From a virus (Duplodnaviria; Heunggongvirae; Uroviricota; Caudoviricetes): 64,000 bases of DNA. Location of the stretch: IMG/VR virus record IMGVR_UViG_3300044796_000656. The stretch is one strand, 5' to 3'. How positions within the stretch are numbered: the first letter of the stretch is position 1; the number at the start of each line of letters is the position of its first letter. Below are positions 1 through 64,000 of this stretch, one piece after another. The notes beneath the pieces were generated by a model, which was not told the DNA's origin, did not search any database, and worked only from the letters and a program-made list of their open reading frames with translations. A program made the translations under genes and the position numbers.

Positions 1-192
1 GTGAAAGACAAGTGTGTCAAATGTCACGGCGAAGGCAAAGTCTCGCCGTTGGCTTACCTGCATGTTCCATTCGGAATGTTCGTTCCCGACGCTGAGACCT
101 GTCGCGATTGCAATGGCTCAGGCAGCGAAATCATTCGTCAGAACCTCATCATGTTCGATCAGGTGATCGCACCTAGCCTGCTTTACGTTTAG
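1..192 (+). CDS. Partial ORF running in from upstream of the window; the visible 63-aa C-terminal piece carries a DnaJ-type CxxCxGxG zinc-finger repeat
   Basis: Translation shows CVKCHGEGKV and CRDCNGSGSE, which resemble the CxxCxGxG repeats of DnaJ zinc fingers. There is no start codon; the ORF enters from upstream. Confidence 0.3.
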   Translation: MKDKCVKCHGEGKVSPLAYLHVPFGMFVPDAETCRDCNGSGSEIIRQNLIMFDQVIAPSLLYV

Positions 193-202
193 GAGGAGCG
201 CC

Positions 203-619
203 ATGTCACGTCGCAAACTCGTAACTAAAGAACCTGAACTGCCGCTCGCTCTGGTAAATCGCAACAGCCGACTCGCCGATGCTATCGACGAAGTTTCGGC
301 TGCGCATTGCGCCGGGCTTAAACTGCCCGTGCTGCTCGATCATACCCGCAGCGAGATCAAGGCCATGTGCGCGCTGTATCAGCCTGCGCCGGCCGACGAT
401 TTAACGATCTTCCCGGATGGCAAGGACATTATGTGCGTCAGCGGTTGCGCTGGGCACGCCATGCTTCGCGGCAAGATCTGCTCGAAGATCTGCCTCGCGG
501 GGAACCCCGAGACAGATAAGAGCGAACTGAAAGGCTTGATCGTACGCCACGGCATTGATGCCGTGCAGGCGGCGCTCGAAGCCCAGTTCGCTGAAACCTC
601 TACGCAACCCGCTGTGTAG
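203..619 (+). CDS. hypothetical protein
   Basis: 138-aa ORF with ATG start and GGAGGAG RBS at 190-196. No recognisable motifs. Confidence 0.5.
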   Translation: MSRRKLVTKEPELPLALVNRNSRLADAIDEVSAAHCAGLKLPVLLDHTRSEIKAMCALYQPAPADDLTIFPDGKDIMCVSGCAGHAMLRGKICSKICLAGNPETDKSELKGLIVRHGIDAVQAALEAQFAETSTQPAV

Positions 620-724
620 TTCACTCCGGCACCGCGGCGGATTATCCGCGGTACTACCAGCATTACAAATAGCCAGCCCTGCACTGGGCAATTCAGTCAA
701 TCGGTACTTCGAAGGAGATCCATC

Positions 725-1174
725 ATGACAAACCGCAAACGCGTAGTTCAACCCGTGAATCCGTTCGCCAACGCCGAAGGCAACATCCCGTTGTCGTTCC
801 CGCACCGCGGAGAGCAGGCTTACACATTCGGGTCCCTGGTGAAGACAGACCTGACCAACACCCGCAACGGCCTGCCGATGGTGAAGTTTAACATCGTGAA
901 TCCGGTGAACGGTAAGACGATCGGCGTTCTGGCGCAGTGCCAGATCCGCACGGACGTCCTGAAGGCGTATGAATCGCTCGAAGAAGGCGGCAAGCCCACG
1001 ATCAAATTCGTGAAGGGCAACCGCGCCCGCGCCGACTTCAAGACCGGCATGACAACCATCGTGGCCGAGAATCTTGTCGTCGAGTATCCGAAGGCCGAGA
1101 CGGCCGAGGTGGTACCGATCAACATCGCGGTGGCGTTCGGCGCTCCGGTTCAGGAGTCGTTGCAGGTCATGTAA
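725..1174 (+). CDS. hypothetical protein
   Basis: 149-aa ORF with GAAGGAG RBS upstream. No recognisable motifs. Confidence 0.55.
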   Translation: MTNRKRVVQPVNPFANAEGNIPLSFPHRGEQAYTFGSLVKTDLTNTRNGLPMVKFNIVNPVNGKTIGVLAQCQIRTDVLKAYESLEEGGKPTIKFVKGNRARADFKTGMTTIVAENLVVEYPKAETAEVVPINIAVAFGAPVQESLQVM

Positions 1175-1295
1175 CAGATCTTTCGGCGGCCTCAGGTTCG
1201 TTAGACCAATGGGGTCGTCGATTTCCCCCCCGAGCGAGCGTGAAACGGGCCTTTTGGACCTAATCATGGAGAGTTCCGCGACACGTTAATTATTT

Positions 1296-1330
1296 AATTA
1301 ACAGGGGCAGATCCCGTAGTATAGCGAATT
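1296..1330 (+). promoter_or_regulatory. AT-rich palindrome TTAATTATTTAATTAA with a sigma70-like -35/-10 pair (TTAATT, 17 bp spacer, TAGTAT)
   Basis: Conspicuous AT island in GC-rich DNA, lying in the 190-nt gap after the 725..1174 gene. Confidence 0.25.
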
Positions 1331-1366
1331 TGGTCAAACGATGGGAATTCAGGAATCTAAGGAGGC

Positions 1367-1507
1367 ATGAATGAGGCGGTATTAAACCCGACTTGTACCT
1401 TTGAGATCTTTGGCGGGACGGTCTTGGTCCCGTATAAAGAGAACGACATTGGGGTGAGACTTTACTTGTTTCAACCGAGTGCGAGCTGCGCGGGAGGTGA
1501 AGTATGA
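1367..1507 (+). CDS. small hypothetical protein (46 aa)
   Basis: ATG immediately after AAGGAGG, so the spacing is very short. Stop overlaps the next start (ATGA). Confidence 0.3.
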   Translation: MNEAVLNPTCTFEIFGGTVLVPYKENDIGVRLYLFQPSASCAGGEV

Positions 1508-1803
1508 AACCTGTCCCGGTAACGCCGGGATCTAATGGACTTCCCAAAATTAGGACGGCGGCTGGTCTAGTTCCATTGACCGGCCGCCTAATCCCCCCAG
1601 GAGAGGTGAGGCCCTTGTCTCGCAGTAAGTTCGTACCAACCGGGAATGATATTGTCCGTATCCGTCTGGAGCCAAGACGGTTCAACAAAACAACGCTACA
1701 TCGCCGGCCTGCGAGCCGGCGTGAGATAGCTGGAATGAACCATAGGAATGCGTGCGAACAAGTCCAGTCTCATGAACAGTCTTTGGCACCCGTAACGACG
1801 TAA
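1504..1803 (+). CDS. hypothetical basic Pro/Arg-rich protein
   Basis: GGGAGGTGA RBS 5 nt upstream of ATG. Composition is unusual (R/P rich), so coding status is uncertain. Confidence 0.4.
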   Translation: MKPVPVTPGSNGLPKIRTAAGLVPLTGRLIPPGEVRPLSRSKFVPTGNDIVRIRLEPRRFNKTTLHRRPASRREIAGMNHRNACEQVQSHEQSLAPVTT

Positions 1804-1817
1804 CGGAAACTGTTGTC

Positions 1818-2051
1818 ATGTTGAAAGACGCACTATTACAAGCGGGTGAGAATCTCAGCAAGGCGGAGGCTCTCATTCAAAGCGCCCAGCAAGTAATTAC
1901 AGCAGGGGGTGATGCGCCTATTTCGCGCGCCACCCTCGCTGGGATACTGCTTGGCTTAGACTCTCACATCTCTATCGTTCGTGAAGCAGCCATTCAATTG
2001 GCAAGCGATACAACTGTGCTGCCGGACGCAGCCTTCGAGGCACAACCATGA
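1818..2051 (+). CDS. hypothetical protein
   Basis: 77-aa ORF tightly packed with neighbours. Confidence 0.5.
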   Translation: MLKDALLQAGENLSKAEALIQSAQQVITAGGDAPISRATLAGILLGLDSHISIVREAAIQLASDTTVLPDAAFEAQP

Positions 2052-2878
2052 TCCGTAAGAGCAAGAAGCGGCTCTCCGATGAAAACGGCAAGCCACTGAA
2101 ACCATTAACGTTGTTCAAATTCTTTGCCACGGTGAAAGAAGCCGATGGCAAGGTCGCGGCCACGGGCACCACGGCCGACGCGCAACTGCTGAAAGACATT
2201 CCGCTCGACGGATACTTCCTTGGCACGCAAGGCGAAGCCAATCGAGTTGCCGACAAACATGTCGAGACGTTGTCGCCGATGTACCCGGCCAAGACGATCA
2301 CCGTTAAGGCGGAAGCCATGGAAATGGTTGGTCCGGTAATCCGACAACAGATCCAGGGTCTCATCGTCGAGAACAAGATGCAGAACCTGGTCACGTTTGC
2401 TCTGGCCGAGGACCTGGCCAAGTACAAGGCCAAGGAAAAGCTGGAACTCAATCCCGATCTTCAGGGCCTGACACACCAGCTCGTTATCGAAGCTCGCCAG
2501 TTGGTCTCGACCAAACTTCGGGAAGCAGCGATCAAGGCAGAACAGGCTGGAGCAGGTGGACTTGTCGGAACCGACGGCCAACCCTTACGCGCTGAAGGAA
2601 CACCGTCCCCGGAACCCTGCGAAAGCAAGAAAGCCGGAACCTGCACAGACCTGCAATGCCTCGGTGATTGCGGCTGCGCGACAGTTGAGAAACCAGTCGA
2701 GGAATATCAGGCTGGAGCCGGAGAAGTTCCCGAGCATCCCGGCACCATAGGCGTTGAACCGGAACCGGTCACGTCCGAGGCACCGATCGAGAACCTGAGC
2801 GACGAGACGATCGCCAAGACGTTCGATCCGATGAACGTGCAAGCGGTGAGTCATCTCGGCGCCATCGCCGAGCTGTAA
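2048..2878 (+). CDS. hypothetical protein with Cys-rich acidic C-terminal region
   Basis: 276-aa ORF. Start overlaps the previous stop (ATGA). Followed by a terminator. Confidence 0.6.
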   Translation: MIRKSKKRLSDENGKPLKPLTLFKFFATVKEADGKVAATGTTADAQLLKDIPLDGYFLGTQGEANRVADKHVETLSPMYPAKTITVKAEAMEMVGPVIRQQIQGLIVENKMQNLVTFALAEDLAKYKAKEKLELNPDLQGLTHQLVIEARQLVSTKLREAAIKAEQAGAGGLVGTDGQPLRAEGTPSPEPCESKKAGTCTDLQCLGDCGCATVEKPVEEYQAGAGEVPEHPGTIGVEPEPVTSEAPIENLSDETIAKTFDPMNVQAVSHLGAIAEL

Positions 2879-2897
2879 TCCATAAAGAGATAAGCCA

Positions 2898-2920
2898 AGC
2901 CCCGGTTCGCCGGGGCTTTT
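2898..2920 (+). terminator. rho-independent terminator
   Basis: AGCCCCGG-TTCG-CCGGGGCT stem-loop followed by TTTT. Confidence 0.7.
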
Positions 2921-2939
2921 GACTTGAAACGGAGGCTCA

Positions 2940-3404
2940 GTGGCAACGAACGCAGTTGTATTAAACGAACCTCAAGAGGTCGCCATCAAGAAGACCTCGT
3001 TCTGGAGCCGCATGCCTCTAGTGGGTGCGCTCAACCGCAGTATGAACCGCCGCGACTTCGAATCGCAGGTATCGAAGATCGTCAATTCGGCACTGGGCCA
3101 TGAATCCGAAGGCCTGGTTGCTGGAAGCGACGAGTACAAGCGCCTGTGGAATATAGCGGATAAGCTCCTGGTCACGTATTGCAAAGACTGGGAGGTTGAT
3201 CGAGCTGACCTGGAAGCGCAGATACCCGCCATTCGTAAGATGAAGTTGCTCGCCAATCCATTACAGTCCGACGGCAAGCCTAAGGTTACAGTTGGCAAAG
3301 CGATCGCTGCACTCATCGGCGTCTGCTTCGGATTACTGGTTCTCGGCGCCGCCGCCGGTATGTTCAACGTCGGCTATCAATTAGCCCATCATCTTGTGAA
3401 GTGA
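2940..3404 (+). CDS. hypothetical protein with C-terminal transmembrane helix
   Basis: GTG start 4 nt after GGAGG. C-terminal hydrophobic stretch IGVCFGLLVLGAAAGMF. Confidence 0.55.
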   Translation: MATNAVVLNEPQEVAIKKTSFWSRMPLVGALNRSMNRRDFESQVSKIVNSALGHESEGLVAGSDEYKRLWNIADKLLVTYCKDWEVDRADLEAQIPAIRKMKLLANPLQSDGKPKVTVGKAIAALIGVCFGLLVLGAAAGMFNVGYQLAHHLVK

Positions 3405-3411
3405 GGAAACA

Positions 3412-3720
3412 ATGCCCCGGCTATTCAAAAACTCTTGCGCGAACCTGCTCGCGTACGCCTGCGTGCCTGTCGCGCTCTGGCTATTGCTTACGCGCTGCTG
3501 GCACACCAACACAGGCAGTCCTATCACCGTGACCGAGACGGCAGTCGATGTCAAGTCACCTCTCAAGGTCTGCAAGATCGTCTGTCTCGATTGCGGCGCC
3601 AGTGCCGATTACGATCCTTTGGAGTTCAGAGTAACGACACCTTGGGAAAAGGTCCGGCCCGTGGCCAAGAAAGAGATCAAGCCCCATGTTTATTCCAACG
3701 CTCGTTGCAACGCTAATTAA
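3412..3720 (+). CDS. small hypothetical protein with N-terminal hydrophobic segment
   Basis: 102-aa ORF with hydrophobic N-terminal segment. Confidence 0.45.
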   Translation: MPRLFKNSCANLLAYACVPVALWLLLTRCWHTNTGSPITVTETAVDVKSPLKVCKIVCLDCGASADYDPLEFRVTTPWEKVRPVAKKEIKPHVYSNARCNAN

Positions 3721-4021
3721 CGCGACGGAAGTCGGCGGGTTCATCGGCTTTCTGAAGTGGAAGAAGTATCAGCAAGTCAAAGACGATCTCTATTCCAGGC
3801 ACAAGCGACCGCGCGAGATCAAGATCGTAGATACCCAGGTCCGCCGGCTGATTGGCAGTCCCACGAAGTTTCAGAAGATGGCAGCCATGCGCGCCGCTGC
3901 GCTGGCTCGTCTGGCCGTGAACACCAAGGCTTTCGAGTTGCTGCTGCAAGGTCTGCTCAATCCCAAATCTCGGCTTCGCCGGGACAAGAATCGACTCAAG
4001 GAGGTGGAAGTAACTCTATGA
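3686..4021 (+). CDS. hypothetical membrane-anchored protein
   Basis: 111-aa ORF with N-terminal hydrophobic segment. Overlaps neighbours by a few codons. Confidence 0.45.
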   Translation: MFIPTLVATLINATEVGGFIGFLKWKKYQQVKDDLYSRHKRPREIKIVDTQVRRLIGSPTKFQKMAAMRAAALARLAVNTKAFELLLQGLLNPKSRLRRDKNRLKEVEVTL

Positions 4022-4296
4022 AAAAGTACAGCTATCAAGCCCTGCTCGATCACCTGGGCGCAGAGATGTGCTCGGCGATGCGCTGGGTGTCGTACCTGTT
4101 CACTGCCTACATGTGGCTATGTGGGCTGCTCGCGCCGATCGCGGAGTACGCCTACGTTGGCCCATGGAAGTTCTACAAGCTCTGGCAGAGGATGATCTTC
4201 AGCCTCGGCATGTTCACCGGCGGATACGGTTTGTTCCGCATGGGCCAGAGCTTCAAGACCTCGAAGGAGAAGATCTTCACGGTCCACGCCGCGTAA
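4018..4296 (+). CDS. hypothetical membrane protein
   Basis: Internal ATG (MKKYSY) of the listed 3757..4296 frame with stop/start overlap ATGA. Two hydrophobic helices. Confidence 0.5.
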   Translation: MKKYSYQALLDHLGAEMCSAMRWVSYLFTAYMWLCGLLAPIAEYAYVGPWKFYKLWQRMIFSLGMFTGGYGLFRMGQSFKTSKEKIFTVHAA

Positions 4297-4311
4297 ATCA
4301 ATCAACAGGAG

Positions 4312-4731
4312 GTGCCGCATGCACGCCATTGTTATCTGGGGCTGCTTTCTAGCGGCTCTGTTTTATTACGACGGCAGAAAGAAGAAACAGCCATGACCCT
4401 GACTCCGAGCGCGACATCGAGTGCCGCCGCCGGCTTTACGTTTTACGGTATGGTCTGGCTGGCGCTGATGGAGCTGGATGACCTGGCCAAGATACTGCAC
4501 ATCAGTTCCTGGGTTAAATCCCGATCCGTGCTGCGCTGGATCATCGAACACAAGTCCGTGGCTCTGATCTGCACGGAATGCTTTAACTATTCAGTCCACG
4601 GCATCACCCAGAGCATCGCCGTGACATTCGCTCTCGGTGGAACCGCGTGCAATGCGCTGATGATCTGGGCAGTGTTGCCAGTCCTCAACAAGATTCGCGG
4701 CCCCAGGTGGCTTTATGGAGGCCTGAAGTGA
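4312..4731 (+). CDS. hypothetical membrane protein
   Basis: Hydrophobic segments. Alternative start at 4393. Confidence 0.45.
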   Translation: MPHARHCYLGLLSSGSVLLRRQKEETAMTLTPSATSSAAAGFTFYGMVWLALMELDDLAKILHISSWVKSRSVLRWIIEHKSVALICTECFNYSVHGITQSIAVTFALGGTACNALMIWAVLPVLNKIRGPRWLYGGLK

Positions 4732-4901
4732 CAATACTGAAACCCGTTTTAGTATGGATCGCAGTTGTGATCCTCGGCGTAACAGCAATCTGGGAATTCC
4801 TGAAGTCTCTCTCGGAGATGCACGAGACGTATTGCAGGTACAGAGAGATACGCCAGAACCGAACGCACACCGAACCGACTCCATTCCACAACCAGCGGTA
4901 G
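4728..4901 (+). CDS. small membrane protein
   Basis: GTG overlapping the previous stop (GTGA). One TM helix. Followed by a terminator. Confidence 0.35.
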   Translation: MTILKPVLVWIAVVILGVTAIWEFLKSLSEMHETYCRYREIRQNRTHTEPTPFHNQR

Positions 4902-4921
4902 TCGCGCTGATGAAAAGCACA

Positions 4922-4946
4922 AGCCCCGGGATGACCGGGGCTTTTC
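4922..4946 (+). terminator. rho-independent terminator
   Basis: AGCCCCGG-GATGA-CCGGGGCT followed by TTTT. Same stem sequence as the terminator at 2898. Confidence 0.7.
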
Positions 4947-4965
4947 CATTCCAGGAGGCCCTGTT

Positions 4966-5196
4966 ATGAAAACTGCGTACTCGATCGTCGTTGCCATTGC
5001 TGTTTTATTTGCCTGTTTTTTTACCGGCGTCGGAGCGTATCAGTTGTTTGGCAACACGCAGCTTCGCACCAAGCTGGTGAACTTGTTCACCTCGTCCCTG
5101 GGCAGCATCCGGCGTTATACGGTCGATCTGTTCCAGAAGAAACCAGCGACCGCCGCGGCTGAACCCATCGGCGAAGAGATTCCAGTCAGTGCGTAA
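4966..5196 (+). CDS. small membrane protein
   Basis: GGAGG RBS. N-terminal TM helix. Confidence 0.5.
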   Translation: MKTAYSIVVAIAVLFACFFTGVGAYQLFGNTQLRTKLVNLFTSSLGSIRRYTVDLFQKKPATAAAEPIGEEIPVSA

Positions 5197-5198
5197 AC

Positions 5199-5213
5199 GG
5201 TACATCGTACCGC
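5199..5213. promoter_or_regulatory. copy 1 of conserved intergenic motif GGTACATCGTACCGC
   Basis: Inverted repeat GGTAC-ATC-GTACC directly after the stop codon. Two further copies at 17834 and 22064. Followed by two hairpins. Confidence 0.5.
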
Positions 5214-5313
5214 AGCGATCAGGACAATAGCAGGGCAGCGAGTTACGCTGCCTTGGGGATTAACAAATGCGGGATATTTTAGCTCCCGCACATAAGATTG
5301 CGAGGATTCTAAC

Positions 5314-5568
5314 GTGTGTAACTGCCGTTGGTGTAAGTTGTCTCGCCGCGCGCGTCGGACGATGCTGAACGGCAGCCGGCCGCAAATGCGCAGGTTCATC
5401 AATGAACTGATGAACTGTCTCATCAACACATCCGATGACTTGAACTACGACCAAGCCATTCTCGATGGCTCCTGGCCCGGCTCTGTGGAGATCCTGACCA
5501 GGGCGCTCGCAAGAGCCGAAACGAAAGCCAAGGAATTGGAGGCCCGTGAAGCCAAGGAGGGCACATGA
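5314..5568 (+). CDS. hypothetical protein
   Basis: 84-aa ORF. Confidence 0.45.
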   Translation: MCNCRWCKLSRRARRTMLNGSRPQMRRFINELMNCLINTSDDLNYDQAILDGSWPGSVEILTRALARAETKAKELEAREAKEGT

Positions 5569-5987
5569 CATGGTGGAAGACATTCTGGACCGCCTGTGTG
5601 GCGATCCTGGTAGGACTGGCGTTCTGGCGCAATCGCAAGAGTTACAAACGCTCGAACGTCTGGTGCCTCATTAAGTCACTGATCGACGTTGCCCTGGTGC
5701 TAGGCATGGCGTTCCGCCTGCCGATGCTGCTGGGTGCTTACGTGATCATGTGGCTGACCAAACCACTCAACCATCGCCCGGTTCTACGCATAGCATACGG
5801 TGCCCTGATCGGAATCGCGATCGCATTCCTGTCCGGCTTTGCCATTGAGTTCGTGGTATTGGCTGGCATCTTCGCAATTGACATGGTGACTGGCGGGGCG
5901 CTGAGACACTGGCGCTCAATCAGCGCCGAGAAACTGGACTGGCGTGCCGAGATCTTCGGCCCCCGGGCCGCGCGAAAGGCAGCATGA
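5565..5987 (+). CDS. hypothetical membrane protein
   Basis: Several hydrophobic helices. Start overlaps the previous stop. Confidence 0.5.
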   Translation: MTWWKTFWTACVAILVGLAFWRNRKSYKRSNVWCLIKSLIDVALVLGMAFRLPMLLGAYVIMWLTKPLNHRPVLRIAYGALIGIAIAFLSGFAIEFVVLAGIFAIDMVTGGALRHWRSISAEKLDWRAEIFGPRAARKAA

Positions 5988-5988
5988 A

Positions 5989-6483
5989 ATGAACATTCAA
6001 GCCCTAATGAACCTTCCTGGTGAAATCGGCCGGATCAAATGGCTCAGGAGCAACTTTCCCAGCATGACCCAAGGCCAGATCCGGCGACACTTGGAGGACA
6101 TCGCGGATGCCCTGGAGCCGATGCGGTTCATGCATCAAGATCAGATCCGCCTGGAGAAGTTCCACGACACTCTGATAACGGTCATAACAGCCGTGCAGGA
6201 TGTCAACAAGAACTACCGCGGCCGGCCAACGGAGATCAAGCGGGAGTATCTGGAAGGCCGCTATCCCAAGCAAATCGCCAACCTGGCCATGATCCTGATC
6301 GGCCAGGAGATCTGTGAGTTTTACGAGCAGCTCTGGAAATCAACCGATGTGACCAAAGTTGCCCAGGTCGAGTTTAATAACGCTCCGACCGTATTACACA
6401 ATCCAACCACAACGGTAGAAAGCGTCACAGCTTTTCAAGGCGTCTTTCTGGAGCCGCAGGCCGGACTGGAGCACCGAGTATGA
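5989..6483 (+). CDS. hypothetical protein
   Basis: ATG (MNIQALMN) two nt after the upstream stop. 165 aa. Confidence 0.55.
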   Translation: MNIQALMNLPGEIGRIKWLRSNFPSMTQGQIRRHLEDIADALEPMRFMHQDQIRLEKFHDTLITVITAVQDVNKNYRGRPTEIKREYLEGRYPKQIANLAMILIGQEICEFYEQLWKSTDVTKVAQVEFNNAPTVLHNPTTTVESVTAFQGVFLEPQAGLEHRV

Positions 6484-6629
6484 AGCAGCGCCTTCAGCTT
6501 TCAAGCATCCTGAGACCGTTGGAGAATTACGTCTTCGGTTTCATCTCAGCGACCGACCTTAAGGCACTTCCGACTATCGAGCGTTACGCTGAGAATGCTC
6601 GGATGCGGCGCAAGATGTTCGGCAGTTAG
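6480..6629 (+). CDS. small hypothetical protein (49 aa)
   Basis: ATGA overlap with the upstream gene. Not in the ORF track because it is under 60 aa. Confidence 0.3.
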   Translation: MKQRLQLSSILRPLENYVFGFISATDLKALPTIERYAENARMRRKMFGS

Positions 6630-6637
6630 GAGATCCT

Positions 6638-6850
6638 GTGGCATACGAGTACGTAAAAACCTTCTACAACGTCAAGCCGATCATTGGTCAACGAGTGACC
6701 CTGAAAGGTACCACGCGCCAGGGAGTTATTAGTCGCAAGCGACACTATGACATGTACGTTCATGTGAAGTTTGACGGCAGTAAAGTCAGTGTTCCCTGTC
6801 ATCCCCTGGAACTCATTTATGAAGAACAGGTGGAAGGAGTGACGCCATGA
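6638..6850 (+). CDS. hypothetical protein
   Basis: GGAG RBS. 70 aa. Confidence 0.45.
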   Translation: MAYEYVKTFYNVKPIIGQRVTLKGTTRQGVISRKRHYDMYVHVKFDGSKVSVPCHPLELIYEEQVEGVTP

Positions 6851-7005
6851 TGACCTGCAAGTGGTGCGATGGTCCATTAAGAGATCAGGCTGGCACTCAG
6901 TGCGACAACTGCTGGGAAGTTATTTGCCGTGTTCGTTATATGCCTGCTGATCTGATCGAGAAGATACTACGCGGCTTGGGTTTCCAAGCGCGGGTAATGA
7001 AGTGA
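6847..7005 (+). CDS. small Cys-rich protein (CxxC..CxxC)
   Basis: ATGA overlap. Translation reads MMTCKWCDG...CDNCW. Confidence 0.3.
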   Translation: MMTCKWCDGPLRDQAGTQCDNCWEVICRVRYMPADLIEKILRGLGFQARVMK

Positions 7006-7012
7006 GGCATCA

Positions 7013-8626
7013 ATGACTTTCTGGAAGCGAATCACGAAGTTTGCCAACTGTCTGGTTGGCACGGCGGCGCTAGTCGCTCGCGACAACTTCGTTGATGTCG
7101 CGATGGCGCTCACTATGCCGCAGGTCAATAACAAGTTGCAGTTGATGTTCCCACCCCGGCCGCAGAGCGCGTTCTTATCACAGCGCCTCGCGGCCCGGAC
7201 GGTGGACGGAGCCGTACTCGAAGGCCAGGAAGGCTGGCAGAAGCTGGCCATCAGGAAGGGCCTGCCTGATTCTAATACAAAGGAGAAGCGCCTTGGGATT
7301 GAAAACGAACCGCACCGAGTCGATGGCTTCTCGGGCAAGATTGAAGAAGGCTACGGCAAGGGCACGAAGCAGTTGCTCACTGATGAAACAGTCGTGGTCA
7401 AGGTCAACGGACAGACACGCTTTGCTCGTCTCAACTACCATCAACACGATGCAGAACGGGCGGGCCTTCATTACGACCTTGTCGTTGAAGGAGTTCGTCC
7501 AGGAACTCCTAAATGGGAACTGCACGTTCCCCGAGGAGATTACAAAGGACGCTACGCATTCATTCAAACTCCCCGAGGCATGCTGATCAACCTCATGCGG
7601 GATCATGGTGAGCAGTTTGCCAAGCCCGCGATGACGTTGAAAGATGAAGCATTCCTGGATTATGTGCAGGCCAATCGAAGCCTGTACGACATCACCGGCA
7701 AAAAAGATGGTGCGTCTGCTTCAGTAACGATCGCTAATTATCGTGCCCACTTCCGTTCCCATCGGGACGGCGGCCAGACTTACTATGACCGGCTGCCTGA
7801 ACTGGAATTCATCAACAATCGAGCGCCGTTCATGCTGTACCGGAAGTTGTTCCCCGGCCCCGGTCAGAATGGCACGAAGTTGGTTGGCGAACTAGTTCAT
7901 CTCGATGGCGCCGCGCGCCAGGGCGGCATTCTGAATTCGTTGCCCGATAAGGCCGTTAAGATCCAGATCGAGCGCGGCCACAGCGAATTCTACGCCTGGG
8001 ACATCGAACGATTCCGAGGGCGCGACCTGTCTCGTATGTCGTTCGCAAAGCGTGAGCGTTACTTGAACGACGCCATTGCTGAGATCGGGCGTTACAACAG
8101 GCACTATCACAGCGTCGAGCATTGCCCGGACAGTATGACTGCCAGGGAGTTCTACGAGTATATCGTTGCCCAGGATCTGCCACACGGTGAGGGCGTGGTC
8201 ATCAAGCCAAAGAACTCGATAGACCGTTCGTGGATCAAGATCAAACGCAGTGACACGATCGATCTGAAAGTCGTCAAGGTCTTGGAAGGCAAGCCTGGAA
8301 CGAAGTACGAAGGTTCTGCCGGTTCTCTGATCGTTGAAGGACCCACGGGCGAACAGGGCAGAGTTGGCAGCTTCCGAGTTGACGACCAGCAGAGGCAGTG
8401 GATCTTCGATAACCAAGATCTCCTGGAAGGTCAGATTGCTGAGATTGAGGCCTTTGAGATGACCGAGCGCGGTGTACCGCGCGCCGGGCGTTTCGTTAGA
8501 TGGCATCCCTCGAAGTCCGAGGGCGCTCTGCTGATGTACGCCGAGACCTTGAGCGGCGGCGAAAGCCGGGAAGCCATGATGAATACTAAGTACGCGCTAA
8601 TTCAAGCAGTTAGGAGAGCCGCGTAA
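7013..8626 (+). CDS. ATP-dependent ligase (nucleotidyltransferase motifs I, IV, V) with an N-terminal domain resembling the LigD 3'-phosphoesterase module
   Basis: Motifs GKKDG (KxDG), EGVVIK and WIKIK. The N-terminal part (LHYDLVVEG...WELHVPRG) resembles the LigD phosphoesterase HYDxRLE / WAVPKGPS motifs. Confidence 0.7.
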   Translation: MTFWKRITKFANCLVGTAALVARDNFVDVAMALTMPQVNNKLQLMFPPRPQSAFLSQRLAARTVDGAVLEGQEGWQKLAIRKGLPDSNTKEKRLGIENEPHRVDGFSGKIEEGYGKGTKQLLTDETVVVKVNGQTRFARLNYHQHDAERAGLHYDLVVEGVRPGTPKWELHVPRGDYKGRYAFIQTPRGMLINLMRDHGEQFAKPAMTLKDEAFLDYVQANRSLYDITGKKDGASASVTIANYRAHFRSHRDGGQTYYDRLPELEFINNRAPFMLYRKLFPGPGQNGTKLVGELVHLDGAARQGGILNSLPDKAVKIQIERGHSEFYAWDIERFRGRDLSRMSFAKRERYLNDAIAEIGRYNRHYHSVEHCPDSMTAREFYEYIVAQDLPHGEGVVIKPKNSIDRSWIKIKRSDTIDLKVVKVLEGKPGTKYEGSAGSLIVEGPTGEQGRVGSFRVDDQQRQWIFDNQDLLEGQIAEIEAFEMTERGVPRAGRFVRWHPSKSEGALLMYAETLSGGESREAMMNTKYALIQAVRRAA

Positions 8627-8883
8627 TGGGAAACAACGCGACCGTAGTAGTTCGGACAGACTCCCTGAGTTCTGTCCTTGAGGACAGTCTTGGTTTCGCA
8701 CAGCATCTTTGGAACGCCGTTCAATCGGCAGGTTGCAGGCACGCTCCGATGGAAGCCGATGCAACCTGTACTGATTGCGGCGTAAAGGTCGGAGGTTACC
8801 ACCACCCAGGATGCGACCAAGAAGAATGCCCTCAGTGTTCCATGCAATTGCAGTGCGACTGCATTCCAACCGAGGAGAACTAA
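8626..8883 (+). CDS. Cys/His-rich small protein
   Basis: Translation contains CTDCG...HHPGCDQEECPQC. Confidence 0.45.
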   Translation: MGNNATVVVRTDSLSSVLEDSLGFAQHLWNAVQSAGCRHAPMEADATCTDCGVKVGGYHHPGCDQEECPQCSMQLQCDCIPTEEN

Positions 8884-8884
8884 C

Positions 8885-10039
8885 TTGGAAACTGAATCCT
8901 GTGTTTTACATTGCGATAAGGGAAGCTCAGATAAGATCTACCAGGCCCAGCTAGTCCCGGAGGGTGCAGGCTGGGTCGTGAAGTATCAATTCGGCCGCCG
9001 GACGCCCGGAACAACCTGCGGCATCAGTGGCATGCAGGTCGGGGAGAAGACGGATCATCCCAGCGTTTACGGATATGCCAAGAAAGTCTACGACGATCTG
9101 ATCGACAAGCAGATCCGCGTCAAGAAGTACCACGTACTCAGCTCGACCAGCGGCGAATCGGCCGATGCAATAGCAGTTCCCAACAAGGTCGCCAGGGAAG
9201 ATTCAGGAATCTGTCCGATGTTGCTGACAGCCATCGACCAGCCGGAACTTCAGAAGCTCGCTTGTAATCCGTCCTGGTGTTTCCAGGAGAAGAAAGACGG
9301 CGAACGCCGACTGCTCAGGAACGACATAACTGGTGTCGTTGCCATCAATCGCAACGGCGAGATCACGACGCTGCTACCGAACATCGAGAAGGTTGCGGAG
9401 GACATTCTCGCCAGCTTCATCATCGACGGCGAAGAAGTAGGCGATCAGGAATTCGCCTTCGATCTTCTGGAACTCGACGGAGTCGATTGGCGGAAGAAGC
9501 CAATGAAGGAACGTTGGCTGAAACTTGCCGGCTTGAATATTCCCCAGGGCAATGCCGGGATCGTTGTCGTCGAGACGGCGTTCACCACTGTCGCCAAGGA
9601 GGAGATGATCATCCGCGCCGAGGTCGAGAAGTGGGAAGGCATCGTCGCCAAGATGGTCAGCGCCCCCTATGAAGAAGGCAGATCCAAGAAAGCCCAGAAG
9701 TTCAAGTTTAAAGCCAGCGGGACCTTCCTGGTGGACAAACAGAACGAAGACAAGAACGGCGTGAAGAAGCGCAGCGTGGCTTTGCTGGTCCACAGCGGCG
9801 AAGGTTACAACTGGCAGCCGGTCGGTAACGTGACGATCCCGGCCAACTTCGAGATCCCGCCTGACGGCTCGTTCGTTGAGATCGAGTATCTGTACGTCAA
9901 GGGCCGCGGTGGGTCTTTGTACCAGCCGGTCTACAAAGGCGTACGCGCGGACATCGGCGGTCCCTTTGGAACCAAGGCCGAGTCGGTCGATACGCTGAAG
10001 TATCGTCAAGGCTCTACCGAAGACGACGAGGAAGCATGA
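8885..10039 (+). CDS. WGR-domain ATP-dependent DNA ligase
   Basis: TTG start. N-terminal W-G-R signature (AGWVVKYQFGRRTPG). Ligase motifs EKKDGER (I), IIDGEEV (III), EGIVAK (IV) and KFKFK (V). Confidence 0.8.
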   Translation: METESCVLHCDKGSSDKIYQAQLVPEGAGWVVKYQFGRRTPGTTCGISGMQVGEKTDHPSVYGYAKKVYDDLIDKQIRVKKYHVLSSTSGESADAIAVPNKVAREDSGICPMLLTAIDQPELQKLACNPSWCFQEKKDGERRLLRNDITGVVAINRNGEITTLLPNIEKVAEDILASFIIDGEEVGDQEFAFDLLELDGVDWRKKPMKERWLKLAGLNIPQGNAGIVVVETAFTTVAKEEMIIRAEVEKWEGIVAKMVSAPYEEGRSKKAQKFKFKASGTFLVDKQNEDKNGVKKRSVALLVHSGEGYNWQPVGNVTIPANFEIPPDGSFVEIEYLYVKGRGGSLYQPVYKGVRADIGGPFGTKAESVDTLKYRQGSTEDDEEA

Positions 10040-10274
10040 GCGAGTCGAATCCTTTTACCGCAGTTGAAAAGGCCCGGGAGAAGTTCAAGCAGTGGGTCGG
10101 GATCGATGGCGATATCCCAGCCGACGAGTTGTATGCCTCATGAGCTTTGAGACCTACGTGGAAGACTGCACTCGCTGTGGGGCCGGCCTGGAAGAGGGCC
10201 TGACTGGTCTCGGAAGATCTGTACGACTTCGAGGATGAAGAAGGCGAAGCCGTGGAAGTCTGAGGTAACCCCCT

Positions 10275-10649
10275 ATGAATAAAGACCTTGCGGCGCGGAT
10301 GAAAGCCGCGCCAAAGGAAATCACCGTCTCTATCATGAGCCACCACATTGGTCTCTATAAGGGTCGGAGATTTGAATTCGATGACAATCCGATCAGCTTT
10401 GCCCTGAAACATGCTGGCTGGATCATGGCCAACATCGGCAGGTTCGAAGCCTATATCGGTGGAGACCAGGGCGGAGTGCCTTATCTTCCGAGCATCGACA
10501 CCTCCGCCCGGATACAACGCTGGATGGAGCACGGAGAGATGGAACCGTTCACTGCCGAGTTCATCCGGCAACCGATTGCAGCTCCCAAGGAGATGCACGG
10601 CCGGGTCGAGATCGGCCGGGACGAGGAGATTGCCGGTGCCTTCTACTAA
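10275..10649 (+). CDS. hypothetical protein
   Basis: 124-aa ORF. Confidence 0.5.
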   Translation: MNKDLAARMKAAPKEITVSIMSHHIGLYKGRRFEFDDNPISFALKHAGWIMANIGRFEAYIGGDQGGVPYLPSIDTSARIQRWMEHGEMEPFTAEFIRQPIAAPKEMHGRVEIGRDEEIAGAFY

Positions 10650-10911
10650 ATCGAAGATCAAACAGTTGCGTTCGCTCGCCGGGGTCGTCGGCAAAGTCGA
10701 GTTCCCCTGCGGCTGTTACGCGCTGGTCGCGCACGGTGGCGTGCAGTTTCGGAAGTTCTGGCCAGGTGTCTCTCACATTGTCGGGCATTGTTGTCCGGAC
10801 TGGAAGAAGCATAAGTACGCACTGGCGGATGCCGAGCGCGATCTCGCCGAACGCCTGAAGGCTTTCATGGCGCCGAAGCGGAAGCAACACAGAGAGCTAC
10901 GCGACCGCTGA
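10639..10911 (+). CDS. hypothetical Cys-containing protein
   Basis: GTG/TTG starts at 10633-10641. Start uncertain. Confidence 0.35.
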   Translation, partial: PSTKSKIKQLRSLAGVVGKVEFPCGCYALVAHGGVQFRKFWPGVSHIVGHCCPDWKKHKYALADAERDLAERLKAFMAPKRKQHRELRDR

Positions 10912-10942
10912 GGAAAGACAGAGGACAATACGCATGTTGTAC

Positions 10943-10973
10943 CGCCGCTATCTTTTGATAGCGGCGTTTCATT
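10943..10973 (+). terminator. rho-independent terminator
   Basis: CGCCGCTATC-TTTT-GATAGCGGCG followed by TTTCATTT. Confidence 0.65.
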
Positions 10974-10982
10974 TGAGAGGAT

Positions 10983-11249
10983 GTGCCTATGAAGCACGTT
11001 GTCAGTTTGAGAGAAGCGCCTCAGAAGCGCGCGATCTGCGAGAAGGAAATGCGCTACGACGTGCTCCTGAACGGTGAATTCTGTGAAGACCTGTACTTCA
11101 ATCTGAGAGGCTACGTCGGGGTGTTGCCGCTTCCGGGCGGAGCCCGGCTCACGATCGGAGAGCGCGGGATCTCCGCGTATCGCAAAGAAATCCGGCGGAT
11201 CAACCGGGAAGCAGCCGCCGCGGAGGTCGAAGTTGCAAGAACCCAATAA
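10983..11249 (+). CDS. hypothetical protein
   Basis: 88-aa ORF. Confidence 0.45.
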   Translation: MPMKHVVSLREAPQKRAICEKEMRYDVLLNGEFCEDLYFNLRGYVGVLPLPGGARLTIGERGISAYRKEIRRINREAAAAEVEVARTQ

Positions 11250-11535
11250 TGAAACCAAGATCTTGATCGCGCAGGTCAGCCAGGTAATAACCAACGCGCT
11301 TCAGAATGACGAGAAGATGCTGGAATTATTCCAGCTCGTACGTGACCGTGGCTTTGAGATGACGGTGGCCGCCGAGGTCACCGTCGGACTACATGTGATC
11401 GAAGACTTTGAGCCATCGGAAGCCCCGGCACCCGGCCCAGAACTTGTGACCCCGAAGACGGGAAAGTTACTGAAGTTCTCTCCGCAGGACTCCAAGTTCT
11501 TGAAAACGATGAGGATATCACTCGATGATAAGTAA
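11233..11535 (+). CDS. hypothetical protein
   Basis: 100-aa ORF. Confidence 0.5.
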   Translation: MQEPNNETKILIAQVSQVITNALQNDEKMLELFQLVRDRGFEMTVAAEVTVGLHVIEDFEPSEAPAPGPELVTPKTGKLLKFSPQDSKFLKTMRISLDDK

Positions 11536-12079
11536 AGGAACAATCGGCGTCATAGGTGCTCGAACGCCCGGCCCGGAAGTCGAGTGCGGGATTCACAATC
11601 TCGTAGGCATCCTGCAATCTCGGGGATACACGATCTCAACCGGCCTTGCCGATGGAGTTGACCAGGCCGCCGCATTTGCCGCGTATCCTGGCCCGCTTGA
11701 GTTGTTCCTACCCTGGGACGGCTACGAAGCCGAAGCACTGCGGGAATTGCTGCAAGTCAATCCCAATATCACGGTCACGATCTACGATCCAAAGATTCAT
11801 CAAGCCTGGACAGACTCAGTCCTACGTTATCACCCAGCAGGGAATCGTCTGCGCCGCGGCGCTTTCGCGCTGCATGCTCGCAACTTCCCCATCGTTGAGA
11901 ACCGCAGGTTGGTCGTTGCTTTCCCCAGCGATAAGCCAGGAGGAGGCGGGACCGGACAGGGTATTCGTATCTGCACGGCTCTCAAGATTCCTCTGATAAC
12001 GCGCGTCGTTGGCGCTCCGGGATGGGACTTCGAAGAACTGACCAAAGCAGTGCTGTTGGAACTGGAAGGTGCGGCATGA
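11525..12079 (+). CDS. DprA/Smf-like (SLOG superfamily) Rossmann-fold protein
   Basis: TGLADGVDQAAAFAA and GGGGTGQGIRICTALKIPLIT match the DprA/LOG family glycine-rich motifs. Confidence 0.55.
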   Translation: MISKGTIGVIGARTPGPEVECGIHNLVGILQSRGYTISTGLADGVDQAAAFAAYPGPLELFLPWDGYEAEALRELLQVNPNITVTIYDPKIHQAWTDSVLRYHPAGNRLRRGAFALHARNFPIVENRRLVVAFPSDKPGGGGTGQGIRICTALKIPLITRVVGAPGWDFEELTKAVLLELEGAA

Positions 12080-12243
12080 TAGGCGCGTTGATCGCGTGGT
12101 GGGTCAACTTCAGATGTAACCACTGCTGGCGACCGGCGCTAACCTCTAAGGGACCGGCAAAGTATTGTCCACATTGCCATACGACAACTCAGCTCAGTGA
12201 AGCCGACTTCTACGCTGTGTTTGGACGTATGCCGATTCTTTAA
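12076..12243 (+). CDS. small zinc-ribbon protein
   Basis: CNHCW...CPHCH. ATGA overlap. Confidence 0.35.
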   Translation: MIGALIAWWVNFRCNHCWRPALTSKGPAKYCPHCHTTTQLSEADFYAVFGRMPIL

Positions 12244-12264
12244 GAAACACAAGAAGGTGCGCTA

Positions 12265-12414
12265 ATGAAATGTGATCAGTGCCAGATGTTAATGATCAAC
12301 GGTATTCCGTGTCACGAAACAGGTTGCCCCAACTCAAGAGCACGATGGAATAACCGAAGGCGTATCTGGGTTAAACCAATACATAAGCCTGGCCTCGGCA
12401 CGTATTACGAATGA
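12265..12414 (+). CDS. small Cys-rich protein
   Basis: MKCDQCQ...CHETGC. 49 aa. Confidence 0.3.
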   Translation: MKCDQCQMLMINGIPCHETGCPNSRARWNNRRRIWVKPIHKPGLGTYYE

Positions 12415-12437
12415 TCCGAAGAAAGGCTGAGTGAGTC

Positions 12438-12583
12438 ATGGGTCGCTGTATCGACTGCCCAGAGAAGTGCGACGCTTATCGGAAAGATCCGAGGACGTTC
12501 GCCTGCTTTGACAAGATTACACCTTACCCGCGCGCCCCTGTAGTCAAGGACCCGACCCCGGAAAAGATCAAGGAGAACTGATG
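12438..12583 (+). CDS. small Cys-rich protein
   Basis: MGRCIDCPEKC. 47 aa. Confidence 0.3.
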
Positions 12584-12922
12584 GCAAGAGGATCGTGGGA
12601 TGATTTCACAGAGAAGCATGGCTTTAATGACGGAGAAGCAACCGAAGACCGGGATTTCAGGGTACGAACGGAGATCTGCAAGCGTCTGAACGAACTGCCG
12701 GAGATGATGCAAGCCAAGATCCGGGCGGTGGAGTTCGACCGACCCGGTATGCATAACGGCTGCCTGATCGCTGCTCTGGCGAACCACGACGGCCTTTCGG
12801 ACGAAGCCCTCCTGAACAAATGGCTTACGACGGACATGAGGGAATCTGAGCTTCCCGATGGAATTGAGATCAGCGAGATCATCTCGGATGCGTACGACGA
12901 GGTTGACAACAAGAAGGAATAG
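12581..12922 (+). CDS. hypothetical acidic protein
   Basis: 113-aa ORF. Confidence 0.5.
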   Translation: MARGSWDDFTEKHGFNDGEATEDRDFRVRTEICKRLNELPEMMQAKIRAVEFDRPGMHNGCLIAALANHDGLSDEALLNKWLTTDMRESELPDGIEISEIISDAYDEVDNKKE

Positions 12923-12925
12923 CAA

Positions 12926-13405
12926 ATGAAACGCTGGATATTGACAGACACGCATTGGAATCATGAAGCGATGATCACGCGTGGCTGGCGGCCAGCAAAT
13001 TATCAAGAGCGAAGCCTGGCGAATATCCGCAGACTGGTAGCACCGGAAGACAAAGTCCTTCACCTTGGAGATGTAATCTTCGCGCGGTCGGCGGAATTGC
13101 AGGCGATTCTTTTGAGCTTGCCAGGGATTTGGGAGCTGGTCAAGGGAAACCACGATCATCGCCGGGATCAATGGTATCGGGACATGGGTTTCGCAGCCGT
13201 TAACGATGCAGCAGTAATCGGTGACGTTTATCTGACGCATGAGCCCGCAGGCTGTTTGCTGCGGGATACCAGGCTCAACGTTCACGGGCATCTGCATGAC
13301 GATCTGCACCGGGTTGAAGAAGGTTATCCCGAACCGTGGCATAGACTACTTGCCTTAGAACTGACCGATTATTGTCCGGTCCTGTTCGACGAATTCACAA
13401 GGTAG
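12926..13405 (+). CDS. calcineurin-like metallophosphoesterase
   Basis: Motifs DTHWNH, GDVIFAR, GNHDH and GHLHDD. Confidence 0.7.
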   Translation: MKRWILTDTHWNHEAMITRGWRPANYQERSLANIRRLVAPEDKVLHLGDVIFARSAELQAILLSLPGIWELVKGNHDHRRDQWYRDMGFAAVNDAAVIGDVYLTHEPAGCLLRDTRLNVHGHLHDDLHRVEEGYPEPWHRLLALELTDYCPVLFDEFTR

Positions 13406-13455
13406 TTGCGGTATTCAAGTTTAGGGCCAACAAATCAATCGTGGGAGTCATGTGA

Positions 13456-13698
13456 ATGTCTGAGTCGAAGATCAGTTGGCGGCTTCGGTACGTGGACCGT
13501 CCGTGGTATCTGGTTCTGATGATCTTGGCAACTCCGCTATCCCTCAGTGTCCCATTTATCGGCTGGGCAGGAGCAATCATAGCGTGGTGGCAATACTTTC
13601 GGGACCACAAGACAGTACGCGCGCTCAAGGCTGAGAACGAGCGCCAACGAATTATGACCGAGTCCGGAGTTCAGGCTCGGCAAACGGTACAACCCTAA
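13456..13698 (+). CDS. small membrane protein
   Basis: Two hydrophobic helices. Confidence 0.45.
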   Translation: MSESKISWRLRYVDRPWYLVLMILATPLSLSVPFIGWAGAIIAWWQYFRDHKTVRALKAENERQRIMTESGVQARQTVQP

Positions 13699-13702
13699 AA
13701 CG

Positions 13703-13966
13703 ATGATGGGTAGGTGGCAAGGAGGCCAGAACCAGATGTTCGGTTTGCTATCGCTTGTCACTCCTCTGCCGCTGAGTATCGCGTTCATATCCGTTCCTGT
13801 TCCGGACGGGAAATGGGATGTTCTGCGAGAAAGGCAGCTAGTTCAGAGGTCGGTGACCGCATATAGGATACGCAGCGGGGATCACCGGTCGATCGGCAGC
13901 GCGAGTCTGAAGGATTCGTCTGCGCCGCCGACTGGCGTACCCCAAAGTCGTAGAATAAAACAATAG
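13703..13966 (+). CDS. hypothetical protein
   Basis: 87 aa with hydrophobic N-terminus. Confidence 0.4.
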   Translation: MMGRWQGGQNQMFGLLSLVTPLPLSIAFISVPVPDGKWDVLRERQLVQRSVTAYRIRSGDHRSIGSASLKDSSAPPTGVPQSRRIKQ

Positions 13967-14077
13967 GATGTTAAAACTGGAGTGGTGGACGCCCCAAGTC
14001 GCGCGGTGTAGTTGAGCACCAGCGCGGCGAAAGAGTAAGGCCAGGTTCTCCAGACCTGGACCATAATTGTACCCCGA

Positions 14078-14109
14078 GGGGCGCCGTATCCTGGCGCCCC
14101 TTTTGTTTT
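14078..14109 (+). terminator. rho-independent terminator
   Basis: GGGGCGCC-GTATCCT-GGCGCCCC followed by TTTTGTTTT. Confidence 0.7.
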
Positions 14110-14176
14110 CCCTCCTGAAGTCCAATACAGAGATCGTACCTGAGCGACGTTTGATAGAAGCGATCTTTCGCCTATT

Positions 14177-14590
14177 GTGAGGAACATGACTACCGCGGTT
14201 CAACTCCCACTCATTGCCGGCATTCCTCCAGTTGCAGTGGATGACGCCAAACAACAAACCCTTAAACAGGTAAACCAGAACGCAGATCCATACTGGAAAG
14301 CATTTGCTTACAACTGCGTGGTCGCCGTCGCGAAGGAGAAGTTGGAATTCACCTCAGATGACGTCGATGCGAAGATTGCCTCCGCTCCCAGTCCACAGCG
14401 TCCCTACATCTACGAAAAGCGAACGTTGGGTCCGGTCATACTGAAGGCGTGCAAGAACAACATCATGGCATCTACCGATCGGCTGAAAGTCAGTTGCCGA
14501 TCCAAGCTCCACAACTCGCCTCGTCGAGTTTGGAAGTCCTTAACATTTGAGGGCGTCGAGCCCGTTGCGATTTCGGAGAGAGTTCAATGA
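14177..14590 (+). CDS. hypothetical protein
   Basis: 137 aa. Confidence 0.5.
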   Translation: MRNMTTAVQLPLIAGIPPVAVDDAKQQTLKQVNQNADPYWKAFAYNCVVAVAKEKLEFTSDDVDAKIASAPSPQRPYIYEKRTLGPVILKACKNNIMASTDRLKVSCRSKLHNSPRRVWKSLTFEGVEPVAISERVQ

Positions 14591-15018
14591 GCACTTTGAT
14601 GACTGCTGATGTTGCTCTTATCGAGCTGGCCGGCGTAGGTCCTCTCGTAAGCGAAGTAATCGAGCGTTGCGGCGAAGATGCCGTCTTGCACCTGGAGTCC
14701 GAGGGTGTTGCGATCGAACAGCCTGCAATTTACGGGACCGCTCCCGTGATCTTGCGTACGGATCTGTTCGAGTCCAAACCGAAAGCGGAGTTCAGCTTGA
14801 AGGTCTCGATCCGTCCCATGGACGAAGACGAGTTCACTGAGCTGATCGTCAAGAGCACGAACCTGGAGTACTCGTCCGAGTGCAAGACACTGGTTGTGGC
14901 CGCCTGCGCGATTCATTGCATGGCCCAAACCAAGCTGAATGACAAGGATTTCTCGAAGCTCATGTGGTGGATCGGCGAGATCACCTCACAGTACGTCAAT
15001 CGTTATCTCGTTAGTTAA
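14587..15018 (+). CDS. hypothetical protein
   Basis: 143 aa. ATGA overlap. Confidence 0.5.
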   Translation: MSTLMTADVALIELAGVGPLVSEVIERCGEDAVLHLESEGVAIEQPAIYGTAPVILRTDLFESKPKAEFSLKVSIRPMDEDEFTELIVKSTNLEYSSECKTLVVAACAIHCMAQTKLNDKDFSKLMWWIGEITSQYVNRYLVS

Positions 15019-15032
15019 CCGGGAGAGAAGCC

Positions 15033-15230
15033 ATGAGTGCAGATTGCTACTTATACCGGGTTGAGAACAACCTGGTGCGTTCCGAAGTCTATCTCGGCGG
15101 AAACAGTACCGCTGCGGATATCACTCACTTTGCTTCGCAGGAAGAGGGCTTGGAGAATACCTCTGATGAACGCGGATACTGCGTGCTACCCCTTTCGAGA
15201 GAACAATTTTGTACGATTCATCAAGTCTGA
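15033..15230 (+). CDS. hypothetical protein
   Basis: 65 aa. Confidence 0.4.
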   Translation: MSADCYLYRVENNLVRSEVYLGGNSTAADITHFASQEEGLENTSDERGYCVLPLSREQFCTIHQV

Positions 15231-15320
15231 TCCGACGTTTTACGTCGATCCCAGCAGTGTGAAGGAAAGCTGCCGACAGGAATACAGAAGTCCTGGCCAG
15301 CTCCAATTGGTGATCAAATC

Positions 15321-16334
15321 ATGAGTTTAGGACCACAAGCAAGCCTACTTGACATGACTCTGAAAGAGCAACACGCCAAGTATCTAGCAGCCGGACTTGT
15401 TTGCGACCTCTGGGATCGTCTGAACTTCCCAAGGGGAACCCAGTTAATCAAGCAAGCTCAAGACCATGGGTTTGATCTTCCCCAGGAAGTCATTCACATC
15501 TTCTGCGGCGGCTCTAACCTCCACGGCGCCAAAGACGATTCAGGGAAAAGCGATCTGGATATCTGCGGGATCTTCGTTGAACCCCCGGAGCTGGCGCTCG
15601 GGATCGACCGCGATGAGCACTTCATCTCGAAGACCGCGGCCGAAGGCGAACGCAATCAGTCCGGCGATAAAGACTTTACCATCTATTCGCTGCGCAAGTG
15701 GGCGGCTATGGCCTGCAATGGCAATCCCAACGCGCCGCTGTTCCTGTTCGCCCCCGTCGATCCCAAAGGCCAAACAACGGTCTGGGATGCCTATATACGT
15801 CCTAGCGCACATCTGTTCCTGGCCAAGACCACCCTGGTAGGGGATTACGCCAAAAGCGGCCTCTTGGGCTTCGCCAAGGGCATCTGGAAGCGCGCGGAGG
15901 CGGCGCTACGAGGCAAGGAATACCACGAAGCCGGAGGCTTCCTTGGATTTGCCCGCAACATGCTTTACAGGATGCAGGGCAAGCGCGGCCGGGGCAAGAA
16001 GGGGCAGCGGCCGGAACTGGAACTGAAGTTCGGCTACGACACCAAGGCGGCGATGCACATGATCCGCGCCATGTTTGAAGCCATTGAACTGGTCGAGACC
16101 GGGAAACTTGCGTTTCCTAATCGTCAGGTCGAAACCCTGAAGGCGATACGGCGCGGCGAGTGGTCAAAGACTGTCGTTGAGCAGTACTTCGAACAACTCG
16201 AAAGCGAACTGAAGAAACTGGTGCGAAAGTCTGACCTGCGCAAGGAAATTGATCGCGCGGCGGTTTCGAAGCTGGTATCTCGGGCGTACCTCGCCCATTG
16301 GAGACAACGTGAATTCTTTAAGCGTTCTCAATAG
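15321..16334 (+). CDS. Pol-beta superfamily nucleotidyltransferase
   Basis: CGGSNLHG-x8-SDLDICGIF matches the h[GS]x...[DE]h[DE]h nucleotidyltransferase signature. C-terminal helical region. Confidence 0.6.
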   Translation: MSLGPQASLLDMTLKEQHAKYLAAGLVCDLWDRLNFPRGTQLIKQAQDHGFDLPQEVIHIFCGGSNLHGAKDDSGKSDLDICGIFVEPPELALGIDRDEHFISKTAAEGERNQSGDKDFTIYSLRKWAAMACNGNPNAPLFLFAPVDPKGQTTVWDAYIRPSAHLFLAKTTLVGDYAKSGLLGFAKGIWKRAEAALRGKEYHEAGGFLGFARNMLYRMQGKRGRGKKGQRPELELKFGYDTKAAMHMIRAMFEAIELVETGKLAFPNRQVETLKAIRRGEWSKTVVEQYFEQLESELKKLVRKSDLRKEIDRAAVSKLVSRAYLAHWRQREFFKRSQ

Positions 16335-17139
16335 CAACGACATCAACTGGTGTTTGCACCGGTTGCCGAAACGAGTCAAAGCTCTCATGCAGGAATACGC
16401 AGGGCAGCTTGTTATGGCCGGCGGCTTCATACGGGCCTGCATCGCCAACGAACACATCAACGATGTGGACCTGTTTCCGGCCTCGAAAGAGTTGGCGCAG
16501 GTAATGGCCTTGAAGCTGGCCGGTGGCGACCTCAAGGGCGTCTACGAAACGGAGAACGCCTACACGGTCTCGCGTCACCTGCCGATGAGCGTTCAGTTCA
16601 TCCATCGCTGGATCTTTGCGCAGCCGGAAGAGATTCTGCCGAGTTTCGATTTTACGATCGCTCAGGCGTCGATCTGGTTCGAAGCCTTAGCGAGGGACGA
16701 AAATGGCAAAGTCGTTGACGGCGAATGGAAGTCGCTGTGCTCCGCCCAGTTCTACCCAGACCTGGCAGCCAAGCGATTGGTCTACCTGCAACCGATCCGC
16801 AATGAAGACGCTGGCGGCTCAATGCTGCGGGTCTTGAAGTTCTATCAGCGCGGGTATCGCATCCCGATCGATTCCCTTGGCCAGGTGATTAGCCGTCTGA
16901 TGACCGGAGTTGATATCAGTCGGATTCATACCGAACAAAAGAAGTTCGACAAGGATTCGGAGATCCCTGGATTGGTATTCGACGAACAGCAACTCAGTAA
17001 GGTCGTAACCGGGCTCTTGCGTGAGGTCGATCCTCTGATCGATCCGGCGCATGTTTCGCATCTGCCGGCGACCGAAGCGGTTGGCGTCGCTCGTGATGCT
17101 GGAATCAGTACGCGTGTGGAAAGCGGGTCGATTCAATGA
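16309..17139 (+). CDS. minimal CCA-adding/poly(A)-polymerase-family nucleotidyltransferase (head plus neck)
   Basis: LVMAGGFIRACIANEHINDVDLF aligns with GGAVRDxLLG..DxD. FDFTIAQA...DENGKVVD aligns with RDLTINALA..DDNGEIID. EDAGGSMLRVLKF aligns with EDPLRVLRVARF. GTG start overlaps the upstream gene. Confidence 0.65.
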   Translation: MNSLSVLNSNDINWCLHRLPKRVKALMQEYAGQLVMAGGFIRACIANEHINDVDLFPASKELAQVMALKLAGGDLKGVYETENAYTVSRHLPMSVQFIHRWIFAQPEEILPSFDFTIAQASIWFEALARDENGKVVDGEWKSLCSAQFYPDLAAKRLVYLQPIRNEDAGGSMLRVLKFYQRGYRIPIDSLGQVISRLMTGVDISRIHTEQKKFDKDSEIPGLVFDEQQLSKVVTGLLREVDPLIDPAHVSHLPATEAVGVARDAGISTRVESGSIQ

Positions 17140-17450
17140 GAGACGAAAAGAGGGTGGTCGTGGACAGGATCTTCGAGAGGACTCGCGATAACGTCGTTTT
17201 AACGATCGCCGCTGCATTTCTCGATGATCCCTTCACGTATGGCATTCCGATTCAAACCAGCGGCGGCTTGGTGATCCTGCATCCGTTTCGTAACGCCTTT
17301 CGGGATGCTTGTCAGTTTGCATACGTCTGGTTGCCTCTGGTCGGAACGTTCTGCATGAACAGCGTCGAACCTCTTCATCTCGACAAGACGCCGATCTGCA
17401 AGGAAATCGACGGTCTTATGGAAGACCGTGGCTACGAGGTTACGCTGTAA
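17136..17450 (+). CDS. hypothetical protein
   Basis: 104 aa. Confidence 0.45.
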   Translation: MRDEKRVVVDRIFERTRDNVVLTIAAAFLDDPFTYGIPIQTSGGLVILHPFRNAFRDACQFAYVWLPLVGTFCMNSVEPLHLDKTPICKEIDGLMEDRGYEVTL

Positions 17451-17833
17451 TGCGGATTCTAGGAAAGACCAGTCGGGTCCTGGCATTGCTGGTAGTGCTG
17501 ATTTTCAAGCTCTTCTTTCTGCCAGTGACTCTGCTGGCAAAGCCAGTTACGGGTTTGGTTAGTTGGTACGGGCAGAAGTTCGCTGGAAAGAAGATGGCGA
17601 ACGGTGAGAAGTTTGATCCATCCAAGTTGACGGCTGCTCATCGCAGTCTTCCGTTCGGCACGCAGGTCCGCCTGATTTGTCGAAAGACACAACGGGAAGT
17701 CATCGTCACGATCACCGATCGAGGGCCGGTGCAGAAGACTCGAACGCTGGATATCTCCAGGGCCGCGGCTGATGCCCTGGGAATTCGTGACCGAGGAATC
17801 GCGCGCGTCGAGATTGAGCCGCTGAAACGATAG
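17450..17833 (+). CDS. RlpA-like double-psi beta-barrel protein with signal peptide
   Basis: GLVSWYGQKFAGKKMANGEKFD...AAHRSLPFGTQVRL...DRGP matches the RlpA DPBB signature. N-terminal hydrophobic signal. Confidence 0.65.
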   Translation: MRILGKTSRVLALLVVLIFKLFFLPVTLLAKPVTGLVSWYGQKFAGKKMANGEKFDPSKLTAAHRSLPFGTQVRLICRKTQREVIVTITDRGPVQKTRTLDISRAAADALGIRDRGIARVEIEPLKR

Positions 17834-17848
17834 GTACATCGTACCGCC
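17834..17848. promoter_or_regulatory. copy 2 of conserved intergenic motif TAGGTACATCGTACCGC
   Basis: Identical 17-mer to 22061..22078, positioned right after the stop codon. Confidence 0.5.
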
Positions 17849-17912
17849 GACGCTTTGACAGGAATCAACGATCAGCTACATTGAGGTCGTTGTAGTAAAA
17901 AAGGAGAACTAC

Positions 17913-18776
17913 TTGAGAATGACGAATTATGGTGATCCGGGAACGATAGTTCAGGAAAAGACCAGTAAGACGAAGTTGATCAAGGTCCTGGCCGGCGGAG
18001 TCATCGGAGTAGTGGTATTCTTGACGTCCTTCATGGTCGGTTGCATGTCCATGGTCACGATTCCGGCCGGACACGTAGGCGTGGTCACGAAGTTTGGCCG
18101 CGTTACCGGACAGATGGTTTATGAGGGCATGCATTTCCTGAATCCCGTCGTCGCCGTCGAAAAGATGGACACACGGACGATCGAGCTGAAAGAGAAAGCC
18201 GATGTGCCTTCGGCTGAAGGACTCTTGATCGGCTTGGAAGCCTCGCTTCTTTTCCATCTGGACCCCGCCGCGGCGCCCAAAGTCTACCAGTCGATCGGCG
18301 TGGATTACCGCGCGAAAGTTGTCGAGCCCATATTGAGATCCGCGATGCGTGAGGCTACGGCGTCCCATTCGGCGAACGCGCTTTACTCGAAAGAACGCGA
18401 CCAGGTACAGGCTGAAATCGTGGCCGCGGTTACCAGCCAGCTTGGCGTACGCGGCATCGTTGTTGAACGCATCTTGCTGAGAGACATTGCATTGCCGGCG
18501 GCGCTCAAGTCCTCGATTGAGTCCAAGCAGCAGGCCGAACAGGAATCTTTGGCAATGCAGTTCAGACTCCAGAAGGAAAAGCAGGAGGCTGATCGCAAGC
18601 GAATCGAGGCCCAGGGAATCAAAGATTTCCAGGCAATCGTATCGCAGGGCATCAGCGAACCTCTTCTGCGCTGGAAAGGTATTGAAGCGACCGAGAAGCT
18701 GGCCTACAGCCCGAATTCCAAAATCGTGATCATCGGCAGCGGCAAAGATGGAATGCCGTTGATTCTCGGGCACTAA
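17913..18776 (+). CDS. SPFH/band-7 (prohibitin/HflK-like) membrane protein
   Basis: N-terminal TM helix followed by the characteristic SPFH core (VPAGHVGVVTKFGRV...) and a coiled-coil tail. Confidence 0.7.
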   Translation: MRMTNYGDPGTIVQEKTSKTKLIKVLAGGVIGVVVFLTSFMVGCMSMVTIPAGHVGVVTKFGRVTGQMVYEGMHFLNPVVAVEKMDTRTIELKEKADVPSAEGLLIGLEASLLFHLDPAAAPKVYQSIGVDYRAKVVEPILRSAMREATASHSANALYSKERDQVQAEIVAAVTSQLGVRGIVVERILLRDIALPAALKSSIESKQQAEQESLAMQFRLQKEKQEADRKRIEAQGIKDFQAIVSQGISEPLLRWKGIEATEKLAYSPNSKIVIIGSGKDGMPLILGH

Positions 18777-18799
18777 CAAGAATGCAGTCGAGGGGGAGC

Positions 18800-19100
18800 G
18801 TCGGCAGGCGCATAGAACCTTCGGTTGCTGGAGCGACAAAAGGGTTTATGCCCTTGCGCCGGCCGATATCACCGGCGCCTAGCTCCTCGAATTTGGAAGT
18901 ACAAGAATGCAGGGAAGGATCATGGGAAACGGAGTGGCGCTGGCGCCTGATTCGCGCCGGTTGTTCACACCGGCTCTGGGTTCGAGAAGTGCGGTTCGAT
19001 TCCGCTCGCTGGCCGAGGCTTGGTAGGACGGGAGGCATGGTTCGATTCCTGCTGATTCGGGTTCGCACGGCGCGTGTGAGCTAACTCTGGTGAGCAATGG
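18800..19100 (+). ncRNA. unresolved structured-RNA region with tRNA T-loop-like GGTTCGATTCC motifs
   Basis: 530-nt gap with only R-rich or antisense ORFs. Two GGTTCGATTCC and one GGTTCGAG T-loop-like sequences. A GGCGC-CTGATTC-GCGCC hairpin with a 7-nt loop. I could not close canonical acceptor stems by hand. Confidence 0.25.
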
Positions 19101-19313
19101 CCTGACAGTCGGGAAAGACCGACACCGAATTTATGAGTTTGCGGAACAGTAAGACTGAGGGATCGGTAGACCGGCTGGTAATCGGCCGGATTGTGGTCAC
19201 GCATCACAAGAGCCCAAAGACCGTACGGTTTAAGTCGATGACAAGGAGCCATTCCGTAAAGATGGCGATGATCTCGATTCGATCTGTTCCGCGATTAAGT
19301 TCTTAGGAGAGTT

Positions 19314-20555
19314 ATGAGCCAATTTGACGTCATCGACGCCGAGGACGGCAAGATCATCAAGATCTGGGCACGCGGCGTCCAGGTCGAAGACAAGGCAATC
19401 GAGCAGCTCAAGAAGACCGCGTCTTTGCCTTTTATCTATCGCTGGGTTGCTGCCATGCCGGATTCTCACTGGGGTATGGGCGCGACCATTGGTTCGGTTG
19501 TCGCAACCAAGGGTGCGATTATCCCCGCAGCAGTCGGCGTGGACATCGGATGTGGCATGATGGCCGTGAAGTTGAATCTGACACTCGGCGACCTGGGGAA
19601 CATCGCTCTTGGTACGTTGAGGGCTGCGATCGAAAAAGCAGTTCCAACCGGCCGGACGAACAATGGCGATCGCAAGTCAGATCGTGGTGGCTGGCAAAAC
19701 GTACCAGATGCTGTGGATCACATTTGGTGCCGAGACTTATCAACAGACTTTGCAGATATCCTCGAAGCGAATCCAGGTGCTAAGCCGATGAACGATGTAA
19801 ATCACCTGGCTACACTGGGAACCGGTAATCATTTCATCGAGTTGGTCTACGATGAAACCGGTCAACTTTGGGTCATGTTGCATTCTGGATCGCGCGGCCC
19901 GGGGAACAAGTTCGGTGTCTACTTTGTGAAGTTGGCGAAGGAGATATGCAAACGCTGGTTCATTCAGCTCCCTGATCCTGATCTTGCGTACATCCCGGAG
20001 GGAACTCCTGAGTACGCCCGCTACATGAAGGCGTTGCACTGGTCGATGAAGTTCGCCTGGCACAATCGGATACTTATGATGGAACGCATCATTGCTGGTC
20101 TTCAGCAGGTGATTCCAAGTCTCGATACCAGGGATGAATCGGTCCACTGCCATCACAACTACGCCGCGATGGAGAAGCATTACGGCCAGGAAGTCATGGT
20201 TACGCGCAAAGGGGCCGTGCGCGCCCAGCGCGACGAGCTGGGGATCATCCCAGGGTCGATGGGTACTCGCAGCTACATCGTGCGCGGGAAGGGCTGCCAG
20301 GACTCATTCCAGTCGTGTTCTCACGGCGCCGGCCGCGCCATGGGGCGCAAGGAAGCCCTGAAGCGGTTTACCCTCGAAGACCATATCAAGGCTACCGAGG
20401 GAATCGAGTGCGCGAAGGACGTTTCCGTTTTGGATGAGACGCCCCTTGCGTATAAAGATATAGACAGCGTGATGGCGGCGCAGACAGACCTCGTCGAGAT
20501 CGTGCATACGTTCAAACAGCTTATCTGCGTCAAAGGCGCAGGGGATGGAGAATAG
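19314..20555 (+). CDS. rtcB: RtcB-family RNA 3'-phosphate/5'-OH ligase
   Basis: Motifs MPDSHWGMG, VGVDIGCGM, GTGNHFIEL, HSGSRGPG and CSHGAGR. Confidence 0.85.
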   Translation: MSQFDVIDAEDGKIIKIWARGVQVEDKAIEQLKKTASLPFIYRWVAAMPDSHWGMGATIGSVVATKGAIIPAAVGVDIGCGMMAVKLNLTLGDLGNIALGTLRAAIEKAVPTGRTNNGDRKSDRGGWQNVPDAVDHIWCRDLSTDFADILEANPGAKPMNDVNHLATLGTGNHFIELVYDETGQLWVMLHSGSRGPGNKFGVYFVKLAKEICKRWFIQLPDPDLAYIPEGTPEYARYMKALHWSMKFAWHNRILMMERIIAGLQQVIPSLDTRDESVHCHHNYAAMEKHYGQEVMVTRKGAVRAQRDELGIIPGSMGTRSYIVRGKGCQDSFQSCSHGAGRAMGRKEALKRFTLEDHIKATEGIECAKDVSVLDETPLAYKDIDSVMAAQTDLVEIVHTFKQLICVKGAGDGE

Positions 20556-21004
20556 TCGGTGCCAATCTACGGCGGTGGCCCGGCGACTTCCTGGACGTGC
20601 AAGCACTGTGCGGGCGTGATGCGTCTCCAATCGGCGACGCCTGTATGTGGAACACATCGGCTTGCCGGGACTGGAAACGATACACGGATAAGGACTTCAA
20701 CGTAGGTCACCTATACTAACCTTAGATGATCTGCAAGTTACATCGACGGCAATCCCCTAACCGGGATGACGGTCCTAGTCAGGGACGCCGTTCTTGAGGT
20801 TCGCGGCTGACTAACGTGGTCAGCGTAGTAGCTGCGGGTACAGGGGAGCCTCAGGGAGGCGTAGAACCCGAGGCCCCAGTGCGAACCAAGAGTTATGCAG
20901 GTGAGCGGTGCAATACCTGTCACGGTGACGTGGCGGGCGGCTTTACCCGGAGGACTCGAACCTGAGTCGGCTGCCGGACCCGACCGCGAATCTGCTCCTG
21001 ATTT

Positions 21005-21076
21005 CATAACGCTCGTGAAAAGACCAGCATTAGTTGGCATTTTCGGACAGGGGTTCGACCCCCCTCATCTCCACCA
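21005..21076 (+). ncRNA. ssrA: tmRNA acceptor piece (T-arm, 3' acceptor strand, discriminator A and CCA) of a circularly permuted ssrA
   Basis: GGAC-AGGGG-TTCGACC-CCCCT-CATCTCC-A-CCA, closely parallel to the E. coli tmRNA 3' end GGACGCGGGUUCAACUCCCGCCAGCUCCACCA. The 5' boundary is uncertain. Confidence 0.55.
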
Positions 21077-21100
21077 TGATTCTCCCGTTGTTCACTATAC

Positions 21101-21385
21101 GGGGATGTCACGGCTTCGACGGAAATGGACAATAGATGTGGACGAGCCGGATGGCGTGGCCACCGTGGCGCAAGCTGACCCCAGTCGGTAACGACGGGGT
21201 ACAACGGACACGCAGACGATCAAGTGCCAAAAACACTGTCGCCGTCAAGGTCAATGTCACGGTTTTCCCGGCTCGCCGGGCGGCCCTGGCAATGGAACTT
21301 GCCGCCTAGTCTTCGGACTAGGAGGGGCTAAGGACTGAAGCCTTTTAATCCAAGGGGGACCGATGGCGGTCCCCCACAGTTCACT
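21101..21385 (+). ncRNA. ssrA: tmRNA coding piece (5' acceptor strand GGGGATG, tag reading frame ending ...ALAMELAA-TAG at 21307..21309, stop codon inside a hairpin)
   Basis: GGGGATG-TCACGG-CTTCGACGG resembles the tmRNA 5' end GGGGCUGAUUCUGGAUUCGACGGG. GGGGATG pairs perfectly with CATCTCC 24 nt upstream and includes a G3-U70 wobble. The tag frame ends LAA. The 3' end is a strong 9-bp hairpin at 21353..21379. Confidence 0.55.
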
Positions 21386-21401
21386 CTGAGGATATGTATC
21401 C

Positions 21402-21971
21402 ATGATCGTTTTCAATTTAATCGGCGGCCCGGGCGCCGGGAAGTCAACCGCCAGTGCGGCCCTCTTCGTTGCCCTCAAGAATAAAGGCGTACGCGCGGAA
21501 CTCGTCGGCGAAGCTGCCCGAGAGGTTATCTACGACGGCCGTACGGCCTTCCTGGGCAACCAGCTCCTGATGCTCGGCATGCAATACGAGCGTGTTCGCC
21601 GGCTGGCGCGGTCTGGCTGCGACGTGGCGATCTGTGATTCACCGCTGATCCAGAACCCGTATTACGGGCGGGATCTTATTTATTACAAAGAACTCCAAGC
21701 GATTGCCGAGATCATCGATCAGGAATTCACGAATTACAATGTCTGGGTGAAGCGTACAACGCCGTTCGATTCTTTCGGCCGGGTTCAAAAGACAATCGAG
21801 GAGGCCGCCGAGTTTGACGAGATGGTCCGCAGTCTCTTCAAGGAAGACATCTGGCTGGATATCACCGGCGACGCCGAAGGCCAGCGGAAGCTCGCGGAAG
21901 CGGCGATTGCCCTGATTGCGCCGAATTACATCTGGGGACTTCCCGAGACTAAACTCCAAGTTGTCATGTAA
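21402..21971 (+). CDS. P-loop kinase (adenylate/polynucleotide-kinase-like)
   Basis: Walker A motif LIGGPGAGKST at the N-terminus. 189 aa. Confidence 0.6.
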   Translation: MIVFNLIGGPGAGKSTASAALFVALKNKGVRAELVGEAAREVIYDGRTAFLGNQLLMLGMQYERVRRLARSGCDVAICDSPLIQNPYYGRDLIYYKELQAIAEIIDQEFTNYNVWVKRTTPFDSFGRVQKTIEEAAEFDEMVRSLFKEDIWLDITGDAEGQRKLAEAAIALIAPNYIWGLPETKLQVVM

Positions 21972-22063
21972 AAACATCTTTACCTAGAAGGCTGGCTTCG
22001 GCCATGGAAGAAGATCCTGGTTGGGATGGAGCCCCGCCGGGCAAAGCGATCTATCTGGAGTAG

Positions 22064-22078
22064 GTACATCGTACCGCT
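22064..22078. promoter_or_regulatory. copy 3 of conserved intergenic motif TAGGTACATCGTACCGC
   Basis: Identical 17-mer, immediately followed by a terminator hairpin. Confidence 0.5.
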
Positions 22079-22090
22079 AACATCTATCAA

Positions 22091-22119
22091 GCCTGCCTTC
22101 CATCTGGCAGGCTATTTTT
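22091..22119 (+). terminator. rho-independent terminator
   Basis: GCCTGCC-TTCCATCT-GGCAGGC followed by TATTTTTG. Confidence 0.7.
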
Positions 22120-22141
22120 GTGCCCAAAAGGAGATACAAGC

Positions 22142-22339
22142 ATGCGCGTTGAACTGAAAGTCAGTGTAGACGTTGACGCTGGAGAATGCACCGAAGACCC
22201 TTCCCTGATTGCGGATTCTACTCGCGATGCGGTGTATAACGCCTTGGAGTTAGTACGGGATGAAATGGGATTTACCCATTCACTGAGTGGCGAGATTGCA
22301 CTGAACGATATTGAGGTATCGGTTGAGTCGTACAAATGA
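22142..22339 (+). CDS. small acidic hypothetical protein
   Basis: AGGAGA RBS. 65 aa. Confidence 0.4.
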   Translation: MRVELKVSVDVDAGECTEDPSLIADSTRDAVYNALELVRDEMGFTHSLSGEIALNDIEVSVESYK

Positions 22340-23400
22340 GGATCTCGATCGAACAGATGTCGTTGTTCATGCCGCCTCCGCCGCCGGCCGTTATACCTGA
22401 ACTTGAGCCCATCATTTTACCGCCTGAGGCGCCGGAGGAACCAGTAGCGATTGTTCCCGTGACTGTCCAGGCGGAACCTCACGATTGCGAATGGGTGGCG
22501 TTTATTAGGCAGCATGGCTGCACCCCGGCTCTTGGAGATGCCAAGCAACCCTGGGAGTACAAGGGTTGGCTCATGTATTACCGACTGGCATGTGAAGACC
22601 GCTCCGATGTCGTGCCTCGTTGGAATTACTGGGCGGAGACCATGCAGGCTGGCCGGCTGCTCGATAAGCCGATTCCAAAGCTCGTATTCCATGAAACCAC
22701 CGAACGGGACCCTGAGTACAAGTTGGTCGATAAATGGATCGAGCTTGTTCACCAGAAGAATGGCACCTGGGATTCAGTGCGGGATCTCATGGACTGGTTT
22801 CTATGGGGCTTCGCCGCCGCCGATGCGCCGCCTAAGTTCTCGGCTGAGTTAAACGAGGCGCTGTATAGGCAGGTCAATATCGGGCCGCTGCTTCTAAAGC
22901 CAGCCGATTACTTCGGGTCATGGGTTTTGTTCCACAAAGGATCGTGGAATCCGCATGCCTTCTTTCCAACCCCGATGCACGTTGTCACGTTCATGAATCA
23001 GATGACGTTCGGAACTCAGGAAGGCGATTGCAGACTGAAGACCGTGGCCGATCCTTGTGTCGGGACCGGGCGCTTCTTGATGGACGCGAGTAATCACTCT
23101 TTGTGTCTTTCAGGGATTGACATCGATCCGACGAATCTGGCGGTAGCGAAGGTCAATGCGTACTTGTACGCGCCCTGGCTCGCCCGACCGCTCCCTGAGA
23201 GCATTACTGGATATAAACCTGGACGCTTTGGATTGCACTGCGGCAATTCGCTGTCGCAGGAGATGACGGACTATGGTCTGCTCTCGGAAGCCGAAACGAT
23301 GGCTCTGTGGGATGCCCGGAGACCGCCCAAAGATCCGGACGTGCAACCGACGATAAAGCGGAAGCGCCGTAAGAGTTCAACAATGGAACTGGTTCAATAA
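22336..23400 (+). CDS. SAM-dependent methyltransferase-like protein with N-terminal QMSLF peptide and Pro-rich linker
   Basis: DPCVGTGRFL (motif I-like) and GIDIDPTNLAVAKVN. I see no canonical NPPY/DPPY motif. The N-terminus reads EQMSLFMPPPPPAV. Confidence 0.5.
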   Translation: MRISIEQMSLFMPPPPPAVIPELEPIILPPEAPEEPVAIVPVTVQAEPHDCEWVAFIRQHGCTPALGDAKQPWEYKGWLMYYRLACEDRSDVVPRWNYWAETMQAGRLLDKPIPKLVFHETTERDPEYKLVDKWIELVHQKNGTWDSVRDLMDWFLWGFAAADAPPKFSAELNEALYRQVNIGPLLLKPADYFGSWVLFHKGSWNPHAFFPTPMHVVTFMNQMTFGTQEGDCRLKTVADPCVGTGRFLMDASNHSLCLSGIDIDPTNLAVAKVNAYLYAPWLARPLPESITGYKPGRFGLHCGNSLSQEMTDYGLLSEAETMALWDARRPPKDPDVQPTIKRKRRKSSTMELVQ

Positions 23401-23424
23401 ATCAGAAGATGGAGTGAATCTGTA

Positions 23425-23883
23425 ATGACCCCGATCGACAACGAAGTAATCCGGAAGTACATGCAGAAACTTACCACACAGGCACAGGACAACCTGCGGA
23501 CGTTTACCGATATATGCCCGGTGGTGTTCTTTCTTCGCCTGGACGGTTCCGAGATCGAGCGGCGCGGGATGGTTTACCGCGACGACTTCGAAAAGGCGAA
23601 AGCGCAGAAGTGGGTCAACGACCGGGCTAAGAAGCTCCAGCCGGCTGTGATCGTCACCCTGAACGATTCCAATATCAGGAACCCCACAACTGGGGATCTG
23701 ATGTTTGAGGCCGTTGTCATCAGAGCCTTTGGTCCAGGCATCGACTTTGCCCTGCTGACCCCGTACCTGCGCGAGGGTTCTGAACTGGTCATGCAGCCGA
23801 CCATGGAACACGGGAAGAGTCCAGGAGAGACCTCCACAGGCCCTCTCGAACCCTGGTGGGAGTCCAATGGGACAGTTAACTGA
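23425..23883 (+). CDS. hypothetical protein
   Basis: 152 aa. Confidence 0.5.
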   Translation: MTPIDNEVIRKYMQKLTTQAQDNLRTFTDICPVVFFLRLDGSEIERRGMVYRDDFEKAKAQKWVNDRAKKLQPAVIVTLNDSNIRNPTTGDLMFEAVVIRAFGPGIDFALLTPYLREGSELVMQPTMEHGKSPGETSTGPLEPWWESNGTVN

Positions 23884-24181
23884 CGCCCTTGAGAAGGGTG
23901 GTTTGCTTCCTATAGCCCTGTCGGCCGCGGTACCCTTTTGGGTACTGCGACTCCAGAGGGAACCTTGGACAGATATCCAGAAGCGCCTGCCCGCGCTGAG
24001 TCAGCATCTCGCCGAGAAGGGCGACGTAATTCTGTTTCGTTCTGAAAAACCCGGCGAGACCGCGGCTGCGTTCAATGCCCTGGCAGAAGCGATCGCGGCC
24101 CTGTCGTTTGTCCCCGACGGCGTGACAACGTTTGGGCAGCATTACGAGAGCCATCATCCTGATCTGGAGATATCTCAATGA
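23867..24181 (+). CDS. hypothetical protein
   Basis: 104 aa. Confidence 0.45.
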   Translation: MGQLTDALEKGGLLPIALSAAVPFWVLRLQREPWTDIQKRLPALSQHLAEKGDVILFRSEKPGETAAAFNALAEAIAALSFVPDGVTTFGQHYESHHPDLEISQ

Positions 24182-24390
24182 GTGTTTCGAGCACAAAGCA
24201 TGAACTATTGGAAAAGTTAGCCGGCCGCGCGAAGGCGGAAAACATGAAGGACTTGTCCGACTTCGAGATCCATCGCGTATTCAGTCCTTGCGTTAGCCCG
24301 TGTGTCTGCATGTACGCGATTACAGAATGGCGAAATAGTGGTGGGACACTTCCGTCGTTGTATGCCCTTGCGGGGATAATGGAGATCTAA
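24178..24390 (+). CDS. hypothetical protein
   Basis: 70 aa. Confidence 0.4.
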   Translation: MSVSSTKHELLEKLAGRAKAENMKDLSDFEIHRVFSPCVSPCVCMYAITEWRNSGGTLPSLYALAGIMEI

Positions 24391-24530
24391 TGAAGAAGTG
24401 GGTAGTGTACTGGTCTCCGGAAGGTAGACCAATTGCCACGGTAAAAGCAAAGACCGGGAGAGCCGCCATACGAAAAGCACCTTTCTCTTATCGCCGGTAT
24501 TTAGGCGAGCTATACGCGGAGGTTTTATGA
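24390..24530 (+). CDS. small basic protein (46 aa)
   Basis: ATGA-coupled to both neighbours. Confidence 0.3.
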   Translation: MKKWVVYWSPEGRPIATVKAKTGRAAIRKAPFSYRRYLGELYAEVL

Positions 24531-24808
24531 GCACATCGCAGTTTACTCCTGAACAACAGGAAGAGGCCGAGGTCCTGCGGAAGCAGCGCCTGGTGGAGAT
24601 CAACTCCAACGCCGAGCCGGAGCGCGCGGGACTCGAAGCGAAGTACGGCCAGGTCTGGAATACCCAGCAGTTATCCGAGGACTTCTCGGTCATGGGTTTC
24701 GGGGCGCCGTTCGTGGTCGTCAAACGCAAGAGCGACGGTGTAGTCGGATCGCTGGAGTTTCAACACCATCCGAGATTCTACTTTAACTTCGCGGAGGACA
24801 AGAAATGA
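24527..24808 (+). CDS. hypothetical protein
   Basis: 93 aa. Confidence 0.5.
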   Translation: MSTSQFTPEQQEEAEVLRKQRLVEINSNAEPERAGLEAKYGQVWNTQQLSEDFSVMGFGAPFVVVKRKSDGVVGSLEFQHHPRFYFNFAEDKK

Positions 24809-25068
24809 AGTTGCTCGAACTCATGCAGAAAGCAGCCAAGGCCTACGACAGTGACGGAACCTTGGAACTGTGCTTCAACCCGAAGACGGGGGTACCTTGG
24901 GCATCGAAGAAACGCAAACAAGCCGGCGACACCCTGGCTGAGTTCGTTGTCGTCGAGCTGGCGGAGACGTTCGATTCGAGTGCGTCGGAAAAAGAACAGA
25001 AACAGGAAGCTCGACGGGTTATGAATATGGCCATCAGGGAACTCGAAAACGTTATAGCCGTGTTCTAG
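24805..25068 (+). CDS. hypothetical protein
   Basis: 87 aa. Confidence 0.5.
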   Translation: MKLLELMQKAAKAYDSDGTLELCFNPKTGVPWASKKRKQAGDTLAEFVVVELAETFDSSASEKEQKQEARRVMNMAIRELENVIAVF

Positions 25069-25077
25069 GAGGAATAA

Positions 25078-25491
25078 TTGACAGATCCTAAGAAGTATTA
25101 CGAGATCGAGTTCATCTACAGCGATAACGGTCAGCTCTTCAATACCGGCGCCCGGATGACCGAGGAGGAGCAACTGAAGATGTTGCGCATACTTGAACAG
25201 TTTCACAACGCCGGGGCCATCGAGCAGGCATCTGTCGTGCAGCCTTCAGAAATCCAGCAGGATTACGATGCCGCGGTGGGTGAAATCCTGGATGCCCTGA
25301 AAGACGAAGTCACCGACGGCGACGATGTCAGCGAATGTCAGAACTGCAAGCGGGAATGGCCCGATTCCGTTCTGATCAATCCGATTCCCGATCTGATGGA
25401 ACGTGTTGCCCCTGGCGAGCCGATGCCTTCCGGGGAATGTCCCGGATGTGGCGCAGTGTGCCAACCGGTTCCTAAAGAGGATGGCGATTGA
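25078..25491 (+). CDS. hypothetical protein with C-terminal CxxC..CxxC zinc ribbon
   Basis: TTG start. Translation reads CQNCK...CPGCG. Confidence 0.5.
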   Translation: MTDPKKYYEIEFIYSDNGQLFNTGARMTEEEQLKMLRILEQFHNAGAIEQASVVQPSEIQQDYDAAVGEILDALKDEVTDGDDVSECQNCKREWPDSVLINPIPDLMERVAPGEPMPSGECPGCGAVCQPVPKEDGD

Positions 25492-25799
25492 TGAACGTTT
25501 ATCAGGCAGACGCATTCGAGGACCGCGTAAACTACGCGGCCTCCTGCATATCGAAGGGCATGTCCAGTACCCGGCACTTCGATACTTGCTTCGAGATGTG
25601 GGATGGCAACTATGTCGCCGCGGCGTTGGTCCGGCGGACGCTCAAAAACCCGAACACGAAGTTGGCGGCTCGCCTGTTCGTGGTAATCAACCGCGAGATC
25701 GCGATGAAGAACTACGAAGATACCAAACACCTGACCCGGAAGCAGTTGCGTGAGGCGGCCGCGGCGGAGCGCGCGCGGCGCGAGAAGGCAAGCGCATGA
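25488..25799 (+). CDS. hypothetical protein
   Basis: 103 aa. Confidence 0.5.
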   Translation: MMNVYQADAFEDRVNYAASCISKGMSSTRHFDTCFEMWDGNYVAAALVRRTLKNPNTKLAARLFVVINREIAMKNYEDTKHLTRKQLREAAAAERARREKASA

Positions 25800-26005
25800 A
25801 GCGCGAGAATCTGATTGAGAAGTTAACCGCCTTCCCTGAAGGCATCGACGTGATGATTCTCGATGGGTTCAACGCCCAGGGAGAACCCCGCGAGATCAAC
25901 TTTACGAGTACCCGCGTCATCACCCAACGCAATGCCAACGAAGGTGCTGATTGTGAAGGCCGGGTTGGCGAAGAAGTGGCCGTCCTCGGCTTCGGATATT
26001 ACTGA
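25796..26005 (+). CDS. hypothetical protein
   Basis: 69 aa. Confidence 0.45.
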   Translation: MKRENLIEKLTAFPEGIDVMILDGFNAQGEPREINFTSTRVITQRNANEGADCEGRVGEEVAVLGFGYY

Positions 26006-26082
26006 TCTATGGCAGGCCAACAGCTTACTTGTACCGTTGGTATCTCGAAGAAGCCGGAGAACTCCGGTACAAAAGGAATGTC

Positions 26083-26637
26083 ATGAATACACCTTCAACT
26101 GCATGGGCACGTAAGTTCTTTGATCTCGCGCAACATATCTCAGGTTGGTCGAAAGACCGGAGCACAAAGGTCGGCGCGGTCATCTTCAATCCCGACACGC
26201 ACGCGATTCTATCGGTCGGTTACAACGGGTTTCCTCGCGGAGTACGAGATGACGCATCAGATGTTACGCCGATCCTAGTACAGCCATCGATGGACACTTG
26301 GAAGGGTATTTTCACAGATCAAGTTGCAATTGATTCCGAGATTGCTCGTATCGGGTCCAGGCACGAACGGCCGCTGAAGTATAAATGGACGGTCCATGCG
26401 GAAGAAAACGCGATCCTTAACTGCGCGCGGCATGGTATCCGTACCGAGGGCATGGCGATCGCCCTTCAGTGGTATCCCTGCATGCATCCCTGTGCTTGTG
26501 CCATTGTTCAGTCTGGCATCGAGACGGTGATCTGCACTAGGCCCGACTTTAACCATCCTCGATTCGGGGAAGAGTTCAAGTTGACCCATGAATTGTTCTC
26601 TGAAGTGAAACTTAACGTCGTCTACCTGGAGACCTAA
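26083..26637 (+). CDS. dCMP (deoxycytidylate) deaminase
   Basis: Zinc-binding motifs HAEENA and PCxxC (YPCMHPCACAI). Confidence 0.8.
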   Translation: MNTPSTAWARKFFDLAQHISGWSKDRSTKVGAVIFNPDTHAILSVGYNGFPRGVRDDASDVTPILVQPSMDTWKGIFTDQVAIDSEIARIGSRHERPLKYKWTVHAEENAILNCARHGIRTEGMAIALQWYPCMHPCACAIVQSGIETVICTRPDFNHPRFGEEFKLTHELFSEVKLNVVYLET

Positions 26638-27329
26638 TGACGATTACCTGCACGGTTCCTCTGCATGCGATTGACGAACGACTTGAACGTGAAGGTATTC
26701 GTCTCCGCCGGGATCGCTTCTTCATCCCGACTATGGCCATGAAAGACATTCTTGGACTGGGGATTGAACCCCGCGAACTGGCCGAAAAGTACATGACGTT
26801 TTATGAGACGATTCCTTTTTATAAGGTCTGCCCTGGGGGCGCCCAACACCATCATTGGTGGATAGGCGGCCTGGAGGATCACGTCAAGGAAATGATCGGC
26901 TGGATGTATGACCAGAAGAGACTCTACAAGAGCGACCTGGCTGGAGTCAGTTCCACGGATATTGTCGCCGCCGCGTTCCTACACGACCTCGACAAGATTT
27001 GGATATACCAGTTGTTAACACCCGAAGAGAAAGAGAAATCCAAGGGCAAGTACCACGAAAAGCAGGAGTTCCGTGGCGTCCAGACAGCCTTCCAGAAGGT
27101 CGATCCCCATTCCAAGATGTTGCTGGAGTTGGCCCGCTTCGGGATCGTCCCCACAGACGATCAATGGTCGGCGATCCTGTTTCACCACGGCGGTTTCTCG
27201 CCGGCGCACTTCCAATTCGGCGGGACCAGTTACACCGGCGAGTTCGTGAACAAGCGCAACCCGCTGGCGTGTCTGTTGTCGATGGCCGACCTGTACAGCT
27301 CGCAAATCCTGGGAAGGAGTCTTTCCTAA
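26637..27329 (+). CDS. HD-domain phosphohydrolase
   Basis: HHHWW...H...FLHDLDK matches the H..HD..D metal-binding pattern. Confidence 0.6.
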   Translation: MTITCTVPLHAIDERLEREGIRLRRDRFFIPTMAMKDILGLGIEPRELAEKYMTFYETIPFYKVCPGGAQHHHWWIGGLEDHVKEMIGWMYDQKRLYKSDLAGVSSTDIVAAAFLHDLDKIWIYQLLTPEEKEKSKGKYHEKQEFRGVQTAFQKVDPHSKMLLELARFGIVPTDDQWSAILFHHGGFSPAHFQFGGTSYTGEFVNKRNPLACLLSMADLYSSQILGRSLS

Positions 27330-27532
27330 TGTGCATGGCTTGCGTTGAAGCGGGAGCCTGGGTCGTTGCGGCTGGTGCCACTGTCTTGCCGTTGGTCATT
27401 CCGGCGATCCGAAAGAAATGCGAGAAGTTCATAAGCTGCGGTGGTGAAGTCAGGTCCAACACTACAGTCTGCAAAACTGTCATCGCGGGTTCAAATCCCG
27501 CCCGCAGCTCCACCGATCCCGCACTCGAATGA
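27329..27532 (+). CDS. small membrane protein
   Basis: One TM helix. 67 aa. Confidence 0.35.
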   Translation: MCMACVEAGAWVVAAGATVLPLVIPAIRKKCEKFISCGGEVRSNTTVCKTVIAGSNPARSSTDPALE

Positions 27533-27801
27533 GCTGTCACCACAGCCTCCTTCCCGATGACAACAGTTCGTGCTTTCGGTGTCTGGAAGAGAACCTGGAA
27601 AAGATTCTTCACCAGCATCACCAATGCCCGTGGTGTGGCCGGATCTGGAAGTGCGCTGTGCCTTGGTGCAGCAAGGGTCTGGATATTATCCCGAATCAGT
27701 ACGATGCGTGCTGGATCAGGCACATCACCAGTCGCGAAGGGGTGCAGTGCTGCAAGAAGACGTACGACGTGGAAGATCACCCGTACTACGGAAAGCTCTA
27801 G
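27529..27801 (+). CDS. Cys-rich small protein
   Basis: Multiple CxxC pairs. Confidence 0.45.
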   Translation: MSCHHSLLPDDNSSCFRCLEENLEKILHQHHQCPWCGRIWKCAVPWCSKGLDIIPNQYDACWIRHITSREGVQCCKKTYDVEDHPYYGKL

Positions 27802-27812
27802 GAGTTCAAAGC

Positions 27813-28082
27813 ATGGTAGCAACTGAACCGACAACGTCTGAACCGACAACAAGTGTCGAGGTATTGAGTCTCAACTTGTCTGTCACCCGCGTCCGGACCT
27901 GGGACGGCGAGCAACTCATGGACGAGAAGTTTACCGTTCTCGAAGATTCATCGGAAACGATGGTGATCGAGGAAGGAAACTGGGTGGATACCGAACAGGC
28001 AGTAATCAAGTATCTCTGTCAAAGCGTCACAGAAGATACTCGGCCACCCTACCTGATAAGTAGGCGCAGTAAATCGAGTTAG
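27813..28082 (+). CDS. hypothetical protein
   Basis: 89 aa. EPTTS repeat at the N-terminus. Confidence 0.4.
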   Translation: MVATEPTTSEPTTSVEVLSLNLSVTRVRTWDGEQLMDEKFTVLEDSSETMVIEEGNWVDTEQAVIKYLCQSVTEDTRPPYLISRRSKSS

Positions 28083-28093
28083 AAGGACGGACA

Positions 28094-30247
28094 ATGCCGA
28101 AGATCATACTTGCCGCAGACCAGTTTTGCGGAGCTGGTGGGACATCGTTGGGATTTACCCGGGCATGCTACAAGCGCGGGTTAAGCCCGGACCTGCTCGC
28201 CATCAATCACTGGCCGCTGGCAATCGAGACTCATTCGGAGAACCTGGCGTATGCACGTCACATGTGCATGTCGCTCGATCAGGTGAATCCGCGTGAGGCT
28301 GTTCCAGGCGGCCGTTTACATCTGTTGATGTCCTCGCCCGAATGTACGCATCACAGCGTCGCGCGTGGCGGAAAGCCTATTAACGACCAGTCGCGCGCTA
28401 CCGCGTGGCACGTCATTAAGTGGGCGCAGGAACTCTGGATCGCCAACATTCTTGTGGAGAACGTCCCTGAGTTCCAGTCGTGGGGTCCGCTGAAGTCCGA
28501 TCTTACTCCGGACAAACGATACAAGGGGCAGTTGTTCATGTCCTGGATCGAGAACCTCAAGGCTCTCAACTACAACGTTGAGTGGCGTGAACTATGCGCC
28601 GCCGATTATGGAGATGCGACGACGCGTGTCCGGTTGTTTGTGCAGGCCCGAAAGAAGCACCTCGGGCCGGTCACCTGGCCGGAACCAACTCATGCTCGGC
28701 CCATAGAAGTAGGCGCTGATCTGTTCTCGGCCGCAAAGAAACCGTGGCGATCCGCACGGGAGATCATCGACTGGGACATCACCGGAAGAAGTATCTTCAA
28801 CCGCAAGAAGCCCCTGTCACCCAACACGATCAAACGGATTGCAGCCGGACTGAAGAAGTTCGGCGGCGCCGCGGCCGAACCGTTCCTGGTCATGCTTTAT
28901 GGAACTGGAATGGTCCGCGACGTCGATCGGCCGCTTCCGACTGTGACAGCCGACGGCCAGCATATTGCCCTCTGTGAACCGTTTGTCGTCAATCTGAAGA
29001 AGGGAAGCATGCCTCGTAGCGTGGACAAACCCTGCGCGACCCAGACTACGAAGCAGCACCAGTACCTCTGTGAGCCGTTTGTTCTGGGCCAGCAGTCGTG
29101 CAGTGCTCCCCGCTCGACGGATCTTCCGATCCCGACAGTGGCGACCGCGGGTGCCATCCGGGTATGCGAGCCGTTTCTTATTCCGCAGTTTAGTGAACAC
29201 GCTCCTCGATCCATCGATCGCCCTATCGGGACGGTCACAACCACCAGCCGGGGAGTTGGCTTAGTGGACTTCGTGATCGGTATAGACCACCAGGGCGGAG
29301 ATGGCTCTCCGCGCTCTGTGGAAGAACCGATCACCACGATGACCACCAAGGCCCGTCATTGTGTTGTTGAAGCCGCGGCGGAGCCCGTAAGCCAGTTCCT
29401 CGTCCATTCCGGAGGGCCATCGGTTGCCGAGCGTTCGGTAGACCAACCCTTGAACACCATTCTTACACGCGAGCACATGGCCGTTGTCGAAGCCGTGGCG
29501 CTCAAGGTCGATGCTCCGGCTTTCCTGGTCAATGTCGGAGGCCCGGAAGGCTCCGGCCGGCAGCCGAAGTCGGTGGACGTGCCCTTGAATACCGTCCTGA
29601 CAGAGAACCATACGGCGGTCGTCGAACCATTCATTATGGCGGTTAATCATGGAAACGATGGACCAACGGCAGATGCCCGGCGCTGCAAGTCAATGAACGA
29701 TCCGTTGCCGACGTTGACCACGGAACAATCGTTTGCGATCGTCGATCCCTTCTTGATGGCTGTCAACCACAGCGAAACCGGGAATGGGGGTGCCCGCTGC
29801 TACACCGTCGATGATCCTCTGGGAACGCTTACGACCAAGGGGTCGTTTGCGGTGATCGATGCCGATGCTCAGAAGGTCGATCAGACTTTCCTGGTCAAGT
29901 ATTACGGGTCTGGGATTGCGACCTCGGTCGATGAACCCCTGGACACCGTGACTACGAAAGACCGCTTTGGCCTGGTGACCATCAACGGCGAGCAGTATGC
30001 GCTCGACATCCGCTTGCGCATGTTGGAACCAAAGGAGTTGGCGGCGGCGCACTCGATGGAGGGTCACATCTTCAAAGGGCCACGTTCGATGCAGGTAAAG
30101 CAGATCGGCAACGGCGTTCCATCAGGTCTCAGCGAAGCCCTGACAGGTAACGTCCTCGATCAGTACGCCGATGTCATCGACGAAACCGATGTCCCGATAG
30201 ATCTTTTGATAGCCGGGGCCGGTACGACTATACCTGCAACTGTGTAA
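28094..30247 (+). CDS. DNA (cytosine-5) methyltransferase with a tandem-repeat target-recognition region
   Basis: Motif I FCGAGG, motif IV SSPEC, motif VI ENV. Motif IX LRMLEPKELAAAHSM and motif X QIGNGVP. Between motif VI and motif IX there are about 10 tandem repeats of 35-40 aa. Confidence 0.85.
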   Translation: MPKIILAADQFCGAGGTSLGFTRACYKRGLSPDLLAINHWPLAIETHSENLAYARHMCMSLDQVNPREAVPGGRLHLLMSSPECTHHSVARGGKPINDQSRATAWHVIKWAQELWIANILVENVPEFQSWGPLKSDLTPDKRYKGQLFMSWIENLKALNYNVEWRELCAADYGDATTRVRLFVQARKKHLGPVTWPEPTHARPIEVGADLFSAAKKPWRSAREIIDWDITGRSIFNRKKPLSPNTIKRIAAGLKKFGGAAAEPFLVMLYGTGMVRDVDRPLPTVTADGQHIALCEPFVVNLKKGSMPRSVDKPCATQTTKQHQYLCEPFVLGQQSCSAPRSTDLPIPTVATAGAIRVCEPFLIPQFSEHAPRSIDRPIGTVTTTSRGVGLVDFVIGIDHQGGDGSPRSVEEPITTMTTKARHCVVEAAAEPVSQFLVHSGGPSVAERSVDQPLNTILTREHMAVVEAVALKVDAPAFLVNVGGPEGSGRQPKSVDVPLNTVLTENHTAVVEPFIMAVNHGNDGPTADARRCKSMNDPLPTLTTEQSFAIVDPFLMAVNHSETGNGGARCYTVDDPLGTLTTKGSFAVIDADAQKVDQTFLVKYYGSGIATSVDEPLDTVTTKDRFGLVTINGEQYALDIRLRMLEPKELAAAHSMEGHIFKGPRSMQVKQIGNGVPSGLSEALTGNVLDQYADVIDETDVPIDLLIAGAGTTIPATV
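28913..29990 (+). repeat. about 10 tandem degenerate coding repeats (R-S-x-D-x-P-x-x-T-x-T-T ... V-E-P-F) inside the methyltransferase
   Basis: Repeated peptide units visible in the translation: RSVDKP..TQTT, RSTDLPIPTVAT, RSIDRPIGTVTT, RSVEEPITTMTT, RSVDQPLNTILT, KSVDVPLNTVLT, MNDPLPTLTT, VDDPLGTLTT, VDEPLDTVTT. Confidence 0.75.
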
Positions 30248-30254
30248 GGAGTAA

Positions 30255-30710
30255 TTGATGCAGCAGCTCGAAGCAACCATGCGGCATGTCGAAGACTGCG
30301 TTCGGGCGGCGCTGGCAACTTTGCCTGCCGGCGTTGTCTTGGACAATGTACCTTGGCGACCTGATGCACACGTTCTTTTCAGGTTAAAGTCGTTCAAGTT
30401 TGGCATAGCTGCACCTCGCGAGTCAGCGTACACCTCCAAGGCAGTCTTTGGTAAGGTCTCGTTCTCGGCTACGCTCGACCACGAGGATTCAGAAACACAG
30501 GGAAAGGCTATTTGCTGGATTCTTCAATCGCTTCGGGAGCGCCTGAAGATCGGAAGTTACCGCCGCGTGAAGATTACCAAGAACATGGAACTTTTCAAGG
30601 CAAAGTCGATGACTTATACAAAGCTGACGATAACAGTATCGTTTAGTGATTTGATCGACACGTCTTTCCAGTACGACTTGCTCTGGGCCGCCGCAGTGTC
30701 CCAGCAGTAA
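30255..30710 (+). CDS. hypothetical protein
   Basis: 151 aa. Confidence 0.5.
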   Translation: MMQQLEATMRHVEDCVRAALATLPAGVVLDNVPWRPDAHVLFRLKSFKFGIAAPRESAYTSKAVFGKVSFSATLDHEDSETQGKAICWILQSLRERLKIGSYRRVKITKNMELFKAKSMTYTKLTITVSFSDLIDTSFQYDLLWAAAVSQQ

Positions 30711-30835
30711 TCCTTCAACAATAGGCGGGCAACCGTCACGTCGCAGAGTCAGACCTCGACGTGTGTCCTGAAGTGTGGGCGCAAGTCTAGCCAGAAGTTG
30801 CTAGGCGAGTTTGGCAACCTAAGGAGGAGCTAACC

Positions 30836-31270
30836 ATGGCTCTCAATCGTTATGAAGTAATCGGAAACGTCGGGAAAGATCCCGAGATCATCAAGACCAA
30901 CGGCGGCAAGACCATCGCAAAGTTTTCGGTCGCCACTAACGAGTACGCCGGTAAAGACGGCGGCGGCAAAGCCAAATACGAGACTGAGTGGCACAACGTT
31001 AAGGTATTTGGGTCGAGCGCAGAATACGTCGAGAAGCAACTCAAGGCCGGCGATGTCGTCTTTGTGTCGGGCCGCCACAAGACGGAGACCTACGACAAGA
31101 AGGAAGGTGGCGGCAAGGGCTACTCGATCTTCTGCCAGGTCGGCCTCAATGGCCGAGTCGAACGCGTATCCCGCAAGGAAGGCACCTCGAACGGCAACGG
31201 CAACGGAAATGGTAACAGCTCCAGCGCCACGGAAAAGGCTCCCGAGGTCGAGGAAGAAATTCCCTTCTAG
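30836..31270 (+). CDS. ssb: single-stranded DNA-binding protein
   Basis: OB-fold SSB core (RYEVIGNVGKDPE...EWHNVKVFG). Gly/Asn-rich linker. Acidic tail ending EEEIPF. Confidence 0.85.
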   Translation: MALNRYEVIGNVGKDPEIIKTNGGKTIAKFSVATNEYAGKDGGGKAKYETEWHNVKVFGSSAEYVEKQLKAGDVVFVSGRHKTETYDKKEGGGKGYSIFCQVGLNGRVERVSRKEGTSNGNGNGNGNSSSATEKAPEVEEEIPF

Positions 31271-31281
31271 GAATGAGGTAA

Positions 31282-31304
31282 GGGGGCAGATTAAGTCTGC
31301 CCCC
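31282..31304 (+). terminator. strong hairpin after ssb with a weak U tract
   Basis: GGGGGCAGA-TTAAG-TCTGCCCCC. Confidence 0.4.
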
Positions 31305-31312
31305 AAACTCTT

Positions 31313-31900
31313 ATGAATGAACTGGTCGTCGCATCTCGTTTAATGGTGACATCCAGCCTGAATCGAGTCTCGCGTGCGGGATGCTCGGTGCGGGCTTCTG
31401 ACGGCTCCGTTCATACCGTCCTGTTCGATAATCACGATCCGAATGTAGTCCTGCTGATGGATTCCATGGATGAATTTGACGTCCATGGCCGGCTCTACCA
31501 TGTCTTTGTTGGCAGGTACCTGGACAGGATTAACGGCAAAGATATGGAAGTCTTCCGCCTTCATGGGGATATCTGGCCGACAAGCCTGCGTTCAGACGAA
31601 ACCCCGATGTGTTTTGGCGAAGAGGTTCACAGGATCGAAAGACTTGATCGGATTACTCGCCATAGTTTCGAACATCTCGGAGGTTTATTCATAACCGATT
31701 CAACCCAATTGAGTTGCGTCTTGCAGGCCGGAGTTCCGCCTGTGCATTGTTCGGTGGATTTGATTCCAGACCGGACGAAATACAAAGCTCTATTCCCGCA
31801 CTTACCTCACCCTGGGATGATCCGGGACGGCAACGACACGGATGCCGTGGAGGAGTGGATTCGAATGACACGGCCGCCTAAACCAGTGAGGGTTATGTAG
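31313..31900 (+). CDS. hypothetical protein
   Basis: 195 aa. Confidence 0.5.
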   Translation: MNELVVASRLMVTSSLNRVSRAGCSVRASDGSVHTVLFDNHDPNVVLLMDSMDEFDVHGRLYHVFVGRYLDRINGKDMEVFRLHGDIWPTSLRSDETPMCFGEEVHRIERLDRITRHSFEHLGGLFITDSTQLSCVLQAGVPPVHCSVDLIPDRTKYKALFPHLPHPGMIRDGNDTDAVEEWIRMTRPPKPVRVM

Positions 31901-32058
31901 ATGGAAAGCCCGCAGGTAACTCCCCAACAGATCCATAATTTGTGGCGTACGGGTAAAACCTTTAATGAGATCTGCGAGTTTACAGGTCTGAGTCTTCAAG
32001 CGGTAATGCAGGCATTTAATGCCCCGAGGAAACATGACAAAGAAACGAAGCCAAACTG
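31900..32058 (+). CDS. small protein (52 aa) with helix-turn-helix-like segment
   Basis: Translation reads TFNEICEFTGLSLQAVMQA. Confidence 0.3.
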
Positions 32059-32576
32059 AACCGCACCAGGTTTTCGGCGGAAGTCAAGGTGTGCCTAACA
32101 ATCGCCGTCGTATGGACCCTCCCGAGGAGAAACGGATCTACATCGTTGTTCCCCAGACGGTCCAGGTTCTTGGGAAGTCTGGTTTCCCGAGAAGTGCCCG
32201 CAAAGTGATGCGCAACTTCCGTATGGAACACGGCCGCCTGATGGCGCAGTGCGCGCATGTCGCGCGCCGGCTGGAGAACGAACAGCTCAACGAGAAGTTC
32301 TGGGACGAGAGAGACCCCAGTACTCGCAAGACATCTGCGTATAAAGAGATCACGACCATCGTTCTCAGCGTCCGTAACAGTCGGGAACTGGAGAAGGTCG
32401 CTGTCGAGGTCGCTCTGACCGGCGGCCGGAATCTGTATTTCCCGTTCGCCGACACCAATCCGGAGTTCTACGGGACCAGGGAGAAGGTCTTTACGGCCTT
32501 TGCCATCGGTCCGATCGAGCGCAGCAAGATCGATCCCGTACTCGGGCATCTTCCGCTCTATGGAGATCAGGCATGA
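32034..32576 (+). CDS. PTH2-family peptidyl-tRNA hydrolase
   Basis: GKSG...GRLMAQCAHVA aligns with the PTH2 GKGKIAAQCSHA motif. ...AFAIGP...GHLPLY aligns with VLAIGP..GHLKL. Confidence 0.6.
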   Translation: MTKKRSQTEPHQVFGGSQGVPNNRRRMDPPEEKRIYIVVPQTVQVLGKSGFPRSARKVMRNFRMEHGRLMAQCAHVARRLENEQLNEKFWDERDPSTRKTSAYKEITTIVLSVRNSRELEKVAVEVALTGGRNLYFPFADTNPEFYGTREKVFTAFAIGPIERSKIDPVLGHLPLYGDQA

Positions 32577-32917
32577 CGCCGAAAAAGATCATATTCGTCA
32601 CCGTCGATGATGGTGTCGCCGAAGTGGACACCAAAACCGTTCCTGAGGGCGTCGAGGTTCGCGTTCTCGACTTCGATTCTTTGAAAGAAGATCCGAAGGG
32701 CTTCAACGGGGAATTGGATGAGATCGACCGGAAGTATCTTGACGACCGGCATCCCAGGCAACTCACCAAACTTACCGATGTCCTGGTAGCGGCGGAAGCC
32801 GAAGGCGAAGTGTGCATCGAGTGCGGACAGCCCATCAACGACTGCATCTGCGATGAAGAAAACAACTTCCTTGGCGAAGATGATGACGAAAAAGAGGAAG
32901 AAGAGGAAGGTGCATGA
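32573..32917 (+). CDS. hypothetical acidic protein with CxxC..C motif
   Basis: 114 aa with an E/D-rich tail. Confidence 0.5.
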   Translation: MTPKKIIFVTVDDGVAEVDTKTVPEGVEVRVLDFDSLKEDPKGFNGELDEIDRKYLDDRHPRQLTKLTDVLVAAEAEGEVCIECGQPINDCICDEENNFLGEDDDEKEEEEEGA

Positions 32918-33276
32918 GTATCAACCAGCATTTGAATGCCACGATCGCCCTGATCCATGGCGACATGAAGTTGGTGCGGGAGATCCTGCGCTCGCCGGGG
33001 TCCGACGTCAAGAACGTACCGCAAGTCGTGAGTGCGTTGGCGCAGGCGTTGGATGAAGTACGCGCGGATGCGGTCACAGTTGCCAAACATGAGGCTGACA
33101 TTGCGTTGGTCATCAAGGAATTGACTGCCGTCCAGGTGGATTCCCTGGGCATAGAACCTGGTGAAAGTCTGACACCTGATCTGAAGAATTCGTTTATGAA
33201 CGGTGTGGAAGCCGTCGAGAAACTCATCAGTGACCGCATCAAGCGGCACAGGTACGAACTGCGTCATGACAATTGA
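32914..33276 (+). CDS. hypothetical protein
   Basis: 120 aa. Confidence 0.5.
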   Translation: MSINQHLNATIALIHGDMKLVREILRSPGSDVKNVPQVVSALAQALDEVRADAVTVAKHEADIALVIKELTAVQVDSLGIEPGESLTPDLKNSFMNGVEAVEKLISDRIKRHRYELRHDN

Positions 33277-33757
33277 ACTCTACGGTTCCAGTATCCTGCG
33301 CGAGGTGTGTGATCCGATCGAAGACTTCGGTTCCGACATGCTTATGAGCCTGGTGCGCGGGATGAAGGACGCGATGAACAGCAAAGAAGGTGCTGGTCTC
33401 GCCGCTCCCCAGGTCGGCTTCAATGAACGCATGTTCGTGTTGAACGAGCAGTTGGCCGGCGGAAAGTGCGATACCGTGATCTGCAATCCCGTGTTGCTGC
33501 GGGATATGGGCAAGGATGTCCAGCAGGAAGGCTGTCTCAGTGTTCCGGGTTTCTTTGAAAACGTCGAACGAAGCCGCAACATCGAGTTCGAGTATTTTAC
33601 GGCCGAGGGTATTCAAAAGCAGGTGTTCGTTTCCGGATTCCTTGCCCGATGCATTCAACATGAAATGGATCATCTGGACGGGAAACTGTTTGTCGATTAC
33701 CTGAACAAAGACCGCCAGAAGAAGATCGAGAAGGCGATGCGAAAACTACGGGGGTAA
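33266..33757 (+). CDS. def: peptide deformylase
   Basis: Motifs GAGLAAPQVG, EGCLSVPG and HEMDHLDG. Confidence 0.8.
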   Translation: MTIELYGSSILREVCDPIEDFGSDMLMSLVRGMKDAMNSKEGAGLAAPQVGFNERMFVLNEQLAGGKCDTVICNPVLLRDMGKDVQQEGCLSVPGFFENVERSRNIEFEYFTAEGIQKQVFVSGFLARCIQHEMDHLDGKLFVDYLNKDRQKKIEKAMRKLRG

Positions 33758-33764
33758 AGCCAAG

Positions 33765-34265
33765 ATGGCAAGCGAATGGTTTGAGTTCAACTCCGGAAGC
33801 CACAAGGCTTGTATTGAAGATGCCGTGGCTAGTGTGGAATGCAAGTACGGCGCTACGGTGGAACGTCAAACTGCACGCGGAAATTGTGTCTGGATGGTCG
33901 TGAAGACTGTCCATTACAAGTTCATTGCCGTTGTGATCTTGATGCCGATCCACCGAGGCCGTTACTGGAAGTACAGGATCTTTGCCGAAGGCCGTTGCGA
34001 CCGACTTGAATGGGTAACGTGCCCTGAAGCATTCCTCCAAGCAACTGCTGATTCGCCCCAACGCAAGGAAGGCTGGCGCAAACTGGTTCGCGAGTATCAC
34101 CAGAAGCGCCGCCAGATTATCAAAGTAGGCGACCGAATCAGCCTGATCGGCACAAAGATCTCTGAGGTCAAGATCATCGGTGTTAATCCCCTGGTCGGCG
34201 AATACGCAGGGACCCTGTATCGGATTCCGCGCCGGCTGCTTCGCTTGGAGGAGGTTGCTTCGTGA
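33765..34265 (+). CDS. hypothetical protein
   Basis: 166 aa. Confidence 0.5.
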   Translation: MASEWFEFNSGSHKACIEDAVASVECKYGATVERQTARGNCVWMVVKTVHYKFIAVVILMPIHRGRYWKYRIFAEGRCDRLEWVTCPEAFLQATADSPQRKEGWRKLVREYHQKRRQIIKVGDRISLIGTKISEVKIIGVNPLVGEYAGTLYRIPRRLLRLEEVAS

Positions 34266-34744
34266 CAACGATAGTGATCAAAAGAAAGAAACGTTGTGGG
34301 AAACACATGTTAGAGGAGCGCGCGTTTTGCGCTCTTGACCCAGGTCACGAGGGGGACTGTTCTAAGTTTCCGGTGAATCAGGGAGTACGGCTTGCAGAGG
34401 TCGTTACGGAAGTACGAGCGAGACTAGCGTCTCTACGGGCATCCATTACGCAACTTGAGAAGTACGAGAACGAGTATCTCGGCGTGGCGTTGGTGTCATG
34501 CATGGGATCGACGGCCGGATCGCCTGATGGTTGCGGGACTCTCCTGCTAGTCAAAGAGTTGGTTTATATCCAAACATACTGGTACAACCAACCCTATGGA
34601 TGCACTGGCGGCGATTATTGGAATCTCGGAGAAGGTCAGTTTGTCTGTCCTAAGTGCAGCATACTGAACCGACTCTATGAGCGCCCGGAAGTGGTGAAAC
34701 TCAAGTCGTTCTTTAAGGAAATCAAGAAGACACACGATCGATAG
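34262..34744 (+). CDS. Cys-rich hypothetical protein
   Basis: GTG start. Several CxxC-like pairs. Confidence 0.5.
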   Translation: MTTIVIKRKKRCGKHMLEERAFCALDPGHEGDCSKFPVNQGVRLAEVVTEVRARLASLRASITQLEKYENEYLGVALVSCMGSTAGSPDGCGTLLLVKELVYIQTYWYNQPYGCTGGDYWNLGEGQFVCPKCSILNRLYERPEVVKLKSFFKEIKKTHDR

Positions 34745-34757
34745 GAACGGAGATGTA

Positions 34758-35186
34758 ATGTTCAAAGAAAACCTCAGTGTGGAACTAACCTGCCCGAAGC
34801 ATCCTGATTTTAACCCCAGAGAAGAACATCCCTTTGAGGGGTGCGCTTATTGCAGGGCGATTAACTATATAGCAGGTTGGATGAAGCGGTCGGAGTGCAT
34901 GGTGGACTCCATTAGGATGGGCCTCTATGAAGCCTCAACGAAGCCTTCGGTGAAAGAGGCAACGCCGTCTACGTCGGAGATCGCATACGTCATTACCGAT
35001 AACGAGATGCCCCGTAGTGAGGAAGAATCCACTATGAAGCTGGCGCCGCTGGTTAAGCGGAAGGTTAAGGGTGGTGTGCGAGTGAAATCAGCGCCGCGGA
35101 AGCCTTACGTTGAATCCCCTGCCGAACCTGAGAAGCCGACTGCGCCGCCGGCCAGTACTCCGGCCGACAATGGCATGTTGCTGTAA
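34758..35186 (+). CDS. hypothetical protein
   Basis: 142 aa. Confidence 0.5.
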   Translation: MFKENLSVELTCPKHPDFNPREEHPFEGCAYCRAINYIAGWMKRSECMVDSIRMGLYEASTKPSVKEATPSTSEIAYVITDNEMPRSEEESTMKLAPLVKRKVKGGVRVKSAPRKPYVESPAEPEKPTAPPASTPADNGMLL

Positions 35187-35198
35187 ATAGGAGGTCTT

Positions 35199-35390
35199 GT
35201 GACCCTGACTGAAGATGTTAAGCAAAGCACGTCTGATCTGGCTGATCTGGATCTGTTCGAGTGCGATGGATGTCACATTATCTTCGACATCGATTCGTCG
35301 CATAAACCCTACGGCAAGAAGGGCATCATGGTCTGTGATACCTGCAATGCCCAGATCGAGAAAGCAGGGGTGTTCAACGATGCCACGTAA
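35199..35390 (+). CDS. small zinc-ribbon protein
   Basis: CDGCH...CDTCN. Confidence 0.4.
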   Translation: MTLTEDVKQSTSDLADLDLFECDGCHIIFDIDSSHKPYGKKGIMVCDTCNAQIEKAGVFNDAT

Positions 35391-35607
35391 GCCGCGCCCG
35401 GACTTGGTCCGTTATAACACCACCCTGGACGTCGATCGACAGGTAACGATGGAAGAGAAGATCGCTGCCAGAATCTTCGACGATCCTGATATCGAGACCA
35501 ACGAAGAAGTCGCCAGTCAGCTCGGCCGCGACATCCTCGCTCTGATTCTTCCCGAGTTTTGTCCTGAGTTCGTGAAGGGTTACGAGAAAACAGGAGACAC
35601 TGCATGA
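35378..35607 (+). CDS. hypothetical acidic protein
   Basis: 75 aa. Overlaps neighbours. Confidence 0.4.
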
Positions 35608-36170
35608 TTACGAGTTATCCCAACGCAACCTTTACGATCTCGGAGTTTTACCACTTCAACCATTGGGGCGGCCGCAAGGAAGCCATGCGGGCGCGAGGCG
35701 CGCGCAAGAAGCAGTTAGAGTCCCTGGGTTGGACGGATATCAGGATCAGCACGAATGGAAGCGCGTACAGCGATCTTGGCCAGTACTGCTATATCAGCGC
35801 CCAGCGTCCGATTGCCGCAGAAGTTCTATTCAGACCGATCAGTCATACATCGGACGGGGCTAATGTTACCCGTGTCATGCCGGATCGAATACCGACTCTT
35901 CCCGAAGGCCCCTGGCGTCCAGACTTCAGTCATTGCGAGTTGAGTTTATACACGCATAACGAAGAACGCGGGCCGTACATTGCGCTGAATGTCGATCTGA
36001 CCCGAAAGCATTACCATGATCGGGGCCACGAAGAATCATCCGATGGGTCATATCACATTTCGTGGGCCGACTGGAAGCGTGGAGTCCGTACCTGTATGGG
36101 ATTGCAGGATCAGTTGGTGGACTTCACGATCGCCACGAATTACCGCGCCGAGATGCAGAAAACAGCATGA
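35604..36170 (+). CDS. hypothetical protein
   Basis: 188 aa. Confidence 0.5.
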   Translation: MITSYPNATFTISEFYHFNHWGGRKEAMRARGARKKQLESLGWTDIRISTNGSAYSDLGQYCYISAQRPIAAEVLFRPISHTSDGANVTRVMPDRIPTLPEGPWRPDFSHCELSLYTHNEERGPYIALNVDLTRKHYHDRGHEESSDGSYHISWADWKRGVRTCMGLQDQLVDFTIATNYRAEMQKTA

Positions 36171-36631
36171 TTATTGAATTACAGGAAGTCGTCTTTGATC
36201 AGCGTGTCCGGGGGATGTGCCGACTGGCGTACTCGAATCATCCCAAGGGCTGTCCTAACTTCAAGCACAAGAACGGCTGTCCGCCGGATTGTCCGCCATT
36301 TTCGTTAGATCCTCCGTGGTTTGCGATCGTCAACGAATTTGACTTTGCCGCGCACGTCGAGCGCATGCGGGGAATGCATCCGGTCTGGTCGAAACGCCAA
36401 CTGGAATGTTGCTTATACTGGCAACCGATGGCTCGTAAAGACCTGTCTGTCGAGATCAAACGATTCCTCCAGGAACATCCGGGCTTGATTATTGACCGTT
36501 GCCCGGAAGCTGGAGGTGTCAACGTAACCGATACCCTGAAAAGAGTCGGGATCGTTCTGGAATGGCCGCCCGTAAACATAGCACGGCAGGTGGTCTTCGG
36601 AGGAACGCCCAGCCTACGCCCTCTTGCGTGA
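36167..36631 (+). CDS. hypothetical protein
   Basis: ATGA overlap. 154 aa. Confidence 0.5.
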   Translation: MIIELQEVVFDQRVRGMCRLAYSNHPKGCPNFKHKNGCPPDCPPFSLDPPWFAIVNEFDFAAHVERMRGMHPVWSKRQLECCLYWQPMARKDLSVEIKRFLQEHPGLIIDRCPEAGGVNVTDTLKRVGIVLEWPPVNIARQVVFGGTPSLRPLA

Positions 36632-37003
36632 TGCGACAGTTTTCTGTTGTTCACGCTCGTACAACTTGGCGATCGTGGCTATGACGTGTTCGCGCGTTCC
36701 GTCGCTTAGGGATGCCAATTGGATAATCGTGTCGAACATTCCGGCAAAGACGGAATCAATCTGTTCCTGAGACCAGGTTTCCTCGACTGTAATCCTGAGT
36801 AAAAGCGTGGGAGGCAGATCGAGAGCTTTGGAGACGGCCGCGAGCCGTTCAATGCTGAACCGGCGCGCACCAGACTCTACCATCCAGACATAGTCCAAGG
36901 AACCAAGTCCGATTTCACGGGCGAGATCGTACTGGCTCATACCCTTGGCTTCTCTATGGGCTTTAATGATTGCAGGGACCTGTGATTTCAGTTTCCTTAC
37001 CAT
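36614..37003 (-). CDS. XRE-family helix-turn-helix transcriptional regulator
   Basis: HTH reads MSQYDLAREIGLGSLDYVWMVESG. This is the only minus-strand gene in the window, divergent from the gene at 37058. Confidence 0.65.
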   Translation of the reverse strand: MVRKLKSQVPAIIKAHREAKGMSQYDLAREIGLGSLDYVWMVESGARRFSIERLAAVSKALDLPPTLLLRITVEETWSQEQIDSVFAGMFDTIIQLASLSDGTREHVIATIAKLYEREQQKTVASRKRA

Positions 37004-37049
37004 AAGTAAGGTGATTGTAGTACGGGTCACGTGAGTAGCGCAACAGGAG

Positions 37050-37063
37050 ATTTGTACATGACC
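37050..37063. promoter_or_regulatory. ATTTGTACATG box, copy 1, in the divergent promoter region
   Basis: ATTTGTACATGACC. A near-identical ATTTGTACATGGTC lies at 37360..37373. Confidence 0.4.
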
Positions 37064-37318
37064 GATAAACCGAGTTTAATGTCGTGGCATTTCAATGCCG
37101 GCGGCGAAGAAGGCAAAACATTGGGGATTTGTATGCGCGTTAAGGCTTATACCCCAGAAGAAGCAGTTGCGAAGGCAAATGCATTCCTGAAGGATTTTCC
37201 GGAAGGAAGTGATCTGTGCCTCGATGAACATGAAGATGATATCGAGTACGCGACCATCTATCTTTATCCGCAACTGACCGAGAAGGATATCGACGACTCT
37301 GAAATCTACGTCGAGTAA
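37058..37318 (+). CDS. hypothetical protein
   Basis: CAGGAGA RBS. 86 aa. Confidence 0.5.
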   Translation: MTDKPSLMSWHFNAGGEEGKTLGICMRVKAYTPEEAVAKANAFLKDFPEGSDLCLDEHEDDIEYATIYLYPQLTEKDIDDSEIYVE

Positions 37319-37359
37319 TTTCTATATTTCAATTCAATAGGCCAATGTACCTCAGGACC

Positions 37360-37373
37360 ATTTGTACATGGTC
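37360..37373. promoter_or_regulatory. ATTTGTACATG box, copy 2
   Basis: Second copy of the 11-nt core, with a partial AATGTACC half-site just upstream. Confidence 0.4.
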
Positions 37374-37437
37374 GTTGGGGTGTTTTTACGTTGCGCCTTA
37401 CCGCTAGTGAGGCTACTCTGATTTTGCCTTACTGCAA

Positions 37438-39882
37438 GTGAGGAATGGAACGATGACGGAAAACATGCGAGCAACGCTCATCAAGGTTCACTGGGAAGCT
37501 CCGGACAATCCTTGGAGGGTCTGTTCTCTGCGCGAAGTTACGGCTTCGGGTACCTGTGGACAGAGATTCAAGGGAGTCGGGGAGATTCCCAATGTCGATC
37601 TTGATGAGGTGTTGAACCTGAAAGGCGAATGGGGTCCTGATACCCGTAGTGGACTGCCAGGCGCCCTGCAATTCAATGTTGCCGTCGCCGCCAGGGAGAC
37701 TCCAACGTCTCCGGAAGGCATCGTCAAATGGTTCGGCCGCCGGGTAAAGGGTATCGGGCCGGCAAAGGCGGAACGGATTTCCAGTTACTTTGGACTGGAA
37801 CTCCCGCGCGTCCTCGATGAGGAACCCTCCCGGCTTCTGGAAGTAAAGGGAATCACGCTAAACATGGTGTCCCAGATCCAAAAAGCCTGGTCGTCTGACA
37901 GGGTCATGGTTCAGATCGAGACATTTCTGGCCGAAAATGACGTCAATCCTGACGTCTGGGGCAAGAAGGTATTCGACCGGTTCGGCGGAGCATCCATCGA
38001 AATCCTAAAGCGTAATCCGTATCGGTTTACCGAGATTGATGGAATCGGTTTTCGTAAAGCCGACGAAATTGCAATGCGTATAGGGTTCTCGAAGACCTCT
38101 CCGCAACGCATCGATGCCGCGTTTATTCACATCTTGAACGAGGCGACGAATGACGGACACGTCTTCCTGCACATGGGTCAGTTGGTGGACCGGGTTTCGG
38201 ATCTTGCCGGCAACGACGAGAATTCCCAGGAGTTGCACGGTGACGGTACTCCATTGTCGATCCATCAGCATCTTCCCAGGCACATCGTCGAGCGAGCCCT
38301 GGAAGAATCCGTGAAACGTGGTGATCTTTACGAAGACCGGCACGTTCTCAACGGAACAACGTATGTGCTGGAATATCTTCGGAAGCTCTACACCGCCGAG
38401 TCGAAACTGGCCGAGCGCATCGTGGAATTACTGGAAGTTCCAGCTCGTACCGTTGGCGGCATCCCTGCATTGATCGCCGAGGCCGAGCGCGTTCTGGAAA
38501 TCGAATTAGATGACCAGCAGCGTAAGGCGGTGATCGCTGCCATGCTGAATTCGTTTTCGATCATTACCGGCGGCCCCGGAACGGGCAAGTCCACCATCAC
38601 CAAGGTCATCCTCTATTGTATGGAGAAGTCGGGATGGCGGGTAAAGTTGGCGGCTCCGACCGGCCGCGCGGCCAAGCGCCTGACCGAAGTGACATCTCAT
38701 CCGGCCCAGACGGTCCATAAGTTATTGGACTACGACCCGAAGCGTAACAAGTTCCAGCGCAATCGGAGTAACCCGCTGGAATGCGAGGCCCTCGGCTTCG
38801 ATGAATGGTCGATGGGTGATACCGAACTGACGCATTACGCAATGGAAGCGGTCCCGACCAACTGCCACGTATTTCTCTTGGGTGATGTTGATCAACTTCC
38901 GTCCGTTGGGCCTGGTATGGTACTTCGCGATCTGATCGCGAGCAAACATATCCCGGTCACGCGGCTGGACAAGATCTTTCGGCAGGCCGAAGGCTCGATG
39001 ATCATTCAGAACGCCCACAAGATCCGCCGCGGCGAACATCCTCAGTTCCTTTCTCGCGGCGAAGTCTCCGACTGTTTCATGATGCCCGTTCCCCGGAAGC
39101 TGGAAGGAAAGAAATCAGTCGAGGACGTTGAATACGTGCATCGGATGCTGGCGAAGATGTGCCAGGAGAATATCCCTCAGAAGTATCACCTGGACCCCAT
39201 CAAAGACATTCAAGTGCTGGCTCCCATGAAGAAGGGAACGGCCGGGGTTTACGAACTGAACAAAGTCCTTCAGGAGGCACTCAATCCCAACGGGGAAGTC
39301 CTGAAGTTCGGCAAACGTGAATTCCGCAAAGGCGACCGGGTCATGATCTTCAAGAACAACTATGACTTGGACACCTTCAACGGAGACATCGGTTTCGTAC
39401 AGGAGATCGTCGAACTGCCTAAAGTAGACGATAAGCCGGAAACGGCCGAAGTCCAGGAATCCCTCGGCCTCGATACTCCCCTGGAACCTGTTGCGCCGAA
39501 GATGGAGAAGTTTCTGAAGCTCATCATCGACGATCGGGAGGTTTTCTATCCCGACAAACTAGCCGACGATATCCAGCTCGCGTATTGCCAGACGATTCAC
39601 AAATCCCAGGGCAGTGAGTTTAAGGCCGTAATCCTCGTACTTCTAGGGCAGCACTACACGATGCTGGAGCGCAACTTGATCTACACGGCGCTGACGCGCG
39701 CCAGGGAGATGTGTTTGTTTCTGGCCTCGAAGTCGGCTCTGGAGATGGCCGTTACTCGTTGTCAGACCAAAGACAGGAACAGCTTTCTTGGTTCCAGGAT
39801 TAAGTTGGCAACCCGGCAAATGCAGACCGCGGCTTCGGTATTTGCAATACCAACACAGCTTGAAATGTCAGGAGATTACTGA
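37438..39882 (+). CDS. RecD/TraA-like SF1 DNA helicase
   Basis: Walker A ITGGPGTGKST. Q-motif QTIHKSQGSEF. TALTRARE. N-terminal helix-hairpin-helix-like region. Confidence 0.85.
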   Translation: MRNGTMTENMRATLIKVHWEAPDNPWRVCSLREVTASGTCGQRFKGVGEIPNVDLDEVLNLKGEWGPDTRSGLPGALQFNVAVAARETPTSPEGIVKWFGRRVKGIGPAKAERISSYFGLELPRVLDEEPSRLLEVKGITLNMVSQIQKAWSSDRVMVQIETFLAENDVNPDVWGKKVFDRFGGASIEILKRNPYRFTEIDGIGFRKADEIAMRIGFSKTSPQRIDAAFIHILNEATNDGHVFLHMGQLVDRVSDLAGNDENSQELHGDGTPLSIHQHLPRHIVERALEESVKRGDLYEDRHVLNGTTYVLEYLRKLYTAESKLAERIVELLEVPARTVGGIPALIAEAERVLEIELDDQQRKAVIAAMLNSFSIITGGPGTGKSTITKVILYCMEKSGWRVKLAAPTGRAAKRLTEVTSHPAQTVHKLLDYDPKRNKFQRNRSNPLECEALGFDEWSMGDTELTHYAMEAVPTNCHVFLLGDVDQLPSVGPGMVLRDLIASKHIPVTRLDKIFRQAEGSMIIQNAHKIRRGEHPQFLSRGEVSDCFMMPVPRKLEGKKSVEDVEYVHRMLAKMCQENIPQKYHLDPIKDIQVLAPMKKGTAGVYELNKVLQEALNPNGEVLKFGKREFRKGDRVMIFKNNYDLDTFNGDIGFVQEIVELPKVDDKPETAEVQESLGLDTPLEPVAPKMEKFLKLIIDDREVFYPDKLADDIQLAYCQTIHKSQGSEFKAVILVLLGQHYTMLERNLIYTALTRAREMCLFLASKSALEMAVTRCQTKDRNSFLGSRIKLATRQMQTAASVFAIPTQLEMSGDY

Positions 39883-40265
39883 TGCCTGCACTGTTGAAGG
39901 GCATTACCCACGTCATCATTCAGACGGCACAGAGCCTCCAGATTGCTAAGGAGACGGGAGTCTATGCGATCGCTGAGTTGTGTTTTGGCCCCGGAGACCA
40001 GAACACGATTGCTCAAGTTGAATACAAGCAATTAAAGGACGGTAAATCGATGTCCTGGCAGTTGCCTGTAAAGACGGTTGAGCGTGATGGCAAGAACGTG
40101 CAACTTCCAATCTTTACCGGGGAACTCATGCTGGAACTGTCGAATCTGGCAGCTCAGGCCATGGCCCGAATCAAGAAAGAGTTGGAGCCTCCGAAAACCA
40201 ACGGAAAGACCTACAGGGTAACAAAGAAGAAGGTGGAGGACATCACCAACGGAGAGGCCCCATGA
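39882..40265 (+). CDS. hypothetical protein
   Basis: 127 aa. Confidence 0.5.
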   Translation: MPALLKGITHVIIQTAQSLQIAKETGVYAIAELCFGPGDQNTIAQVEYKQLKDGKSMSWQLPVKTVERDGKNVQLPIFTGELMLELSNLAAQAMARIKKELEPPKTNGKTYRVTKKKVEDITNGEAP

Positions 40266-40543
40266 AGTTCGCGCAACAGCGATACGACCTCACTTGGGTT
40301 GTCACCATTCCAGGAGATCCTGATGCCCGTGAACAACTGACGTACACCGGTTGTGATATCGGTCTGCTGTTCCGCGATAAGGATTTTCAGCAGAAGGCGA
40401 TTACGAGTGTCATTGAACGGCTGGACCGGAGGGTTCAGAAACCGGTCGCCGTTCGGGATTCAGGAGAGAACATTCTTGACGGGGAGGTGACGGAGATCCA
40501 ACGTGATCCGCCGCTGCACTGGCCTCCGGGCGAGCCCGTTTAA
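40262..40543 (+). CDS. hypothetical protein
   Basis: 93 aa. Confidence 0.5.
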   Translation: MKFAQQRYDLTWVVTIPGDPDAREQLTYTGCDIGLLFRDKDFQQKAITSVIERLDRRVQKPVAVRDSGENILDGEVTEIQRDPPLHWPPGEPV

Positions 40544-40599
40544 CAGTTAACGATTGTAAGTAATCTCTTGAAGTACTGAATACCTGAGGGAGACATAGG

Positions 40600-40980
40600 G
40601 TGAAATACAGGGTAATTTCCGAATACGAGTTTGATGTGGCTTCCCCTTCGGAAGCTGCTTTCCTGGCCTATAAGGCGTCGAAGTCCATGGCTATTTCAGA
40701 TGCCAGTTTCAGTGTCTTGTCCGACATGGAACGCTTCGAGCGTGTCACGGTAGCGCAAAGCGCACCGTTTGAGATGCTTACAGACCGCGAGCACCAGGTT
40801 GCAAAACTGGTCATGAGCGGAGCTGATAACGCCAGCATTGCAGGTGAACTGGGCATTACTTGTAGGACAGTCAAGGCCCATGTCGCGCACATGTTCGACA
40901 AACTGGGTGTACCAAACCGGGTGTCGATGGCGACACTTCTACTGAGGGCTCATCGGAAAAGTCAGGTGGTGGCTCAATGA
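40600..40980 (+). CDS. LuxR-type HTH regulator
   Basis: C-terminal HTH LTDREHQVAKLVMSGADNASIAGELGITCRTVKAHV. GTG start. Confidence 0.7.
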   Translation: MKYRVISEYEFDVASPSEAAFLAYKASKSMAISDASFSVLSDMERFERVTVAQSAPFEMLTDREHQVAKLVMSGADNASIAGELGITCRTVKAHVAHMFDKLGVPNRVSMATLLLRAHRKSQVVAQ

Positions 40981-41201
40981 GCGCCCTGGCTACCCTTACC
41001 AACCGTCAACGTCAAGTAGCAGACCTCATCAAGGAAGGTCACGGCAACAGGCAGATTGCCGAGAAGCTCAACTTGAAACCCATGGTGGTCAAGAACTATC
41101 TGCGCGGGGTGTACGACAAATTGGGCGTGTTTGATCGCCTGGAGTTGGCGGTTTACATGGTCAACCACGAAGAACCGGAATCGTGCGGCGGTATGGAATA
41201 G
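40977..41201 (+). CDS. stand-alone LuxR/GerE-type HTH protein
   Basis: LTNRQRQVADLIKEGHGNRQIAEKLNLKPMVVKNYL. Confidence 0.7.
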   Translation: MSALATLTNRQRQVADLIKEGHGNRQIAEKLNLKPMVVKNYLRGVYDKLGVFDRLELAVYMVNHEEPESCGGME

Positions 41202-41459
41202 ACATACGCAGGGTGACGTAAGGACGCGATTGACTCTCGCGTCGAGTACCAGCGGACGATGCCGACCGTTTGAGCGGGTGTGGTGCCCGTTCCGCATCGG
41301 ATAGCCGTCGAGAGACGGTCAACAATCCCGGCTTAATATCCCAAAGGCCACGGGGAAGGACTCCGCGAGGCAGTCATCAGGTTGGAAGAACCAGCCAGCA
41401 GGAAGTTAGTCCTGCCCGCGCGCTTTGGTTCGTGATCCCAGAAAAGGAACAATGCAGTT

Positions 41460-41645
41460 ATGCCAATGTACGACTTTACCTGTACTTCGTGTCTGAAGAC
41501 CTTCGAGAAGATCGTCTCTTCGTATGACACGAAAACCACAACCTGCCCGCATTGCGAAGGAACAGCCGATCGAGTGCCCGGAATCATGGCCCCCGGCTCG
41601 AAGCGACATGTCGGGGTCTACTTCAATTACATGGTGGAGGATTAA
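41460..41645 (+). CDS. FmdB-family zinc-ribbon protein
   Basis: MPMYDFTCTSC...CPHCEG. Confidence 0.6.
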   Translation: MPMYDFTCTSCLKTFEKIVSSYDTKTTTCPHCEGTADRVPGIMAPGSKRHVGVYFNYMVED

Positions 41646-41647
41646 AC

Positions 41648-42430
41648 ATGAGTACACAGGGACAGACCGCAGTCTCGGACGTTTTGCCGGGAGTACTGCT
41701 TCCGTCGCCGACCGAAGCGCCACTGACTTCAAAGCAGATCGATTGTGATGTGGTAGCCGGACAGAGATTTCCGGATAGTGTCATTGCGATTTGCCAACGG
41801 CCGATTCCCCGAGAAGCTCTGAAAGATGCGCCGCGCGGGATGACCTCGATCAAGTCGATTTTTATCACCGAACGCCTGAATGAGGCGTTTGGCATGGGTC
41901 GCTGGGAGGAACGTTCCCAGATCATCGAGCGCAACGGCAAAGACGTTGTTGTCAGGCTGGAACTGGTTCTGCTCGATTACCCGTGGTTCCGTAGCGAAGC
42001 CTTTGGTGGCAATAACAACGCCGACCTGGGTGACGCGTACAAGGGCGCTTGCACGGATGCCCTGAGCAAGATCGCCGCCACGAAGCTGGAGATCGGGATC
42101 GCCGTCTACAAGGGCGAGGGCGTGGCCGCCGCGGCCAAAGCCGAGAAGGCCGATGCCGAAGCGGAAAAAAAGGCCGCGGACGAAAAGAAGAAGGCGGCTG
42201 CTGCACAAACCGAAACGGATCGCGGAACAGTTGCCAATCCACCGCCGTGCTTCGATTGCAAGAAGCCGATCCAGACCTGGGTCCATCCGACGAACAACAA
42301 GCGTTACGACGCCGCGGATCTCACCAAGAACTCGCAGAAGAAGTACCAGTGCGACCTCTGCGGTGAGTGCCAGACCACGCGCGCGGTTGCCCTGAAGAAG
42401 AAGTCAGGGCTGGAAGAGCGCACTCAGTAA
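41648..42430 (+). CDS. Rad52/Sak-like single-strand annealing protein with C-terminal zinc finger
   Basis: NEAFGMGRWEE and GDAYKGACTDALSKIAATKLEIGIAVY match Rad52-family motifs. Ala/Lys/Glu-rich linker. C-terminal CFDC...CDLCGEC. Confidence 0.6.
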   Translation: MSTQGQTAVSDVLPGVLLPSPTEAPLTSKQIDCDVVAGQRFPDSVIAICQRPIPREALKDAPRGMTSIKSIFITERLNEAFGMGRWEERSQIIERNGKDVVVRLELVLLDYPWFRSEAFGGNNNADLGDAYKGACTDALSKIAATKLEIGIAVYKGEGVAAAAKAEKADAEAEKKAADEKKKAAAAQTETDRGTVANPPPCFDCKKPIQTWVHPTNNKRYDAADLTKNSQKKYQCDLCGECQTTRAVALKKKSGLEERTQ

Positions 42431-42463
42431 CCCAATCCCGGAGGCGGGATATTCCGCCTCCGG

Positions 42464-42661
42464 TTGGAGATAGGAGTCATTATGCCGAGTTTTCGCATAG
42501 CAGTGACGACCGAGGCTTATGTTAAGGCCACGATTCCGGTTGAGGCGGAGACTCACGCGGAAGCCCTCGTAAAAGCCTGTGAACAGGCCAAGAAGACGCC
42601 TGGAGATTTCGTTTGGGAATATGACGGACTCCGGGACGGAGCGACTTTCGTCGCGGATTAA
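42464..42661 (+). CDS. hypothetical protein
   Basis: 65 aa. Confidence 0.45.
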   Translation: MEIGVIMPSFRIAVTTEAYVKATIPVEAETHAEALVKACEQAKKTPGDFVWEYDGLRDGATFVAD

Positions 42662-42672
42662 GGAGAACTCCA

Positions 42673-44010
42673 TTGAGAGTAAAAGTAGAAGTGGGTACTC
42701 TGCGCGACGCCGTCGAGCAGGCCCGTGCCACGATCGACAACACCATCCCGACCTTCGCCGGCCTCTATCTTGAGGCTTCCCATGCCACGAATGGCAATGG
42801 CCGAATTCGGGTCTATTCCCAGAAACCCTGCGCTCGTATGCTGGTCGCCATCCCGGCTGAAGTCGAAGTCGAGGGCCGTGTAGTGATCCGGTCGGACCAG
42901 TTATTGACTGGTCTCAAGGGTCACAGTTCCAGCGACTTGGTTGGTCTTACGTTGGTTCAGAGTCAAAAACAGGGAGACAAGAAAGAAGACGGTGGCCGAC
43001 TGTCCGGGGTTGTGAATAATCGTTCCCGGTTTAAGTGCGCCGTTCTTACCGGAGCGTCGCTGTTTGCCGACCAGATCGCCAAACTCCCGCTCAACGGCAC
43101 CAACGGTTCGAAGTTCAACGCCACCATCCTCGCGGATGTCATCAAGAAAGTGGCATGGTGTGCAAACTCCAGCGAGATCAACAAGAGCGTCATCGACTCT
43201 TTGGGATTCAAGCGTACGGAGCATGGGTTCCGGGTGTACGCAACCGACGGTTTTATCGCCGCGCGCGTTTCCGTGAACACGGATCTTTACCCGGAAGAGA
43301 TGACCATCCCCAGACTTCCGCTGGAATTGTTGCAGAAGATCCTCGGCAAGCATTCTGCTGCCGAGATCTCGGTCATTAAGGGAAATGTTGCCGGCGGGGA
43401 ATACCGGGAACTCTACTTTAAGATGGACGAGTTATTTTATGGCGCGTCCACATCCAGCCAGGTCATGCCCAACATCGAGACGGTGTTCCTGGACGAAAAC
43501 CGGATGCCTACGAGAAAGGTGATCGTATCCCGGAACTTGCTTCAGGACATGCTCGGGCGTCTCGTCGGATTTGCCGACAAAGCGGCGCCGGTCATTCACT
43601 TTTCGTTGCTGGATGACAACCTGAAGCTATCGACCGCCAGTGCGGATGGGGACTGCGAAGAAGAGTTTCCGATCGCCTACACTGGCGACAGCAAGTACAA
43701 AACCGGGGAGACGGAAGTCTCGATCGGTTATGCCTTCATTCACAAGTTCCTTTCGGCGATTTCAAACGACCTGATCACGCTGGGATTCCGTGATGAGGTA
43801 AGTCCGATGACCGTGTCCGACGAAGGCAACGACGACATCAACACCCGGTACATCATCATGTGCATCCGTCCGAAGGCCGAAGTGCCTCCGATGCCGGACG
43901 CACCGGTGGTTGTAGCGGTAGCGGTGGCGGTTGTACCCCCGGTCGCAGAGGAAAAAGCCAATGAAGAACAAGACGATGAAATTCCTTTTCCGACAGATGT
44001 TGGGGCCTGA
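42673..44010 (+). CDS. putative DNA polymerase sliding clamp (beta/DnaN-like) with Pro-rich C-terminal extension ending ..DDEIPFPTDVGA
   Basis: TTG start. The N-terminal pattern (VKVEVGTLRDAVEQARATIDNTIPTFAGLYLEAS..GRIRVYSQ) resembles the DnaN domain 1 layout. This is an inference; I see no single diagnostic motif. Confidence 0.45.
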   Translation: MRVKVEVGTLRDAVEQARATIDNTIPTFAGLYLEASHATNGNGRIRVYSQKPCARMLVAIPAEVEVEGRVVIRSDQLLTGLKGHSSSDLVGLTLVQSQKQGDKKEDGGRLSGVVNNRSRFKCAVLTGASLFADQIAKLPLNGTNGSKFNATILADVIKKVAWCANSSEINKSVIDSLGFKRTEHGFRVYATDGFIAARVSVNTDLYPEEMTIPRLPLELLQKILGKHSAAEISVIKGNVAGGEYRELYFKMDELFYGASTSSQVMPNIETVFLDENRMPTRKVIVSRNLLQDMLGRLVGFADKAAPVIHFSLLDDNLKLSTASADGDCEEEFPIAYTGDSKYKTGETEVSIGYAFIHKFLSAISNDLITLGFRDEVSPMTVSDEGNDDINTRYIIMCIRPKAEVPPMPDAPVVVAVAVAVVPPVAEEKANEEQDDEIPFPTDVGA

Positions 44011-44137
44011 GTTTTGGCTTCTGGTCGTGATCGGCGTATTGATCTATTACCTGTTCATGTGGAGGATGAGCCTGCGGGAGCGCATCCTCTGCATGGCGGG
44101 TGAGTTCGCCAAGGGGGCGATGAGACATGCAATTTAG
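43961..44137 (+). CDS. small membrane protein
   Basis: One TM helix. Confidence 0.35.
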   Translation: MKNKTMKFLFRQMLGPEFWLLVVIGVLIYYLFMWRMSLRERILCMAGEFAKGAMRHAI

Positions 44138-44822
44138 TCTGATGCTGGAGACAGAGACAACGTCGGAGACGGTCGCAGACGTGATCAAAGAGTTGCGGCA
44201 GGGACCATGTACCCGGTGTCATCTTTGTGTTCTGCATCCGAACAATCGGGGCACCATGTACCGCGGCAATCCCAACGCCAAGATTGCGGTCGTCGATATC
44301 GCCCCGGGCGATACGGAAATGACTCAGGGCCTGCCCCTGATTGGATCGGGAGGCCAGGAGTTCGAGAAGTGGATGCGTTACCTGGCGATTGATACCCGCA
44401 ATGACATCTTTGCGACGCAGGTCATCCACTGTCAGCCGCCTCGGAAGAAAGCAAAAGACGGACGATACGAACAGCAGGAACCCGACAAAGACGAAATCGC
44501 CGCTTGCTGGTATCCCCGCACGGTGCGCATCTTGAAAGCCATGATGAATCTGGAGTGCATCATCACTTTGGGTTGGCCGGCGGCAAAGGCTGTACTCGGG
44601 ACTGATGTGATCGCCAAGACCCATGAAGGTCGCTGGTTCGTCACTGACTTGATCCCGAAGGTGGCTGTGTTTTGTCTATCTCATCCGGATACATGTCTGG
44701 TTGATCCTACTCCCGAAAAGAAGGGTAGAATCCAAGGCGTTCTTGATTGTTTCCGCCGAGAATATCTCATCTCCCGCAAAGTCGTGAAGATCGCTCGCGA
44801 AACCATTATCCCCATTCAATAG
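44127..44822 (+). CDS. uracil-DNA glycosylase, family 4-like
   Basis: CTRCHLC cluster. GNPNAKIAVVDIAPGDTE...GLPLIGSGGQEF matches the GEGP..A..MFVGEAPG...G.PFVG pattern. Confidence 0.7.
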   Translation: MQFSLMLETETTSETVADVIKELRQGPCTRCHLCVLHPNNRGTMYRGNPNAKIAVVDIAPGDTEMTQGLPLIGSGGQEFEKWMRYLAIDTRNDIFATQVIHCQPPRKKAKDGRYEQQEPDKDEIAACWYPRTVRILKAMMNLECIITLGWPAAKAVLGTDVIAKTHEGRWFVTDLIPKVAVFCLSHPDTCLVDPTPEKKGRIQGVLDCFRREYLISRKVVKIARETIIPIQ

Positions 44823-44922
44823 GTACAACGTCCCAGAGTGACGCTTCGGGATTCCCACAGATTGTGTATTGTGGGTTTTCGACGCCTCACTGTCTGTGAG
44901 GACTGCAAAGGAAGGACTGTCG

Positions 44923-47913
44923 ATGAGTACGGCAACTGAAGTTATGACTACGGGGTTGGAGTTTGGCCGCCATTTTAGCGATGGCAAAAATCCGTTCAAC
45001 ACTGTCGAGTGGGAAACGCGCGATGCCCAGATCACCGATGCCAAGGGCGCAATGGTCTTCGAACAGAAGGGTATTGATGTCCCTAAAGACTGGTCCATGA
45101 CCGCGACGAATATTACTGCCAGCAAGTATTTTCACGGCAAAATTGGTACGCCGGAACGTGAGTCGAGTGTCTCTTCGCTAATCGCGCGTGTTGTCTCAAC
45201 GATCACGAGTTGGGGAAAGAAGGATGGTTACTTCAAGACCGAACGCGATGCTCAAATCTTTACCGACGAGCTGGCGACACTGCTAGTAAAGCAGTACGGG
45301 ACATTTAACTCGCCGGTCTGGTTCAACGTCGGCTGCGACGCTCTGGAGCCCGAGTCGAAGACGGCTAACTGGCACTGGGACTATGCCGAGACCAAAGTCC
45401 GTTTCGACCGTGTCGGGTACAGCCGGCCGCAGTGCTCGGCATGCTTCATCAACAGCGTCAAGGACGACATGGTTTCGATCCTGGAGCTGGCCAAGACTGA
45501 AGGCATGCTCTTTAAGTGGGGTTCGGGCACGGGGACAAATCTATCGCCCCTGCGTGCCGATGGGGAACTCCTGGCCGGCGGTGGGACCGCCAGCGGGCCT
45601 ATCTCGTTCATGAAGGGATTCGACGCCTTTGCCGGAGTCATCAAGAGCGGCGGCAAGACTCGCCGCGCTGCCAAGATGGTGATCCTGAACGCCGATCATC
45701 CGGATATCGAGGCTTTCATCGAGTGCAAGGGTAAAGAAGAAGCCAAGGCGCATGCCCTGATCTCGGTGGGATACGACGGCAGCGGCCCGGAGTCGGAAGC
45801 CTATAACTCCATCTTCTTCCAGAACGCCAATAACTCAGTCCGCGTGACCGATGACTTCATGAAGTCGGCGGTTGAAGGTGGCGGCGTCGATGACACCTGG
45901 CCACTCACTGCGCGCACTAACGCAGAACCGTTACGCTTTGTGAGTGCCGAAAAACTTCTGGACAAGATGGCGAAGGAAGCCTGGAGTTGTGGAGATCCGG
46001 GTATCCAGTTCGACAGCAAGATCAACGAATGGCATACCTGCAAAAGAAGCGGCAGGATCAATGCCAGCAATCCATGCAGCGAGTTCATGTTCCTCGATGA
46101 CACGGCCTGCAATCTGGCGTCGCTGAACTTGCTGAAGTTCCTTAAAGAAGACGGCACGTTCGACGTCACCGGCTTCGTTCAGGCGGTTCATCTCTTCATC
46201 GTCGCCCAAGACATCCTGATCGATAACTCGGGGTACCCGACGGAAGCGATTGCCAAGAACTCGCATGATTTCCGGCCGCTTGGTCTGGGATATGCGAACC
46301 TCGGCGCCATGCTGATGGCGATGGGGGTTCCCTACGACAGCGACCAGGGCCGCGGCATTGCCGCTGCCATTACCGCGATCATGACCGGCACGGCGTATGC
46401 CCGCTCGGCTCACATGGCTGCGTCGCTTCCTCGTATCGAAGCCGCTGGTGAATTTGACTCTCCGTTGGTCGCGACCTTCCCTGGATATTGGGAAAATCGC
46501 GAATCGATGGCGGAAGTCATCGCCAAGCACACTCTGATGGCCCGCACCCTCTATGCCGAGATCCCCGAGTATCTACGCGAAGCTGCGTGTGACTCTTGGG
46601 GCGCTGCCGGCGACTGGGGTCGTAAAGTCGGGTTCCGCAACTCGCAGGTAACTGTCCTGGCGCCGACCGGAACGATCGGTTTCATGATGGACTGCGATAC
46701 CACAGGCGTCGAGCCTCTGCTCGGACTTGTGGTGTTCAAGAAGTTGGTTGGTGGCGGCTTTATGAAGTTACCGAACGGGGTTGTTCCGAGAGCCCTCCGC
46801 AGCCTGGGATACACGCAGTTCGAAGCCGATGGCATCTTGAAGCACGTCCAGGATTTCGGAACAGTCGAGGCAAGCACGCTCGACAAGGACCATCTGGATG
46901 TCTTCGATTGTGCCCTTCGGCCGCAACAGGGTAAGCGTTCAATTGCCTGGACCGGTCACATCCGAATGATGGAAGTGGTTCAGCCGTTTCTTTCCGGTGC
47001 GATCTCGAAGACGGTCAATATGCCCGAGGAGACCACGGTGGAGGATGTTAAGACGGCCTACATCGAGTCCTGGCGCCGCGGGCTGAAGTCGGTTGCCATC
47101 TATCGCGACGGTTCCAAGAAGAACCAGGTACTCGTTACCAAGCGTGATGAGAGCAAGGATATGGGGTCGATTATGAAGACAGCAACTGCTTTGGAAGATC
47201 CGTTAGGAGAAGTGGCCCGAATTGGTTTGGAAGCAAGCGATCAGAAGCAATCATTCTATCGGCCTCCGAAGACGGTCGAGACGATTGACATGGCCGCGCC
47301 GCCCAAGGCCGTGCGCCACAAACTTCCTGACGAACGGATGGCCCTTACCCACAAGTTCAACATTGCGGGGCATGAGGGATACCTGACGATCGGGTTGTAT
47401 GCCAATGGCCAGCCGGGTGAGATCTTCATCACGATGTCGAAGGAAGGTTCGACCATGTCGGGGCTGATGGACAGCTTCGCGATGGTGGTATCCGTGGCCC
47501 TGCAACACGGGGTTGCTCTGACAACGTTGATTGACAAACTTGCGCATACGCGCTTCGAGCCTAGCGGTTGGTCTCAGAACCAGCAGATCGGCTACGCCAA
47601 GTCGATCATGGATTACATCTTCCGCTATCTCGAACAACGGTTTGTGAAGGGCGAACAGTTGTCGTTCTTCGCGCAAACGCCACCGGCGAATGCAGTCGTA
47701 AAGGAAGTTCCCCAGGTGGAACCTAAAGCTGAATATCCGGTGGAGTCTTTAAGTGTCCTTTTAGGTATGGAGTCCGGTCACGCTGCCGACAAGATGGCGG
47801 AGTTGATGGACTTTGGAGATGCCCCGAGTTGTTCGGTTTGCGGAGCCATCATGGCCCGCAACGGCTCTTGCTACAAATGCATGTCCTGCGGTTCAACCAG
47901 CGGGTGTTCGTAG
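44923..47913 (+). CDS. nrdJ: class II (adenosylcobalamin-dependent) ribonucleotide reductase
   Basis: Active-site motif NPCSEF. About 1000 aa monomeric layout. C-terminal CSVCG...CYKCMSCG zinc finger. Confidence 0.9.
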   Translation: MSTATEVMTTGLEFGRHFSDGKNPFNTVEWETRDAQITDAKGAMVFEQKGIDVPKDWSMTATNITASKYFHGKIGTPERESSVSSLIARVVSTITSWGKKDGYFKTERDAQIFTDELATLLVKQYGTFNSPVWFNVGCDALEPESKTANWHWDYAETKVRFDRVGYSRPQCSACFINSVKDDMVSILELAKTEGMLFKWGSGTGTNLSPLRADGELLAGGGTASGPISFMKGFDAFAGVIKSGGKTRRAAKMVILNADHPDIEAFIECKGKEEAKAHALISVGYDGSGPESEAYNSIFFQNANNSVRVTDDFMKSAVEGGGVDDTWPLTARTNAEPLRFVSAEKLLDKMAKEAWSCGDPGIQFDSKINEWHTCKRSGRINASNPCSEFMFLDDTACNLASLNLLKFLKEDGTFDVTGFVQAVHLFIVAQDILIDNSGYPTEAIAKNSHDFRPLGLGYANLGAMLMAMGVPYDSDQGRGIAAAITAIMTGTAYARSAHMAASLPRIEAAGEFDSPLVATFPGYWENRESMAEVIAKHTLMARTLYAEIPEYLREAACDSWGAAGDWGRKVGFRNSQVTVLAPTGTIGFMMDCDTTGVEPLLGLVVFKKLVGGGFMKLPNGVVPRALRSLGYTQFEADGILKHVQDFGTVEASTLDKDHLDVFDCALRPQQGKRSIAWTGHIRMMEVVQPFLSGAISKTVNMPEETTVEDVKTAYIESWRRGLKSVAIYRDGSKKNQVLVTKRDESKDMGSIMKTATALEDPLGEVARIGLEASDQKQSFYRPPKTVETIDMAAPPKAVRHKLPDERMALTHKFNIAGHEGYLTIGLYANGQPGEIFITMSKEGSTMSGLMDSFAMVVSVALQHGVALTTLIDKLAHTRFEPSGWSQNQQIGYAKSIMDYIFRYLEQRFVKGEQLSFFAQTPPANAVVKEVPQVEPKAEYPVESLSVLLGMESGHAADKMAELMDFGDAPSCSVCGAIMARNGSCYKCMSCGSTSGCS

Positions 47914-47970
47914 TACCGATGACTGGGGCCTTGCTTTGGTAGGGCAGGGCCACAGTTCTACAAAATAATC

Positions 47971-48255
47971 ATGAAATCATCTGATACCCCGGAGAATAAA
48001 CCCGTGAAGTCCGAATTGTGCGGGAAATCCCGCATCTCTGTCACCGCCATGTATTCCAATGGCGTTCCCCTTATGGACGAGAAAGAGTTTCTCGCTGATG
48101 TGATTCAGCGGAAGACCGACCCGGCTGCGGGCCAAACTGTACTCGCCTTTGTGGTTCCCTCACAACTTGCGTCCAGCATTAAAGACGCACTGCAACGCGG
48201 TGAGGTAGGACTCTTCATCGAAGGCATTCCTGCGCCCAATGAGAGGGGTTCGTAG
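47971..48255 (+). CDS. hypothetical protein
   Basis: 94 aa. Confidence 0.45.
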   Translation: MKSSDTPENKPVKSELCGKSRISVTAMYSNGVPLMDEKEFLADVIQRKTDPAAGQTVLAFVVPSQLASSIKDALQRGEVGLFIEGIPAPNERGS

Positions 48256-48826
48256 GGTGGCGGCCAAGATCGTCGGGGAGATCCCGGAGTCGATCTCCCT
48301 TGATGTGCAGTTCTATACGGTCGTGGGAACTCCTAAAGAGTCACCCGCTTACAAGGTCGTTGCCCCATTCCTGCGGATGGATGGCAAACCCTTGACTATT
48401 TTCCTGGCCAAACCCAAAGGCAGTACTCGTTGGGTGCTTTCTGACGGAAATCAGACTTTAAGTGACTTCTCTGGCACCGGTTGGTCGTTGCGGCCGGCGA
48501 TGTTGACCCAGTTGGTGAAGAGTTACGGATTGAAATTGTCGGACACCTTAATGGTGTTCGAGGACAGTGATCGGCTTCTGGATATTCGTATTCAGGTGTT
48601 TATCCAGTGTGCCGTCGCGATTGACGGAATCCTCCGTATGTGGGGTCTATCGTCACCTCCGCGCGTGAATGCGCCCAAGGAGGGAAAGGAAAGCGGATAT
48701 GCAGGTACGGAACTCAGTGCCAGTCAGAGAGTTAACGTCAGTCCAGCTATTGCACGGACTAATCCTCGTCAAAGTAAAGCGTCTCGATCCAAAGGCAAAG
48801 TTGCCGGAGTACGCACACGTCGGTGA
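48256..48826 (+). CDS. hypothetical protein
   Basis: GTG start. The 3' end overlaps the dUTPase gene out of frame, and the C-terminal 60 aa are low-complexity, so the extent is doubtful. Confidence 0.3.
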
Positions 48827-49304
48827 ACTCGGCGACAGCGCCTTCGATGTGTTCTCGAATGAGTACATCGAGCTGAAACCCTATGACATGGCTACCGTTC
48901 ATACCGGCATTGCCTATCAGACGCCGCCAGGTTGGGCGTTGCAGGTCTTCAGTCGCTCCGGTCTGACGCGCAACCATGGGGTTACTACCCGCGGCGGTGT
49001 GATCGACAACGGTTACACCGGGGAAATGGTCGTCGTGCTCAAGAACGAAGGCCGGGAGACGTTCCTGATCGAGCCGGGCGACAAGATCGCTCAGGTGAAG
49101 CTGGAACGTCATTACGAGGCTTCGTTTGAGGAAGTCGCCGAACTCGATGCCACCGAACGTGGCGCCAATGGATTTGGGTCCACGGGAATGAGTGAAAGGC
49201 CGGTCTGCGACGGTTGTCAGTCTGGAATTGCATTGACGGAGGACGGTAGGACTCACGTCACGCGAGGTCTTGTCTACGGACCCTGCACAAAATCATTGCA
49301 GTAA
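48699..49304 (+). CDS. dut: dUTPase
   Basis: Motifs GDSAFDV, GVIDNGYTGE and ERGANGFGSTG. Start may be the TTG at 48743. Confidence 0.8.
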   Translation: MQVRNSVPVRELTSVQLLHGLILVKVKRLDPKAKLPEYAHVGELGDSAFDVFSNEYIELKPYDMATVHTGIAYQTPPGWALQVFSRSGLTRNHGVTTRGGVIDNGYTGEMVVVLKNEGRETFLIEPGDKIAQVKLERHYEASFEEVAELDATERGANGFGSTGMSERPVCDGCQSGIALTEDGRTHVTRGLVYGPCTKSLQ

Positions 49305-49314
49305 GGGGAAGGCA

Positions 49315-50025
49315 ATGCATTTAGGAAAACTGATCACCGTGGAAGGTACCGATGGTTCCGGTAAAGGTTCTTTACTGAACCGCCTGGAGAAAGCTCTTAG
49401 GGATATGGGCCATGATGTGTTGCGTTCCAGGGAGCCAGGGGCTTCAAACGTCGGTGAAGTTCTACGTGATCTGATGTTCAAGAATCCGGGTTCGGCTCCT
49501 CGGCCTGATGGCGCGATTCCCCTTTCGGGTGCTCAAGTAGATTGCCTGATGTTATGTGACCACATCGGTCATGTGGCTCAGGTAATCCTGCCGGCCCTGA
49601 AACAGGGTAAGTGGATCTTGAGTGACAGGTATGCCGACTCACAGTTCGCTTACTGTGCCGCGCGGGAACACTCTGACCACATCAACGAAGCGTTCTGGAA
49701 GCATTATGGGCCTATGCCGGACATTACGATTCTCCTGGTCGGCGACGTCAATGAGATGTTGCGCCGTGCTAAGACTCGTGATGATTCCCCGGACGCCAAG
49801 GAACCTGGAAAACAGGCGGCAAAGAGCTGGAGCAAAGTCGAGATGCAGACCCGTATCCAGAACGCCTATCTGCATAACCTGAGCAACCAACCCAGGACCG
49901 TCATCGTGGAGGTGACTGGCAAGACGAAAGAACAGGTGTTCGAGGATGCTTTCGAGCGCATGTTCATTAAGCTCGCCCAGCGCCCGAAGGTAACCCAATC
50001 AACCATCTTTGAAGCAGTTCAATAG
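49315..50025 (+). CDS. tmk: thymidylate kinase
   Basis: P-loop VEGTDGSGKGS. LID-like region. Confidence 0.8.
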   Translation: MHLGKLITVEGTDGSGKGSLLNRLEKALRDMGHDVLRSREPGASNVGEVLRDLMFKNPGSAPRPDGAIPLSGAQVDCLMLCDHIGHVAQVILPALKQGKWILSDRYADSQFAYCAAREHSDHINEAFWKHYGPMPDITILLVGDVNEMLRRAKTRDDSPDAKEPGKQAAKSWSKVEMQTRIQNAYLHNLSNQPRTVIVEVTGKTKEQVFEDAFERMFIKLAQRPKVTQSTIFEAVQ

Positions 50026-50027
50026 GA

Positions 50028-51467
50028 GTGCCCGTGGCCAAGAAAACAGGCGCTCCAAAAGCGCCCAGGATCAAGAAGCCTCGGAAGTCTAAGTCTTATG
50101 CTCCCCGGCGCGCACAGGTCTCCGGGGTTCACAGTGTTGCGATCGAGGAAGAAGTCCCAGTCCCTTATTGGGTTGTGGGAAGTTCCGACTGGATCGACAA
50201 CTGGTTTGATCTCGATGCGCTTCCCGAGGGGAGGGTACTGCGAGTTTCTTCGCCCGGGGATCTTGGCCAGATCAAGGAGGAACTTTCCAAAGAGCCCATA
50301 CATACGCTGGATACCGAAACCGGCCAGGATGTAAACACGCGTGCGGACGCCAGTGAGTTCGACAAGGTATGGGGAATGGAACCCTGGATGCCTACGTCTC
50401 AGGTGCTAATGGCGCAGTATGGCACCGCGCGTCGGCCGCTGATTCTCGAACCCCGGTTACTGGGAGAGTTGCGTTGCTTCCTGGAATCGGACCAGTTCTT
50501 GAAAATCCTTCAAAACTCAGTGTTCGATTTCAAGTTTTTACTGAAAAAGCACGCTGTCCATCTGGTGCGCATTTACGACACCATGCTTGCCGAACAGGTC
50601 TTGACCGCCGGCCGACCGGGTCTGAAGGTCACATTGCTGGATCTGGCAAGACGTTACGCGCCATACCGGATCATCCGAAAGGATGTCCGTGATGAGTTTG
50701 TGACGTTCAAGATCGGTATCCAGAAGTTCTCCAAAGAGATGACTGATTACTCAGGGCGAGACATAGTCTTGCCGCCCGATATTATGGCCGGCCAGGTCCC
50801 TGAGCTTCGCAAATGGAAGTTGGAAGACGTTGCCAAGGCGGAGTTCGAATGTGTCCCCTGCACGGCGGAGATGGAGCTTTTCGGGGTCCACCTGGACGGT
50901 GACATTCTCGAACTGGCGCTTACTGCTTACCGGGAAGATGACATTGAGTTGCGCGAGAAGATCATGGCTGCCGTGGGTTCGTCCTTAGCAGATGCCGGTC
51001 ACTCTATGGGCCTGTTCGGCCAGGAGGGATTCTCGTTCGATCTGAAGTCAATCCCCGAACGCCTGCGGATCTTCCGGGATCTGTTGGGTTTCGACATGGA
51101 AGACGCTACGCGCGAGTCCATGTTGAATATCCCGCACGAAGCCGCCCAGGACATCGCCAAGTGGACAGCAGTAGATAAAGTCCTAACCACGTATGGCGAC
51201 GGTCTGATCAAGAAGATCTCACCGTACGATGGCAGATTCCATCCGAGGTTTAGTCAGCTCGGACTGGGCGACCAGGAAGCCCGGAGCGGTAAGAAGACCA
51301 ACATCGCCACCGGACGTTACTCCTCGAACTTCCAGCAATTACCGAAACCCATCGAACGCTTTGCCAAGGTCGCTGACCTGGGCGAGCAGGGCATGATCAA
51401 TGCCACGTTCGAAGCGCAGATCGCGCAGATACGTCAGCAGAGGGGATTGCTACATGCCGCAGCCTAG
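50028..51467 (+). CDS. DNA polymerase I family, N-terminal fragment (3'-5' exonuclease and thumb), ending just before motif A
   Basis: Exo I LDTETG. TGRYSSNFQQLPKP aligns with the TGRLSS..PNLQNIP element. Ends with a stop codon. Confidence 0.75.
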   Translation: MPVAKKTGAPKAPRIKKPRKSKSYAPRRAQVSGVHSVAIEEEVPVPYWVVGSSDWIDNWFDLDALPEGRVLRVSSPGDLGQIKEELSKEPIHTLDTETGQDVNTRADASEFDKVWGMEPWMPTSQVLMAQYGTARRPLILEPRLLGELRCFLESDQFLKILQNSVFDFKFLLKKHAVHLVRIYDTMLAEQVLTAGRPGLKVTLLDLARRYAPYRIIRKDVRDEFVTFKIGIQKFSKEMTDYSGRDIVLPPDIMAGQVPELRKWKLEDVAKAEFECVPCTAEMELFGVHLDGDILELALTAYREDDIELREKIMAAVGSSLADAGHSMGLFGQEGFSFDLKSIPERLRIFRDLLGFDMEDATRESMLNIPHEAAQDIAKWTAVDKVLTTYGDGLIKKISPYDGRFHPRFSQLGLGDQEARSGKKTNIATGRYSSNFQQLPKPIERFAKVADLGEQGMINATFEAQIAQIRQQRGLLHAAA

Positions 51468-51840
51468 CCAGGAAGTAAAGGTCGGCCAGATCTGGAAGGA
51501 CAACGACCGACGGGAGAAACACCGTCTGGTCCGTGTGGAGTCAATCGACGGTCGGTTTGCGGTTTGCGTTTGTACTACGGGAAACCAGCCAAACCGCAGG
51601 TATCGAATCCAACTTTCCAGGTTCAGACCGATTTCCACCGGATACGTTTTTTGGGGGGATGCTGACGGAGTGGAACTAAAGATAGATAAACGCTACGTCT
51701 TCGGGATCTACATTCCCGAAGGTGGTGATCCGAACGCCATTCCGGTCCTGGAACGTGTGCAAATCAGGGCTCCCGTGATTCATAGCCAAAGTGAATCCGA
51801 TGAAGGTTCTGTAGCAGGAGACAACCATGTCGCAAGCTAA
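51456..51840 (+). CDS. hypothetical protein (insertion ORF 1)
   Basis: ATG overlapping the end of the upstream fragment. 128 aa. Confidence 0.45.
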
Positions 51841-52258
51841 CCAGCAGGTATTCAGGTCGGTTGTAGTTCGTTCCTCAGAAATTGAGGACGAGACGCTCAG
51901 GGAACAGATCGACGGTCGGATGATGTCCTACGAGCAGGCGCTGATGGAGGAATCCTCGGCGCAGTTAGACGTCGAACGCGCGACGGCGAAGTTGCTGCGT
52001 GCCCGGGCCTCGCGTATGGAGTCCCGCGCGGCGGTGCAGGAGTCGTTCGGCAAGGGGGATTCCAGAGTCGCGATGGAACCAAATCCATGGGAGCCCTTCA
52101 GAGATAACAGGGGAGGTGTCTGCATCGAGAACTTCCTGTCGCAGCGAGACCAGCGGAACATGATGCGCGCTCAGAAAGCCAACATGAACCGCCAGGTCGA
52201 GCAGATGACCGAGGGAAACCACGGGGACATGTTCGAGCACGGAAATAACGAATCATGA
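51827..52258 (+). CDS. hypothetical protein (insertion ORF 2)
   Basis: 143 aa. Confidence 0.45.
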   Translation: MSQANQQVFRSVVVRSSEIEDETLREQIDGRMMSYEQALMEESSAQLDVERATAKLLRARASRMESRAAVQESFGKGDSRVAMEPNPWEPFRDNRGGVCIENFLSQRDQRNMMRAQKANMNRQVEQMTEGNHGDMFEHGNNES

Positions 52259-52671
52259 ACATGCAGGCATCGTTATTCGACCCGGCACCGGAGCCTGAAG
52301 TACCGGTGCCTTCTTTTTCCCTGAGTCCTAAGGAAGTCAAGGCCGTCAAGATTGCCAAGCCTCCAGCGCCTGAGATGACCGTGATCCCTGCGCGACCGTT
52401 TCATCCATCTCAGAAACTCGACCTGCCTGCTTGGTTGCGCAAGCACAAGTACGACCTGATTCTTTGTGAACTGGTGGTGCGTGCCAAGACTATCGAGGCT
52501 AACCACCTGCATACCGAAGGGTCTGAGGCTGAGTTGAAGTATCTCCTTGAAGCCTACGGAGGAGACGAGACGCTACTCCGCGCCGATGTCGTGGATACCG
52601 CGCAGTATATCCAGCGGCACCACATGCAGGCAGCAGCTCACAGAACAACCGAAGAAACGAGTCTGACCTAA
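52255..52671 (+). CDS. hypothetical protein with N-terminal QASLF peptide (insertion ORF 3)
   Basis: MNMQASLFDPAPEPEVPVP. Confidence 0.5.
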   Translation: MNMQASLFDPAPEPEVPVPSFSLSPKEVKAVKIAKPPAPEMTVIPARPFHPSQKLDLPAWLRKHKYDLILCELVVRAKTIEANHLHTEGSEAELKYLLEAYGGDETLLRADVVDTAQYIQRHHMQAAAHRTTEETSLT

Positions 52672-53685
52672 ATGGGCACGCAAGCAATGCTGTTCGACTC
52701 TCTGGAGGTGGCGCCGCCGCCGGCTATTGTGACGGCTGGAGCTGGGATCACAGTCAGTACGAAGCCGGTATTCATTGCGACCGTTGATGGCAAATCGTAT
52801 TACCTCGACCTTGATCCCAAGTCCCCGACGTTTAACCAGACGATCTGGAAGGTGCCGGATATCCGTGATGCAGTCACAGCCGAACCCGGCTACCAGATTG
52901 TCGCCAGCGATTATTCGCAGATCGAAATTCGCATCATGGCCTTTCTGTCGAAAGATCCGTGGCTCATTGCCGCGATCAACTCGAAGAAGGACATGCACTG
53001 CTACATGGCAACGGATGTCTTCGGTGAGGAGATGGGCTTCACGTATGAAGACATCGCCGCGGCCACGAAGGGTGAAGATCGAAATTCGCATCCGCGCCAT
53101 AAGGAACTGAACGACGTTCGCAACAATATCAAGCGGACCTCGTTTGGAATCCCCTACGGCGTATCGCCCATTGGACTTTCGTACCTGATCAACAAAGACG
53201 AGAAGTTCGCCGCCATGTTGATGGCCCGCTTCTTTGGGAAAGCCAAAGAGTTAAAGCGTTGGCTTGAAAACCAGGGCGACTTCGCGATCCGGTATGGCTA
53301 CACCTCGACCCTGTTGGGCCGCAAGCGGTTCTATCCAATCCCCTCGCCGGAAGATCCGCGCGCCGAGGAAATGCTTTCTCAGATCCGCCGTTGGAGTGGT
53401 AACCATCCTGTCCAGGGTTCGAACGCCGACATGTTAAAGCTGGCGCTTAACAAGTTGTATCTGGACGTACGTGATGGCGTGTACACCAATCCGGCTAAGT
53501 GGGGAACCCGCCTGTTGTTCGTGGTTCACGATGAAATCGTTGCGACCTGTGAGACCGAACATGCTCCCAAACTGAAAGTAGTTGTGGAGAATGCGATGGA
53601 CTGGGCATACGAACGGCTGATCGGATCGAACAACGTTTATCACAAATCAAAGGCCGTCATCGCCGATGTATGGGCGAAGGCATAA
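52672..53685 (+). CDS. DNA polymerase I family, C-terminal catalytic fragment (motifs A, B, C) with N-terminal QAMLF peptide
   Basis: Motif A DYSQIEIRIMAF. Motif B RNNIKRTSFGIPYG. Motif C VVHDEIV. Has its own ATG and begins MGTQAMLFDSLEVAPPP. Confidence 0.8.
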   Translation: MGTQAMLFDSLEVAPPPAIVTAGAGITVSTKPVFIATVDGKSYYLDLDPKSPTFNQTIWKVPDIRDAVTAEPGYQIVASDYSQIEIRIMAFLSKDPWLIAAINSKKDMHCYMATDVFGEEMGFTYEDIAAATKGEDRNSHPRHKELNDVRNNIKRTSFGIPYGVSPIGLSYLINKDEKFAAMLMARFFGKAKELKRWLENQGDFAIRYGYTSTLLGRKRFYPIPSPEDPRAEEMLSQIRRWSGNHPVQGSNADMLKLALNKLYLDVRDGVYTNPAKWGTRLLFVVHDEIVATCETEHAPKLKVVVENAMDWAYERLIGSNNVYHKSKAVIADVWAKA

Positions 53686-53695
53686 GGGAACGCCT

Positions 53696-53974
53696 ATGAG
53701 TCCCTGGGTTGAGTCTCGTGAAGGGTTTAAGCATCGCCTGATTATGAATCTGCGCGCCCAGGGATTATCCCATCGGGAGGCAGATGCGGCTATCGACATT
53801 GTGGTCAACACGATCAAAGACGCGTTGCAGCGTCACGAAGCCGTAACCATTGAAGGCTTTGGGACATTCAAAGTAGTTCCTACTCCTGCGCCACAAAAAG
53901 CGTGGAAGTTTGGACGTGTAGTAACCCTGCATGAACATGATCGCTTCACCGTGGTCTTCGAGGAGGCTACATGA
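53696..53974 (+). CDS. HU/IHF-like DNA-binding protein
   Basis: GFGTFKVV...R.G signature of HU-family arms. Confidence 0.65.
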   Translation: MSPWVESREGFKHRLIMNLRAQGLSHREADAAIDIVVNTIKDALQRHEAVTIEGFGTFKVVPTPAPQKAWKFGRVVTLHEHDRFTVVFEEAT

Positions 53975-54798
53975 GCGGACGCGGAGGTATGTGCCGTAAT
54001 CCATTCGGAAAACGGTTCAACAACAACAAAGGGGAGTTCGAGAGTAATCCTCGCTTCGACAAGATCGACGACATCCTCAAGATAGTCATGAACGGCAATA
54101 CAGATCCGGAGTACGCGATCTTTGCCGCAGCTCTGCTGAAAGACATTCATAACTACCTTTATTGGAGTCTGGGCGACAACAAGTGTACTGACGTGAAGTG
54201 GCAGGACGCCTACGACTATCTGTTCGTGATCCAGGGCGACAAGCCGGAGACTTGGGGAAAAGCCCGTATTGAACGTTCGGTAGAACATACCGAGGACAAT
54301 CGGCGAATCACTCATAAAGTCCGGTTGACCGACGAGGACATGAAGCGTCGTACGTTTGATGCGCATTACGAACTGCTGCGGCTTCAGGAAGTTCTACCGA
54401 TAAGCAGTTTCCGGCGACTCCTAAAGGAACGACGGGCTGAGATCCTTCGCCAGAACCGTGAACAGGTAGAAGACTACCTGCGCTCCGAGCGCGTCAGGGA
54501 ATTGGAGAACTACCCGGATGGTTCTCAGATGCGTATTTCGTTCTACAACCACGATCTTATTAAGACTCTGACGAGTCCTGAAAGCATGCAGCAGGTTGCA
54601 GAGTTGGTGCTTGGTCCGGTACCGGCGCCGCCTCGGCCATGCCGCACCCCGCGGCGCCGCTTGACGCAACCAAGAAAGAAACCGTTGTGCCAGGGGACTG
54701 AGGAGGGATTGTTTGAAAAGTACCCGATTGCTGATCGTAACGCTGATCACGATAGCCAGCGTGTTGCTGGACATCTTGTATCTGTACAAACTTCGTAA
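53971..54798 (+). CDS. hypothetical protein
   Basis: 275 aa. Confidence 0.5.
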   Translation: MSGRGGMCRNPFGKRFNNNKGEFESNPRFDKIDDILKIVMNGNTDPEYAIFAAALLKDIHNYLYWSLGDNKCTDVKWQDAYDYLFVIQGDKPETWGKARIERSVEHTEDNRRITHKVRLTDEDMKRRTFDAHYELLRLQEVLPISSFRRLLKERRAEILRQNREQVEDYLRSERVRELENYPDGSQMRISFYNHDLIKTLTSPESMQQVAELVLGPVPAPPRPCRTPRRRLTQPRKKPLCQGTEEGLFEKYPIADRNADHDSQRVAGHLVSVQTS

Positions 54799-54852
54799 CG
54801 GTGGGGCGACCCACCGTATCACCATCACGCCTACCAGCATGGGAGGGTAATC

Positions 54853-57729
54853 ATGCGACGTTACAAACTGCCTGTCGGGCAGATGGCGTTCTTCGACCTC
54901 TCCCCTGAGGAGGTTGTGCAACCGAAACAGGAAGTTCCAATTCCTCAGGAGGTTCCAGCAAGTACCGAGGTTTCGGAAAAAGTTGTGCCGTTGATCTCGC
55001 TTCCGCCGCTGCCGTTGGCGCTTCCACCTGCTCCGGAACCGGTTGTGCCGGAGATCATCTTCGCCGAGACGCCATCGGTGACGTTCCATAAGAACGGCAA
55101 GAAACTGCTGATTCGTGCGAACGACGTTGTCGCGGCCGACCTGTGGCGCGAGATCCAGGACCGCCTGGACAACGAACGCATGCGCAACATGCAGTATTTC
55201 ACGGGCCAGAACACGTTCCAGGCGATCGCCCCCGAGAAGGAGCTGATCGGCCTGTGGCGCTGGATACTGACCGGGCTGGATGTGCATCCTTACAAGTCGC
55301 TGTTGGAGGCTTGCGGAATCACGGTCCACATCTCACCTTCGCTGGCCGGTTACATGCGGGCGGAGAAGAAACATATCGAACTGGAGAAAGCGCCGTTTGT
55401 TTGCTACTCGTCTTCCAATGACGATCTGGAGCAGTGCGTCCAGGCGGGTATGATCCTTCGCGCCACCACTAAGCGGGATGACTTTGAAGTCGGAAAACGG
55501 TACATGGTAAAGCAGGTCACGAACGGTAGGGCACATATCTATACCGCTCCCCTGCAAGGCCGGACGTTGCTGAGTGACACTGCGGAGACCACGGAAGTTC
55601 TCATAACCCGTTTGAATTCGAGATTCGAAGATGCCGACAAGTTCGTCATCGACGCCAATATCCGTGATCTGTTTCCCGACCGGATAGCACAGGAAGAAGC
55701 GAAGCTGGCGAAACTCGACATTCACGACAAGCTGTTTCTGCACGTCAAGGAGGACGTGGTAACGGAAACCCCCAAGCGCGGCTTCATGTGTTCGAAGGAA
55801 ATGCGGATGGGTAAATCGTCGGAGGCCCTGGCAAACTGCGAGATGAAAGGCTCGAAGGCAATTGCCTGGATCAGTCCCTCCGACGCCATGATCGACACCA
55901 CGGGCGAATTCCAGAAGCGGGGCGTCTTCGATTATTTCGAAGTCCGTAAGATGTCTGACCTGGCGGTGCCGACGAAGTATCACCTGTTCACCTACGACAC
56001 GATCAAGAAGTCGAGAGATCCCCTGGCAGCCGAGCGCCGCGGTCAGAAGACTCGTACCTGGCTGCGCGCGATGGGTCAGGAAGGTGGGCACGAAGGCGCC
56101 AATTGCCCTCATTGCGAACAGGCGCTGGAACGGCCGATCAAGACCAAGGATGCCCTCGGAAAGATCATCTCCGTCTCATGGGTGACGAGCAACGGGTATA
56201 TCTGCCGCAATCCTGAATGCCAGTGGGAAGAAAGACACTGGAAGAGGAAGTCGGGCAGCGAGACCAAAAGACCTACCCATCGAGGGGCGGCCTGGGATCT
56301 GGGCACGCATCGTGTTGGCCGGCGGAAGTGCTACATCGACTGGGAGCGCATGAAGCACGCCGAGTGCGGCGACCATGTCGGTCGTCACCGTATCTGTCCG
56401 AAATGCGGCGTCGTGGATTCGGCCTGGGTTCCTCCGATGTACAAGAGGATCAGCAAGAACTATGCGACTGTCGTTGTCGATGAATCCCACACCACCAAGG
56501 ACGACACCTCTAAGGCGTCTCGGGCGGGTCTGGCGTTCCGGGGCAGGCATCATATCCTGCTGACCGGCACGCCGATGTCAAAAGACCTGCTCGATATGTA
56601 CTATCCCTTGATGTGGGCGATGAAGGGGCCGACGCTGGTCTTTCCGTTCAGCCGGGGCGATAGCATGTCTCCCTTCAAGCAACGCTTCTGCGAGGACGTG
56701 TTGATCCAGAGGGAGGGTTCCAAGGGGCATTACAAGACGTTGCCTTACCCAAAGAACCCGGTTGATTTGTGGAACTTCCTGGCGCCGATCATCGTGCGTC
56801 GCACGCGGCAAGATGAAGTCTACAAACAATCGTTGGATGCACTCAACCTGAAGCTCCCGACTTCCGATCCGCGCGTCACCTCGGTCAAGATGGTTCCTCC
56901 GCAGGCTCTTCTGATGCTCGATTCTATCGAGAAGTTCAAGGAGGATTTTGCCGAGTATGTCCAGACCGTCGAGGAGAAGGGACACGCACTCAACGAATCG
57001 CTAGTCATCAGCCAGATGTCGAGGATGGTGATCGCGGCGACCGTTCCGGCCATGCTGAATAAGAAGAACGAGCCCGTAATCTACGATGGCGGTGAATACG
57101 ATCTCGATGGCATGGGCGGGAAGGGAATCGCGTTGGGTTCGCTGCTGCCGGCGAAGGTGATGGAGGGTAACAAGGTCGTTGTATTGAGTCAGTTCCCGTT
57201 CATGCGCAACCTGATTGCCGAGAGGTTCGTCCAGCTTAACCCGGTACTCATGCTGTCCAACGGGGTCGACAAGAAACGTGCGCTGCTCGCCGAGTTCCGT
57301 AAAGGCGACGAGCATCCTGTGTTGATTGCCGGCCCGAAGCAGATCTGTCAGGGAATCGACTTGAACTGCGCAGACGTCATGATATGTGTTGACCTGCTGT
57401 GGGAGGCTGCCAAACAACAGCAGGCGCTCAATCGGTTGATGGGGCCGACGGAGAACGACAGGGTTGTGCAGATATACACCCTCAATAGTTTGCACTCGAT
57501 TGATGAACACAAATACAGGGTCTTTTACGGGAAGGTCGCGGGGATGGAACAAACCCTGGACAAACGTGTGATTACTCGCACGGCCCGGGAAGTCAACTGG
57601 AAGATGTTTGTCGATCAGGTGGTCGAACAGGAAGAAGCCATCGCAGCTTATCTCCGCGAGGTCGGCAACGATCATACGGTCGTTCTGCCTGACTTCATGG
57701 ACGATGTACTTTTGGAGAGGGTCGTATGA
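54853..57729 (+). CDS. SNF2/RAD54-family helicase with internal zinc-finger insert and N-terminal QMAFF peptide
   Basis: DExH box VVVDESH. HELICc region with QGIDL. The N-terminus reads GQMAFFDLSPEEVV followed by a Pro-rich linker. Confidence 0.85.
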   Translation: MRRYKLPVGQMAFFDLSPEEVVQPKQEVPIPQEVPASTEVSEKVVPLISLPPLPLALPPAPEPVVPEIIFAETPSVTFHKNGKKLLIRANDVVAADLWREIQDRLDNERMRNMQYFTGQNTFQAIAPEKELIGLWRWILTGLDVHPYKSLLEACGITVHISPSLAGYMRAEKKHIELEKAPFVCYSSSNDDLEQCVQAGMILRATTKRDDFEVGKRYMVKQVTNGRAHIYTAPLQGRTLLSDTAETTEVLITRLNSRFEDADKFVIDANIRDLFPDRIAQEEAKLAKLDIHDKLFLHVKEDVVTETPKRGFMCSKEMRMGKSSEALANCEMKGSKAIAWISPSDAMIDTTGEFQKRGVFDYFEVRKMSDLAVPTKYHLFTYDTIKKSRDPLAAERRGQKTRTWLRAMGQEGGHEGANCPHCEQALERPIKTKDALGKIISVSWVTSNGYICRNPECQWEERHWKRKSGSETKRPTHRGAAWDLGTHRVGRRKCYIDWERMKHAECGDHVGRHRICPKCGVVDSAWVPPMYKRISKNYATVVVDESHTTKDDTSKASRAGLAFRGRHHILLTGTPMSKDLLDMYYPLMWAMKGPTLVFPFSRGDSMSPFKQRFCEDVLIQREGSKGHYKTLPYPKNPVDLWNFLAPIIVRRTRQDEVYKQSLDALNLKLPTSDPRVTSVKMVPPQALLMLDSIEKFKEDFAEYVQTVEEKGHALNESLVISQMSRMVIAATVPAMLNKKNEPVIYDGGEYDLDGMGGKGIALGSLLPAKVMEGNKVVVLSQFPFMRNLIAERFVQLNPVLMLSNGVDKKRALLAEFRKGDEHPVLIAGPKQICQGIDLNCADVMICVDLLWEAAKQQQALNRLMGPTENDRVVQIYTLNSLHSIDEHKYRVFYGKVAGMEQTLDKRVITRTAREVNWKMFVDQVVEQEEAIAAYLREVGNDHTVVLPDFMDDVLLERVV

Positions 57730-58436
57730 TCAAATTCGTTGTGTCAACTGGCCTCACTGGTAGTAAGGTAGTCTTTCAGCCGCGGCCCGGGGGCGCGGCG
57801 CGCGGCTGGAAGGAAATCGAGCGTGATCTGGTTTACGGGTATGTCTGCCAGTTCTGTAGCAACCCGATCGCGTTTGCCTTTCTGAGCGAACAACGGATCA
57901 CCCTCGGCCGCTACGAAGAAACCCGCGTCGTAAACGGGGAGCGAGATTGTAGGTGTGTTATTCCCGGCGAGGAGTCTGAGTACACCACGGCTTACGATAT
58001 TGACTGGATGCCAGTCTCCGGAAAGAAGACGGGCATCGAGCGTGTCTACATGAAGAACCATGTGTTACGCGCTGGCAAGATCGGAGCCGGGGAACCCTTC
58101 GAACCAGGAGAACGGTGTTGTCCTTATGCCGGGGTGTTTTCCTTGCGCAAAGACTTGTTGATGCGCGATTCGATCATCTTGGGTGGTTTCCCGTCCAGTG
58201 AGTTGAATGATTACAACCTGCCGAGCTGGGACCAGTTCGAATCCATGATTGAACATAATAACAATTATGAGTTCTTCATTCATGGTGTAGGCAATCCCAT
58301 CTCCGGCACGCCGCCGCCGATCGTGGCTGCCCGTATGGACTGGATCAAGGAAGAACGCGGTGCCGGTCACTGGCGTGGCAAGCTGTTGAGTTACAAGAAG
58401 TCGGACTCGGATAAACCTAACGATTACGACTTTTAA
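57726..58436 (+). CDS. hypothetical protein
   Basis: 236 aa with several Cys. Confidence 0.5.
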   Translation: MIKFVVSTGLTGSKVVFQPRPGGAARGWKEIERDLVYGYVCQFCSNPIAFAFLSEQRITLGRYEETRVVNGERDCRCVIPGEESEYTTAYDIDWMPVSGKKTGIERVYMKNHVLRAGKIGAGEPFEPGERCCPYAGVFSLRKDLLMRDSIILGGFPSSELNDYNLPSWDQFESMIEHNNNYEFFIHGVGNPISGTPPPIVAARMDWIKEERGAGHWRGKLLSYKKSDSDKPNDYDF

Positions 58437-58445
58437 GGAGGAAAC

Positions 58446-58874
58446 ATGAGTAAAGTTCTCGAACAAGAGACCGAGTTTAACGATCTGGAGTGCGTCCGCG
58501 AGTCGATCGCGGAGCACGGTCTGACTCCGGTCTTCAACGAAAACGGAAACCTGGTGACGATGGAGGGCTACGACGAGCAGTTCTTGGCCGACATCGGGAT
58601 CGCCAAAACCAACTTCATGGAAGTCACCAAGCTGCACTCCTACGGTGATCTTGGGTTCAAACAGAACGAAGACGGCAGCGTGAAGTTCATAGGCGATGAC
58701 GCCTTGATGTCGAACAGTCAGTTCGGCGAGTTTTACGACAAGTTCTCCGTCACCTACGCCGAGAAGAAGTACGTGAAAGAGATGTACCAGCAGGGCTTCA
58801 CGCTGGCTTCCAAGGTGCAGACAGTCGGCGGTGGCGTCGATCTTCAGTTCAACGAGGTCGGTCTGGGCTTCTAG
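58446..58874 (+). CDS. hypothetical protein (paralog of 59153..59596)
   Basis: Shares YAEKKYVKEMYQQGF...VDLQF with the downstream paralog. Confidence 0.5.
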   Translation: MSKVLEQETEFNDLECVRESIAEHGLTPVFNENGNLVTMEGYDEQFLADIGIAKTNFMEVTKLHSYGDLGFKQNEDGSVKFIGDDALMSNSQFGEFYDKFSVTYAEKKYVKEMYQQGFTLASKVQTVGGGVDLQFNEVGLGF

Positions 58875-58974
58875 TCAAGTTGGTGCGGAGGGGTCGGTTC
58901 GAGTCCGGCGCCGTCCCCGAAGGGGGCGGCAAGTGATACGGGTGGAACACCGCGCCATTCAATGAGGTAGCAGG

Positions 58975-59169
58975 ATGCACTACGTTTTTGAAAAGGGCCA
59001 GTATCCCAACCATACCGAAGTGGACGCAAAAGAATTCCCATCCGATGCCGAAGCCATAGTCCACGCCGAGGTTGTCGGGGCGGATTACGTGTGGGGTTCC
59101 GATGAGGAGTCGAATCCAACGACTGTGTGGCGGCGAGGCCAGAAGGAGGCACATGTCGAAGTATCTTGA
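58975..59169 (+). CDS. hypothetical protein
   Basis: 64 aa. Confidence 0.35.
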   Translation: MHYVFEKGQYPNHTEVDAKEFPSDAEAIVHAEVVGADYVWGSDEESNPTTVWRRGQKEAHVEVS

Positions 59170-59596
59170 CATCAATGAGTTACAAATGGACGACCAGGAG
59201 ATCCTGGTCGATACTTTGCGCGAGGACATGACGTTCAGTAGTTGCGTTAATGGTCTCACCGTCGAAGTTGAAAGCCATGAAATCGCCGATAGTTTGCTTG
59301 GCTTCCAGGGTGACGTCCGCGCGGAGACGGCCGAGGTAATTATCCGGCGGAAGTTCGTCGGCCCGTCCAGCAACGACATCGGGTTTAAGCGCATGGAGAG
59401 CGGCAATTTCAAGCCGATCATCTCACAATTCGACAGTCACACCTATAACCAAGGGTGGCAGGACACGCTTTCGCAGCGGTACTCGGAACGGAAGTACGCT
59501 AAAGAGATGTACCAGGAAGGGTTCATCCTCCAGAGAAAAACAACTCTGGCGGACGGAACCACGGACATGCAGTTCGTCCAGCAGGGAATCCTCTGA
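59153..59596 (+). CDS. hypothetical protein (paralog of 58446..58874)
   Basis: GAAGGAGG RBS. Contains YSERKYAKEMYQEGF...TDMQF. Confidence 0.5.
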   Translation: MSKYLDINELQMDDQEILVDTLREDMTFSSCVNGLTVEVESHEIADSLLGFQGDVRAETAEVIIRRKFVGPSSNDIGFKRMESGNFKPIISQFDSHTYNQGWQDTLSQRYSERKYAKEMYQEGFILQRKTTLADGTTDMQFVQQGIL

Positions 59597-59754
59597 TGCC
59601 AAAGTTTCTGGTACGCCTGGAAGCGATTTACACGGCGACGATCGAAGCAGAAGATGAAGACGCCGCCATGGAAAAGGCTCCTGATGTTCCTGACATGGGG
59701 GATTGGGAGAAGTGCGACGACGGCATGACAGCCGAAGAACTTGAGGAGGACTGA
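59596..59754 (+). CDS. small acidic protein
   Basis: 52 aa. Paralogous to the next ORF. Confidence 0.35.
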   Translation: MPKFLVRLEAIYTATIEAEDEDAAMEKAPDVPDMGDWEKCDDGMTAEELEED

Positions 59755-59921
59755 TGCCTACGTTCATCATTTACGGAACGATCGAATTGTCTGCCTCGAT
59801 CGATGCCGATACAGAAGCAGAGGCGGTTGCAAAAGCTCCGTCGTACCCGGAGTGTGAAGCGCCGGACTGGGACACGGTTGAGTTCTGCGACTATGAAGTC
59901 GAGAAGCAGGAGGGACAATGA
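59754..59921 (+). CDS. small acidic protein
   Basis: 55 aa. ATGA-coupled. Confidence 0.35.
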   Translation: MPTFIIYGTIELSASIDADTEAEAVAKAPSYPECEAPDWDTVEFCDYEVEKQEGQ

Positions 59922-60109
59922 AGACAGTCAGTATCAAGATCGACAAGAAGGGCAACGCCAAGGTGGATATCGAAGGATTCCACGGGCAGGGTTGTTCCAA
60001 GGTGACGGAGGCTCTGAAGCGCATTGGCAAGAGTTCCGTTGAAACCATTAAACCGGAGTTTTACGAGAACAACTCCAACTCGAACACGGTCGTCAACGGC
60101 GGGTTCTAA
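59918..60109 (+). CDS. small protein of the DUF2997-like type
   Basis: MKTVSIKIDKKGNAKVDIEGFHGQGC matches my recollection of the DUF2997 signature (..I.I.KDG...E.EGF.G..C). This is from memory, not a search. Confidence 0.45.
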   Translation: MKTVSIKIDKKGNAKVDIEGFHGQGCSKVTEALKRIGKSSVETIKPEFYENNSNSNTVVNGGF

Positions 60110-60111
60110 CG

Positions 60112-60594
60112 ATGCGTCAGCAGTACACTGTGTCGTTTGAAACCAACCGCGATGTTCCCTTGTTGATTTTGGGCGGCGGCGCAACAGTTGAAGCCGTCAT
60201 TCAGGATGAACTGGAGAATGTTCTGGGGTGTGCCTGTGGACGTTGTACGAGGAGAGTTTTCATGAGCGATATGCTGGAGCGTGTTATCCCAGCGGAACAG
60301 GTCCCGACGGACCCCATTAGGTGTCCCCGCTGTAATGAGCGGGACATCACCCTGAAGGGGAATGTCACGCGCGCGTTCGAGGAGCGGTTGCAGGACGGTA
60401 ATATCGTCGAACAGAAGTTTGCTGACGAACTCGAACGTGAAACATCTGCGATTGAGTGTCACGACTGCCGTATGCGATTCCTCATCATGACGTCCGAGGA
60501 GTACAAGTTGTCAGTTGCCAACATGCAACTCCACGAGGCGTTGTTGCAGTACTCGCCGAATTACATTCGAGCTGCCAACACGTTGCCCTGCTGA
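60112..60594 (+). CDS. Cys-rich hypothetical protein
   Basis: CACGRC...CPRCNE...CHDC. Confidence 0.5.
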   Translation: MRQQYTVSFETNRDVPLLILGGGATVEAVIQDELENVLGCACGRCTRRVFMSDMLERVIPAEQVPTDPIRCPRCNERDITLKGNVTRAFEERLQDGNIVEQKFADELERETSAIECHDCRMRFLIMTSEEYKLSVANMQLHEALLQYSPNYIRAANTLPC

Positions 60595-60660
60595 ATTGTA
60601 ACCCTATTGGTAGTTCATAGGCTTACCTGTGCCCTTATAGGGACACGAAAGGAGATCCTT

Positions 60661-61308
60661 GTGCTCATTCATAACCGTATGGAAGTAAGTCGTGTCAATG
60701 GTCCTGGTGCCCGCGCAGTTATATGGGTACAGGGATGCCTTCTGGCCTGTAACAACTGCTGGAATCCCGGTACCCATTCGTTTGTTAATGGTCTGGAGAT
60801 GACGGTCGATAACCTGGTGGGCTGGATTCTCGATCTGAATGGCATCGAGGGTGTAACGTTCTCTGGCGGCGAACCGATGCATCAGGTCGTGGAACTGTTT
60901 TGGCTTATGGTGCGAGTAAAAAGGGTGCGTCCTAGTTTGAGTTTCGGAATGTTCACGGGGTACACCGAGGCGGAGTTGGAAGCAGGACGATACAGGTATG
61001 TCTACGCGTCCGGTGGTCCTGGAGGTATGCCTGGAGGTACATGGTCTCATAAGGATCTAGCGTCTTTGGATTCCTACTGGCATTACATAAAGGAACGCCG
61101 ACTCCTCGACTTTGTCGTCGCGGGCCGTTTTGTCGAAGCCATGACGACGACTGCACTCCCGATGGTGTCGTCGGCCAATCAGAAGCTCCTGCTCTTGACC
61201 GACCGCTATCGGGAGTCCGATTTCAAGCAACAAGGTGTCGAGATCAAGATCGCGCCGGGCGGAAAGCGCGCGACTATTACCGGATTCCCTGTGGGGGTGA
61301 ATCTGTGA
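60661..61308 (+). CDS. radical-SAM activating enzyme (NrdG/PflA-like)
   Basis: VNGPGARAVIWVQGCLLACNNCWNP gives the CxxxCxxC motif. GVTFSGGEP. AAAGGAG RBS before the GTG start. Confidence 0.7.
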   Translation: MLIHNRMEVSRVNGPGARAVIWVQGCLLACNNCWNPGTHSFVNGLEMTVDNLVGWILDLNGIEGVTFSGGEPMHQVVELFWLMVRVKRVRPSLSFGMFTGYTEAELEAGRYRYVYASGGPGGMPGGTWSHKDLASLDSYWHYIKERRLLDFVVAGRFVEAMTTTALPMVSSANQKLLLLTDRYRESDFKQQGVEIKIAPGGKRATITGFPVGVNL

Positions 61309-61514
61309 CACCTGAGGAGAAGTTGGAAGCGATTAACGAAGTTCTTCCTGGTTGCCGCGTGATTCATCAGGGTGCTCCGGAGCGCATGTCGTGTTTGGAG
61401 CATCTCGCCTGGATTGACCTGAAGCCTGATATGTGCGGGCCAGATTATCGGGCAAGTTGCGAGGAACACTTGTGCTTGCACTGCAAGATTTTACGGATTC
61501 TGGAGGCTCAATAA
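61305..61514 (+). CDS. Cys-rich small protein
   Basis: 69 aa with four Cys in pairs. Confidence 0.4.
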   Translation: MTPEEKLEAINEVLPGCRVIHQGAPERMSCLEHLAWIDLKPDMCGPDYRASCEEHLCLHCKILRILEAQ

Positions 61515-61516
61515 GA

Positions 61517-61804
61517 ATGCGCTCTTTCGACGACATCAAGATAGTGAACTTTACTGGCACCGGTTCGGTCACGATCGACCTGGAACGTGCGGAAGCAGAC
61601 CCGCAGTATCTCCGCATTTGCGGCCAGCATGACAAGACCGTTCCGGCACAGCGCGATGAGGCGCTAAAGAGGTACGTGGCCTTCTATTTTGGTCGAGAAC
61701 TCATGTTTCAGGAAATGCCATGTACGAATGGTCCCGGGGAGATCTTCCCGGTGACATTGGAGGTAAGGAATGCCCAGTACGGCAGTGACCCCAAAGCAAG
61801 CTAA
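61517..61804 (+). CDS. hypothetical protein
   Basis: 95 aa. Confidence 0.45.
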   Translation: MRSFDDIKIVNFTGTGSVTIDLERAEADPQYLRICGQHDKTVPAQRDEALKRYVAFYFGRELMFQEMPCTNGPGEIFPVTLEVRNAQYGSDPKAS

Positions 61805-63785
61805 CGCAGTTACGTTGGATCTGGTCCCGTTCATGCGGACGGCGAACGAGATTTACAAGCAGGGCAATGCGCACGTATTCACGCTGCACGGCAACACCAA
61901 CGATTACCAGGACAATCACGGCCGGCTGGCCAACCTGCGGCAGTTGATGATGGCCTCCTGCGACGATCATTACACCGCGGAACTCCTGGAGAAGAAGGGG
62001 ATCTCGGTCCAGGCGGCGGATGCTGCACAGCGCGGAACCCATAAAGCCGAGACCAAAGAGAAGCCGAAACGGATCTGCGCGATCTACGTCGCCAACGAAG
62101 GGCTGAAGTTTGACAGCGACAAGAGCCGCGAGTTGTTCATCTCGATCCTCTCCAAGGAGTACGAAAAGGAGATCAAGGCACAGAAAGTCCGGCCGGACTT
62201 CCTGACGCCGTTCAGTTTCGAGGCGGTGCTGTTTACCCTGTCCAAGTGGTTTGAGGCCTCCAAGTCGATCCGGCAGTATAACCGGCAGGCCCTCCGTGGA
62301 GGGACGACGTTAAAACCGGAAGCCATGCTAACCATGATTTTCAGCGACTGCGACGGTTTCTTCCCAGCCGGCGCGATTGCATCGCTCAACAGTGACCGGT
62401 TGCCGATCATCTTCATGCGTAACTGGGCCAAGGATAAAGAGATTGGCAACACGAACCGGATCTTCCTGGTGACGCGCCACCTCTCGGATATCCACGAGTC
62501 GTTGCGCGGGGGCGCCAGTGGTATCTCGGCGATCTTGGTTCCGAAACCGTCCTTCGATGACCGCGAGGAATTCAGTAGGAACTTTTGCGAGAACCTGGCT
62601 AAACGCTGCCATGCCATGAAGTTGGCTGGAGATCCCCTGATCGTTGAAGGCCAGGAAGTAACGGGCGTGCAGTTTGCCGCGGACTTCGATCATCGCGGGG
62701 TTGCTGTCCAGGGAGCTGGTATGAGTCGCGACCAGATCGAGAAGGCGTTCAACGTCGCGATCAGCAAGCGTCTCAAGGTTGACGACCGAATTATCCGGGA
62801 GATCAAGCAGAAGTGTCTGGAGGAAGAGTACGACGGTTTGATCGAGTTCGAGCACCCTGAGTTTGGCTTCGATCGCGTTGGCGGCCTGGAAGAACTGAAG
62901 TTGTATGCCCAGCGCAAGATCATCACACCCTTGAAGGCTGGTGATGCCCGTACCTGCTCGCGCGGGGTTCTGTTGACCGGCCCGGCCGGCACCGGCAAGA
63001 CCTGGTTTGCGCGATCCTTGGCTTACATGGCAGGCGTTAACTTCCTAAAGATCAATCTTTCGAAGTTGATGAACCGCTACGTGGGTGGTACCGAGGAACT
63101 GACCGCGAAGCTGATCGAAGCGATCTGGAATGCGGCGCCTTGTATTCCATTCATCGACGAGATCGATTCTGCATTGGGCGGTGGTCGTGTCACCCAGGGT
63201 GATTCGAACACTGGTGGCCGCGTATTCAGCAGCATGATGACCTTTCTGTCAGACGATAGCCGGGCGGGTAAGATCGTGGTCCTGGCGGCGACTAACCGGC
63301 CTGAAGTTCTGGATGCTGCCTTGATCCGTGATGGGCGCTTCGATGCGCTTCTACCTGTTCTGCCTCCCCCTGAGAGCGGACAGGCAGCGGTAGACGGTCG
63401 CGCCAACATCTTGCAGGCGCTGGTGCGCAAGCACGGTGTCAAGTTTGGGGACGGAGTGAAAGATACGATGAAAGACCCGATGACGGGACTCGGAAAGCTG
63501 TTGCGTGACGAGAACCACATCTGGACTGGAGCCGAGATCGAGTCCCTCCTGAAAGACGCCATCGAGAATGCTCTTTGGGCGAAGAGCAGCACGATCGAGG
63601 TCGATCACTGGAACGAAGCGATGGATAACTTCATTCCTATGACACAGGACGTCGAGAAGATGACGAACTGGGCGCTGTACTACTGCAATAAGTTGTCCTA
63701 TATCCCCGTCGAGTGGCGTGAGAAGGCCCGTGACAAGGCCGCTCTGATGCACGTCATACGGGGTGGTCAGGACTACCGCGCGTAG
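61770..63785 (+). CDS. AAA+ ATPase (classic AAA clade, C-terminal ATPase domain)
   Basis: Walker A GPAGTGKT. Walker B IPFIDEID. SRH region ATNRPEVLDAALIRDGRFD. Long N-terminal non-ATPase region. Confidence 0.8.
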   Translation: MPSTAVTPKQANAVTLDLVPFMRTANEIYKQGNAHVFTLHGNTNDYQDNHGRLANLRQLMMASCDDHYTAELLEKKGISVQAADAAQRGTHKAETKEKPKRICAIYVANEGLKFDSDKSRELFISILSKEYEKEIKAQKVRPDFLTPFSFEAVLFTLSKWFEASKSIRQYNRQALRGGTTLKPEAMLTMIFSDCDGFFPAGAIASLNSDRLPIIFMRNWAKDKEIGNTNRIFLVTRHLSDIHESLRGGASGISAILVPKPSFDDREEFSRNFCENLAKRCHAMKLAGDPLIVEGQEVTGVQFAADFDHRGVAVQGAGMSRDQIEKAFNVAISKRLKVDDRIIREIKQKCLEEEYDGLIEFEHPEFGFDRVGGLEELKLYAQRKIITPLKAGDARTCSRGVLLTGPAGTGKTWFARSLAYMAGVNFLKINLSKLMNRYVGGTEELTAKLIEAIWNAAPCIPFIDEIDSALGGGRVTQGDSNTGGRVFSSMMTFLSDDSRAGKIVVLAATNRPEVLDAALIRDGRFDALLPVLPPPESGQAAVDGRANILQALVRKHGVKFGDGVKDTMKDPMTGLGKLLRDENHIWTGAEIESLLKDAIENALWAKSSTIEVDHWNEAMDNFIPMTQDVEKMTNWALYYCNKLSYIPVEWREKARDKAALMHVIRGGQDYRA

Positions 63786-63890
63786 TTTTACCAATCCATC
63801 AACTAAGTGAGGACATCATGGGAATCGTCCTTTGGTGTCCTTACGTGTCTCTGCGATTCTCAATACAGTGAGATGGAAGAGAGGGAACGC

Positions 63891-64000
63891 ATGTCGTTTC
63901 AATTTGCACAAGCCGATGCTGATTTCAAGATCTTCGACCATATCAATCAGGTGCTGGTCAATCAGGAACGGCGAGAGGAATGGGTCTCCCGTGAACCGCG
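63891..64000 (+). CDS. hypothetical protein, 5' fragment (runs off window)
   Basis: ATG after a GAGAGGGAA RBS-like stretch. No stop before the window end. Confidence 0.3.
   Translation, partial: MSFQFAQADADFKIFDHINQVLVNQERREEWVSREP

Follow-up and report, generated by a model that had tools for sequence, protein, structure and literature searches.

The genes described here belong to an uncultured large tailed phage, represented by a 96-kb contig, and lie in its early/DNA-metabolism region. Two of them encode proteins of 537 and 384 amino acids, referred to below as ligases A and B, and a short Cys/His-rich open reading frame (ORF) lies between them. The coordinates of both ligase ORFs agree with those of the preliminary description. 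In the numbering of the window (the whole stretch of 64,000 nucleotides that was analysed), the features are:

7013–8626, + strand: ligase A gene, an ORF with Pfam and PHROG ligase matches and at least 130 full-length homologues
7013–7147, + strand: N-terminal α-helix of ligase A (residues 1–45), a helix over residues 2–45 in the AF2 model, pLDDT about 77–93
7199–7597, + strand: PE-like β-barrel domain of ligase A (residues ~63–195)
7412–7489, + strand: transposed metal-binding β-hairpin of ligase A (residues 134–159), delineated by order-inverted HSPs and AF2 strands
7625–8257, + strand: nucleotidyltransferase (adenylation) domain of ligase A (residues ~205–415), matching PF01068 and PF09414 over residues 227–411
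8300–8512, + strand: OB_2-type OB domain of ligase A (residues ~430–500), matching PF14743 over residues 430–497
8626–8883, + strand: 85-residue Cys/His-rich ORF between ligases A and B
8885–10039, + strand: ligase B gene, an ORF with a TTG start and a GAGGAG site, and with more than 1000 homologues
8894–9154, + strand: WGR domain of ligase B (residues ~4–90), with F36-G37-R38-R39 replacing W-G-R
9218–9964, + strand: adenylation and OB domains of ligase B (residues ~112–360), assigned by the family profile, NCBIfam and invariant motifs

The ATG of ligase A at 7013 is preceded by a GAGG site 5 nt upstream. The stop codon of this gene is overlapped by the ATG of the Cys-rich ORF (TAATG), and 1 nt separates the stop codon of the latter from the TTG of ligase B. 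This TTG is the true start of ligase B, with its GAGGAG Shine–Dalgarno sequence 7 nt upstream and with homologues that cover 99% of the ORF; the JGI gene call, of 353 aa, cuts off a part of the WGR domain. Since no terminator above shuffle expectation is found in the cassette, and since the Shine–Dalgarno sites are good and the genes overlap or nearly touch, the three genes probably form a tightly coupled, co-translated cassette. The Cys-rich ORF carries near its C terminus the module C.DCG..G.[YF]HHPGCD.E.CP.C...C.C (nt ~8764–8871), a pattern that probably binds Zn. The same module immediately precedes B-type ligases in two further phage contigs (L080 and L082) and is absent elsewhere in all fetched loci, and a word-indexed protein search with the ORF found only itself. 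The ORF tracks B-type ligases in those two contigs, and any role assigned to it is conjectural.

From its N terminus, ligase A consists of a helix, a rearranged LigD-type PE barrel, a nucleotidyltransferase domain, and an OB_2 domain. Its homologues, at 40–65% identity, are found on contigs between 74 kb and 991 kb long. The protein matches PF01068 (26.8 bits, cut-off 26.2), the RNA_ligase model PF09414 (27.5 bits, cut-off 27), and PF14743 (29.8 bits, cut-off 28), as well as PHROG 114 'ATP-dependent DNA ligase' (2.5e-30); PF14743 is matched by 55 and PF09414 by 38 of 62 homologues. Motifs I, III, IV, V, and VI are invariant in both families (62 homologues of A and 56 of B). In ligase A, motif I comprises K230-K-D232-G233, motif III E293, motif IV E393-G394, and motif V K409 and K411, all of them invariant in the 62 sequences; within motif VI (R490...F494...H498), R490 is invariant, with F494 and H498 nearly so. 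Judged by these motifs, ligase A is a catalytically complete ATP-dependent DNA-type ligase, with an adenylation and OB_2 core of the type found in T4, P. marinus, and Rhizobium phage P10VF.

All 43 PDB matches of the A family profile are DNA ligases, and no RNA ligase is found among them. The closest relatives of the adenylation and OB_2 core are the ligases of Rhizobium phage P10VF (9fzx, bound to nicked DNA; 1e-16) and of P. marinus (6rar; 1.7e-11), which are established nick-sealing DNA ligases from phage or phage-like sources. The OB region also matches 9fzx at 1e-16, with weaker matches to LigE (6gdr) and 6rar. This type of core distinguishes ligase A from LigD, whose profiles it matches far below their cut-offs (TIGR02779, 31.8 bits against 227; TIGR02776, 23.6 bits against 373). 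In turn, it differs from the P10VF and P. marinus enzymes at the N terminus, where they have an α-helical DNA-binding domain that encircles the duplex, whereas ligase A has a helix and the PE-like barrel instead.

The preliminary description held that the N terminus of ligase A resembles the 3'-phosphoesterase (PE) domain of LigD. Ligase A alone matches TIGR02777 only weakly (E 0.008, 15.9 bits, cut-off 144) and PF13298 not at all at E ≤ 1; however, PF13298 is matched by 23 of the 62 homologues at E ≤ 0.01, and residues ~63–195 adopt the eight-stranded antiparallel β-barrel fold of PEs, so that the resemblance holds. As in LigD (PE-LIG-POL, for example PA2138 of Pseudomonas aeruginosa), the barrel is N-terminal to an ATP-dependent ligase, an arrangement that would combine healing and sealing in one polypeptide. 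Both LigD and the stand-alone archaeal PEs (CkoPE, 3P4H; MbaPE, 3P43) also share with ligase A the His/His/Asp metal ligands and the phosphate-binding His. Unlike LigD, ligase A has no POL domain and, among the ORFs scanned, no Ku, and its context is that of a phage; it also has an extra 45-residue N-terminal helix, poorly conserved, with a family consensus that is mostly 'x'.

The canonical strand order of PEs (PMC3300020), with the β1–β2 hairpin at the N terminus of the barrel, is not kept in ligase A. The homologue of this hairpin, with the pattern NYH143-Q-H145...H153-Y-D155, has moved into the connection between the equivalents of β5 and β6. Native ligase A aligns with seven canonical PEs in HSPs of inverted order (32–45 bits), whereas its de-permuted sequence yields a single collinear HSP with each of the same seven (48–70 bits, a gain of 16–29 bits); the inverted order is also seen against four PE chains from the PDB. 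Strands in the AF2 model comprise residues 117–131, 134–147, and 151–158, and in this model the transposition is topologically compatible with the canonical β5–β1–β2 face. The rearrangement of this domain, like the absence of an essential Arg from its canonical position, had gone unnoticed in the preliminary description.

The metal ligands His42, His48, and Asp50 of PEs (PaePE numbering) correspond to H145, H153, and D155 of ligase A, which are invariant in the 62 sequences, and the phosphate-binding His84 corresponds to H101, kept in 61 of them. The canonical PE motifs 'KHEAKRAGLHYD' and 'RLAIE.E.H' are both matched in ligase A and, by the topology of the barrel, H101 would be located in space next to the transposed hairpin. 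H143 is likewise invariant, and E97 and N98 are nearly so. Such conservation in a family only ~40% identical argues for a retained metal and phosphate site and is hard to reconcile with a purely structural domain.

Of the six residues essential in canonical PEs, however, two (Arg52 and Tyr88) are not found at the expected places. At position 157, the equivalent of Arg52, the 62 sequences have Val (46), Ala (11), Cys (4), or Leu (1), and never Arg or Lys. This Arg is essential in PE catalysis; the R19A mutant of CkoPE retains 1.6% activity, and the R-to-A mutants of CkoPE and MbaPE span 1.6–6%. Tyr88, which follows His84 and is needed mainly for the monoesterase reaction, falls in a segment that reads H101-R-V-D-G-F in ligase A, two residues shorter than the canonical H-P-L-D-Y-A-D-F and without a Tyr where the canonical one aligns, although several canonical stand-alone PEs vary there too. 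On this account the PE module may lack activity or act with another specificity. That it is catalytically dead is a real possibility, albeit the less probable outcome: the module is placed exactly where related ligases have their DNA-binding domain, and canonical PE binds primer-template DNA (PMC3300020), yet the near-complete conservation of the site speaks against a purely structural role. Moreover, other basic residues are kept, namely the invariant K119, K130, and R180, as well as Lys or Arg at position 62 in 51 of the 62 sequences, and these could replace the Arg; for residue 62, found in a vestigial N-terminal 'R-T-V-D-G', this is speculative.

Ligase B starts with a WGR domain, followed by a flexible linker (residues 91–109, of low confidence), a LigD/LigC-like nucleotidyltransferase domain, and a small OB domain. 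It matches PF01068 with 46.4 bits (cut-off 26.2; E 4.8e-12), as do all 56 family members (best 1.3e-17), and NCBIfam NHEJ_ligase_lig at 6.9e-18; the match to TIGR02779 reaches 64.9 bits (cut-off 227). The 47 PDB matches of the family profile, all of them DNA ligases, are led by the ligase domain of M. tuberculosis LigD (1vs0, 6e-13), then Lig4, Lig1, and Lig3. Motif I is K136-x-D138-G139, motif III D181-G-E183, motif IIIa F192-D193, motif IV E251-G252...K256, motif V K272 and K274, and a motif VI-like R354-x-D356 follows. K136, D138, G139, D181, E183, F192, D193, E251, G252, K256, K272, and R354 are invariant in the 56 sequences, and K274 is kept in 55. No Pfam OB model matches the C-terminal region, and the OB assignment derives from the sequence pattern and a partial alignment to TIGR02779. 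By its motifs, ligase B too is a catalytically complete ATP-dependent DNA-type ligase. A GTP-dependent mRNA capping enzyme in place of a ligase is suggested by a weak match of B to PF01331 (E 0.012), seen also in 14 of the 56 homologues (best 2.3e-6), but this match, of 15.9 bits, is below the cut-off of 29.6, and the PF01068 and NHEJ_ligase_lig scores, together with the lack of any capping enzyme among the 47 PDB matches, make such an identity extremely improbable. Thus both proteins are the ATP-dependent ligases that the preliminary description took them for, and neither is a capping enzyme.

The WGR domain had also been recognized there, and it is supported through the family of ligase B. 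The protein alone has no match to PF05406 at E ≤ 1, but 50 of the 56 full-length homologues (38–72% identical to B) do, and structure comparison shows the WGR fold for residues ~4–90. G37 and R38 are invariant in the family, and the position of the Trp is occupied by Tyr (32), Phe (21), His (2), or Asn (1). Bacterial ATP-dependent ligases fused to WGR domains, including an enzyme of P. marinus with an N-terminal WGR, have been noted by Williamson and Leiros (NAR 2020, PMC7470946). Like B, they consist of an N-terminal WGR, an adenylation domain, and a small OB domain, and they are uncharacterised and not associated with Ku (PMC7470946). B differs from them in being encoded by a phage, in having diverged too far for direct detection of its WGR by Pfam, and in the Phe or Tyr that stands for the aromatic residue of W-G-R. 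Compared with the WGR domains of PARP1, PARP2, and PARP3, to which it is 16–20% identical, the domain of B has a ligase as its partner, not an ADP-ribosyltransferase; by analogy with them, it may recognize breaks.

From these assignments we infer that DNA, not RNA, is the substrate of ligases A and B. The preliminary description had suggested that one of the two may act on RNA, and in a fuller form of this proposal one or both would be RNA-repair ligases, with the PE of A healing 2',3'-cyclic or 3'-phosphate RNA ends before sealing, alongside RtcB and RlaP, in response to host anticodon nucleases. Several observations are in line with it. PF09414 is matched by A at about its cut-off, by the above-mentioned homologues of A, and by 43 of 56 homologues of B; one A homologue is listed at NCBI as 'RNA ligase family protein'; 5–12 kb downstream in the window are genes for RtcB, RlaP, and a permuted tmRNA; in one relative (L010) RtcB is directly upstream of A; and canonical PE prefers 3'-ribonucleotide ends (PMC3300020). 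Nevertheless, both proteins have a C-terminal OB domain with motif VI, which is typical of DNA ligases. The Rnl families known to date have no motif-VI OB domain at that C-terminal position. The PDB matches of both family profiles are DNA ligases throughout, of 16 other A loci a single one has RtcB nearby, and no 5'-kinase was found among the ORFs scanned. RtcB and RlaP form a separate RNA-repair pair in this phage, and without ligases A and B no DNA ligase would be left in the window, none of whose five ORFs longer than 600 aa is an NAD-dependent ligase. The suggestion has thus gained no positive support, and an RNA-repair role is unlikely.

The two ligases differ in their distribution. None of 50,697 deposited phage genomes encodes the architecture of ligase A, and tblastn matches in 70 deposited phages cover only residues 251 onward; ligase A is lineage-typical, the ligase that characterizes a clade of large phages. 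B-type ligases are found in plasmid- or ICE-like contexts and on 73 IMG/VR contigs, and among deposited phages only in Tunturiibacter phage Tunturi_5 (gp61, 30% identity); ligase B is a mobile add-on. No B-type ligase is encoded within 6–10 kb of A in any of the 16 other A-bearing loci, and no A-type ligase within 10 kb of B in any of the 73 B-bearing viral loci; their adjacency is specific to the lineage of this phage. Most elements that carry one type lack the other, and three distant IMG/VR phage contigs have both, 38–53 kb apart. That these three keep both types is in favour of A and B being non-redundant.

This distribution bears on the earlier proposal that the tandem pair of end-healing and sealing enzymes is a dedicated break-repair system. 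In such a system, akin to NHEJ at double-strand breaks, A and B, perhaps with the Cys-rich ORF, would act together, the PE of A healing the ends and either ligase sealing them. In this phage the two genes are neighbours with coupled translation, three distant genomes contain both types, and the core of B is LigD-like; in addition, the PE of LigD trims 3'-ribo tracts to the single ribonucleotide preferred by LigD-type ligases (PMC3300020). However, the pairing does not recur in the other loci, the genes are far apart where both occur, and single ligases predominate. Ku, polymerase-primase, and polynucleotide kinase are not found among the ORFs scanned, nor does the JGI precomputed Pfam for the locus include a primase-polymerase or Ku family. 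A dedicated system of this kind is quite unlikely, and the proposal is not sustained by the comparison.

The reading that we prefer is a cassette of two non-redundant DNA-type ligases. Its architectural part is nearly certain; for the whole, mechanisms included, we estimate a probability of about 50%. In this reading, the PE module of A would bind the 3' side of a nick or primer-template, and the metal site of His145, His153, and Asp155, with His101, would clear the 3' end of a blocking 3'-phosphate or of extra 3'-ribonucleotides. The ligase core would then adenylate the 5'-phosphate and seal the nick. Ligase A would thereby 'heal and seal' replication and repair nicks within a single polypeptide, with the helix and barrel standing in for the usual α-helical DNA-binding domain. 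In ligase B, the WGR domain would recognize a broken strand, as PARP WGR domains do on DNA breaks, and, tethered by the flexible linker, would bring the minimal ligase core to the nick. A phage likewise encodes both 3'-end healing and sealing in the case of T4 polynucleotide kinase-phosphatase and the T4 ligases, although the healing enzyme there is a separate polypeptide of unrelated fold (HAD phosphatase and P-loop kinase), and no counterpart of the 5'-kinase was found here.

One may go further and regard the A family as an undescribed phage class of 'heal-and-seal' ligases, in which a hairpin-transposed (non-circular) PE has a rebuilt phosphate site, with the β2 Arg lost and new invariant Lys/Arg residues, and a 3'-end-cleaning specificity unlike that of LigD. 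In this phage group it would act with the nick-sensing WGR ligase, in some cases joined by a small partner with a Zn module, as a toolkit for repairing the nicks and blocked 3' ends that host defences or base-excision enzymes leave in phage DNA. This extension is tentative and rather doubtful.

Molecular biology relies on ATP-dependent ligases as core tools, and what such an enzyme can repair is set by its accessory domains. Both families are sizeable and uncharacterised, B-type WGR-ligases being already present in the literature. The B family comprises widespread WGR-fused LigD/LigC-like ligases of mobile elements and phages, and ligase B offers a concrete, clonable representative of a class flagged as uncharacterised in reviews. 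The A family is phage-specific and places a rearranged LigD end-healing barrel on a T4-like core, keeping the metal site and losing the canonical Arg. If its PE is active, one small enzyme would clean and seal 3'-blocked nicks, a matter of practical interest for damaged or ancient DNA and for library preparation, and it would represent a natural experiment on how a β-barrel active site tolerates the transposition of a hairpin. If it is inactive, an end-healing enzyme would have been turned into a DNA-binding domain. In either case, that both ligase types recur together in large phage genomes suggests an unstudied division of labour in the maintenance of phage DNA.

Both ligase reading frames of the cassette lie exactly at the coordinates given in the preliminary description, with a third, small frame between them:

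7013..8626, + strand: ORF A, ligase with an N-terminus resembling the LigD-type 3'-phosphoesterase (PE) domain, 537 aa
8626..8883, + strand: Cys/His-rich small ORF between A and B, 85 aa
8885..10039, + strand: ORF B, ligase with a WGR N-terminus, 384 aa

The packing of the three genes could not be tighter, with the TAA stop of A sharing bases with the ATG of the small ORF (TAATG) and a single base separating the small-ORF stop from the TTG start of B. The start of A is preceded by a GAGG site 5 nt upstream and that of B by a GAGGAG site 7 nt upstream. A consensus scan of 6300-10800 was uninformative, with no promoters or terminators between the cassette genes above shuffle expectation (counts equal to or below those of the shuffles). 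The longer frame of B, starting from the TTG at 8885, is favoured because homologues cover 99% of it. The JGI call for B (353 aa) begins at an internal GTG and so lacks 31 residues at the start of the WGR domain (8885-8977), a shortening that probably contributes to the annotation of such proteins as 'LigD' only.

The best-supported reading of the cassette is that A and B are two non-redundant DNA-type ligases. A would be the clade's own ligase, with a T4/P10VF-like core in which a rearranged PE barrel has been swapped in for the helical DNA-binding domain; this barrel is likely to bind the 3' side of the nick and is also likely to clean it. B would be an accessory ligase out of the mobile-element pool, guided by a break-binding WGR domain that is flexibly tethered to it. 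What the preliminary description had observed is confirmed, and its interpretation is supported in part.

Both proteins are complete ligases, with every catalytic motif invariant across 62 A-family and 56 B-family sequences. In A and its 61 homologues, the invariant residues are K230-x-D232-G233, E293, E393-G394, K409/K411, and R490. In B and its 55 homologues, they are K136-x-D138-G139, D181-G-E183, F192-D193, E251-G252, K256, K272, and R354, with K274 kept in 55 of the 56 sequences. A scores just over the cut-offs of PF01068, PF09414, and PF14743, and matches PHROG 114 ('ATP-dependent DNA ligase') at 2.5e-30. The profile of its family matches only DNA ligases in the PDB, led by the DNA ligase of Rhizobium phage P10VF, solved on nicked DNA (9FZX, 1e-16), and followed by the P. 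marinus ligase (1.7e-11) and then by archaeal, LigE, Chlorella virus, and Lig1 ligases. A role in RNA repair is the second most likely of four alternatives to the best-supported reading; an RtcB gene lies near A in one of 16 other A-bearing loci, immediately upstream of it (L010, 3384-4775). B matches PF01068 at 4.8e-12 and the NCBIfam model NHEJ_ligase_lig at 6.9e-18, and its family profile is nearest in the PDB to the ligase domain of M. tuberculosis LigD (1vs0, 6e-13), followed by Lig4, Lig1, and Lig3. The remaining possibility raised in the preliminary description, that one of the proteins is a capping enzyme, comes last of the four and is effectively excluded: on PF01331, B reaches 15.9 bits where the cut-off is 29.6, and its PDB matches include no capping enzyme.

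The PE-like character of the N-terminus of A, weak in A alone, is evident in its family. A itself gives no Pfam PE match and an E-value of only 0.008 to TIGR02777 (residues 69-121), whereas 23 of the 62 A-family homologues match PF13298 and the family profile matches the PE crystal structure 3p43. The AF2 model of residues 1-225 (mean pLDDT 88) consists of a 44-residue helix followed by an all-β domain at approximately 60-195; a Foldseek search of this model against the viral models of BFVD returned nothing at E<=0.001.

The order of the motifs in A is not that of the canonical enzyme PaePE. In PaePE, strands β1 (carrying His42) and β2 (His48, Asp50, Arg52) form an N-terminal hairpin, which is followed by β3, β4 (His84), β5, a helix, and β6 to β8, and one face of the barrel is common to β1, β2, and β5 (PMC3300020). 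In A, the first block ('PKGLP...LAIENEPH101...GYGKG') corresponds to β3, β4, and β5. The hairpin ('NYH143xH145DA..AGLH153YD155') comes after the β5-equivalent strand, the strands of the model being 117-131, 134-147, and 151-158, and the last block ('FE.NIPRG..KGRYAF...MKD') corresponds to β6 to β8. The alignment of a PE-only profile of the A family with four independent PE chains is likewise inverted, profile positions 27-69 matching chain residues ~45-88 and positions 90-107 matching ~23-38. Against each of seven canonical stand-alone PE proteins, drawn from a library of 1.84 billion proteins, native A gives two order-inverted HSPs, one for the core block (32-45 bits) and one for the hairpin (23-32 bits). 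Placing residues 134-159 before residue 65 yields one collinear HSP of 48-70 bits that spans up to 136 residues; since the subject set holds seven sequences, the meaningful number here is the gain in score rather than the E-value. A tandem internal duplication of the PE domain was rejected (hhalign of 55-133 against 134-200, E 0.11, probability 0.5%). On the strength of the inverted and de-permuted alignments, the simplest description is a transposition of the β1–β2 hairpin into the β5–β6 connection, where it replaces the canonical helix. On topological grounds, the transposed hairpin could still pair with β5 and so rebuild the β5–β1–β2 face.

Whether this barrel acts on DNA ends is a more finely balanced matter. 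The equivalents of His42, His48, and Asp50 (H145, H153, and D155) are kept in all 62 A-family sequences and that of His84 (H101) in 61, and H143, E97, N98, Y114, K119, K130, and R180 are similarly conserved. Since the family is only about 40% identical, the (near-)invariance of the four active-site equivalents favours activity. A catalytically dead PE module is the likeliest of the four alternatives, and is favoured by the loss of an arginine and by a shortened segment. PaePE, CkoPE, and MbaPE cannot do without the Arg located two residues past the Asp, the R19A variant of CkoPE keeping 1.6% activity, but the position of this Arg is taken in the A family by V, A, C, or L in 62 of 62 sequences, and the segment around Tyr88 is two residues shorter than in canonical PEs. 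It might be speculated that a lysine or arginine at position 62 stands in for the missing arginine; it is present in 51 of the 62 sequences, within a vestigial 'R-T-V-D-G' turn before β3 whose spacing equals that of 'R-I-S-D-G' in one canonical PE. An active end-healing domain, possibly of altered specificity, is predicted from these patterns as somewhat more likely than a dead DNA-binding one, by a margin that is not large.

At 90% identity, the A family falls into at least 130 clusters, almost all with proteins of about 530 aa; the contigs that carry it are phage-like and range from 74 kb to 991 kb. Its architecture is absent from deposited phage genomes, all 70 tblastn matches there beginning at residue 251 or later. 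Among 1.84 billion representatives, the PE-like domain has 45 relatives at E<=1e-3, about 30 of which are the same fusion or its fragments; one match in this search, a protein of 974 aa (P0267), is repetitive and coiled-coil-like, and looks like a low-complexity artefact. No description of a permuted PE domain or of a phage PE–ligase fusion was found in the literature searched, within which the fusion of a T4-like ligase to a PE with a transposed hairpin appears to be undescribed so far. The locus is a neat case of structural evolution that is open to clear and cheap biochemical tests, and it overturns nothing known.

The WGR assignment for B also holds through its relatives: B itself gives no Pfam WGR match, but one is obtained for 50 of 56 full-length homologues. 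The family keeps G37 and R38 without exception and has Tyr or Phe in place of the Trp of W-G-R. WGR-carrying ATP-dependent ligases of bacteria are noted as uncharacterised in the review by Williamson and Leiros (PMC7470946); B thus adds a phage-borne member to a class that is already known but unstudied. Its family has more than 1000 members, which occur in plasmid- or ICE-like contexts, on 73 IMG/VR contigs, and in one cultured jumbo phage.

The adjacency of A and B is special to the lineage of the window. No B is present within 6-10 kb of A in the 16 other A loci (some of them near-duplicates), and no A within 10 kb of B in 73 B loci, which removes a conserved A–B operon from consideration and speaks against the earlier proposal that the tandem pair is a dedicated break-repair system. 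A dedicated NHEJ-like pair ranks third among the four alternatives. Three IMG/VR contigs, 124 to 214 kb long, do carry both ligase types (3300036881_000188, loci L020/L027; 3300050132_000504, L021/L028; 3300037116_000299, L014/L029), encoded on one strand with 38-53 kb between them; identity to the proteins of the window is about 42% for A and 36% for B. This recurrent retention of both argues that the two ligases are non-redundant. They are also the sole DNA-ligase candidates in the window, since none of its five ORFs longer than 600 aa is an NAD-dependent ligase.

That the small ORF is a conserved partner of A was rejected: in two other A loci (L004 and L006), A is followed by unrelated genes. 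A word-indexed protein search returned only the ORF itself. An HMM search found its Cys/His module (C.DCG..G.[YF]HHPGCD.E.CP.C...C.C) directly upstream of B-type ligases in two unrelated IMG/VR contigs (L080, 9025-9333; L082, 8932-9534); the rest of the fetched loci, about 1.6 Mb in all, did not contain it. The small ORF is thus likelier to accompany B, as an occasional partner, than A, and the module may be a Zn-binding accessory of WGR-ligases. B has no universal neighbour, the largest real clusters being a UNG-type glycosylase (7 loci) and a DUF3150-like gene (6 loci); an apparent cluster of 31 loci consisted of antisense ORFs inside B. Two further genes lie downstream of the cassette:

11525-12079, + strand: DprA-like gene (PHROG 768, 2e-15)
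12926-13405, + strand: small calcineurin-like metallophosphoesterase (PF00149, 6.6e-7; PHROG 547, 1e-23)

A DprA-like gene is found 2-6.5 kb from A in 8 of the 16 other A loci, a recurrence that could reflect either synteny common to related phages or a functional link. The metallophosphoesterase, 3 kb downstream of B, could be a further end-processing enzyme; by tblastn, it is absent near A or B from the fetched loci outside the lineage of the window. NADAR genes are present near A in 4 of the 16 loci (L004, 5583-6059; L011, 4933-5397; L020, ~19880-20320; L021, ~20096-20503), directly upstream in two and within 10 kb in the other two, and L011 also carries NAMPT and PRPP-synthetase genes. Such neighbours may tie ligase A to conflict systems centred on ADP-ribose/NAD; beside A in the window, no NADAR gene was seen.

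The window matches part of a 96-kb metagenome contig of JGI exactly and plainly derives from a large tailed-phage genome, with almost all genes on one strand; no nucleotide match to 6500-10500 was found by blastn among 50,697 phage records. It encodes a RecD-like helicase, sliding clamp, ribonucleotide reductase, split family-A DNA polymerase, another helicase, and a DNA methyltransferase, as well as dUTPase, thymidylate kinase, dCMP deaminase, a UDG-superfamily protein, a Rad52/Mgm101-like protein, and tRNA-Cys. Other features are as follows:

15321-16331, + strand: RlaP nucleotidyltransferase
19314-20552, + strand: RtcB RNA ligase
21011-21309, + strand: permuted (two-piece type) tmRNA (Rfam RF04321, 75.6 bits, gathering score 47)
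50028-51467 and 52672-53685, + strand: split family-A DNA polymerase, two apparent ORFs
51827-52258 and 52255-52671: two small ORFs between the polymerase halves

The split of the polymerase could be due to an intervening mobile element or could be a true two-subunit arrangement. The RlaP-type nucleotidyltransferase and RtcB, whose genes lie 5-10 kb downstream of the cassette, make up an RNA-repair pair. The permuted tmRNA, just 3' of RtcB, is likewise called by ARAGORN (20984-21400, tag peptide AKNTVAVKVNVTVFPARRAALAMELAA). The permuted type is characteristic of alpha-proteobacteria and certain other groups, and its presence may be a hint to the host of the phage.

Follow-up and report, generated by a model that had tools for sequence, protein, structure and literature searches.

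Does a single kit for repairing tRNA lie behind the succession of a Pol-beta nucleotidyltransferase, a CCA/PAP-like nucleotidyltransferase, T-loop-containing RNA and RtcB in one phage? The genes concerned are found in a 64-kb window (the whole stretch of DNA that we analysed) from a large phage with every gene on one strand, which is a distant relation of the phiCbK-like phages. All features named in the original prediction are present in the window, at or near the positions it gave (Table 1). Its interpretation of them held for the RlaP/RtcB repair pair and for the head-neck fold of the product of the gene starting at 16309 (the 16309 product), and was not supported for the role of that product as the tRNA CCA-end repair enzyme of the kit. 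On balance, we think it probable that two functional layers are mixed at this locus: an RNA-repair and translation-maintenance set, and a short-form nucleotidyltransferase of the Gad2 family, with the T-loop segment as tRNA-derived non-coding DNA.

Table 1 Features of the window discussed in the text.
Feature	Coordinates	Strand	Evidence or remark
RlaP-family Pol-beta nucleotidyltransferase, 337 aa	15321..16334	+	PF10127, phrog_388, GS...DLD motif
Short-form Gad2-family nucleotidyltransferase, 276 aa	16309..17139	+	Class II CCA/PAP-like head-neck fold; 26-nt overlap with RlaP gene
104-aa ORF	17136..17450	+	Start overlaps preceding stop codon (ATGA)
RlpA-like double-psi beta-barrel protein, hydrophobic N-terminus	17450..17833	+	PF03330 DPBB_1, E 2e-22
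SPFH/Band 7 membrane protein, variable cargo	17913..18776	+	PF01145, E 1e-33
Two G+C-rich hairpins after SPFH gene (18805-18856, 18856-18878)	18805..18880	+	Direct sequence reading
Conserved 33-nt motif just 5' of T-loop segment	18896..18928	+	Unique in window
Conserved non-coding segment with two tRNA-type T arms (18991-19005, 19035-19052)	18932..19130	+	T-loop motifs, L007 conservation
RtcB 3'-phosphate/5'-OH RNA ligase, 413 aa	19314..20555	+	PF01139, phrog_1075, catalytic residues
Permuted two-piece tmRNA, tag peptide ...ALAMELAA	20984..21400	+	ARAGORN; Rfam RF04321
P-loop kinase-like protein, AAA_28/NadR-like	21402..21971	+	PF13521, E 1.2e-10
tRNA-Cys(GCA), the window's only canonical tRNA	27435..27512	+	ARAGORN and Rfam
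PTH2-type peptidyl-tRNA hydrolase	32019..32576	+	PF01981, E 2.1e-8, 34.8 bits, cut-off 23
Peptide deformylase (PDF)	33203..33757	+	PF01327, E 5.8e-44

The Pol-beta nucleotidyltransferase, predicted from a GS...SDLD motif, is a RlaP protein. It matches PF10127 with E 1.5e-16 and 61.3 bits (cut-off 23) and phrog_388 with E 2e-46, and the catalytic GS...DxD motif in its translation reads CGGSNLHGAKDDSGKSDLDICG. The gene is associated with an RNA ligase, with RtcB encoded in the same direction 3 kb further on; a relative of the phage, L007, has the same RlaP gene and keeps the RlaP...RtcB order. RlaP enzymes of Pseudomonas add one or two NMPs to the 3'-OH ends of damaged RNA, and RlaP is associated with RtcB operons (PMC12776372). 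In large and jumbo phages, RNA ligases are tracked by the distribution of RlaP (PMC7824862).

The RtcB ligase was also confirmed, by a match to PF01139 (E 1.2e-119, 400.7 bits, cut-off 27) and by aligned catalytic positions; the match to phrog_1075 has E 5e-134. In an alignment to Pyrococcus horikoshii RtcB, the DIGCG, GNHF, HSGSRG, HHN and SHGAGR motifs of the window's protein fall on their counterparts, and all metal-binding and GMP-His positions are conserved. We take these residues to be the metal-binding Asp/Cys/His and the GMP-accepting His. The protein is predicted to be catalytically complete, and it shares 47-78% identity with the RtcB of Caulobacter phage BL57 over the aligned segments.

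RlaP and RtcB together are an already known RNA-repair pair. The window has in common with bacterial rtcB-rlaP-rtcA operons and large-phage sets that a PF10127 protein and RtcB are encoded on the same strand a few kb apart, and with jumbo-phage RNA-repair sets that translation-rescue genes are present alongside (PMC7824862, PMC12776372). In contrast to these modules, the window has four unrelated genes plus a non-coding segment between RlaP and RtcB, and tmRNA comes directly after rtcB. Neither RtcA nor RtcR was seen in the region from RlaP to RtcB or among the scanned ORFs of the window.

The remaining translation-related genes of the prediction (tmRNA, the P-loop kinase at 21402, PTH2 and PDF) were all recovered, the first by ARAGORN and Rfam and the others by their Pfam matches. 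The tmRNA scores 75.6 bits against RF04321 (cut-off 47), and ARAGORN reads a tag reading frame that ends in ELAA. RlaP and RtcB with tmRNA, PTH2 and PDF make up a translation-maintenance island resembling those of large phages. The identities of these genes are clear, and the families to which they belong suggest that the set, with its one tRNA, most likely sustains translation when host ribonucleases cleave tRNAs. RlaP would extend the damaged 3' ends of RNA by one or two nucleotides, and RtcB would ligate 5'-OH ends to ends that bear a 2',3'-cyclic phosphate or a 3'-phosphate. A homologue of the kinase occurs in Brevundimonas phage Bajun (phiCbK-like, Dolichocephalovirinae), with a tRNA array and PDF directly downstream. 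In both phages the kinase (34% identity) and PDF (35% identity) flank tRNA genes in matching order. The array of Bajun comprises more than 25 tRNAs, against one tRNA, the tmRNA and degenerate T-arm elements at this place in the window. At the DNA level, no synteny between the window and phiCbK-like phages was found beyond rtcB.

The 16309 product had been assigned to the same kit as a minimal relative of CCA-adding enzymes and poly(A) polymerases. The fold comparison bears out its class II head-neck fold: head and neck carry motif A, GGxxR...DxD, the catalytic centre GG...DxD is intact, and the motifs are colinear with those of E. coli Cca and human CCA enzymes. The protein could be imagined to restore tRNA 3' ends by adding CCA or A, as a minimal enzyme in one repair kit with RlaP, RtcB and the kinase. 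This would fit with the overlap of its gene with RlaP, its position 2.2 kb upstream of rtcB, the identical order in L007, and the small head-neck proteins of other phages that are annotated as tRNA nucleotidyltransferases. We nevertheless consider it very unlikely. In class II enzymes, ribose selection and the templating of C and A depend on motif B (RRD) and motif D (EDxxR). In a colinear alignment, RRD of E. coli Cca corresponds to SFD in the 16309 product and EDPLR to EDAGGS, and neither RRD nor the EDxxR Arg is retained; the ED Asp varies among family members and is not one of the invariant columns. Set against class II CCA-, A- and CC-adding enzymes and bacterial poly(A) polymerase I, the family has E(D/E/A/Y)AGGS where these have the templating EDxxR. 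The predicted model of the protein ends after three short helices that follow the neck, with residues 240-270 disordered, and it has neither the body nor the tail domain, through which class II enzymes bind the acceptor and T arm of tRNA; the fold-aligned targets are longer, at 340-520 residues. There is no Pfam match to PolyA_pol (PF01743) even at E 10, and similarity to CCA enzymes is not significant (E 0.65 in a PDB profile search; hhalign probability of 1% against E. coli Cca).

Judged by its sequence, the 16309 product is instead a member of the Gad2 (Gabija anti-defence 2) family, and that the founding member of this family is an anti-Gabija factor also speaks against tRNA repair. PF26128, the Pfam family named Gad2, is assigned in precomputed Pfam annotation to 120 of the 120 homologues listed, one of them 99% identical to the 16309 product. 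The label is taken from that annotation, as the Pfam set searched here gives no match even for the Gad2 of Bacillus phage SPbetaL7 and is therefore judged to be without the PF26128 model. With tblastn, the 16309 product finds the annotated SPbetaL7 Gad2 directly, in a weak match confined to the catalytic domain (27.8% identity, 97 residues, E 5e-3). In hhalign, the family profile aligns 148 columns with residues 14-164 of the same protein (probability 97.4%, E 1.3e-11). The N-terminal nucleotidyltransferase domains are homologous, with GG...NDxD, FDFT and LLRV.K(F/Y) as common motifs; both proteins are phage-encoded, and family members are usually found in early, replication or recombination regions. 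The 16309 product does not have the full-length Gad2 architecture: it has 276 aa against 400 aa in Gad2, the alignment stops at Gad2 residue 164, and its close subfamily ranges from 220 to 320 aa. The C-terminal region of Gad2 (~235 residues) is absent and replaced by an invariant acidic/His tail motif, GLLREVDPxxDPxHxxHLP, and the NE(D)AGGS insertion of the 16309 product is lacking in Gad2.

Gad2 is a predicted nucleotidyltransferase that SPbetaL7 requires to overcome Gabija, and Gabija inhibition has been shown only for this protein and a Brevibacillus homologue (bioRxiv 10.1101/2023.05.01.538930). The mechanism of Gad2 itself is without explanation in the literature (PMC12904381), in which we found no published anti-Gabija test of a short-form member. 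Given its family membership, the 16309 product is probably a Gad2-type counter-defence enzyme that would blunt Gabija/OLD-type defence. Its chemistry would be the untemplated transfer of nucleotides onto a nucleic-acid 3' end or some other acceptor. A point against a Gad2-type function is that, to our knowledge, every characterised enzyme of the class II head-neck fold acts on RNA 3' ends.

Relatives of the 16309 product reside in DNA replication and recombination modules, away from RNA-repair genes. Among 67 other viral loci of the family in IMG/VR, surveyed with 10-kb flanks, RlaP is nearby in none and RtcB in one; the immediate neighbours are PD-(D/E)XK nucleases, DUF2800, AAA_24, PolA, RecT, YqaJ, ERF, Endo VII, DnaB and primase. 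Among cultured phages, the organisms listed for Gad2-like genes and for RlaP coincide only in Bacillus. Clustering of anti-defence genes in phage recombination loci has been reported (bioRxiv 10.64898/2026.07.10.737580). That the 16309 gene follows RlaP is a peculiarity of this phage lineage. With these neighbours, its altered templating motifs, its missing domains and its Gad2 affiliation, the protein is unlikely to be the tRNA CCA-end repair enzyme of the kit. The gene overlaps RlaP and is preceded by a good Shine-Dalgarno sequence in both phages that have this arrangement, and a functional coupling with RNA repair is therefore possible.

The genes between the 16309 product and RtcB (the 104-aa ORF, the RlpA-like gene and the SPFH gene) are unrelated membrane or periplasmic cargo. 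The 104-aa ORF has no match in Pfam, PHROG or NCBIfam, and its homologues are confined to L007/L008. The start of the RlpA-like gene was set after the 127-aa gene called in L007. In L007 the SPFH slot contains a 405-aa ORF for which no Pfam match is recorded, and DNA similarity between the window and L007 ends at 17928 and restarts at 18902. The region is mosaic, since a near-identical recombination tract covers the 5' end of rtcB. One could read this mosaicism, the three unrelated genes that split the nucleotidyltransferases from RtcB, and the differing SPFH slot and intergenic segment of the closest relative as signs of a grouping without functional meaning, in which chance has brought four independent accessory genes (for RlaP, the Gad2-like enzyme, RtcB and tmRNA) into the same 6 kb. 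This seems to us quite improbable: the association of RlaP with RtcB is well documented elsewhere, L007 keeps their order, and the kinase, tRNAs and PDF follow the same order in Bajun and in the window, where RtcB and tmRNA precede them.

The predicted T-loop RNA was found to the extent that two T arms occur in the non-coding DNA before rtcB; a canonical tRNA was not detected. The exact sequence GGTTCGATTCC is present in the 64-kb window only at 18993 and 19039, both inside the 18777-19313 intergenic gap, against an expectation of 0.15 per window, and at least two copies were obtained in 1 of 100 shuffles. The segment further holds a hairpin with a 7-nt loop (18942-18958) and a 44-nt block (19081-19124) that is invariant between the two phages, and it is 82% identical to L007 7273-7483. 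T arm 1 and hairpin A show compensatory changes between the window and L007, and the indels measure 1, 1, 2, 4 and 1 nt. ARAGORN reports no tRNA in the segment at default settings, and relaxed settings give only a weak tRNA-Val whose acceptor stem contains A.C and G.G. The best Rfam match, to tRNA-Sec, reaches 16.2 bits (cut-off 47). The default ARAGORN result and the sub-threshold Rfam score rule out a canonical tRNA (RF00005).

The segment is non-coding DNA that probably derives from tRNA sequence. The phiCbK-like phages have a tRNA array in the corresponding place, and the segment is most likely what is left of such an array; it may persist as a processing or regulatory element. Because it is known in two versions only, a relic and a functional RNA both remain in play. 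In bacterial rsr-yrlA-rtcBA operons, tRNA-like Y RNAs adjoin rtcB, and the segment could similarly be a functional tRNA-like ncRNA tied to RtcB (a YrlA-like tRNA mimic, an rtcB-leader sensor or a decoy for host tRNA nucleases) rather than a decayed array. The excess of exact T-loop motifs points that way, as do conservation equal to that of the flanking coding DNA, the invariant block, the compensatory changes in two hairpins, and a third perfect T arm in L007, where ARAGORN finds no intact tRNA. We regard a functional ncRNA as somewhat unlikely, given that no Rfam family, YrlA included, comes near threshold, that the segment folds no more stably than shuffled sequence does (z -0.67), and that the best cloverleaf shows mismatches in its acceptor stem and lacks the D-loop GG. 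The comparison rests on two sequences, which differ in the length and content of the segment, and the ORFs scanned included no Ro/TROVE protein. Upstream of the T-loop segment, the first of the two G+C-rich hairpins (18805-18856) gives palindromic sub-threshold Rfam matches on both strands. Positions 18902-18931, within and just beyond the conserved 33-nt motif, are 97% identical to L007 7023-7052, and the first 12 nt of the motif recur at 18776-18787.

The 276-aa protein whose gene begins at 16309 (the 16309 product) opens with a GTG start codon, has GGAG 6 nt upstream, and carries the motifs on which the original prediction based its reading as a minimal member of the CCA-adding/poly(A)-polymerase family. 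It found no match in our local Pfam and NCBIfam copies; that Pfam copy lacks a Gad2 model, and Gabija anti-defence 2 (Gad2) of Bacillus phage SPbetaL7 is itself unmatched there. A protein-collection search returned 1,554 relatives, and the precomputed family PF26128, which a context look-up names "Gad2", was present on all 120 of the 120 listed. By tblastn, the 16309 product matches the genes annotated as Gad2 in SPbetaL6 and SPbetaL7 (E 5e-3), and a family profile built from 37 members aligns with residues 14-164 of SPbetaL7 Gad2 at an hhalign probability of 97.4% (E 1.3e-11). These relationships identify the protein, by sequence, as a predicted short-form Gad2-family nucleotidyltransferase (276 versus 400 aa for SPbetaL7 Gad2). 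The C-terminal region of SPbetaL7 Gad2 is absent from the 16309 product and is replaced by a tail motif, GLLREVDPxxDPxHxxHLP (residues 235-253), which is invariant or nearly so in the 37 aligned members but is not present in SPbetaL7 Gad2. AlphaFold predicts disorder in the tail region, including the stretch that follows the motif; the motif itself could serve in docking or in metal binding. The family is very large (2,993 representatives of 50%-identity clusters in an exhaustive profile search, the best 150 of the 2,993 mostly 220-320 aa), and its sole tested members defeat Gabija. SPbetaL7 without Gad2 becomes Gabija-sensitive, and Gad2 is a nucleotidyltransferase by prediction whose expression is toxic (bioRxiv 10.1101/2023.05.01.538930); in February 2026 its mode of action was still being called unknown (PMC12904381).

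The AlphaFold model of the 16309 product has a mean pLDDT of 85 and a pTM of 0.79. Since its best Foldseek matches in the PDB are class II CCA-, CC- and A-adding enzymes, E. coli poly(A) polymerase and FAM46/TENT5 (E 2e-7 upward), the predicted structure bears out the earlier call of a CCA/PAP-type head-neck fold. Small head-neck proteins of this kind are numerous in viruses and mostly uncharacterised. In class II enzymes, the RRD and EDxxR motifs select the ribose and template C and A addition. The further reading as a minimal CCA-adding enzyme is unlikely: the templating motifs are replaced, the AlphaFold model contains no body or tail domains, and the sequence matches are not significant. 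Searched against PDB sequences, the family profile matches solely CCA enzymes, at E 0.65; hhalign against E. coli Cca is colinear over motifs A, B and D, with a non-significant probability of 1%. In this alignment, SFD stands where Cca has RRD and EDAGGS where it has EDPLR, so that an invariant Gly-Gly-Ser takes the place of the templating Arg; within ED, the Asp falls outside the family's invariant columns. This corrects an easily made annotation error: the fold of a CCA-adding enzyme in a small phage protein does not make it a tRNA repair enzyme.

The remaining features that had been named in the window (RlaP, RtcB, tmRNA, P-loop kinase, PTH2 and PDF) were all found, and their coordinates are listed in the table. 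We take the window to belong to a large uncultured phage. Its + strand carries nearly all long ORFs, G+C is about 55%, and it encodes a class II ribonucleotide reductase, a RecD2-like helicase, a sliding clamp, DNA methylases, two ATP-dependent DNA ligases, a DprA-like protein, one tRNA and a permuted tmRNA. Among cultured phages, the DNA-level matches are limited to rtcB of phiCbK-like Caulobacter phages (~71%). A dCMP/cytidine deaminase-like ORF (26029-26637) and an HD-domain ORF (26637-27329) lie just 5' of tRNA-Cys.

Coordinates of features in and around the RNA-repair region of the window
Feature	Coordinates	Evidence or position
ATP-dependent DNA-ligase-like ORFs, tandem	7013-8626, 8885-10039	phrog_114; PDB DNA ligase E 1e-16 for the first
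DprA-like protein	11525-12079	after the ligase-like ORFs
Metallophosphoesterase	12926-13405	after the ligase-like ORFs
RlaP-family Pol-beta nucleotidyltransferase	15321-16334	PF10127, 61.3 bits versus cut-off 23; phrog_388 E 2e-46
Predicted short-form Gad2-family nucleotidyltransferase	16309-17139 (+)	
RlpA-like double-psi beta-barrel protein	17450-17833	
SPFH/Band 7 protein	17913-18776	
RtcB	19314-20555	PF01139 E 1e-119; all catalytic motifs align with the Pyrococcus horikoshii enzyme
Permuted tmRNA	20984-21400	
AAA_28 P-loop kinase	21402-21971	directly after the tmRNA
PTH2	start 32019	
PDF	start 33203	

Of the original interpretation, which is upheld in part, the RNA-repair reading of RlaP and RtcB is sound and already known (PMC12776372, PMC7824862). 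RlaP, for which a sequence search of solved structures gave no match, takes its name from an association with RNA ligases. According to a December 2025 preprint, RlaPs from Pseudomonas extend RNA 3'-OH ends by one or two NMPs and are required for tRNAs minus a nucleotide to regain function; its authors point out that the 3'-OH product is mismatched with the RtcB requirement for a 3'-phosphate (PMC12776372). A jumbo-phage survey reports that the occurrence of RlaP follows that of RNA ligases and that sets of this kind counteract host ribonucleases (PMC7824862). The RlaP-RtcB-tmRNA-PTH2-PDF set is thus a known kind of phage translation-maintenance island, ordinary though well preserved. We considered the upstream ligase-like ORFs as 5'-phosphate RNA ligases that would suit the RlaP 3'-OH product; they are ATP-dependent DNA ligases instead (phrog_114 and PDB DNA ligase matches). 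Along with the DprA-like protein and the metallophosphoesterase, they look like a DNA-end-processing module just upstream of the RlaP region. For a polynucleotide kinase assignment of the P-loop kinase, support was limited to the generic AAA_28 match and a weak APS-kinase similarity. In Brevundimonas phage Bajun, the homologue of this kinase (L077 5001-5513; annotated NadR-like) sits directly upstream of an array of >25 tRNAs with PDF inside the array; the order kinase, tRNA, PDF is common to both phages, with a single tRNA in the window. The kinase therefore adjoins tRNA-type genes in two different phages, 3' of the tmRNA in the window and 5' of the tRNA array in Bajun.

Because the characterised relatives of the head-neck fold all act on RNA, we kept as a possibility that Gad2-family enzymes add nucleotides to RNA 3' ends, with tRNA or its fragments as substrates, and would thereby counter Gabija through RNA and cooperate with RNA repair. 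If this were true, Gabija-type OLD/Toprim nucleases would damage tRNA in vivo, like P2 Old and PARIS, and the RlaP/Gad2-like pair upstream of the tRNA-like segment, RtcB and tmRNA would tie Gad2 to RNA repair by genome context for the first time. The wider family context points instead to DNA recombination modules. In 67 IMG/VR loci encoding relatives (flanks up to 10 kb each side), tblastn with window proteins recovered RlaP at none and RtcB at one. By Pfam, immediate same-strand neighbours are PD-(D/E)XK nucleases, DUF2800, AAA_24, PolA, RecT and YqaJ, joined by ERF, endonuclease VII, DnaB, primase and NUDIX, and the same picture is seen in five metagenome contigs and in Xanthomonas phage FoX4. 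This setting fits the clustering of anti-defence genes in phage recombination loci described in a recent preprint (bioRxiv 10.64898/2026.07.10.737580). For cultured phages, the organism lists for Gad2-like genes and RlaP overlap only in Bacillus. The order RlaP, Gad2-like gene, 104-aa ORF, RlpA-like gene, variable gene, intergenic segment, RtcB occurs only in the window and in the closest relative phage contig, L007 (with its identical copy, L076); in both, the RlaP gene ends inside the Gad2-like gene, with a 26-nt overlap in the window. The placement beside RlaP is lineage-specific, and we regard an RNA-end role for Gad2 as improbable. The class II head-neck fold, the loss of C/A-templating residues, the invariant C-terminal tail and the usual recombination-module setting offer starting points for its mechanism. 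Two other potential associations of Gad2-like genes were discarded: tRNA genes are within 10 kb in only 10 of the 67 loci, and the downstream ORFs of 68 loci form no cluster with the 104-aa ORF, which belongs to no recognisable family.

The degenerate T-arm segment upstream of rtcB is a smaller item. The T-loop RNA of the original prediction stands in that two exact GGTTCGATTCC motifs are present, at 18993 and 19039 (sole copies in the 64 kb, versus 0.15 expected), and that the segment is non-coding; it is not a canonical tRNA. In 18777-19313, default ARAGORN returned none, relaxed ARAGORN returned only a poor cloverleaf, a tRNA-Val whose acceptor stem is mismatched, and Rfam matches were below threshold, the best being tRNA-Sec in the window and mascRNA-like in L007 (16 bits each). 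Window 18928-19143 and L007 7273-7483 share 82% identity, close to the level of the coding DNA on either side, and the two copies differ by indels of 1, 1, 2, 4 and 1 nt, which speak against coding. GCGG/CCGC of T arm 1 in one copy is GCAG/CTGC in the other, a C-G pair of a 7-nt-loop hairpin (18942-18958) becomes T-A, the bulged stem of T arm 2 in the window is a perfect GGGG/CCCC stem in L007, and a 44-nt block (19081-19124) is invariant. We argue that the segment is non-coding but constrained. Folding gave no thermodynamic signal for a structured RNA (z -0.67), one pattern search of viral contigs found no further copies, the single metagenome scan gave only an L007-identical contig, and comparisons with the Bajun tRNAs and the remainder of the window matched at the T-loop cores alone. 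Given the shared gene order with Bajun and its large tRNA array, we favour a segment that would be decayed and tRNA-derived, possibly retained for processing or regulation; a functional tRNA-like RNA is a possible alternative. In L007, where ARAGORN finds no tRNA anywhere, the intergenic region spans 1.28 kb (0.54 kb in the window) and has two extra insertions, 7053-7272 and 7484-7923, the latter with another perfect T arm, the third (GGGTTCGAATCCC, 7599-7611).

At the position of the SPFH gene, L007 carries a 405-aa ORF for which no Pfam match is recorded, and window-L007 DNA similarity ends there; the ORF swap and the similarity break mark the stretch between the nucleotidyltransferases and rtcB as a variable cargo slot. 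Further downstream, the tract 19136-19555, which takes in the rtcB leader plus the opening ~240 nt of rtcB, shows 97-100% identity to L007, with flanks at 57-88%. As the tract extends through the first 240 nt of the coding sequence, we rejected its near-100% identity as a sign of an RNA element; it suggests a recent recombination block. A putative 57-aa ATG ORF (19133-19306) lies within this tract, directly 5' of rtcB. On the other side of rtcB, the ~430 nt before the tmRNA (20556-20983) hold no convincing ORF, are 73% identical to L007 over 20575-20851, and contain a T-loop-like GGTTCGAGTCC on the reverse strand (~20953-20963). Immediately 3' of the SPFH stop codon, a 113-nt hairpin-rich piece is flanked by direct repeats of 12 nt, ACAAGAATGCAG (18776-18787 and 18901-18912); the second copy starts a 33-nt motif conserved in L007, and the repeat region could represent a recombination junction or an element resembling a promoter.

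Follow-up and report, generated by a model that had tools for sequence, protein, structure and literature searches.

The Locus and Its Neighbors

The window, by which we mean the whole stretch of 64,000 nucleotides that was analyzed, contains a circularly permuted (two-piece) tmRNA gene, the gene of a ribosome-rescue RNA, which is carried by a phage-like mobile element. Directly upstream lies rtcB (19314–20555, plus strand), encoding a 3′-phosphate/5′-OH RNA ligase (Pfam RtcB, 400.7 bits; PHROG 1075), followed on the same strand by an ORF-poor spacer of about 430 nt (20556–20983) that leads to the tmRNA gene; downstream, 2 nt past the gene end given by ARAGORN, there begins a gene for a P-loop AAA_28 protein of 189 aa (21402–21971, plus strand; Pfam AAA_28, 42.3 bits), which may be co-transcribed with the tmRNA gene. 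This protein has, in addition, a weak similarity to adenylyl-sulfate kinases.

ARAGORN places a permuted tmRNA (tmRNA*) with an in-frame tag at 20984–21400, and the general Rfam model of permuted tmRNAs (RF04321, tmRNA_permuted) matches with 75.6 bits (gathering score 47; E = 1.1e-12 over the whole 64-kb window), the match extending from 21011 to 21309 and covering the model in its full length (positions 1–213), which is far beyond chance. An earlier note on this DNA had read here a tRNA-like 3′ module placed before the 5′ end of the molecule, and had named these two kinds of search as checks; the reversed order is backed by both programs as well as by covariation in the relatives described below. 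A conventional 5′ end upstream, which by the earlier note would have refuted this reading, was looked for and not found: the sole upstream GGGGATG (20541–20547, of the form GGRGATG) falls within the last codons of rtcB, is without the D-loop motif GGNTTCGACG, and is absent from a natural variant of the locus (L007) which has the whole tmRNA gene, and thus it is not the 5′ end of the tmRNA.

A promoter or a leader could reside in the spacer that separates rtcB from the tmRNA gene. No ORF of more than 49 aa is contained within it, it gave no Rfam match at E values up to 10 and no sigma-70-like site, it folds with a z-score of just −2.2 on either strand, and no homologues of it were found outside the near-identical copies of the locus; from 20645 on, it is kept in the variant without rtcB. 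At the tmRNA gene itself no promoter-like or terminator-like site was found, and no T-run terminator follows 21385. Two candidate promoter elements were dismissed as chance occurrences, one of them a T7-like sequence immediately before the second piece of the gene (TCACTATA; CACTATA occurs once in 64 kb), and the other the heptamer GTTCACT (at 21090 and 21379), with 9 occurrences against 7.7 expected.

Parts of the Gene and Their Fold

All parts of the gene lie on the plus strand. The acceptor piece (20984–21076), which stands first here, is what forms the 3′ part in a normal tmRNA, and it bears an encoded CCA at its 3′ end; its 5′ start is at 20984 according to ARAGORN and at 21011 according to the Rfam model. 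Within it, the outer strand of helix 2, GCUCG (21011–21015), pairs in the Rfam alignment with CGAGC (21143–21147) of the coding piece, and the inner strand CAUUUUCG (21038–21045) pairs with CGGAAAUG (21120–21127). There follow the T-arm (21049–21065), composed of AGGGG (21049–21053), UUCGACC (21054–21060) and CCCCU (21061–21065), and the 3′ end of the piece (21066–21076), with the acceptor strand CAUCUCC (21066–21072), the discriminator A73 (21073) and CCA (21074–21076), all of which the earlier note had located correctly.

The intervening sequence has 24 nt (21077–21100) and ends in AUAC directly 5′ of G1. In relatives it measures 11–28 nt and is not conserved in sequence, its last base before G1 being C (A in L060/L064). 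The 5′ end of the coding piece (21101–21119) consists of GGGGAUG (21101–21107, with G3 at 21103), whose DNA is followed by TCACGGCTTCGACGG as had been claimed, and the D-loop analogue UCACGGCUUCGA, and it fits the general 5′ pattern of tmRNAs. The two acceptor strands do pair perfectly, in seven pairs that include the proposed G3·U70 wobble (G21103·U21070). The 3′ strands of helix 2 (21120–21147) occupy 21120–21127 and 21143–21147, with the conserved internal-loop motif GUGGA in between.

At the position of pseudoknot 1 the Rfam alignment has a hairpin (21148–21165, CGGAUGGC-GUG-GCCACCG; pairing by eye), for which no supported pseudoknot partner was found among the few close relatives available for comparison. 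An extra hairpin with a GUAA loop (21178–21200, ACCCC-A-GUCG-GUAA-CGAC-GGGGU) stands between the pseudoknot 1 region and the tag; this GNRA hairpin is absent from L058, the closest relative among the matches listed. The tag reading frame (21226–21309) comprises the likely resume codon GCC (21226–21228), 27 codons in all, and the stop UAG (21307–21309), which is embedded, as the earlier note had seen, in the UUCG-loop hairpin of helix 5 (21305–21322, CCUAGUC-UUCG-GACUAGG); in relatives also the stop codon is found in or beside a hairpin. The remaining 3′ domain of the coding piece (21324–21385) includes a stem formed by GGGGCU (21324–21329) and AGCCUU (21339–21344) and a strong hairpin at 21354–21375. 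A second stem of a post-tag pseudoknot, drawn by hand between GGACUG (21332–21337) and CAGUUC (21377–21382), is unproven because the change 21337 G>C in one natural copy would break its pairing. Minimum-free-energy folding of the precursor and of both pieces recovers the acceptor stem and the T-arm and is otherwise untrustworthy.

Conservation and Relatives

Relatives were sought through a pattern scan of IMG/VR and the JGI metagenomes, followed by ranking with nhmmer. The closest among the matches listed are L058/L132; the unusual CAUCUCC acceptor strand is common to L131/L134/L136 and L137, and L025/L084 and L060/L064 are more distant. Covariation was counted over nine aligned tRNA-like domains and the 20 pairs of the acceptor stem, the T-arm and the inner helix 2. 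Standard pairs fill 95% of the cells, and both sides have changed in 10 of the 20 pairs; none of 500 shuffles attained the observed pairing or the observed covariation score, and the same holds for every version with the partners slid by 1–3 columns. The acceptor stem and T-arm together are 100% paired, with compensatory change in 5 of 12 pairs (4 of them among the 5 pairs of the T-arm stem, itself 100% paired), and in the inner helix 2 both sides have changed in five of the eight pairs, with 87.5% of the cells paired. The outer helix 2 covaries by eye, being GCCCA/UGGGC in L025, GCUCA/UGGGU in L084 and GCACG/CGUGC in L060. The G3·U70 wobble is invariant in all nine sequences, and with A73 and the encoded CCA it makes the tmRNA alanine identity set of the window gene complete.

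At shorter distances, the exact protein of the downstream gene was found on 19 metagenome contigs, and the tmRNA gene is spanned in full by five of the copies that were fetched, each of them more than 99% identical to it. The SNPs within the gene in near-identical copies from other samples are of the sort that a working gene would tolerate: the sole SNP in the tag frame (21285 C>T) is synonymous (GCC to GCT), 21311 C>T keeps its helix 5 pair as a U·G wobble, and 21178 A>G in copy L133 keeps the closing pair of the extra hairpin as G·U. Between L060 and L064 the tags differ at five positions, of which four are synonymous and one exchanges Met for Leu. The covariation, the wobble-preserving SNPs and the synonymous changes of the tag together argue that both the fold and the tag are under selection, and the tmRNA gene is retained even where the gene upstream has been replaced, in the natural variant that is without rtcB.

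Other routes to relatives gave little. Searching IMG/VR with the downstream AAA_28 protein gave no relatives, and an exact search there with the 27-mer of T-arm and acceptor matched only tRNA-Ala genes and no tmRNAs. In GenBank phages no nucleotide similarity was detected beyond some 40 nt of the T-arm/acceptor region.

The Tag Peptide

The tag given by ARAGORN has 27 residues, AKNTVAVKVNVTVFPARRAALAMELAA, and is net basic; its frame ends in AALAMELAA, as the earlier note had stated. Its final LAA is the canonical C-terminal protease signal, and we assume for this unusual basic tag of 27 residues a role in degradation. An A-rich context precedes the resume codon GCC at 21226, as it does in relatives, and this common context would favor that codon; were translation to resume instead at GCU 21271, which is in frame, the tag would have 12 residues, ARRAALAMELAA. 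The tags of the clade are in general long (22–33 residues) and basic, and most of the viral permuted tmRNAs among the matches listed have short tags of the form ANDxxxALAA. In the tmRNA database the modal length of tags is 10 aa (PMC11915505).

Which Lineage of Permuted tmRNA?

Among the Rfam models, the gene clears the threshold of the general permuted one alone and falls short of those for the alpha, beta and cyano lineages. Its best lineage-specific hit is to beta_tmRNA (RF01850), with 46.8 bits against a gathering score of 84, and covers the tRNA-like domain only (model positions 68–175). For alpha_tmRNA (RF01849) the 50-bit gathering score is not attained, and the score must lie under 46.8 bits because beta_tmRNA was the best clan member in the permissive scan; cyano_tmRNA (RF01851) likewise scored below beta and dropped out as the weaker hit within the clan. 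The relatives, however, would suggest descent from the alpha type: L064 exceeds the threshold of the alpha model with 63.5 bits, and the alpha-type post-tag motif CCUAGCAACAGAA, of which the window gene has a degenerate form, is kept in L131, L137, L060, L064 and L025, as it is in Mesorhizobium phage Cp1R7A-A1, whose gene is clearly of the alpha type.

In common with the ssrA gene of Caulobacter crescentus and the alpha_tmRNA family, the window gene has the order acceptor piece, short spacer, coding piece; as in the alpha two-piece tmRNAs, its tRNA-like domain and helix 2 would be split between two RNAs, and its tag ends in LAA. It differs from them in the extra GNRA hairpin 5′ of the tag, in the tag itself, which is long, basic and not of the ANDN type, and in an acceptor stem with A5-U68 and the 3′ strand CAUCUCC. 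As to a direct bacterial origin, the 41-base permuted pattern of the tRNA-like domain of the CATCTCC type had 0 matches in 185,579 species-representative genomes of bacteria and archaea, and this origin was discarded.

The Element That Carries the Gene

Two contigs from different samples (Ga0480581_000271 and Ga0480571_000206), with lengths of 96,306 and 96,308 bp, contain the window in identical form. Its genes include those of a class II ribonucleotide reductase, a split family-A polymerase, a sliding clamp, RecD2, an SNF2 helicase, two ligases, a thymidylate kinase and a C5 methyltransferase. They stand among many small ORFs of unknown function that lie on a single strand, and housekeeping genes were not found. 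For the replication proteins, identity to phage proteins does not exceed about 31%, and the order of a band-7 gene, a small ORF and rtcB is common to the window and to Caulobacter phage phiCbK. In about 82 kb of the 96.3-kb contig, a PHROG scan of every window ORF of at least 280 aa and of the flanks recognized no terminase, portal, capsid or tail gene; nor did tblastn with an approximate sequence of the E. coli protein find smpB in those 82 kb, which comprise the window together with some 18 kb of flanking DNA. The same 82 kb hold one tRNA gene, for Cys, and relatives of the right-hand end continue into RuvC, HNH and integrase genes.

The earlier note had called the gene phage-encoded, which is plausible: the genes of replication, nucleotide metabolism and RNA repair are typical of large phages, but no recognizable virion gene accompanies them in the window and its flanks. 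To judge from gene content, phage is the likeliest label for the element, and it is an unproven one, because some 82 kb are without a virion gene or smpB and the relatives of the right-hand end reach an integrase. Since no SmpB is seen on the element, the function of the RNA would hinge on its compatibility with the host.

Proximity of RNA-Repair Genes

In addition to rtcB, the RNA-repair set of the window includes the gene of RlaP, an RNA-ligase-associated nucleotidyltransferase of the Pol-beta type (15321–16334, plus strand; Pfam PF10127, 61.3 bits; PHROG 388), situated 4.6 kb upstream of the tmRNA gene, a metallophosphoesterase (12926–13405) and a ligase with an RNA-ligase domain (7013–8626). 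That RtcB would join the two pieces of the tmRNA into one RNA is ruled out on chemistry, because RNase P leaves 5′-phosphate and 3′-OH ends, which RtcB does not join. The adjacency of rtcB is suggestive in view of E. coli, where ssrA is the most often identified ligation target of RtcB (PMC9650030), and the RNA-repair sets of phages have been interpreted as counter-measures against the attack of the host on translation (PMC7824862). Nevertheless, the link is weak: among some 125 fetched viral or metagenomic loci with permuted tmRNAs, rtcB lies in the flank only in the locus type of the window and in Mesorhizobium phage Cp1R7A-A1, so that a general linkage of the two genes finds no support, and one natural variant of the window locus is itself without rtcB.

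A comparable arrangement is the bacterial “rescue and repair” module PrfH-RtcB2 (PMC9304027), in which the gene of a ribosome-rescue factor is also found beside that of an RtcB RNA ligase. There, however, the rescue role falls to a protein, a homologue of release factors, and the operon is proven and acts on colicin-damaged 16S rRNA, whereas here there is adjacency only.

Relation to Known Phage tmRNAs

Knowledge of phage tmRNAs goes back to the Bxz1-type mycobacteriophages (PMC4131195), and in the survey by Buchholz et al. (2022) 402 of 18,146 phage genomes, about 2.3%, proved to have one (PMC9004378). In that survey ARAGORN assigned 53 of the 133 unique phage tmRNAs to the two-piece type, mostly from marine or aquatic phages, and permuted genes are listed for the cultured phages CcrSC and CcrBL9 of Caulobacter, Cp1R7A-A1 of Mesorhizobium, MD18 of Phaeobacter and S-CBWM1 of Synechococcus (Table S1, PMC9004378). 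Our pattern scan of IMG/VR found, moreover, at least 120 viral stretches with the permuted signature. These two counts undo the earlier expectation that a permuted tmRNA in a phage would be noteworthy in itself; the gene is a divergent new example of a type documented in many phages, and not a first.

With the two-piece tmRNAs of OM43 phage Melnitz, the pelagiphages, CcrSC/CcrBL9, Cp1R7A-A1 and MD18 (PMC9004378) it shares the permuted ssrA gene, the location on a large genome, here a probably viral one, and the lack of any smpB seen nearby, and it differs in having no glutamine riboswitch or other Rfam element attached. Nearness to rtcB is shared with Cp1R7A-A1, where 1.3 kb separate rtcB from the permuted tmRNA, which scores 112 bits on alpha_tmRNA. 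The permuted tmRNA of Cp1R7A-A1 is without annotation in its GenBank record. As on the phage-like element, a tmRNA is accompanied by tRNA and RNA-repair genes in the large Bxz1-group mycobacteriophages and Bacillus phage G (PMC4131195), and many mycobacteriophages have RtcB homologues, but the tmRNAs of these phages are of one piece, in the standard unpermuted order.

Proposed Function and Alternative Explanations

What is shown is the gene, with its fold and its conservation; we infer the processing, charging, tagging and biological role of this RNA by analogy, taking as a model the two-piece tmRNA of Caulobacter. One precursor would be transcribed through 20984–21385; RNase P would cut 5′ of G21101, and removal of the 24-nt spacer as far as the encoded CCA, which ends at 21076, would leave an acceptor and a coding piece, held together by base pairing in the acceptor stem (7 bp) and in both segments of helix 2. 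The AlaRS of the host would charge this RNA by way of G3·U70 and A73, and host SmpB and EF-Tu would bring it to ribosomes stalled on broken mRNAs, where the nascent chain would be transferred onto the alanine. Translation would then restart at GCC 21226 and add the 27-residue tag, whose LAA ending should send the product to the proteases of the host. The element thus probably uses its tmRNA gene to keep ribosomes available during infection, at a time when mRNA decay and the RNase-based defenses of the host would be stalling them. That this is a working two-piece tmRNA (ssrA) gene on a large phage-like element is the reading we prefer, with a probability of roughly 0.8.

A more far-reaching proposal can be made, and we advance it only tentatively, as a possibility that we consider doubtful. 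The absence of the CAUCUCC pattern from the species genomes searched, the failure of the three lineage models and the long basic tags would be those of a virus-borne clade of alpha-derived two-piece tmRNAs that stands outside bacterial sequence space. Here, together with RtcB and RlaP, it could form a “rescue and repair” island of the phage, in which the tmRNA would free ribosomes jammed by the RNase defenses of the host, RtcB and RlaP would mend cut tRNAs and the cut tmRNA, and the long tag would give the products a fate other than that of host-tagged proteins.

Alternatively, the RNA might enter ribosomes in order to compete with the tmRNA of the host and not to mark proteins for destruction, either because its tag would be a poor substrate for adaptors or proteases or because it would titrate SmpB, and in this way trans-translation would be shifted to the benefit of the element. 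The tag still ends in the protease signal, and for a pure SmpB decoy the synonymous and conservative changes seen in the tags would be needless, for which reasons we judge this unlikely, even if the tag is unlike the ANDxxxALAA of most viral permuted tmRNAs listed and far exceeds the modal length. The idea has its precedents, since phage DS6A has a tmRNA-like RNA with little beyond the tRNA-like domain, a molecule similar to it strongly inhibits tmRNA, perhaps by titration of SmpB (PMC4131195), and the authors of phage Lacusarx proposed that the tagging by the host is counteracted (PMC5648845).

The carrier itself could also have been misjudged, and the gene could be the ssrA of some other large mobile element or of an undescribed bacterium. 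Plasmid-borne tmRNA genes are known (PMC4131195), and the lack of a terminase, portal, capsid or tail gene in 82 of the 96.3 kb would agree with this, as would the integrase in relatives of the right-hand end; nonetheless, we find it very improbable given a gene content of the large-phage kind, with RtcB and RlaP, small ORFs on one strand and no housekeeping genes, the gene order shared with phiCbK, the failure of the CATCTCC-type pattern to appear in any of the species genomes, and the location of related tmRNA genes on viral contigs of IMG/VR. Least credible of all, to the point that we give it almost no weight, is a decaying and non-functional relic, which would go back either to capture out of the chromosome of a host or to integration into its ssrA gene. 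Insertion of elements into tmRNA genes is frequent, as is the carriage of fragments of such genes (PMC9004378; PMC4131195), and both the poor fit to the alpha, beta and cyano models and the degenerate 3′ domain could be taken as signs of decay, but the gene is complete in both pieces and the tag, all of its identity elements are intact, no integrase adjoins it within the window, its SNPs are synonymous or preserve wobble pairs, and the changes within the clade are compensatory.

Significance

As a probably working tmRNA gene of a large phage-like element, the locus is a well-supported and divergent addition to the virus-borne two-piece tmRNAs, coming from metagenomes that do not look marine, and it does not overturn the current understanding of them. 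What makes it of interest is that it fits none of the three lineage models, that its tag is long and basic, and that it is placed in a cluster of RNA-repair genes. The position beside RlaP and RtcB fits the picture of large phages that carry kits for maintaining translation under attack by the host, and makes of this locus a concrete place in which to ask whether RtcB services the tmRNA of a phage, just as the long basic tags of the clade raise the testable question of what purpose the tags of phages serve.

Genomic setting of the tmRNA gene

The circularly permuted tmRNA gene (window 20984-21400) is surrounded by genes of an RNA-repair style, namely those for a ligase with an RNA_ligase domain (window 7013-8626), a calcineurin-like phosphoesterase (12926-13405), RlaP (PF10127; 15321-16334), a band-7/SPFH protein (17913-18776) and RtcB (19314-20555), and the order in which band-7, a small ORF and rtcB follow one another is identical in the window and in Caulobacter phage phiCbK (L138). 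Other viral contigs also carry permuted tmRNAs. That of Mesorhizobium phage Cp1R7A-A1, which is of the alpha type (112 bits), lies on the minus strand (L010 2278-2687; MT188704.1, about 58703-59112), in the gap separating CDS 136 and 137 and 1.3 kb from the phage's own rtcB, but the GenBank entry (MT188704.1) carries no annotation for it. The AAA_28 protein, whose gene in the window lies downstream of the tmRNA gene (21402-21971), has a homologue (33% identity) on a second viral contig (L019 1447-1908), there too about 850 nt downstream of a permuted tmRNA (L019 271-602).

Between rtcB and the tmRNA gene there is a spacer of about 430 nt (window 20556-20983), within which no convincing ORF, Rfam match or sigma-70-like site was found, and which has no homologue beyond near-identical copies; on both strands its folding is modestly more favourable than that of shuffled sequences (z = -2.2). 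The locus exists, moreover, as population variants. In one of these (L007), three small genes, one of them with a DPBB_1 domain, take the place of rtcB (L007 1-1125, against the window before 20645), the part of the spacer from 20645 onward still being present; in the other (L005), an insertion of about 137 nt lies a short way past rtcB (L005 555-692, against about 20575-20580 in the window). The tmRNA gene itself is unchanged in both variants.

Nature and content of the element

The element assembled to nearly equal lengths in two samples, 96,308 and 96,306 bp (contigs Ga0480581_000271 and Ga0480571_000206; L139 and L142), and no virion gene was found in about 82 kb of it. A related contig bears RuvC and HNH genes and then, at its end, a tyrosine integrase (L146 10012-10821), and in another relative (L149) the same gene block adjoins a Mu-type transposase domain. 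Elsewhere in the window, the family-A DNA polymerase is split, its 3'-5' exonuclease and polymerase parts being separate ORFs (50028-51467 and 52672-53685) with small ORFs between them; a single tRNA gene, for tRNA-Cys with a GCA anticodon (27435-27512), is preceded by those of a cytidine/dCMP-type deaminase (26029-26637) and an HD-domain protein (26637-27329); and a cluster encoding two DUF1257 proteins, a DUF2997 protein, a radical-SAM-like protein and a 671-aa AAA ATPase (58446-63785; L139 6677-12016) is located after an SNF2 helicase.

The tRNA-like 3' end and the tag

The segment that extends from the T-stem through the CCA (27 bases, window 21050-21076) matches at every position the 3' ends of tRNA-Ala genes located on unrelated viral contigs (L001 9116-9142, L002 264-290 and L003 1070-1096). 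An ATG-started ORF of 57 codons (window 21136-21309), in the tag frame, runs through the helix 2 and PK1 region; it shows no evident ribosome-binding site and is probably fortuitous. Among viral permuted tmRNAs, one small clade (L058, L131, L137, L025, L084, L060 and L064) encodes tags that are basic and long, at 22-33 residues; four of its members have in common the stretch UU(U/C)CCGGC(U/A), read in the tag as FPA or IPA. That shared stretch could stem from conservation at the level of either the peptide or the RNA.
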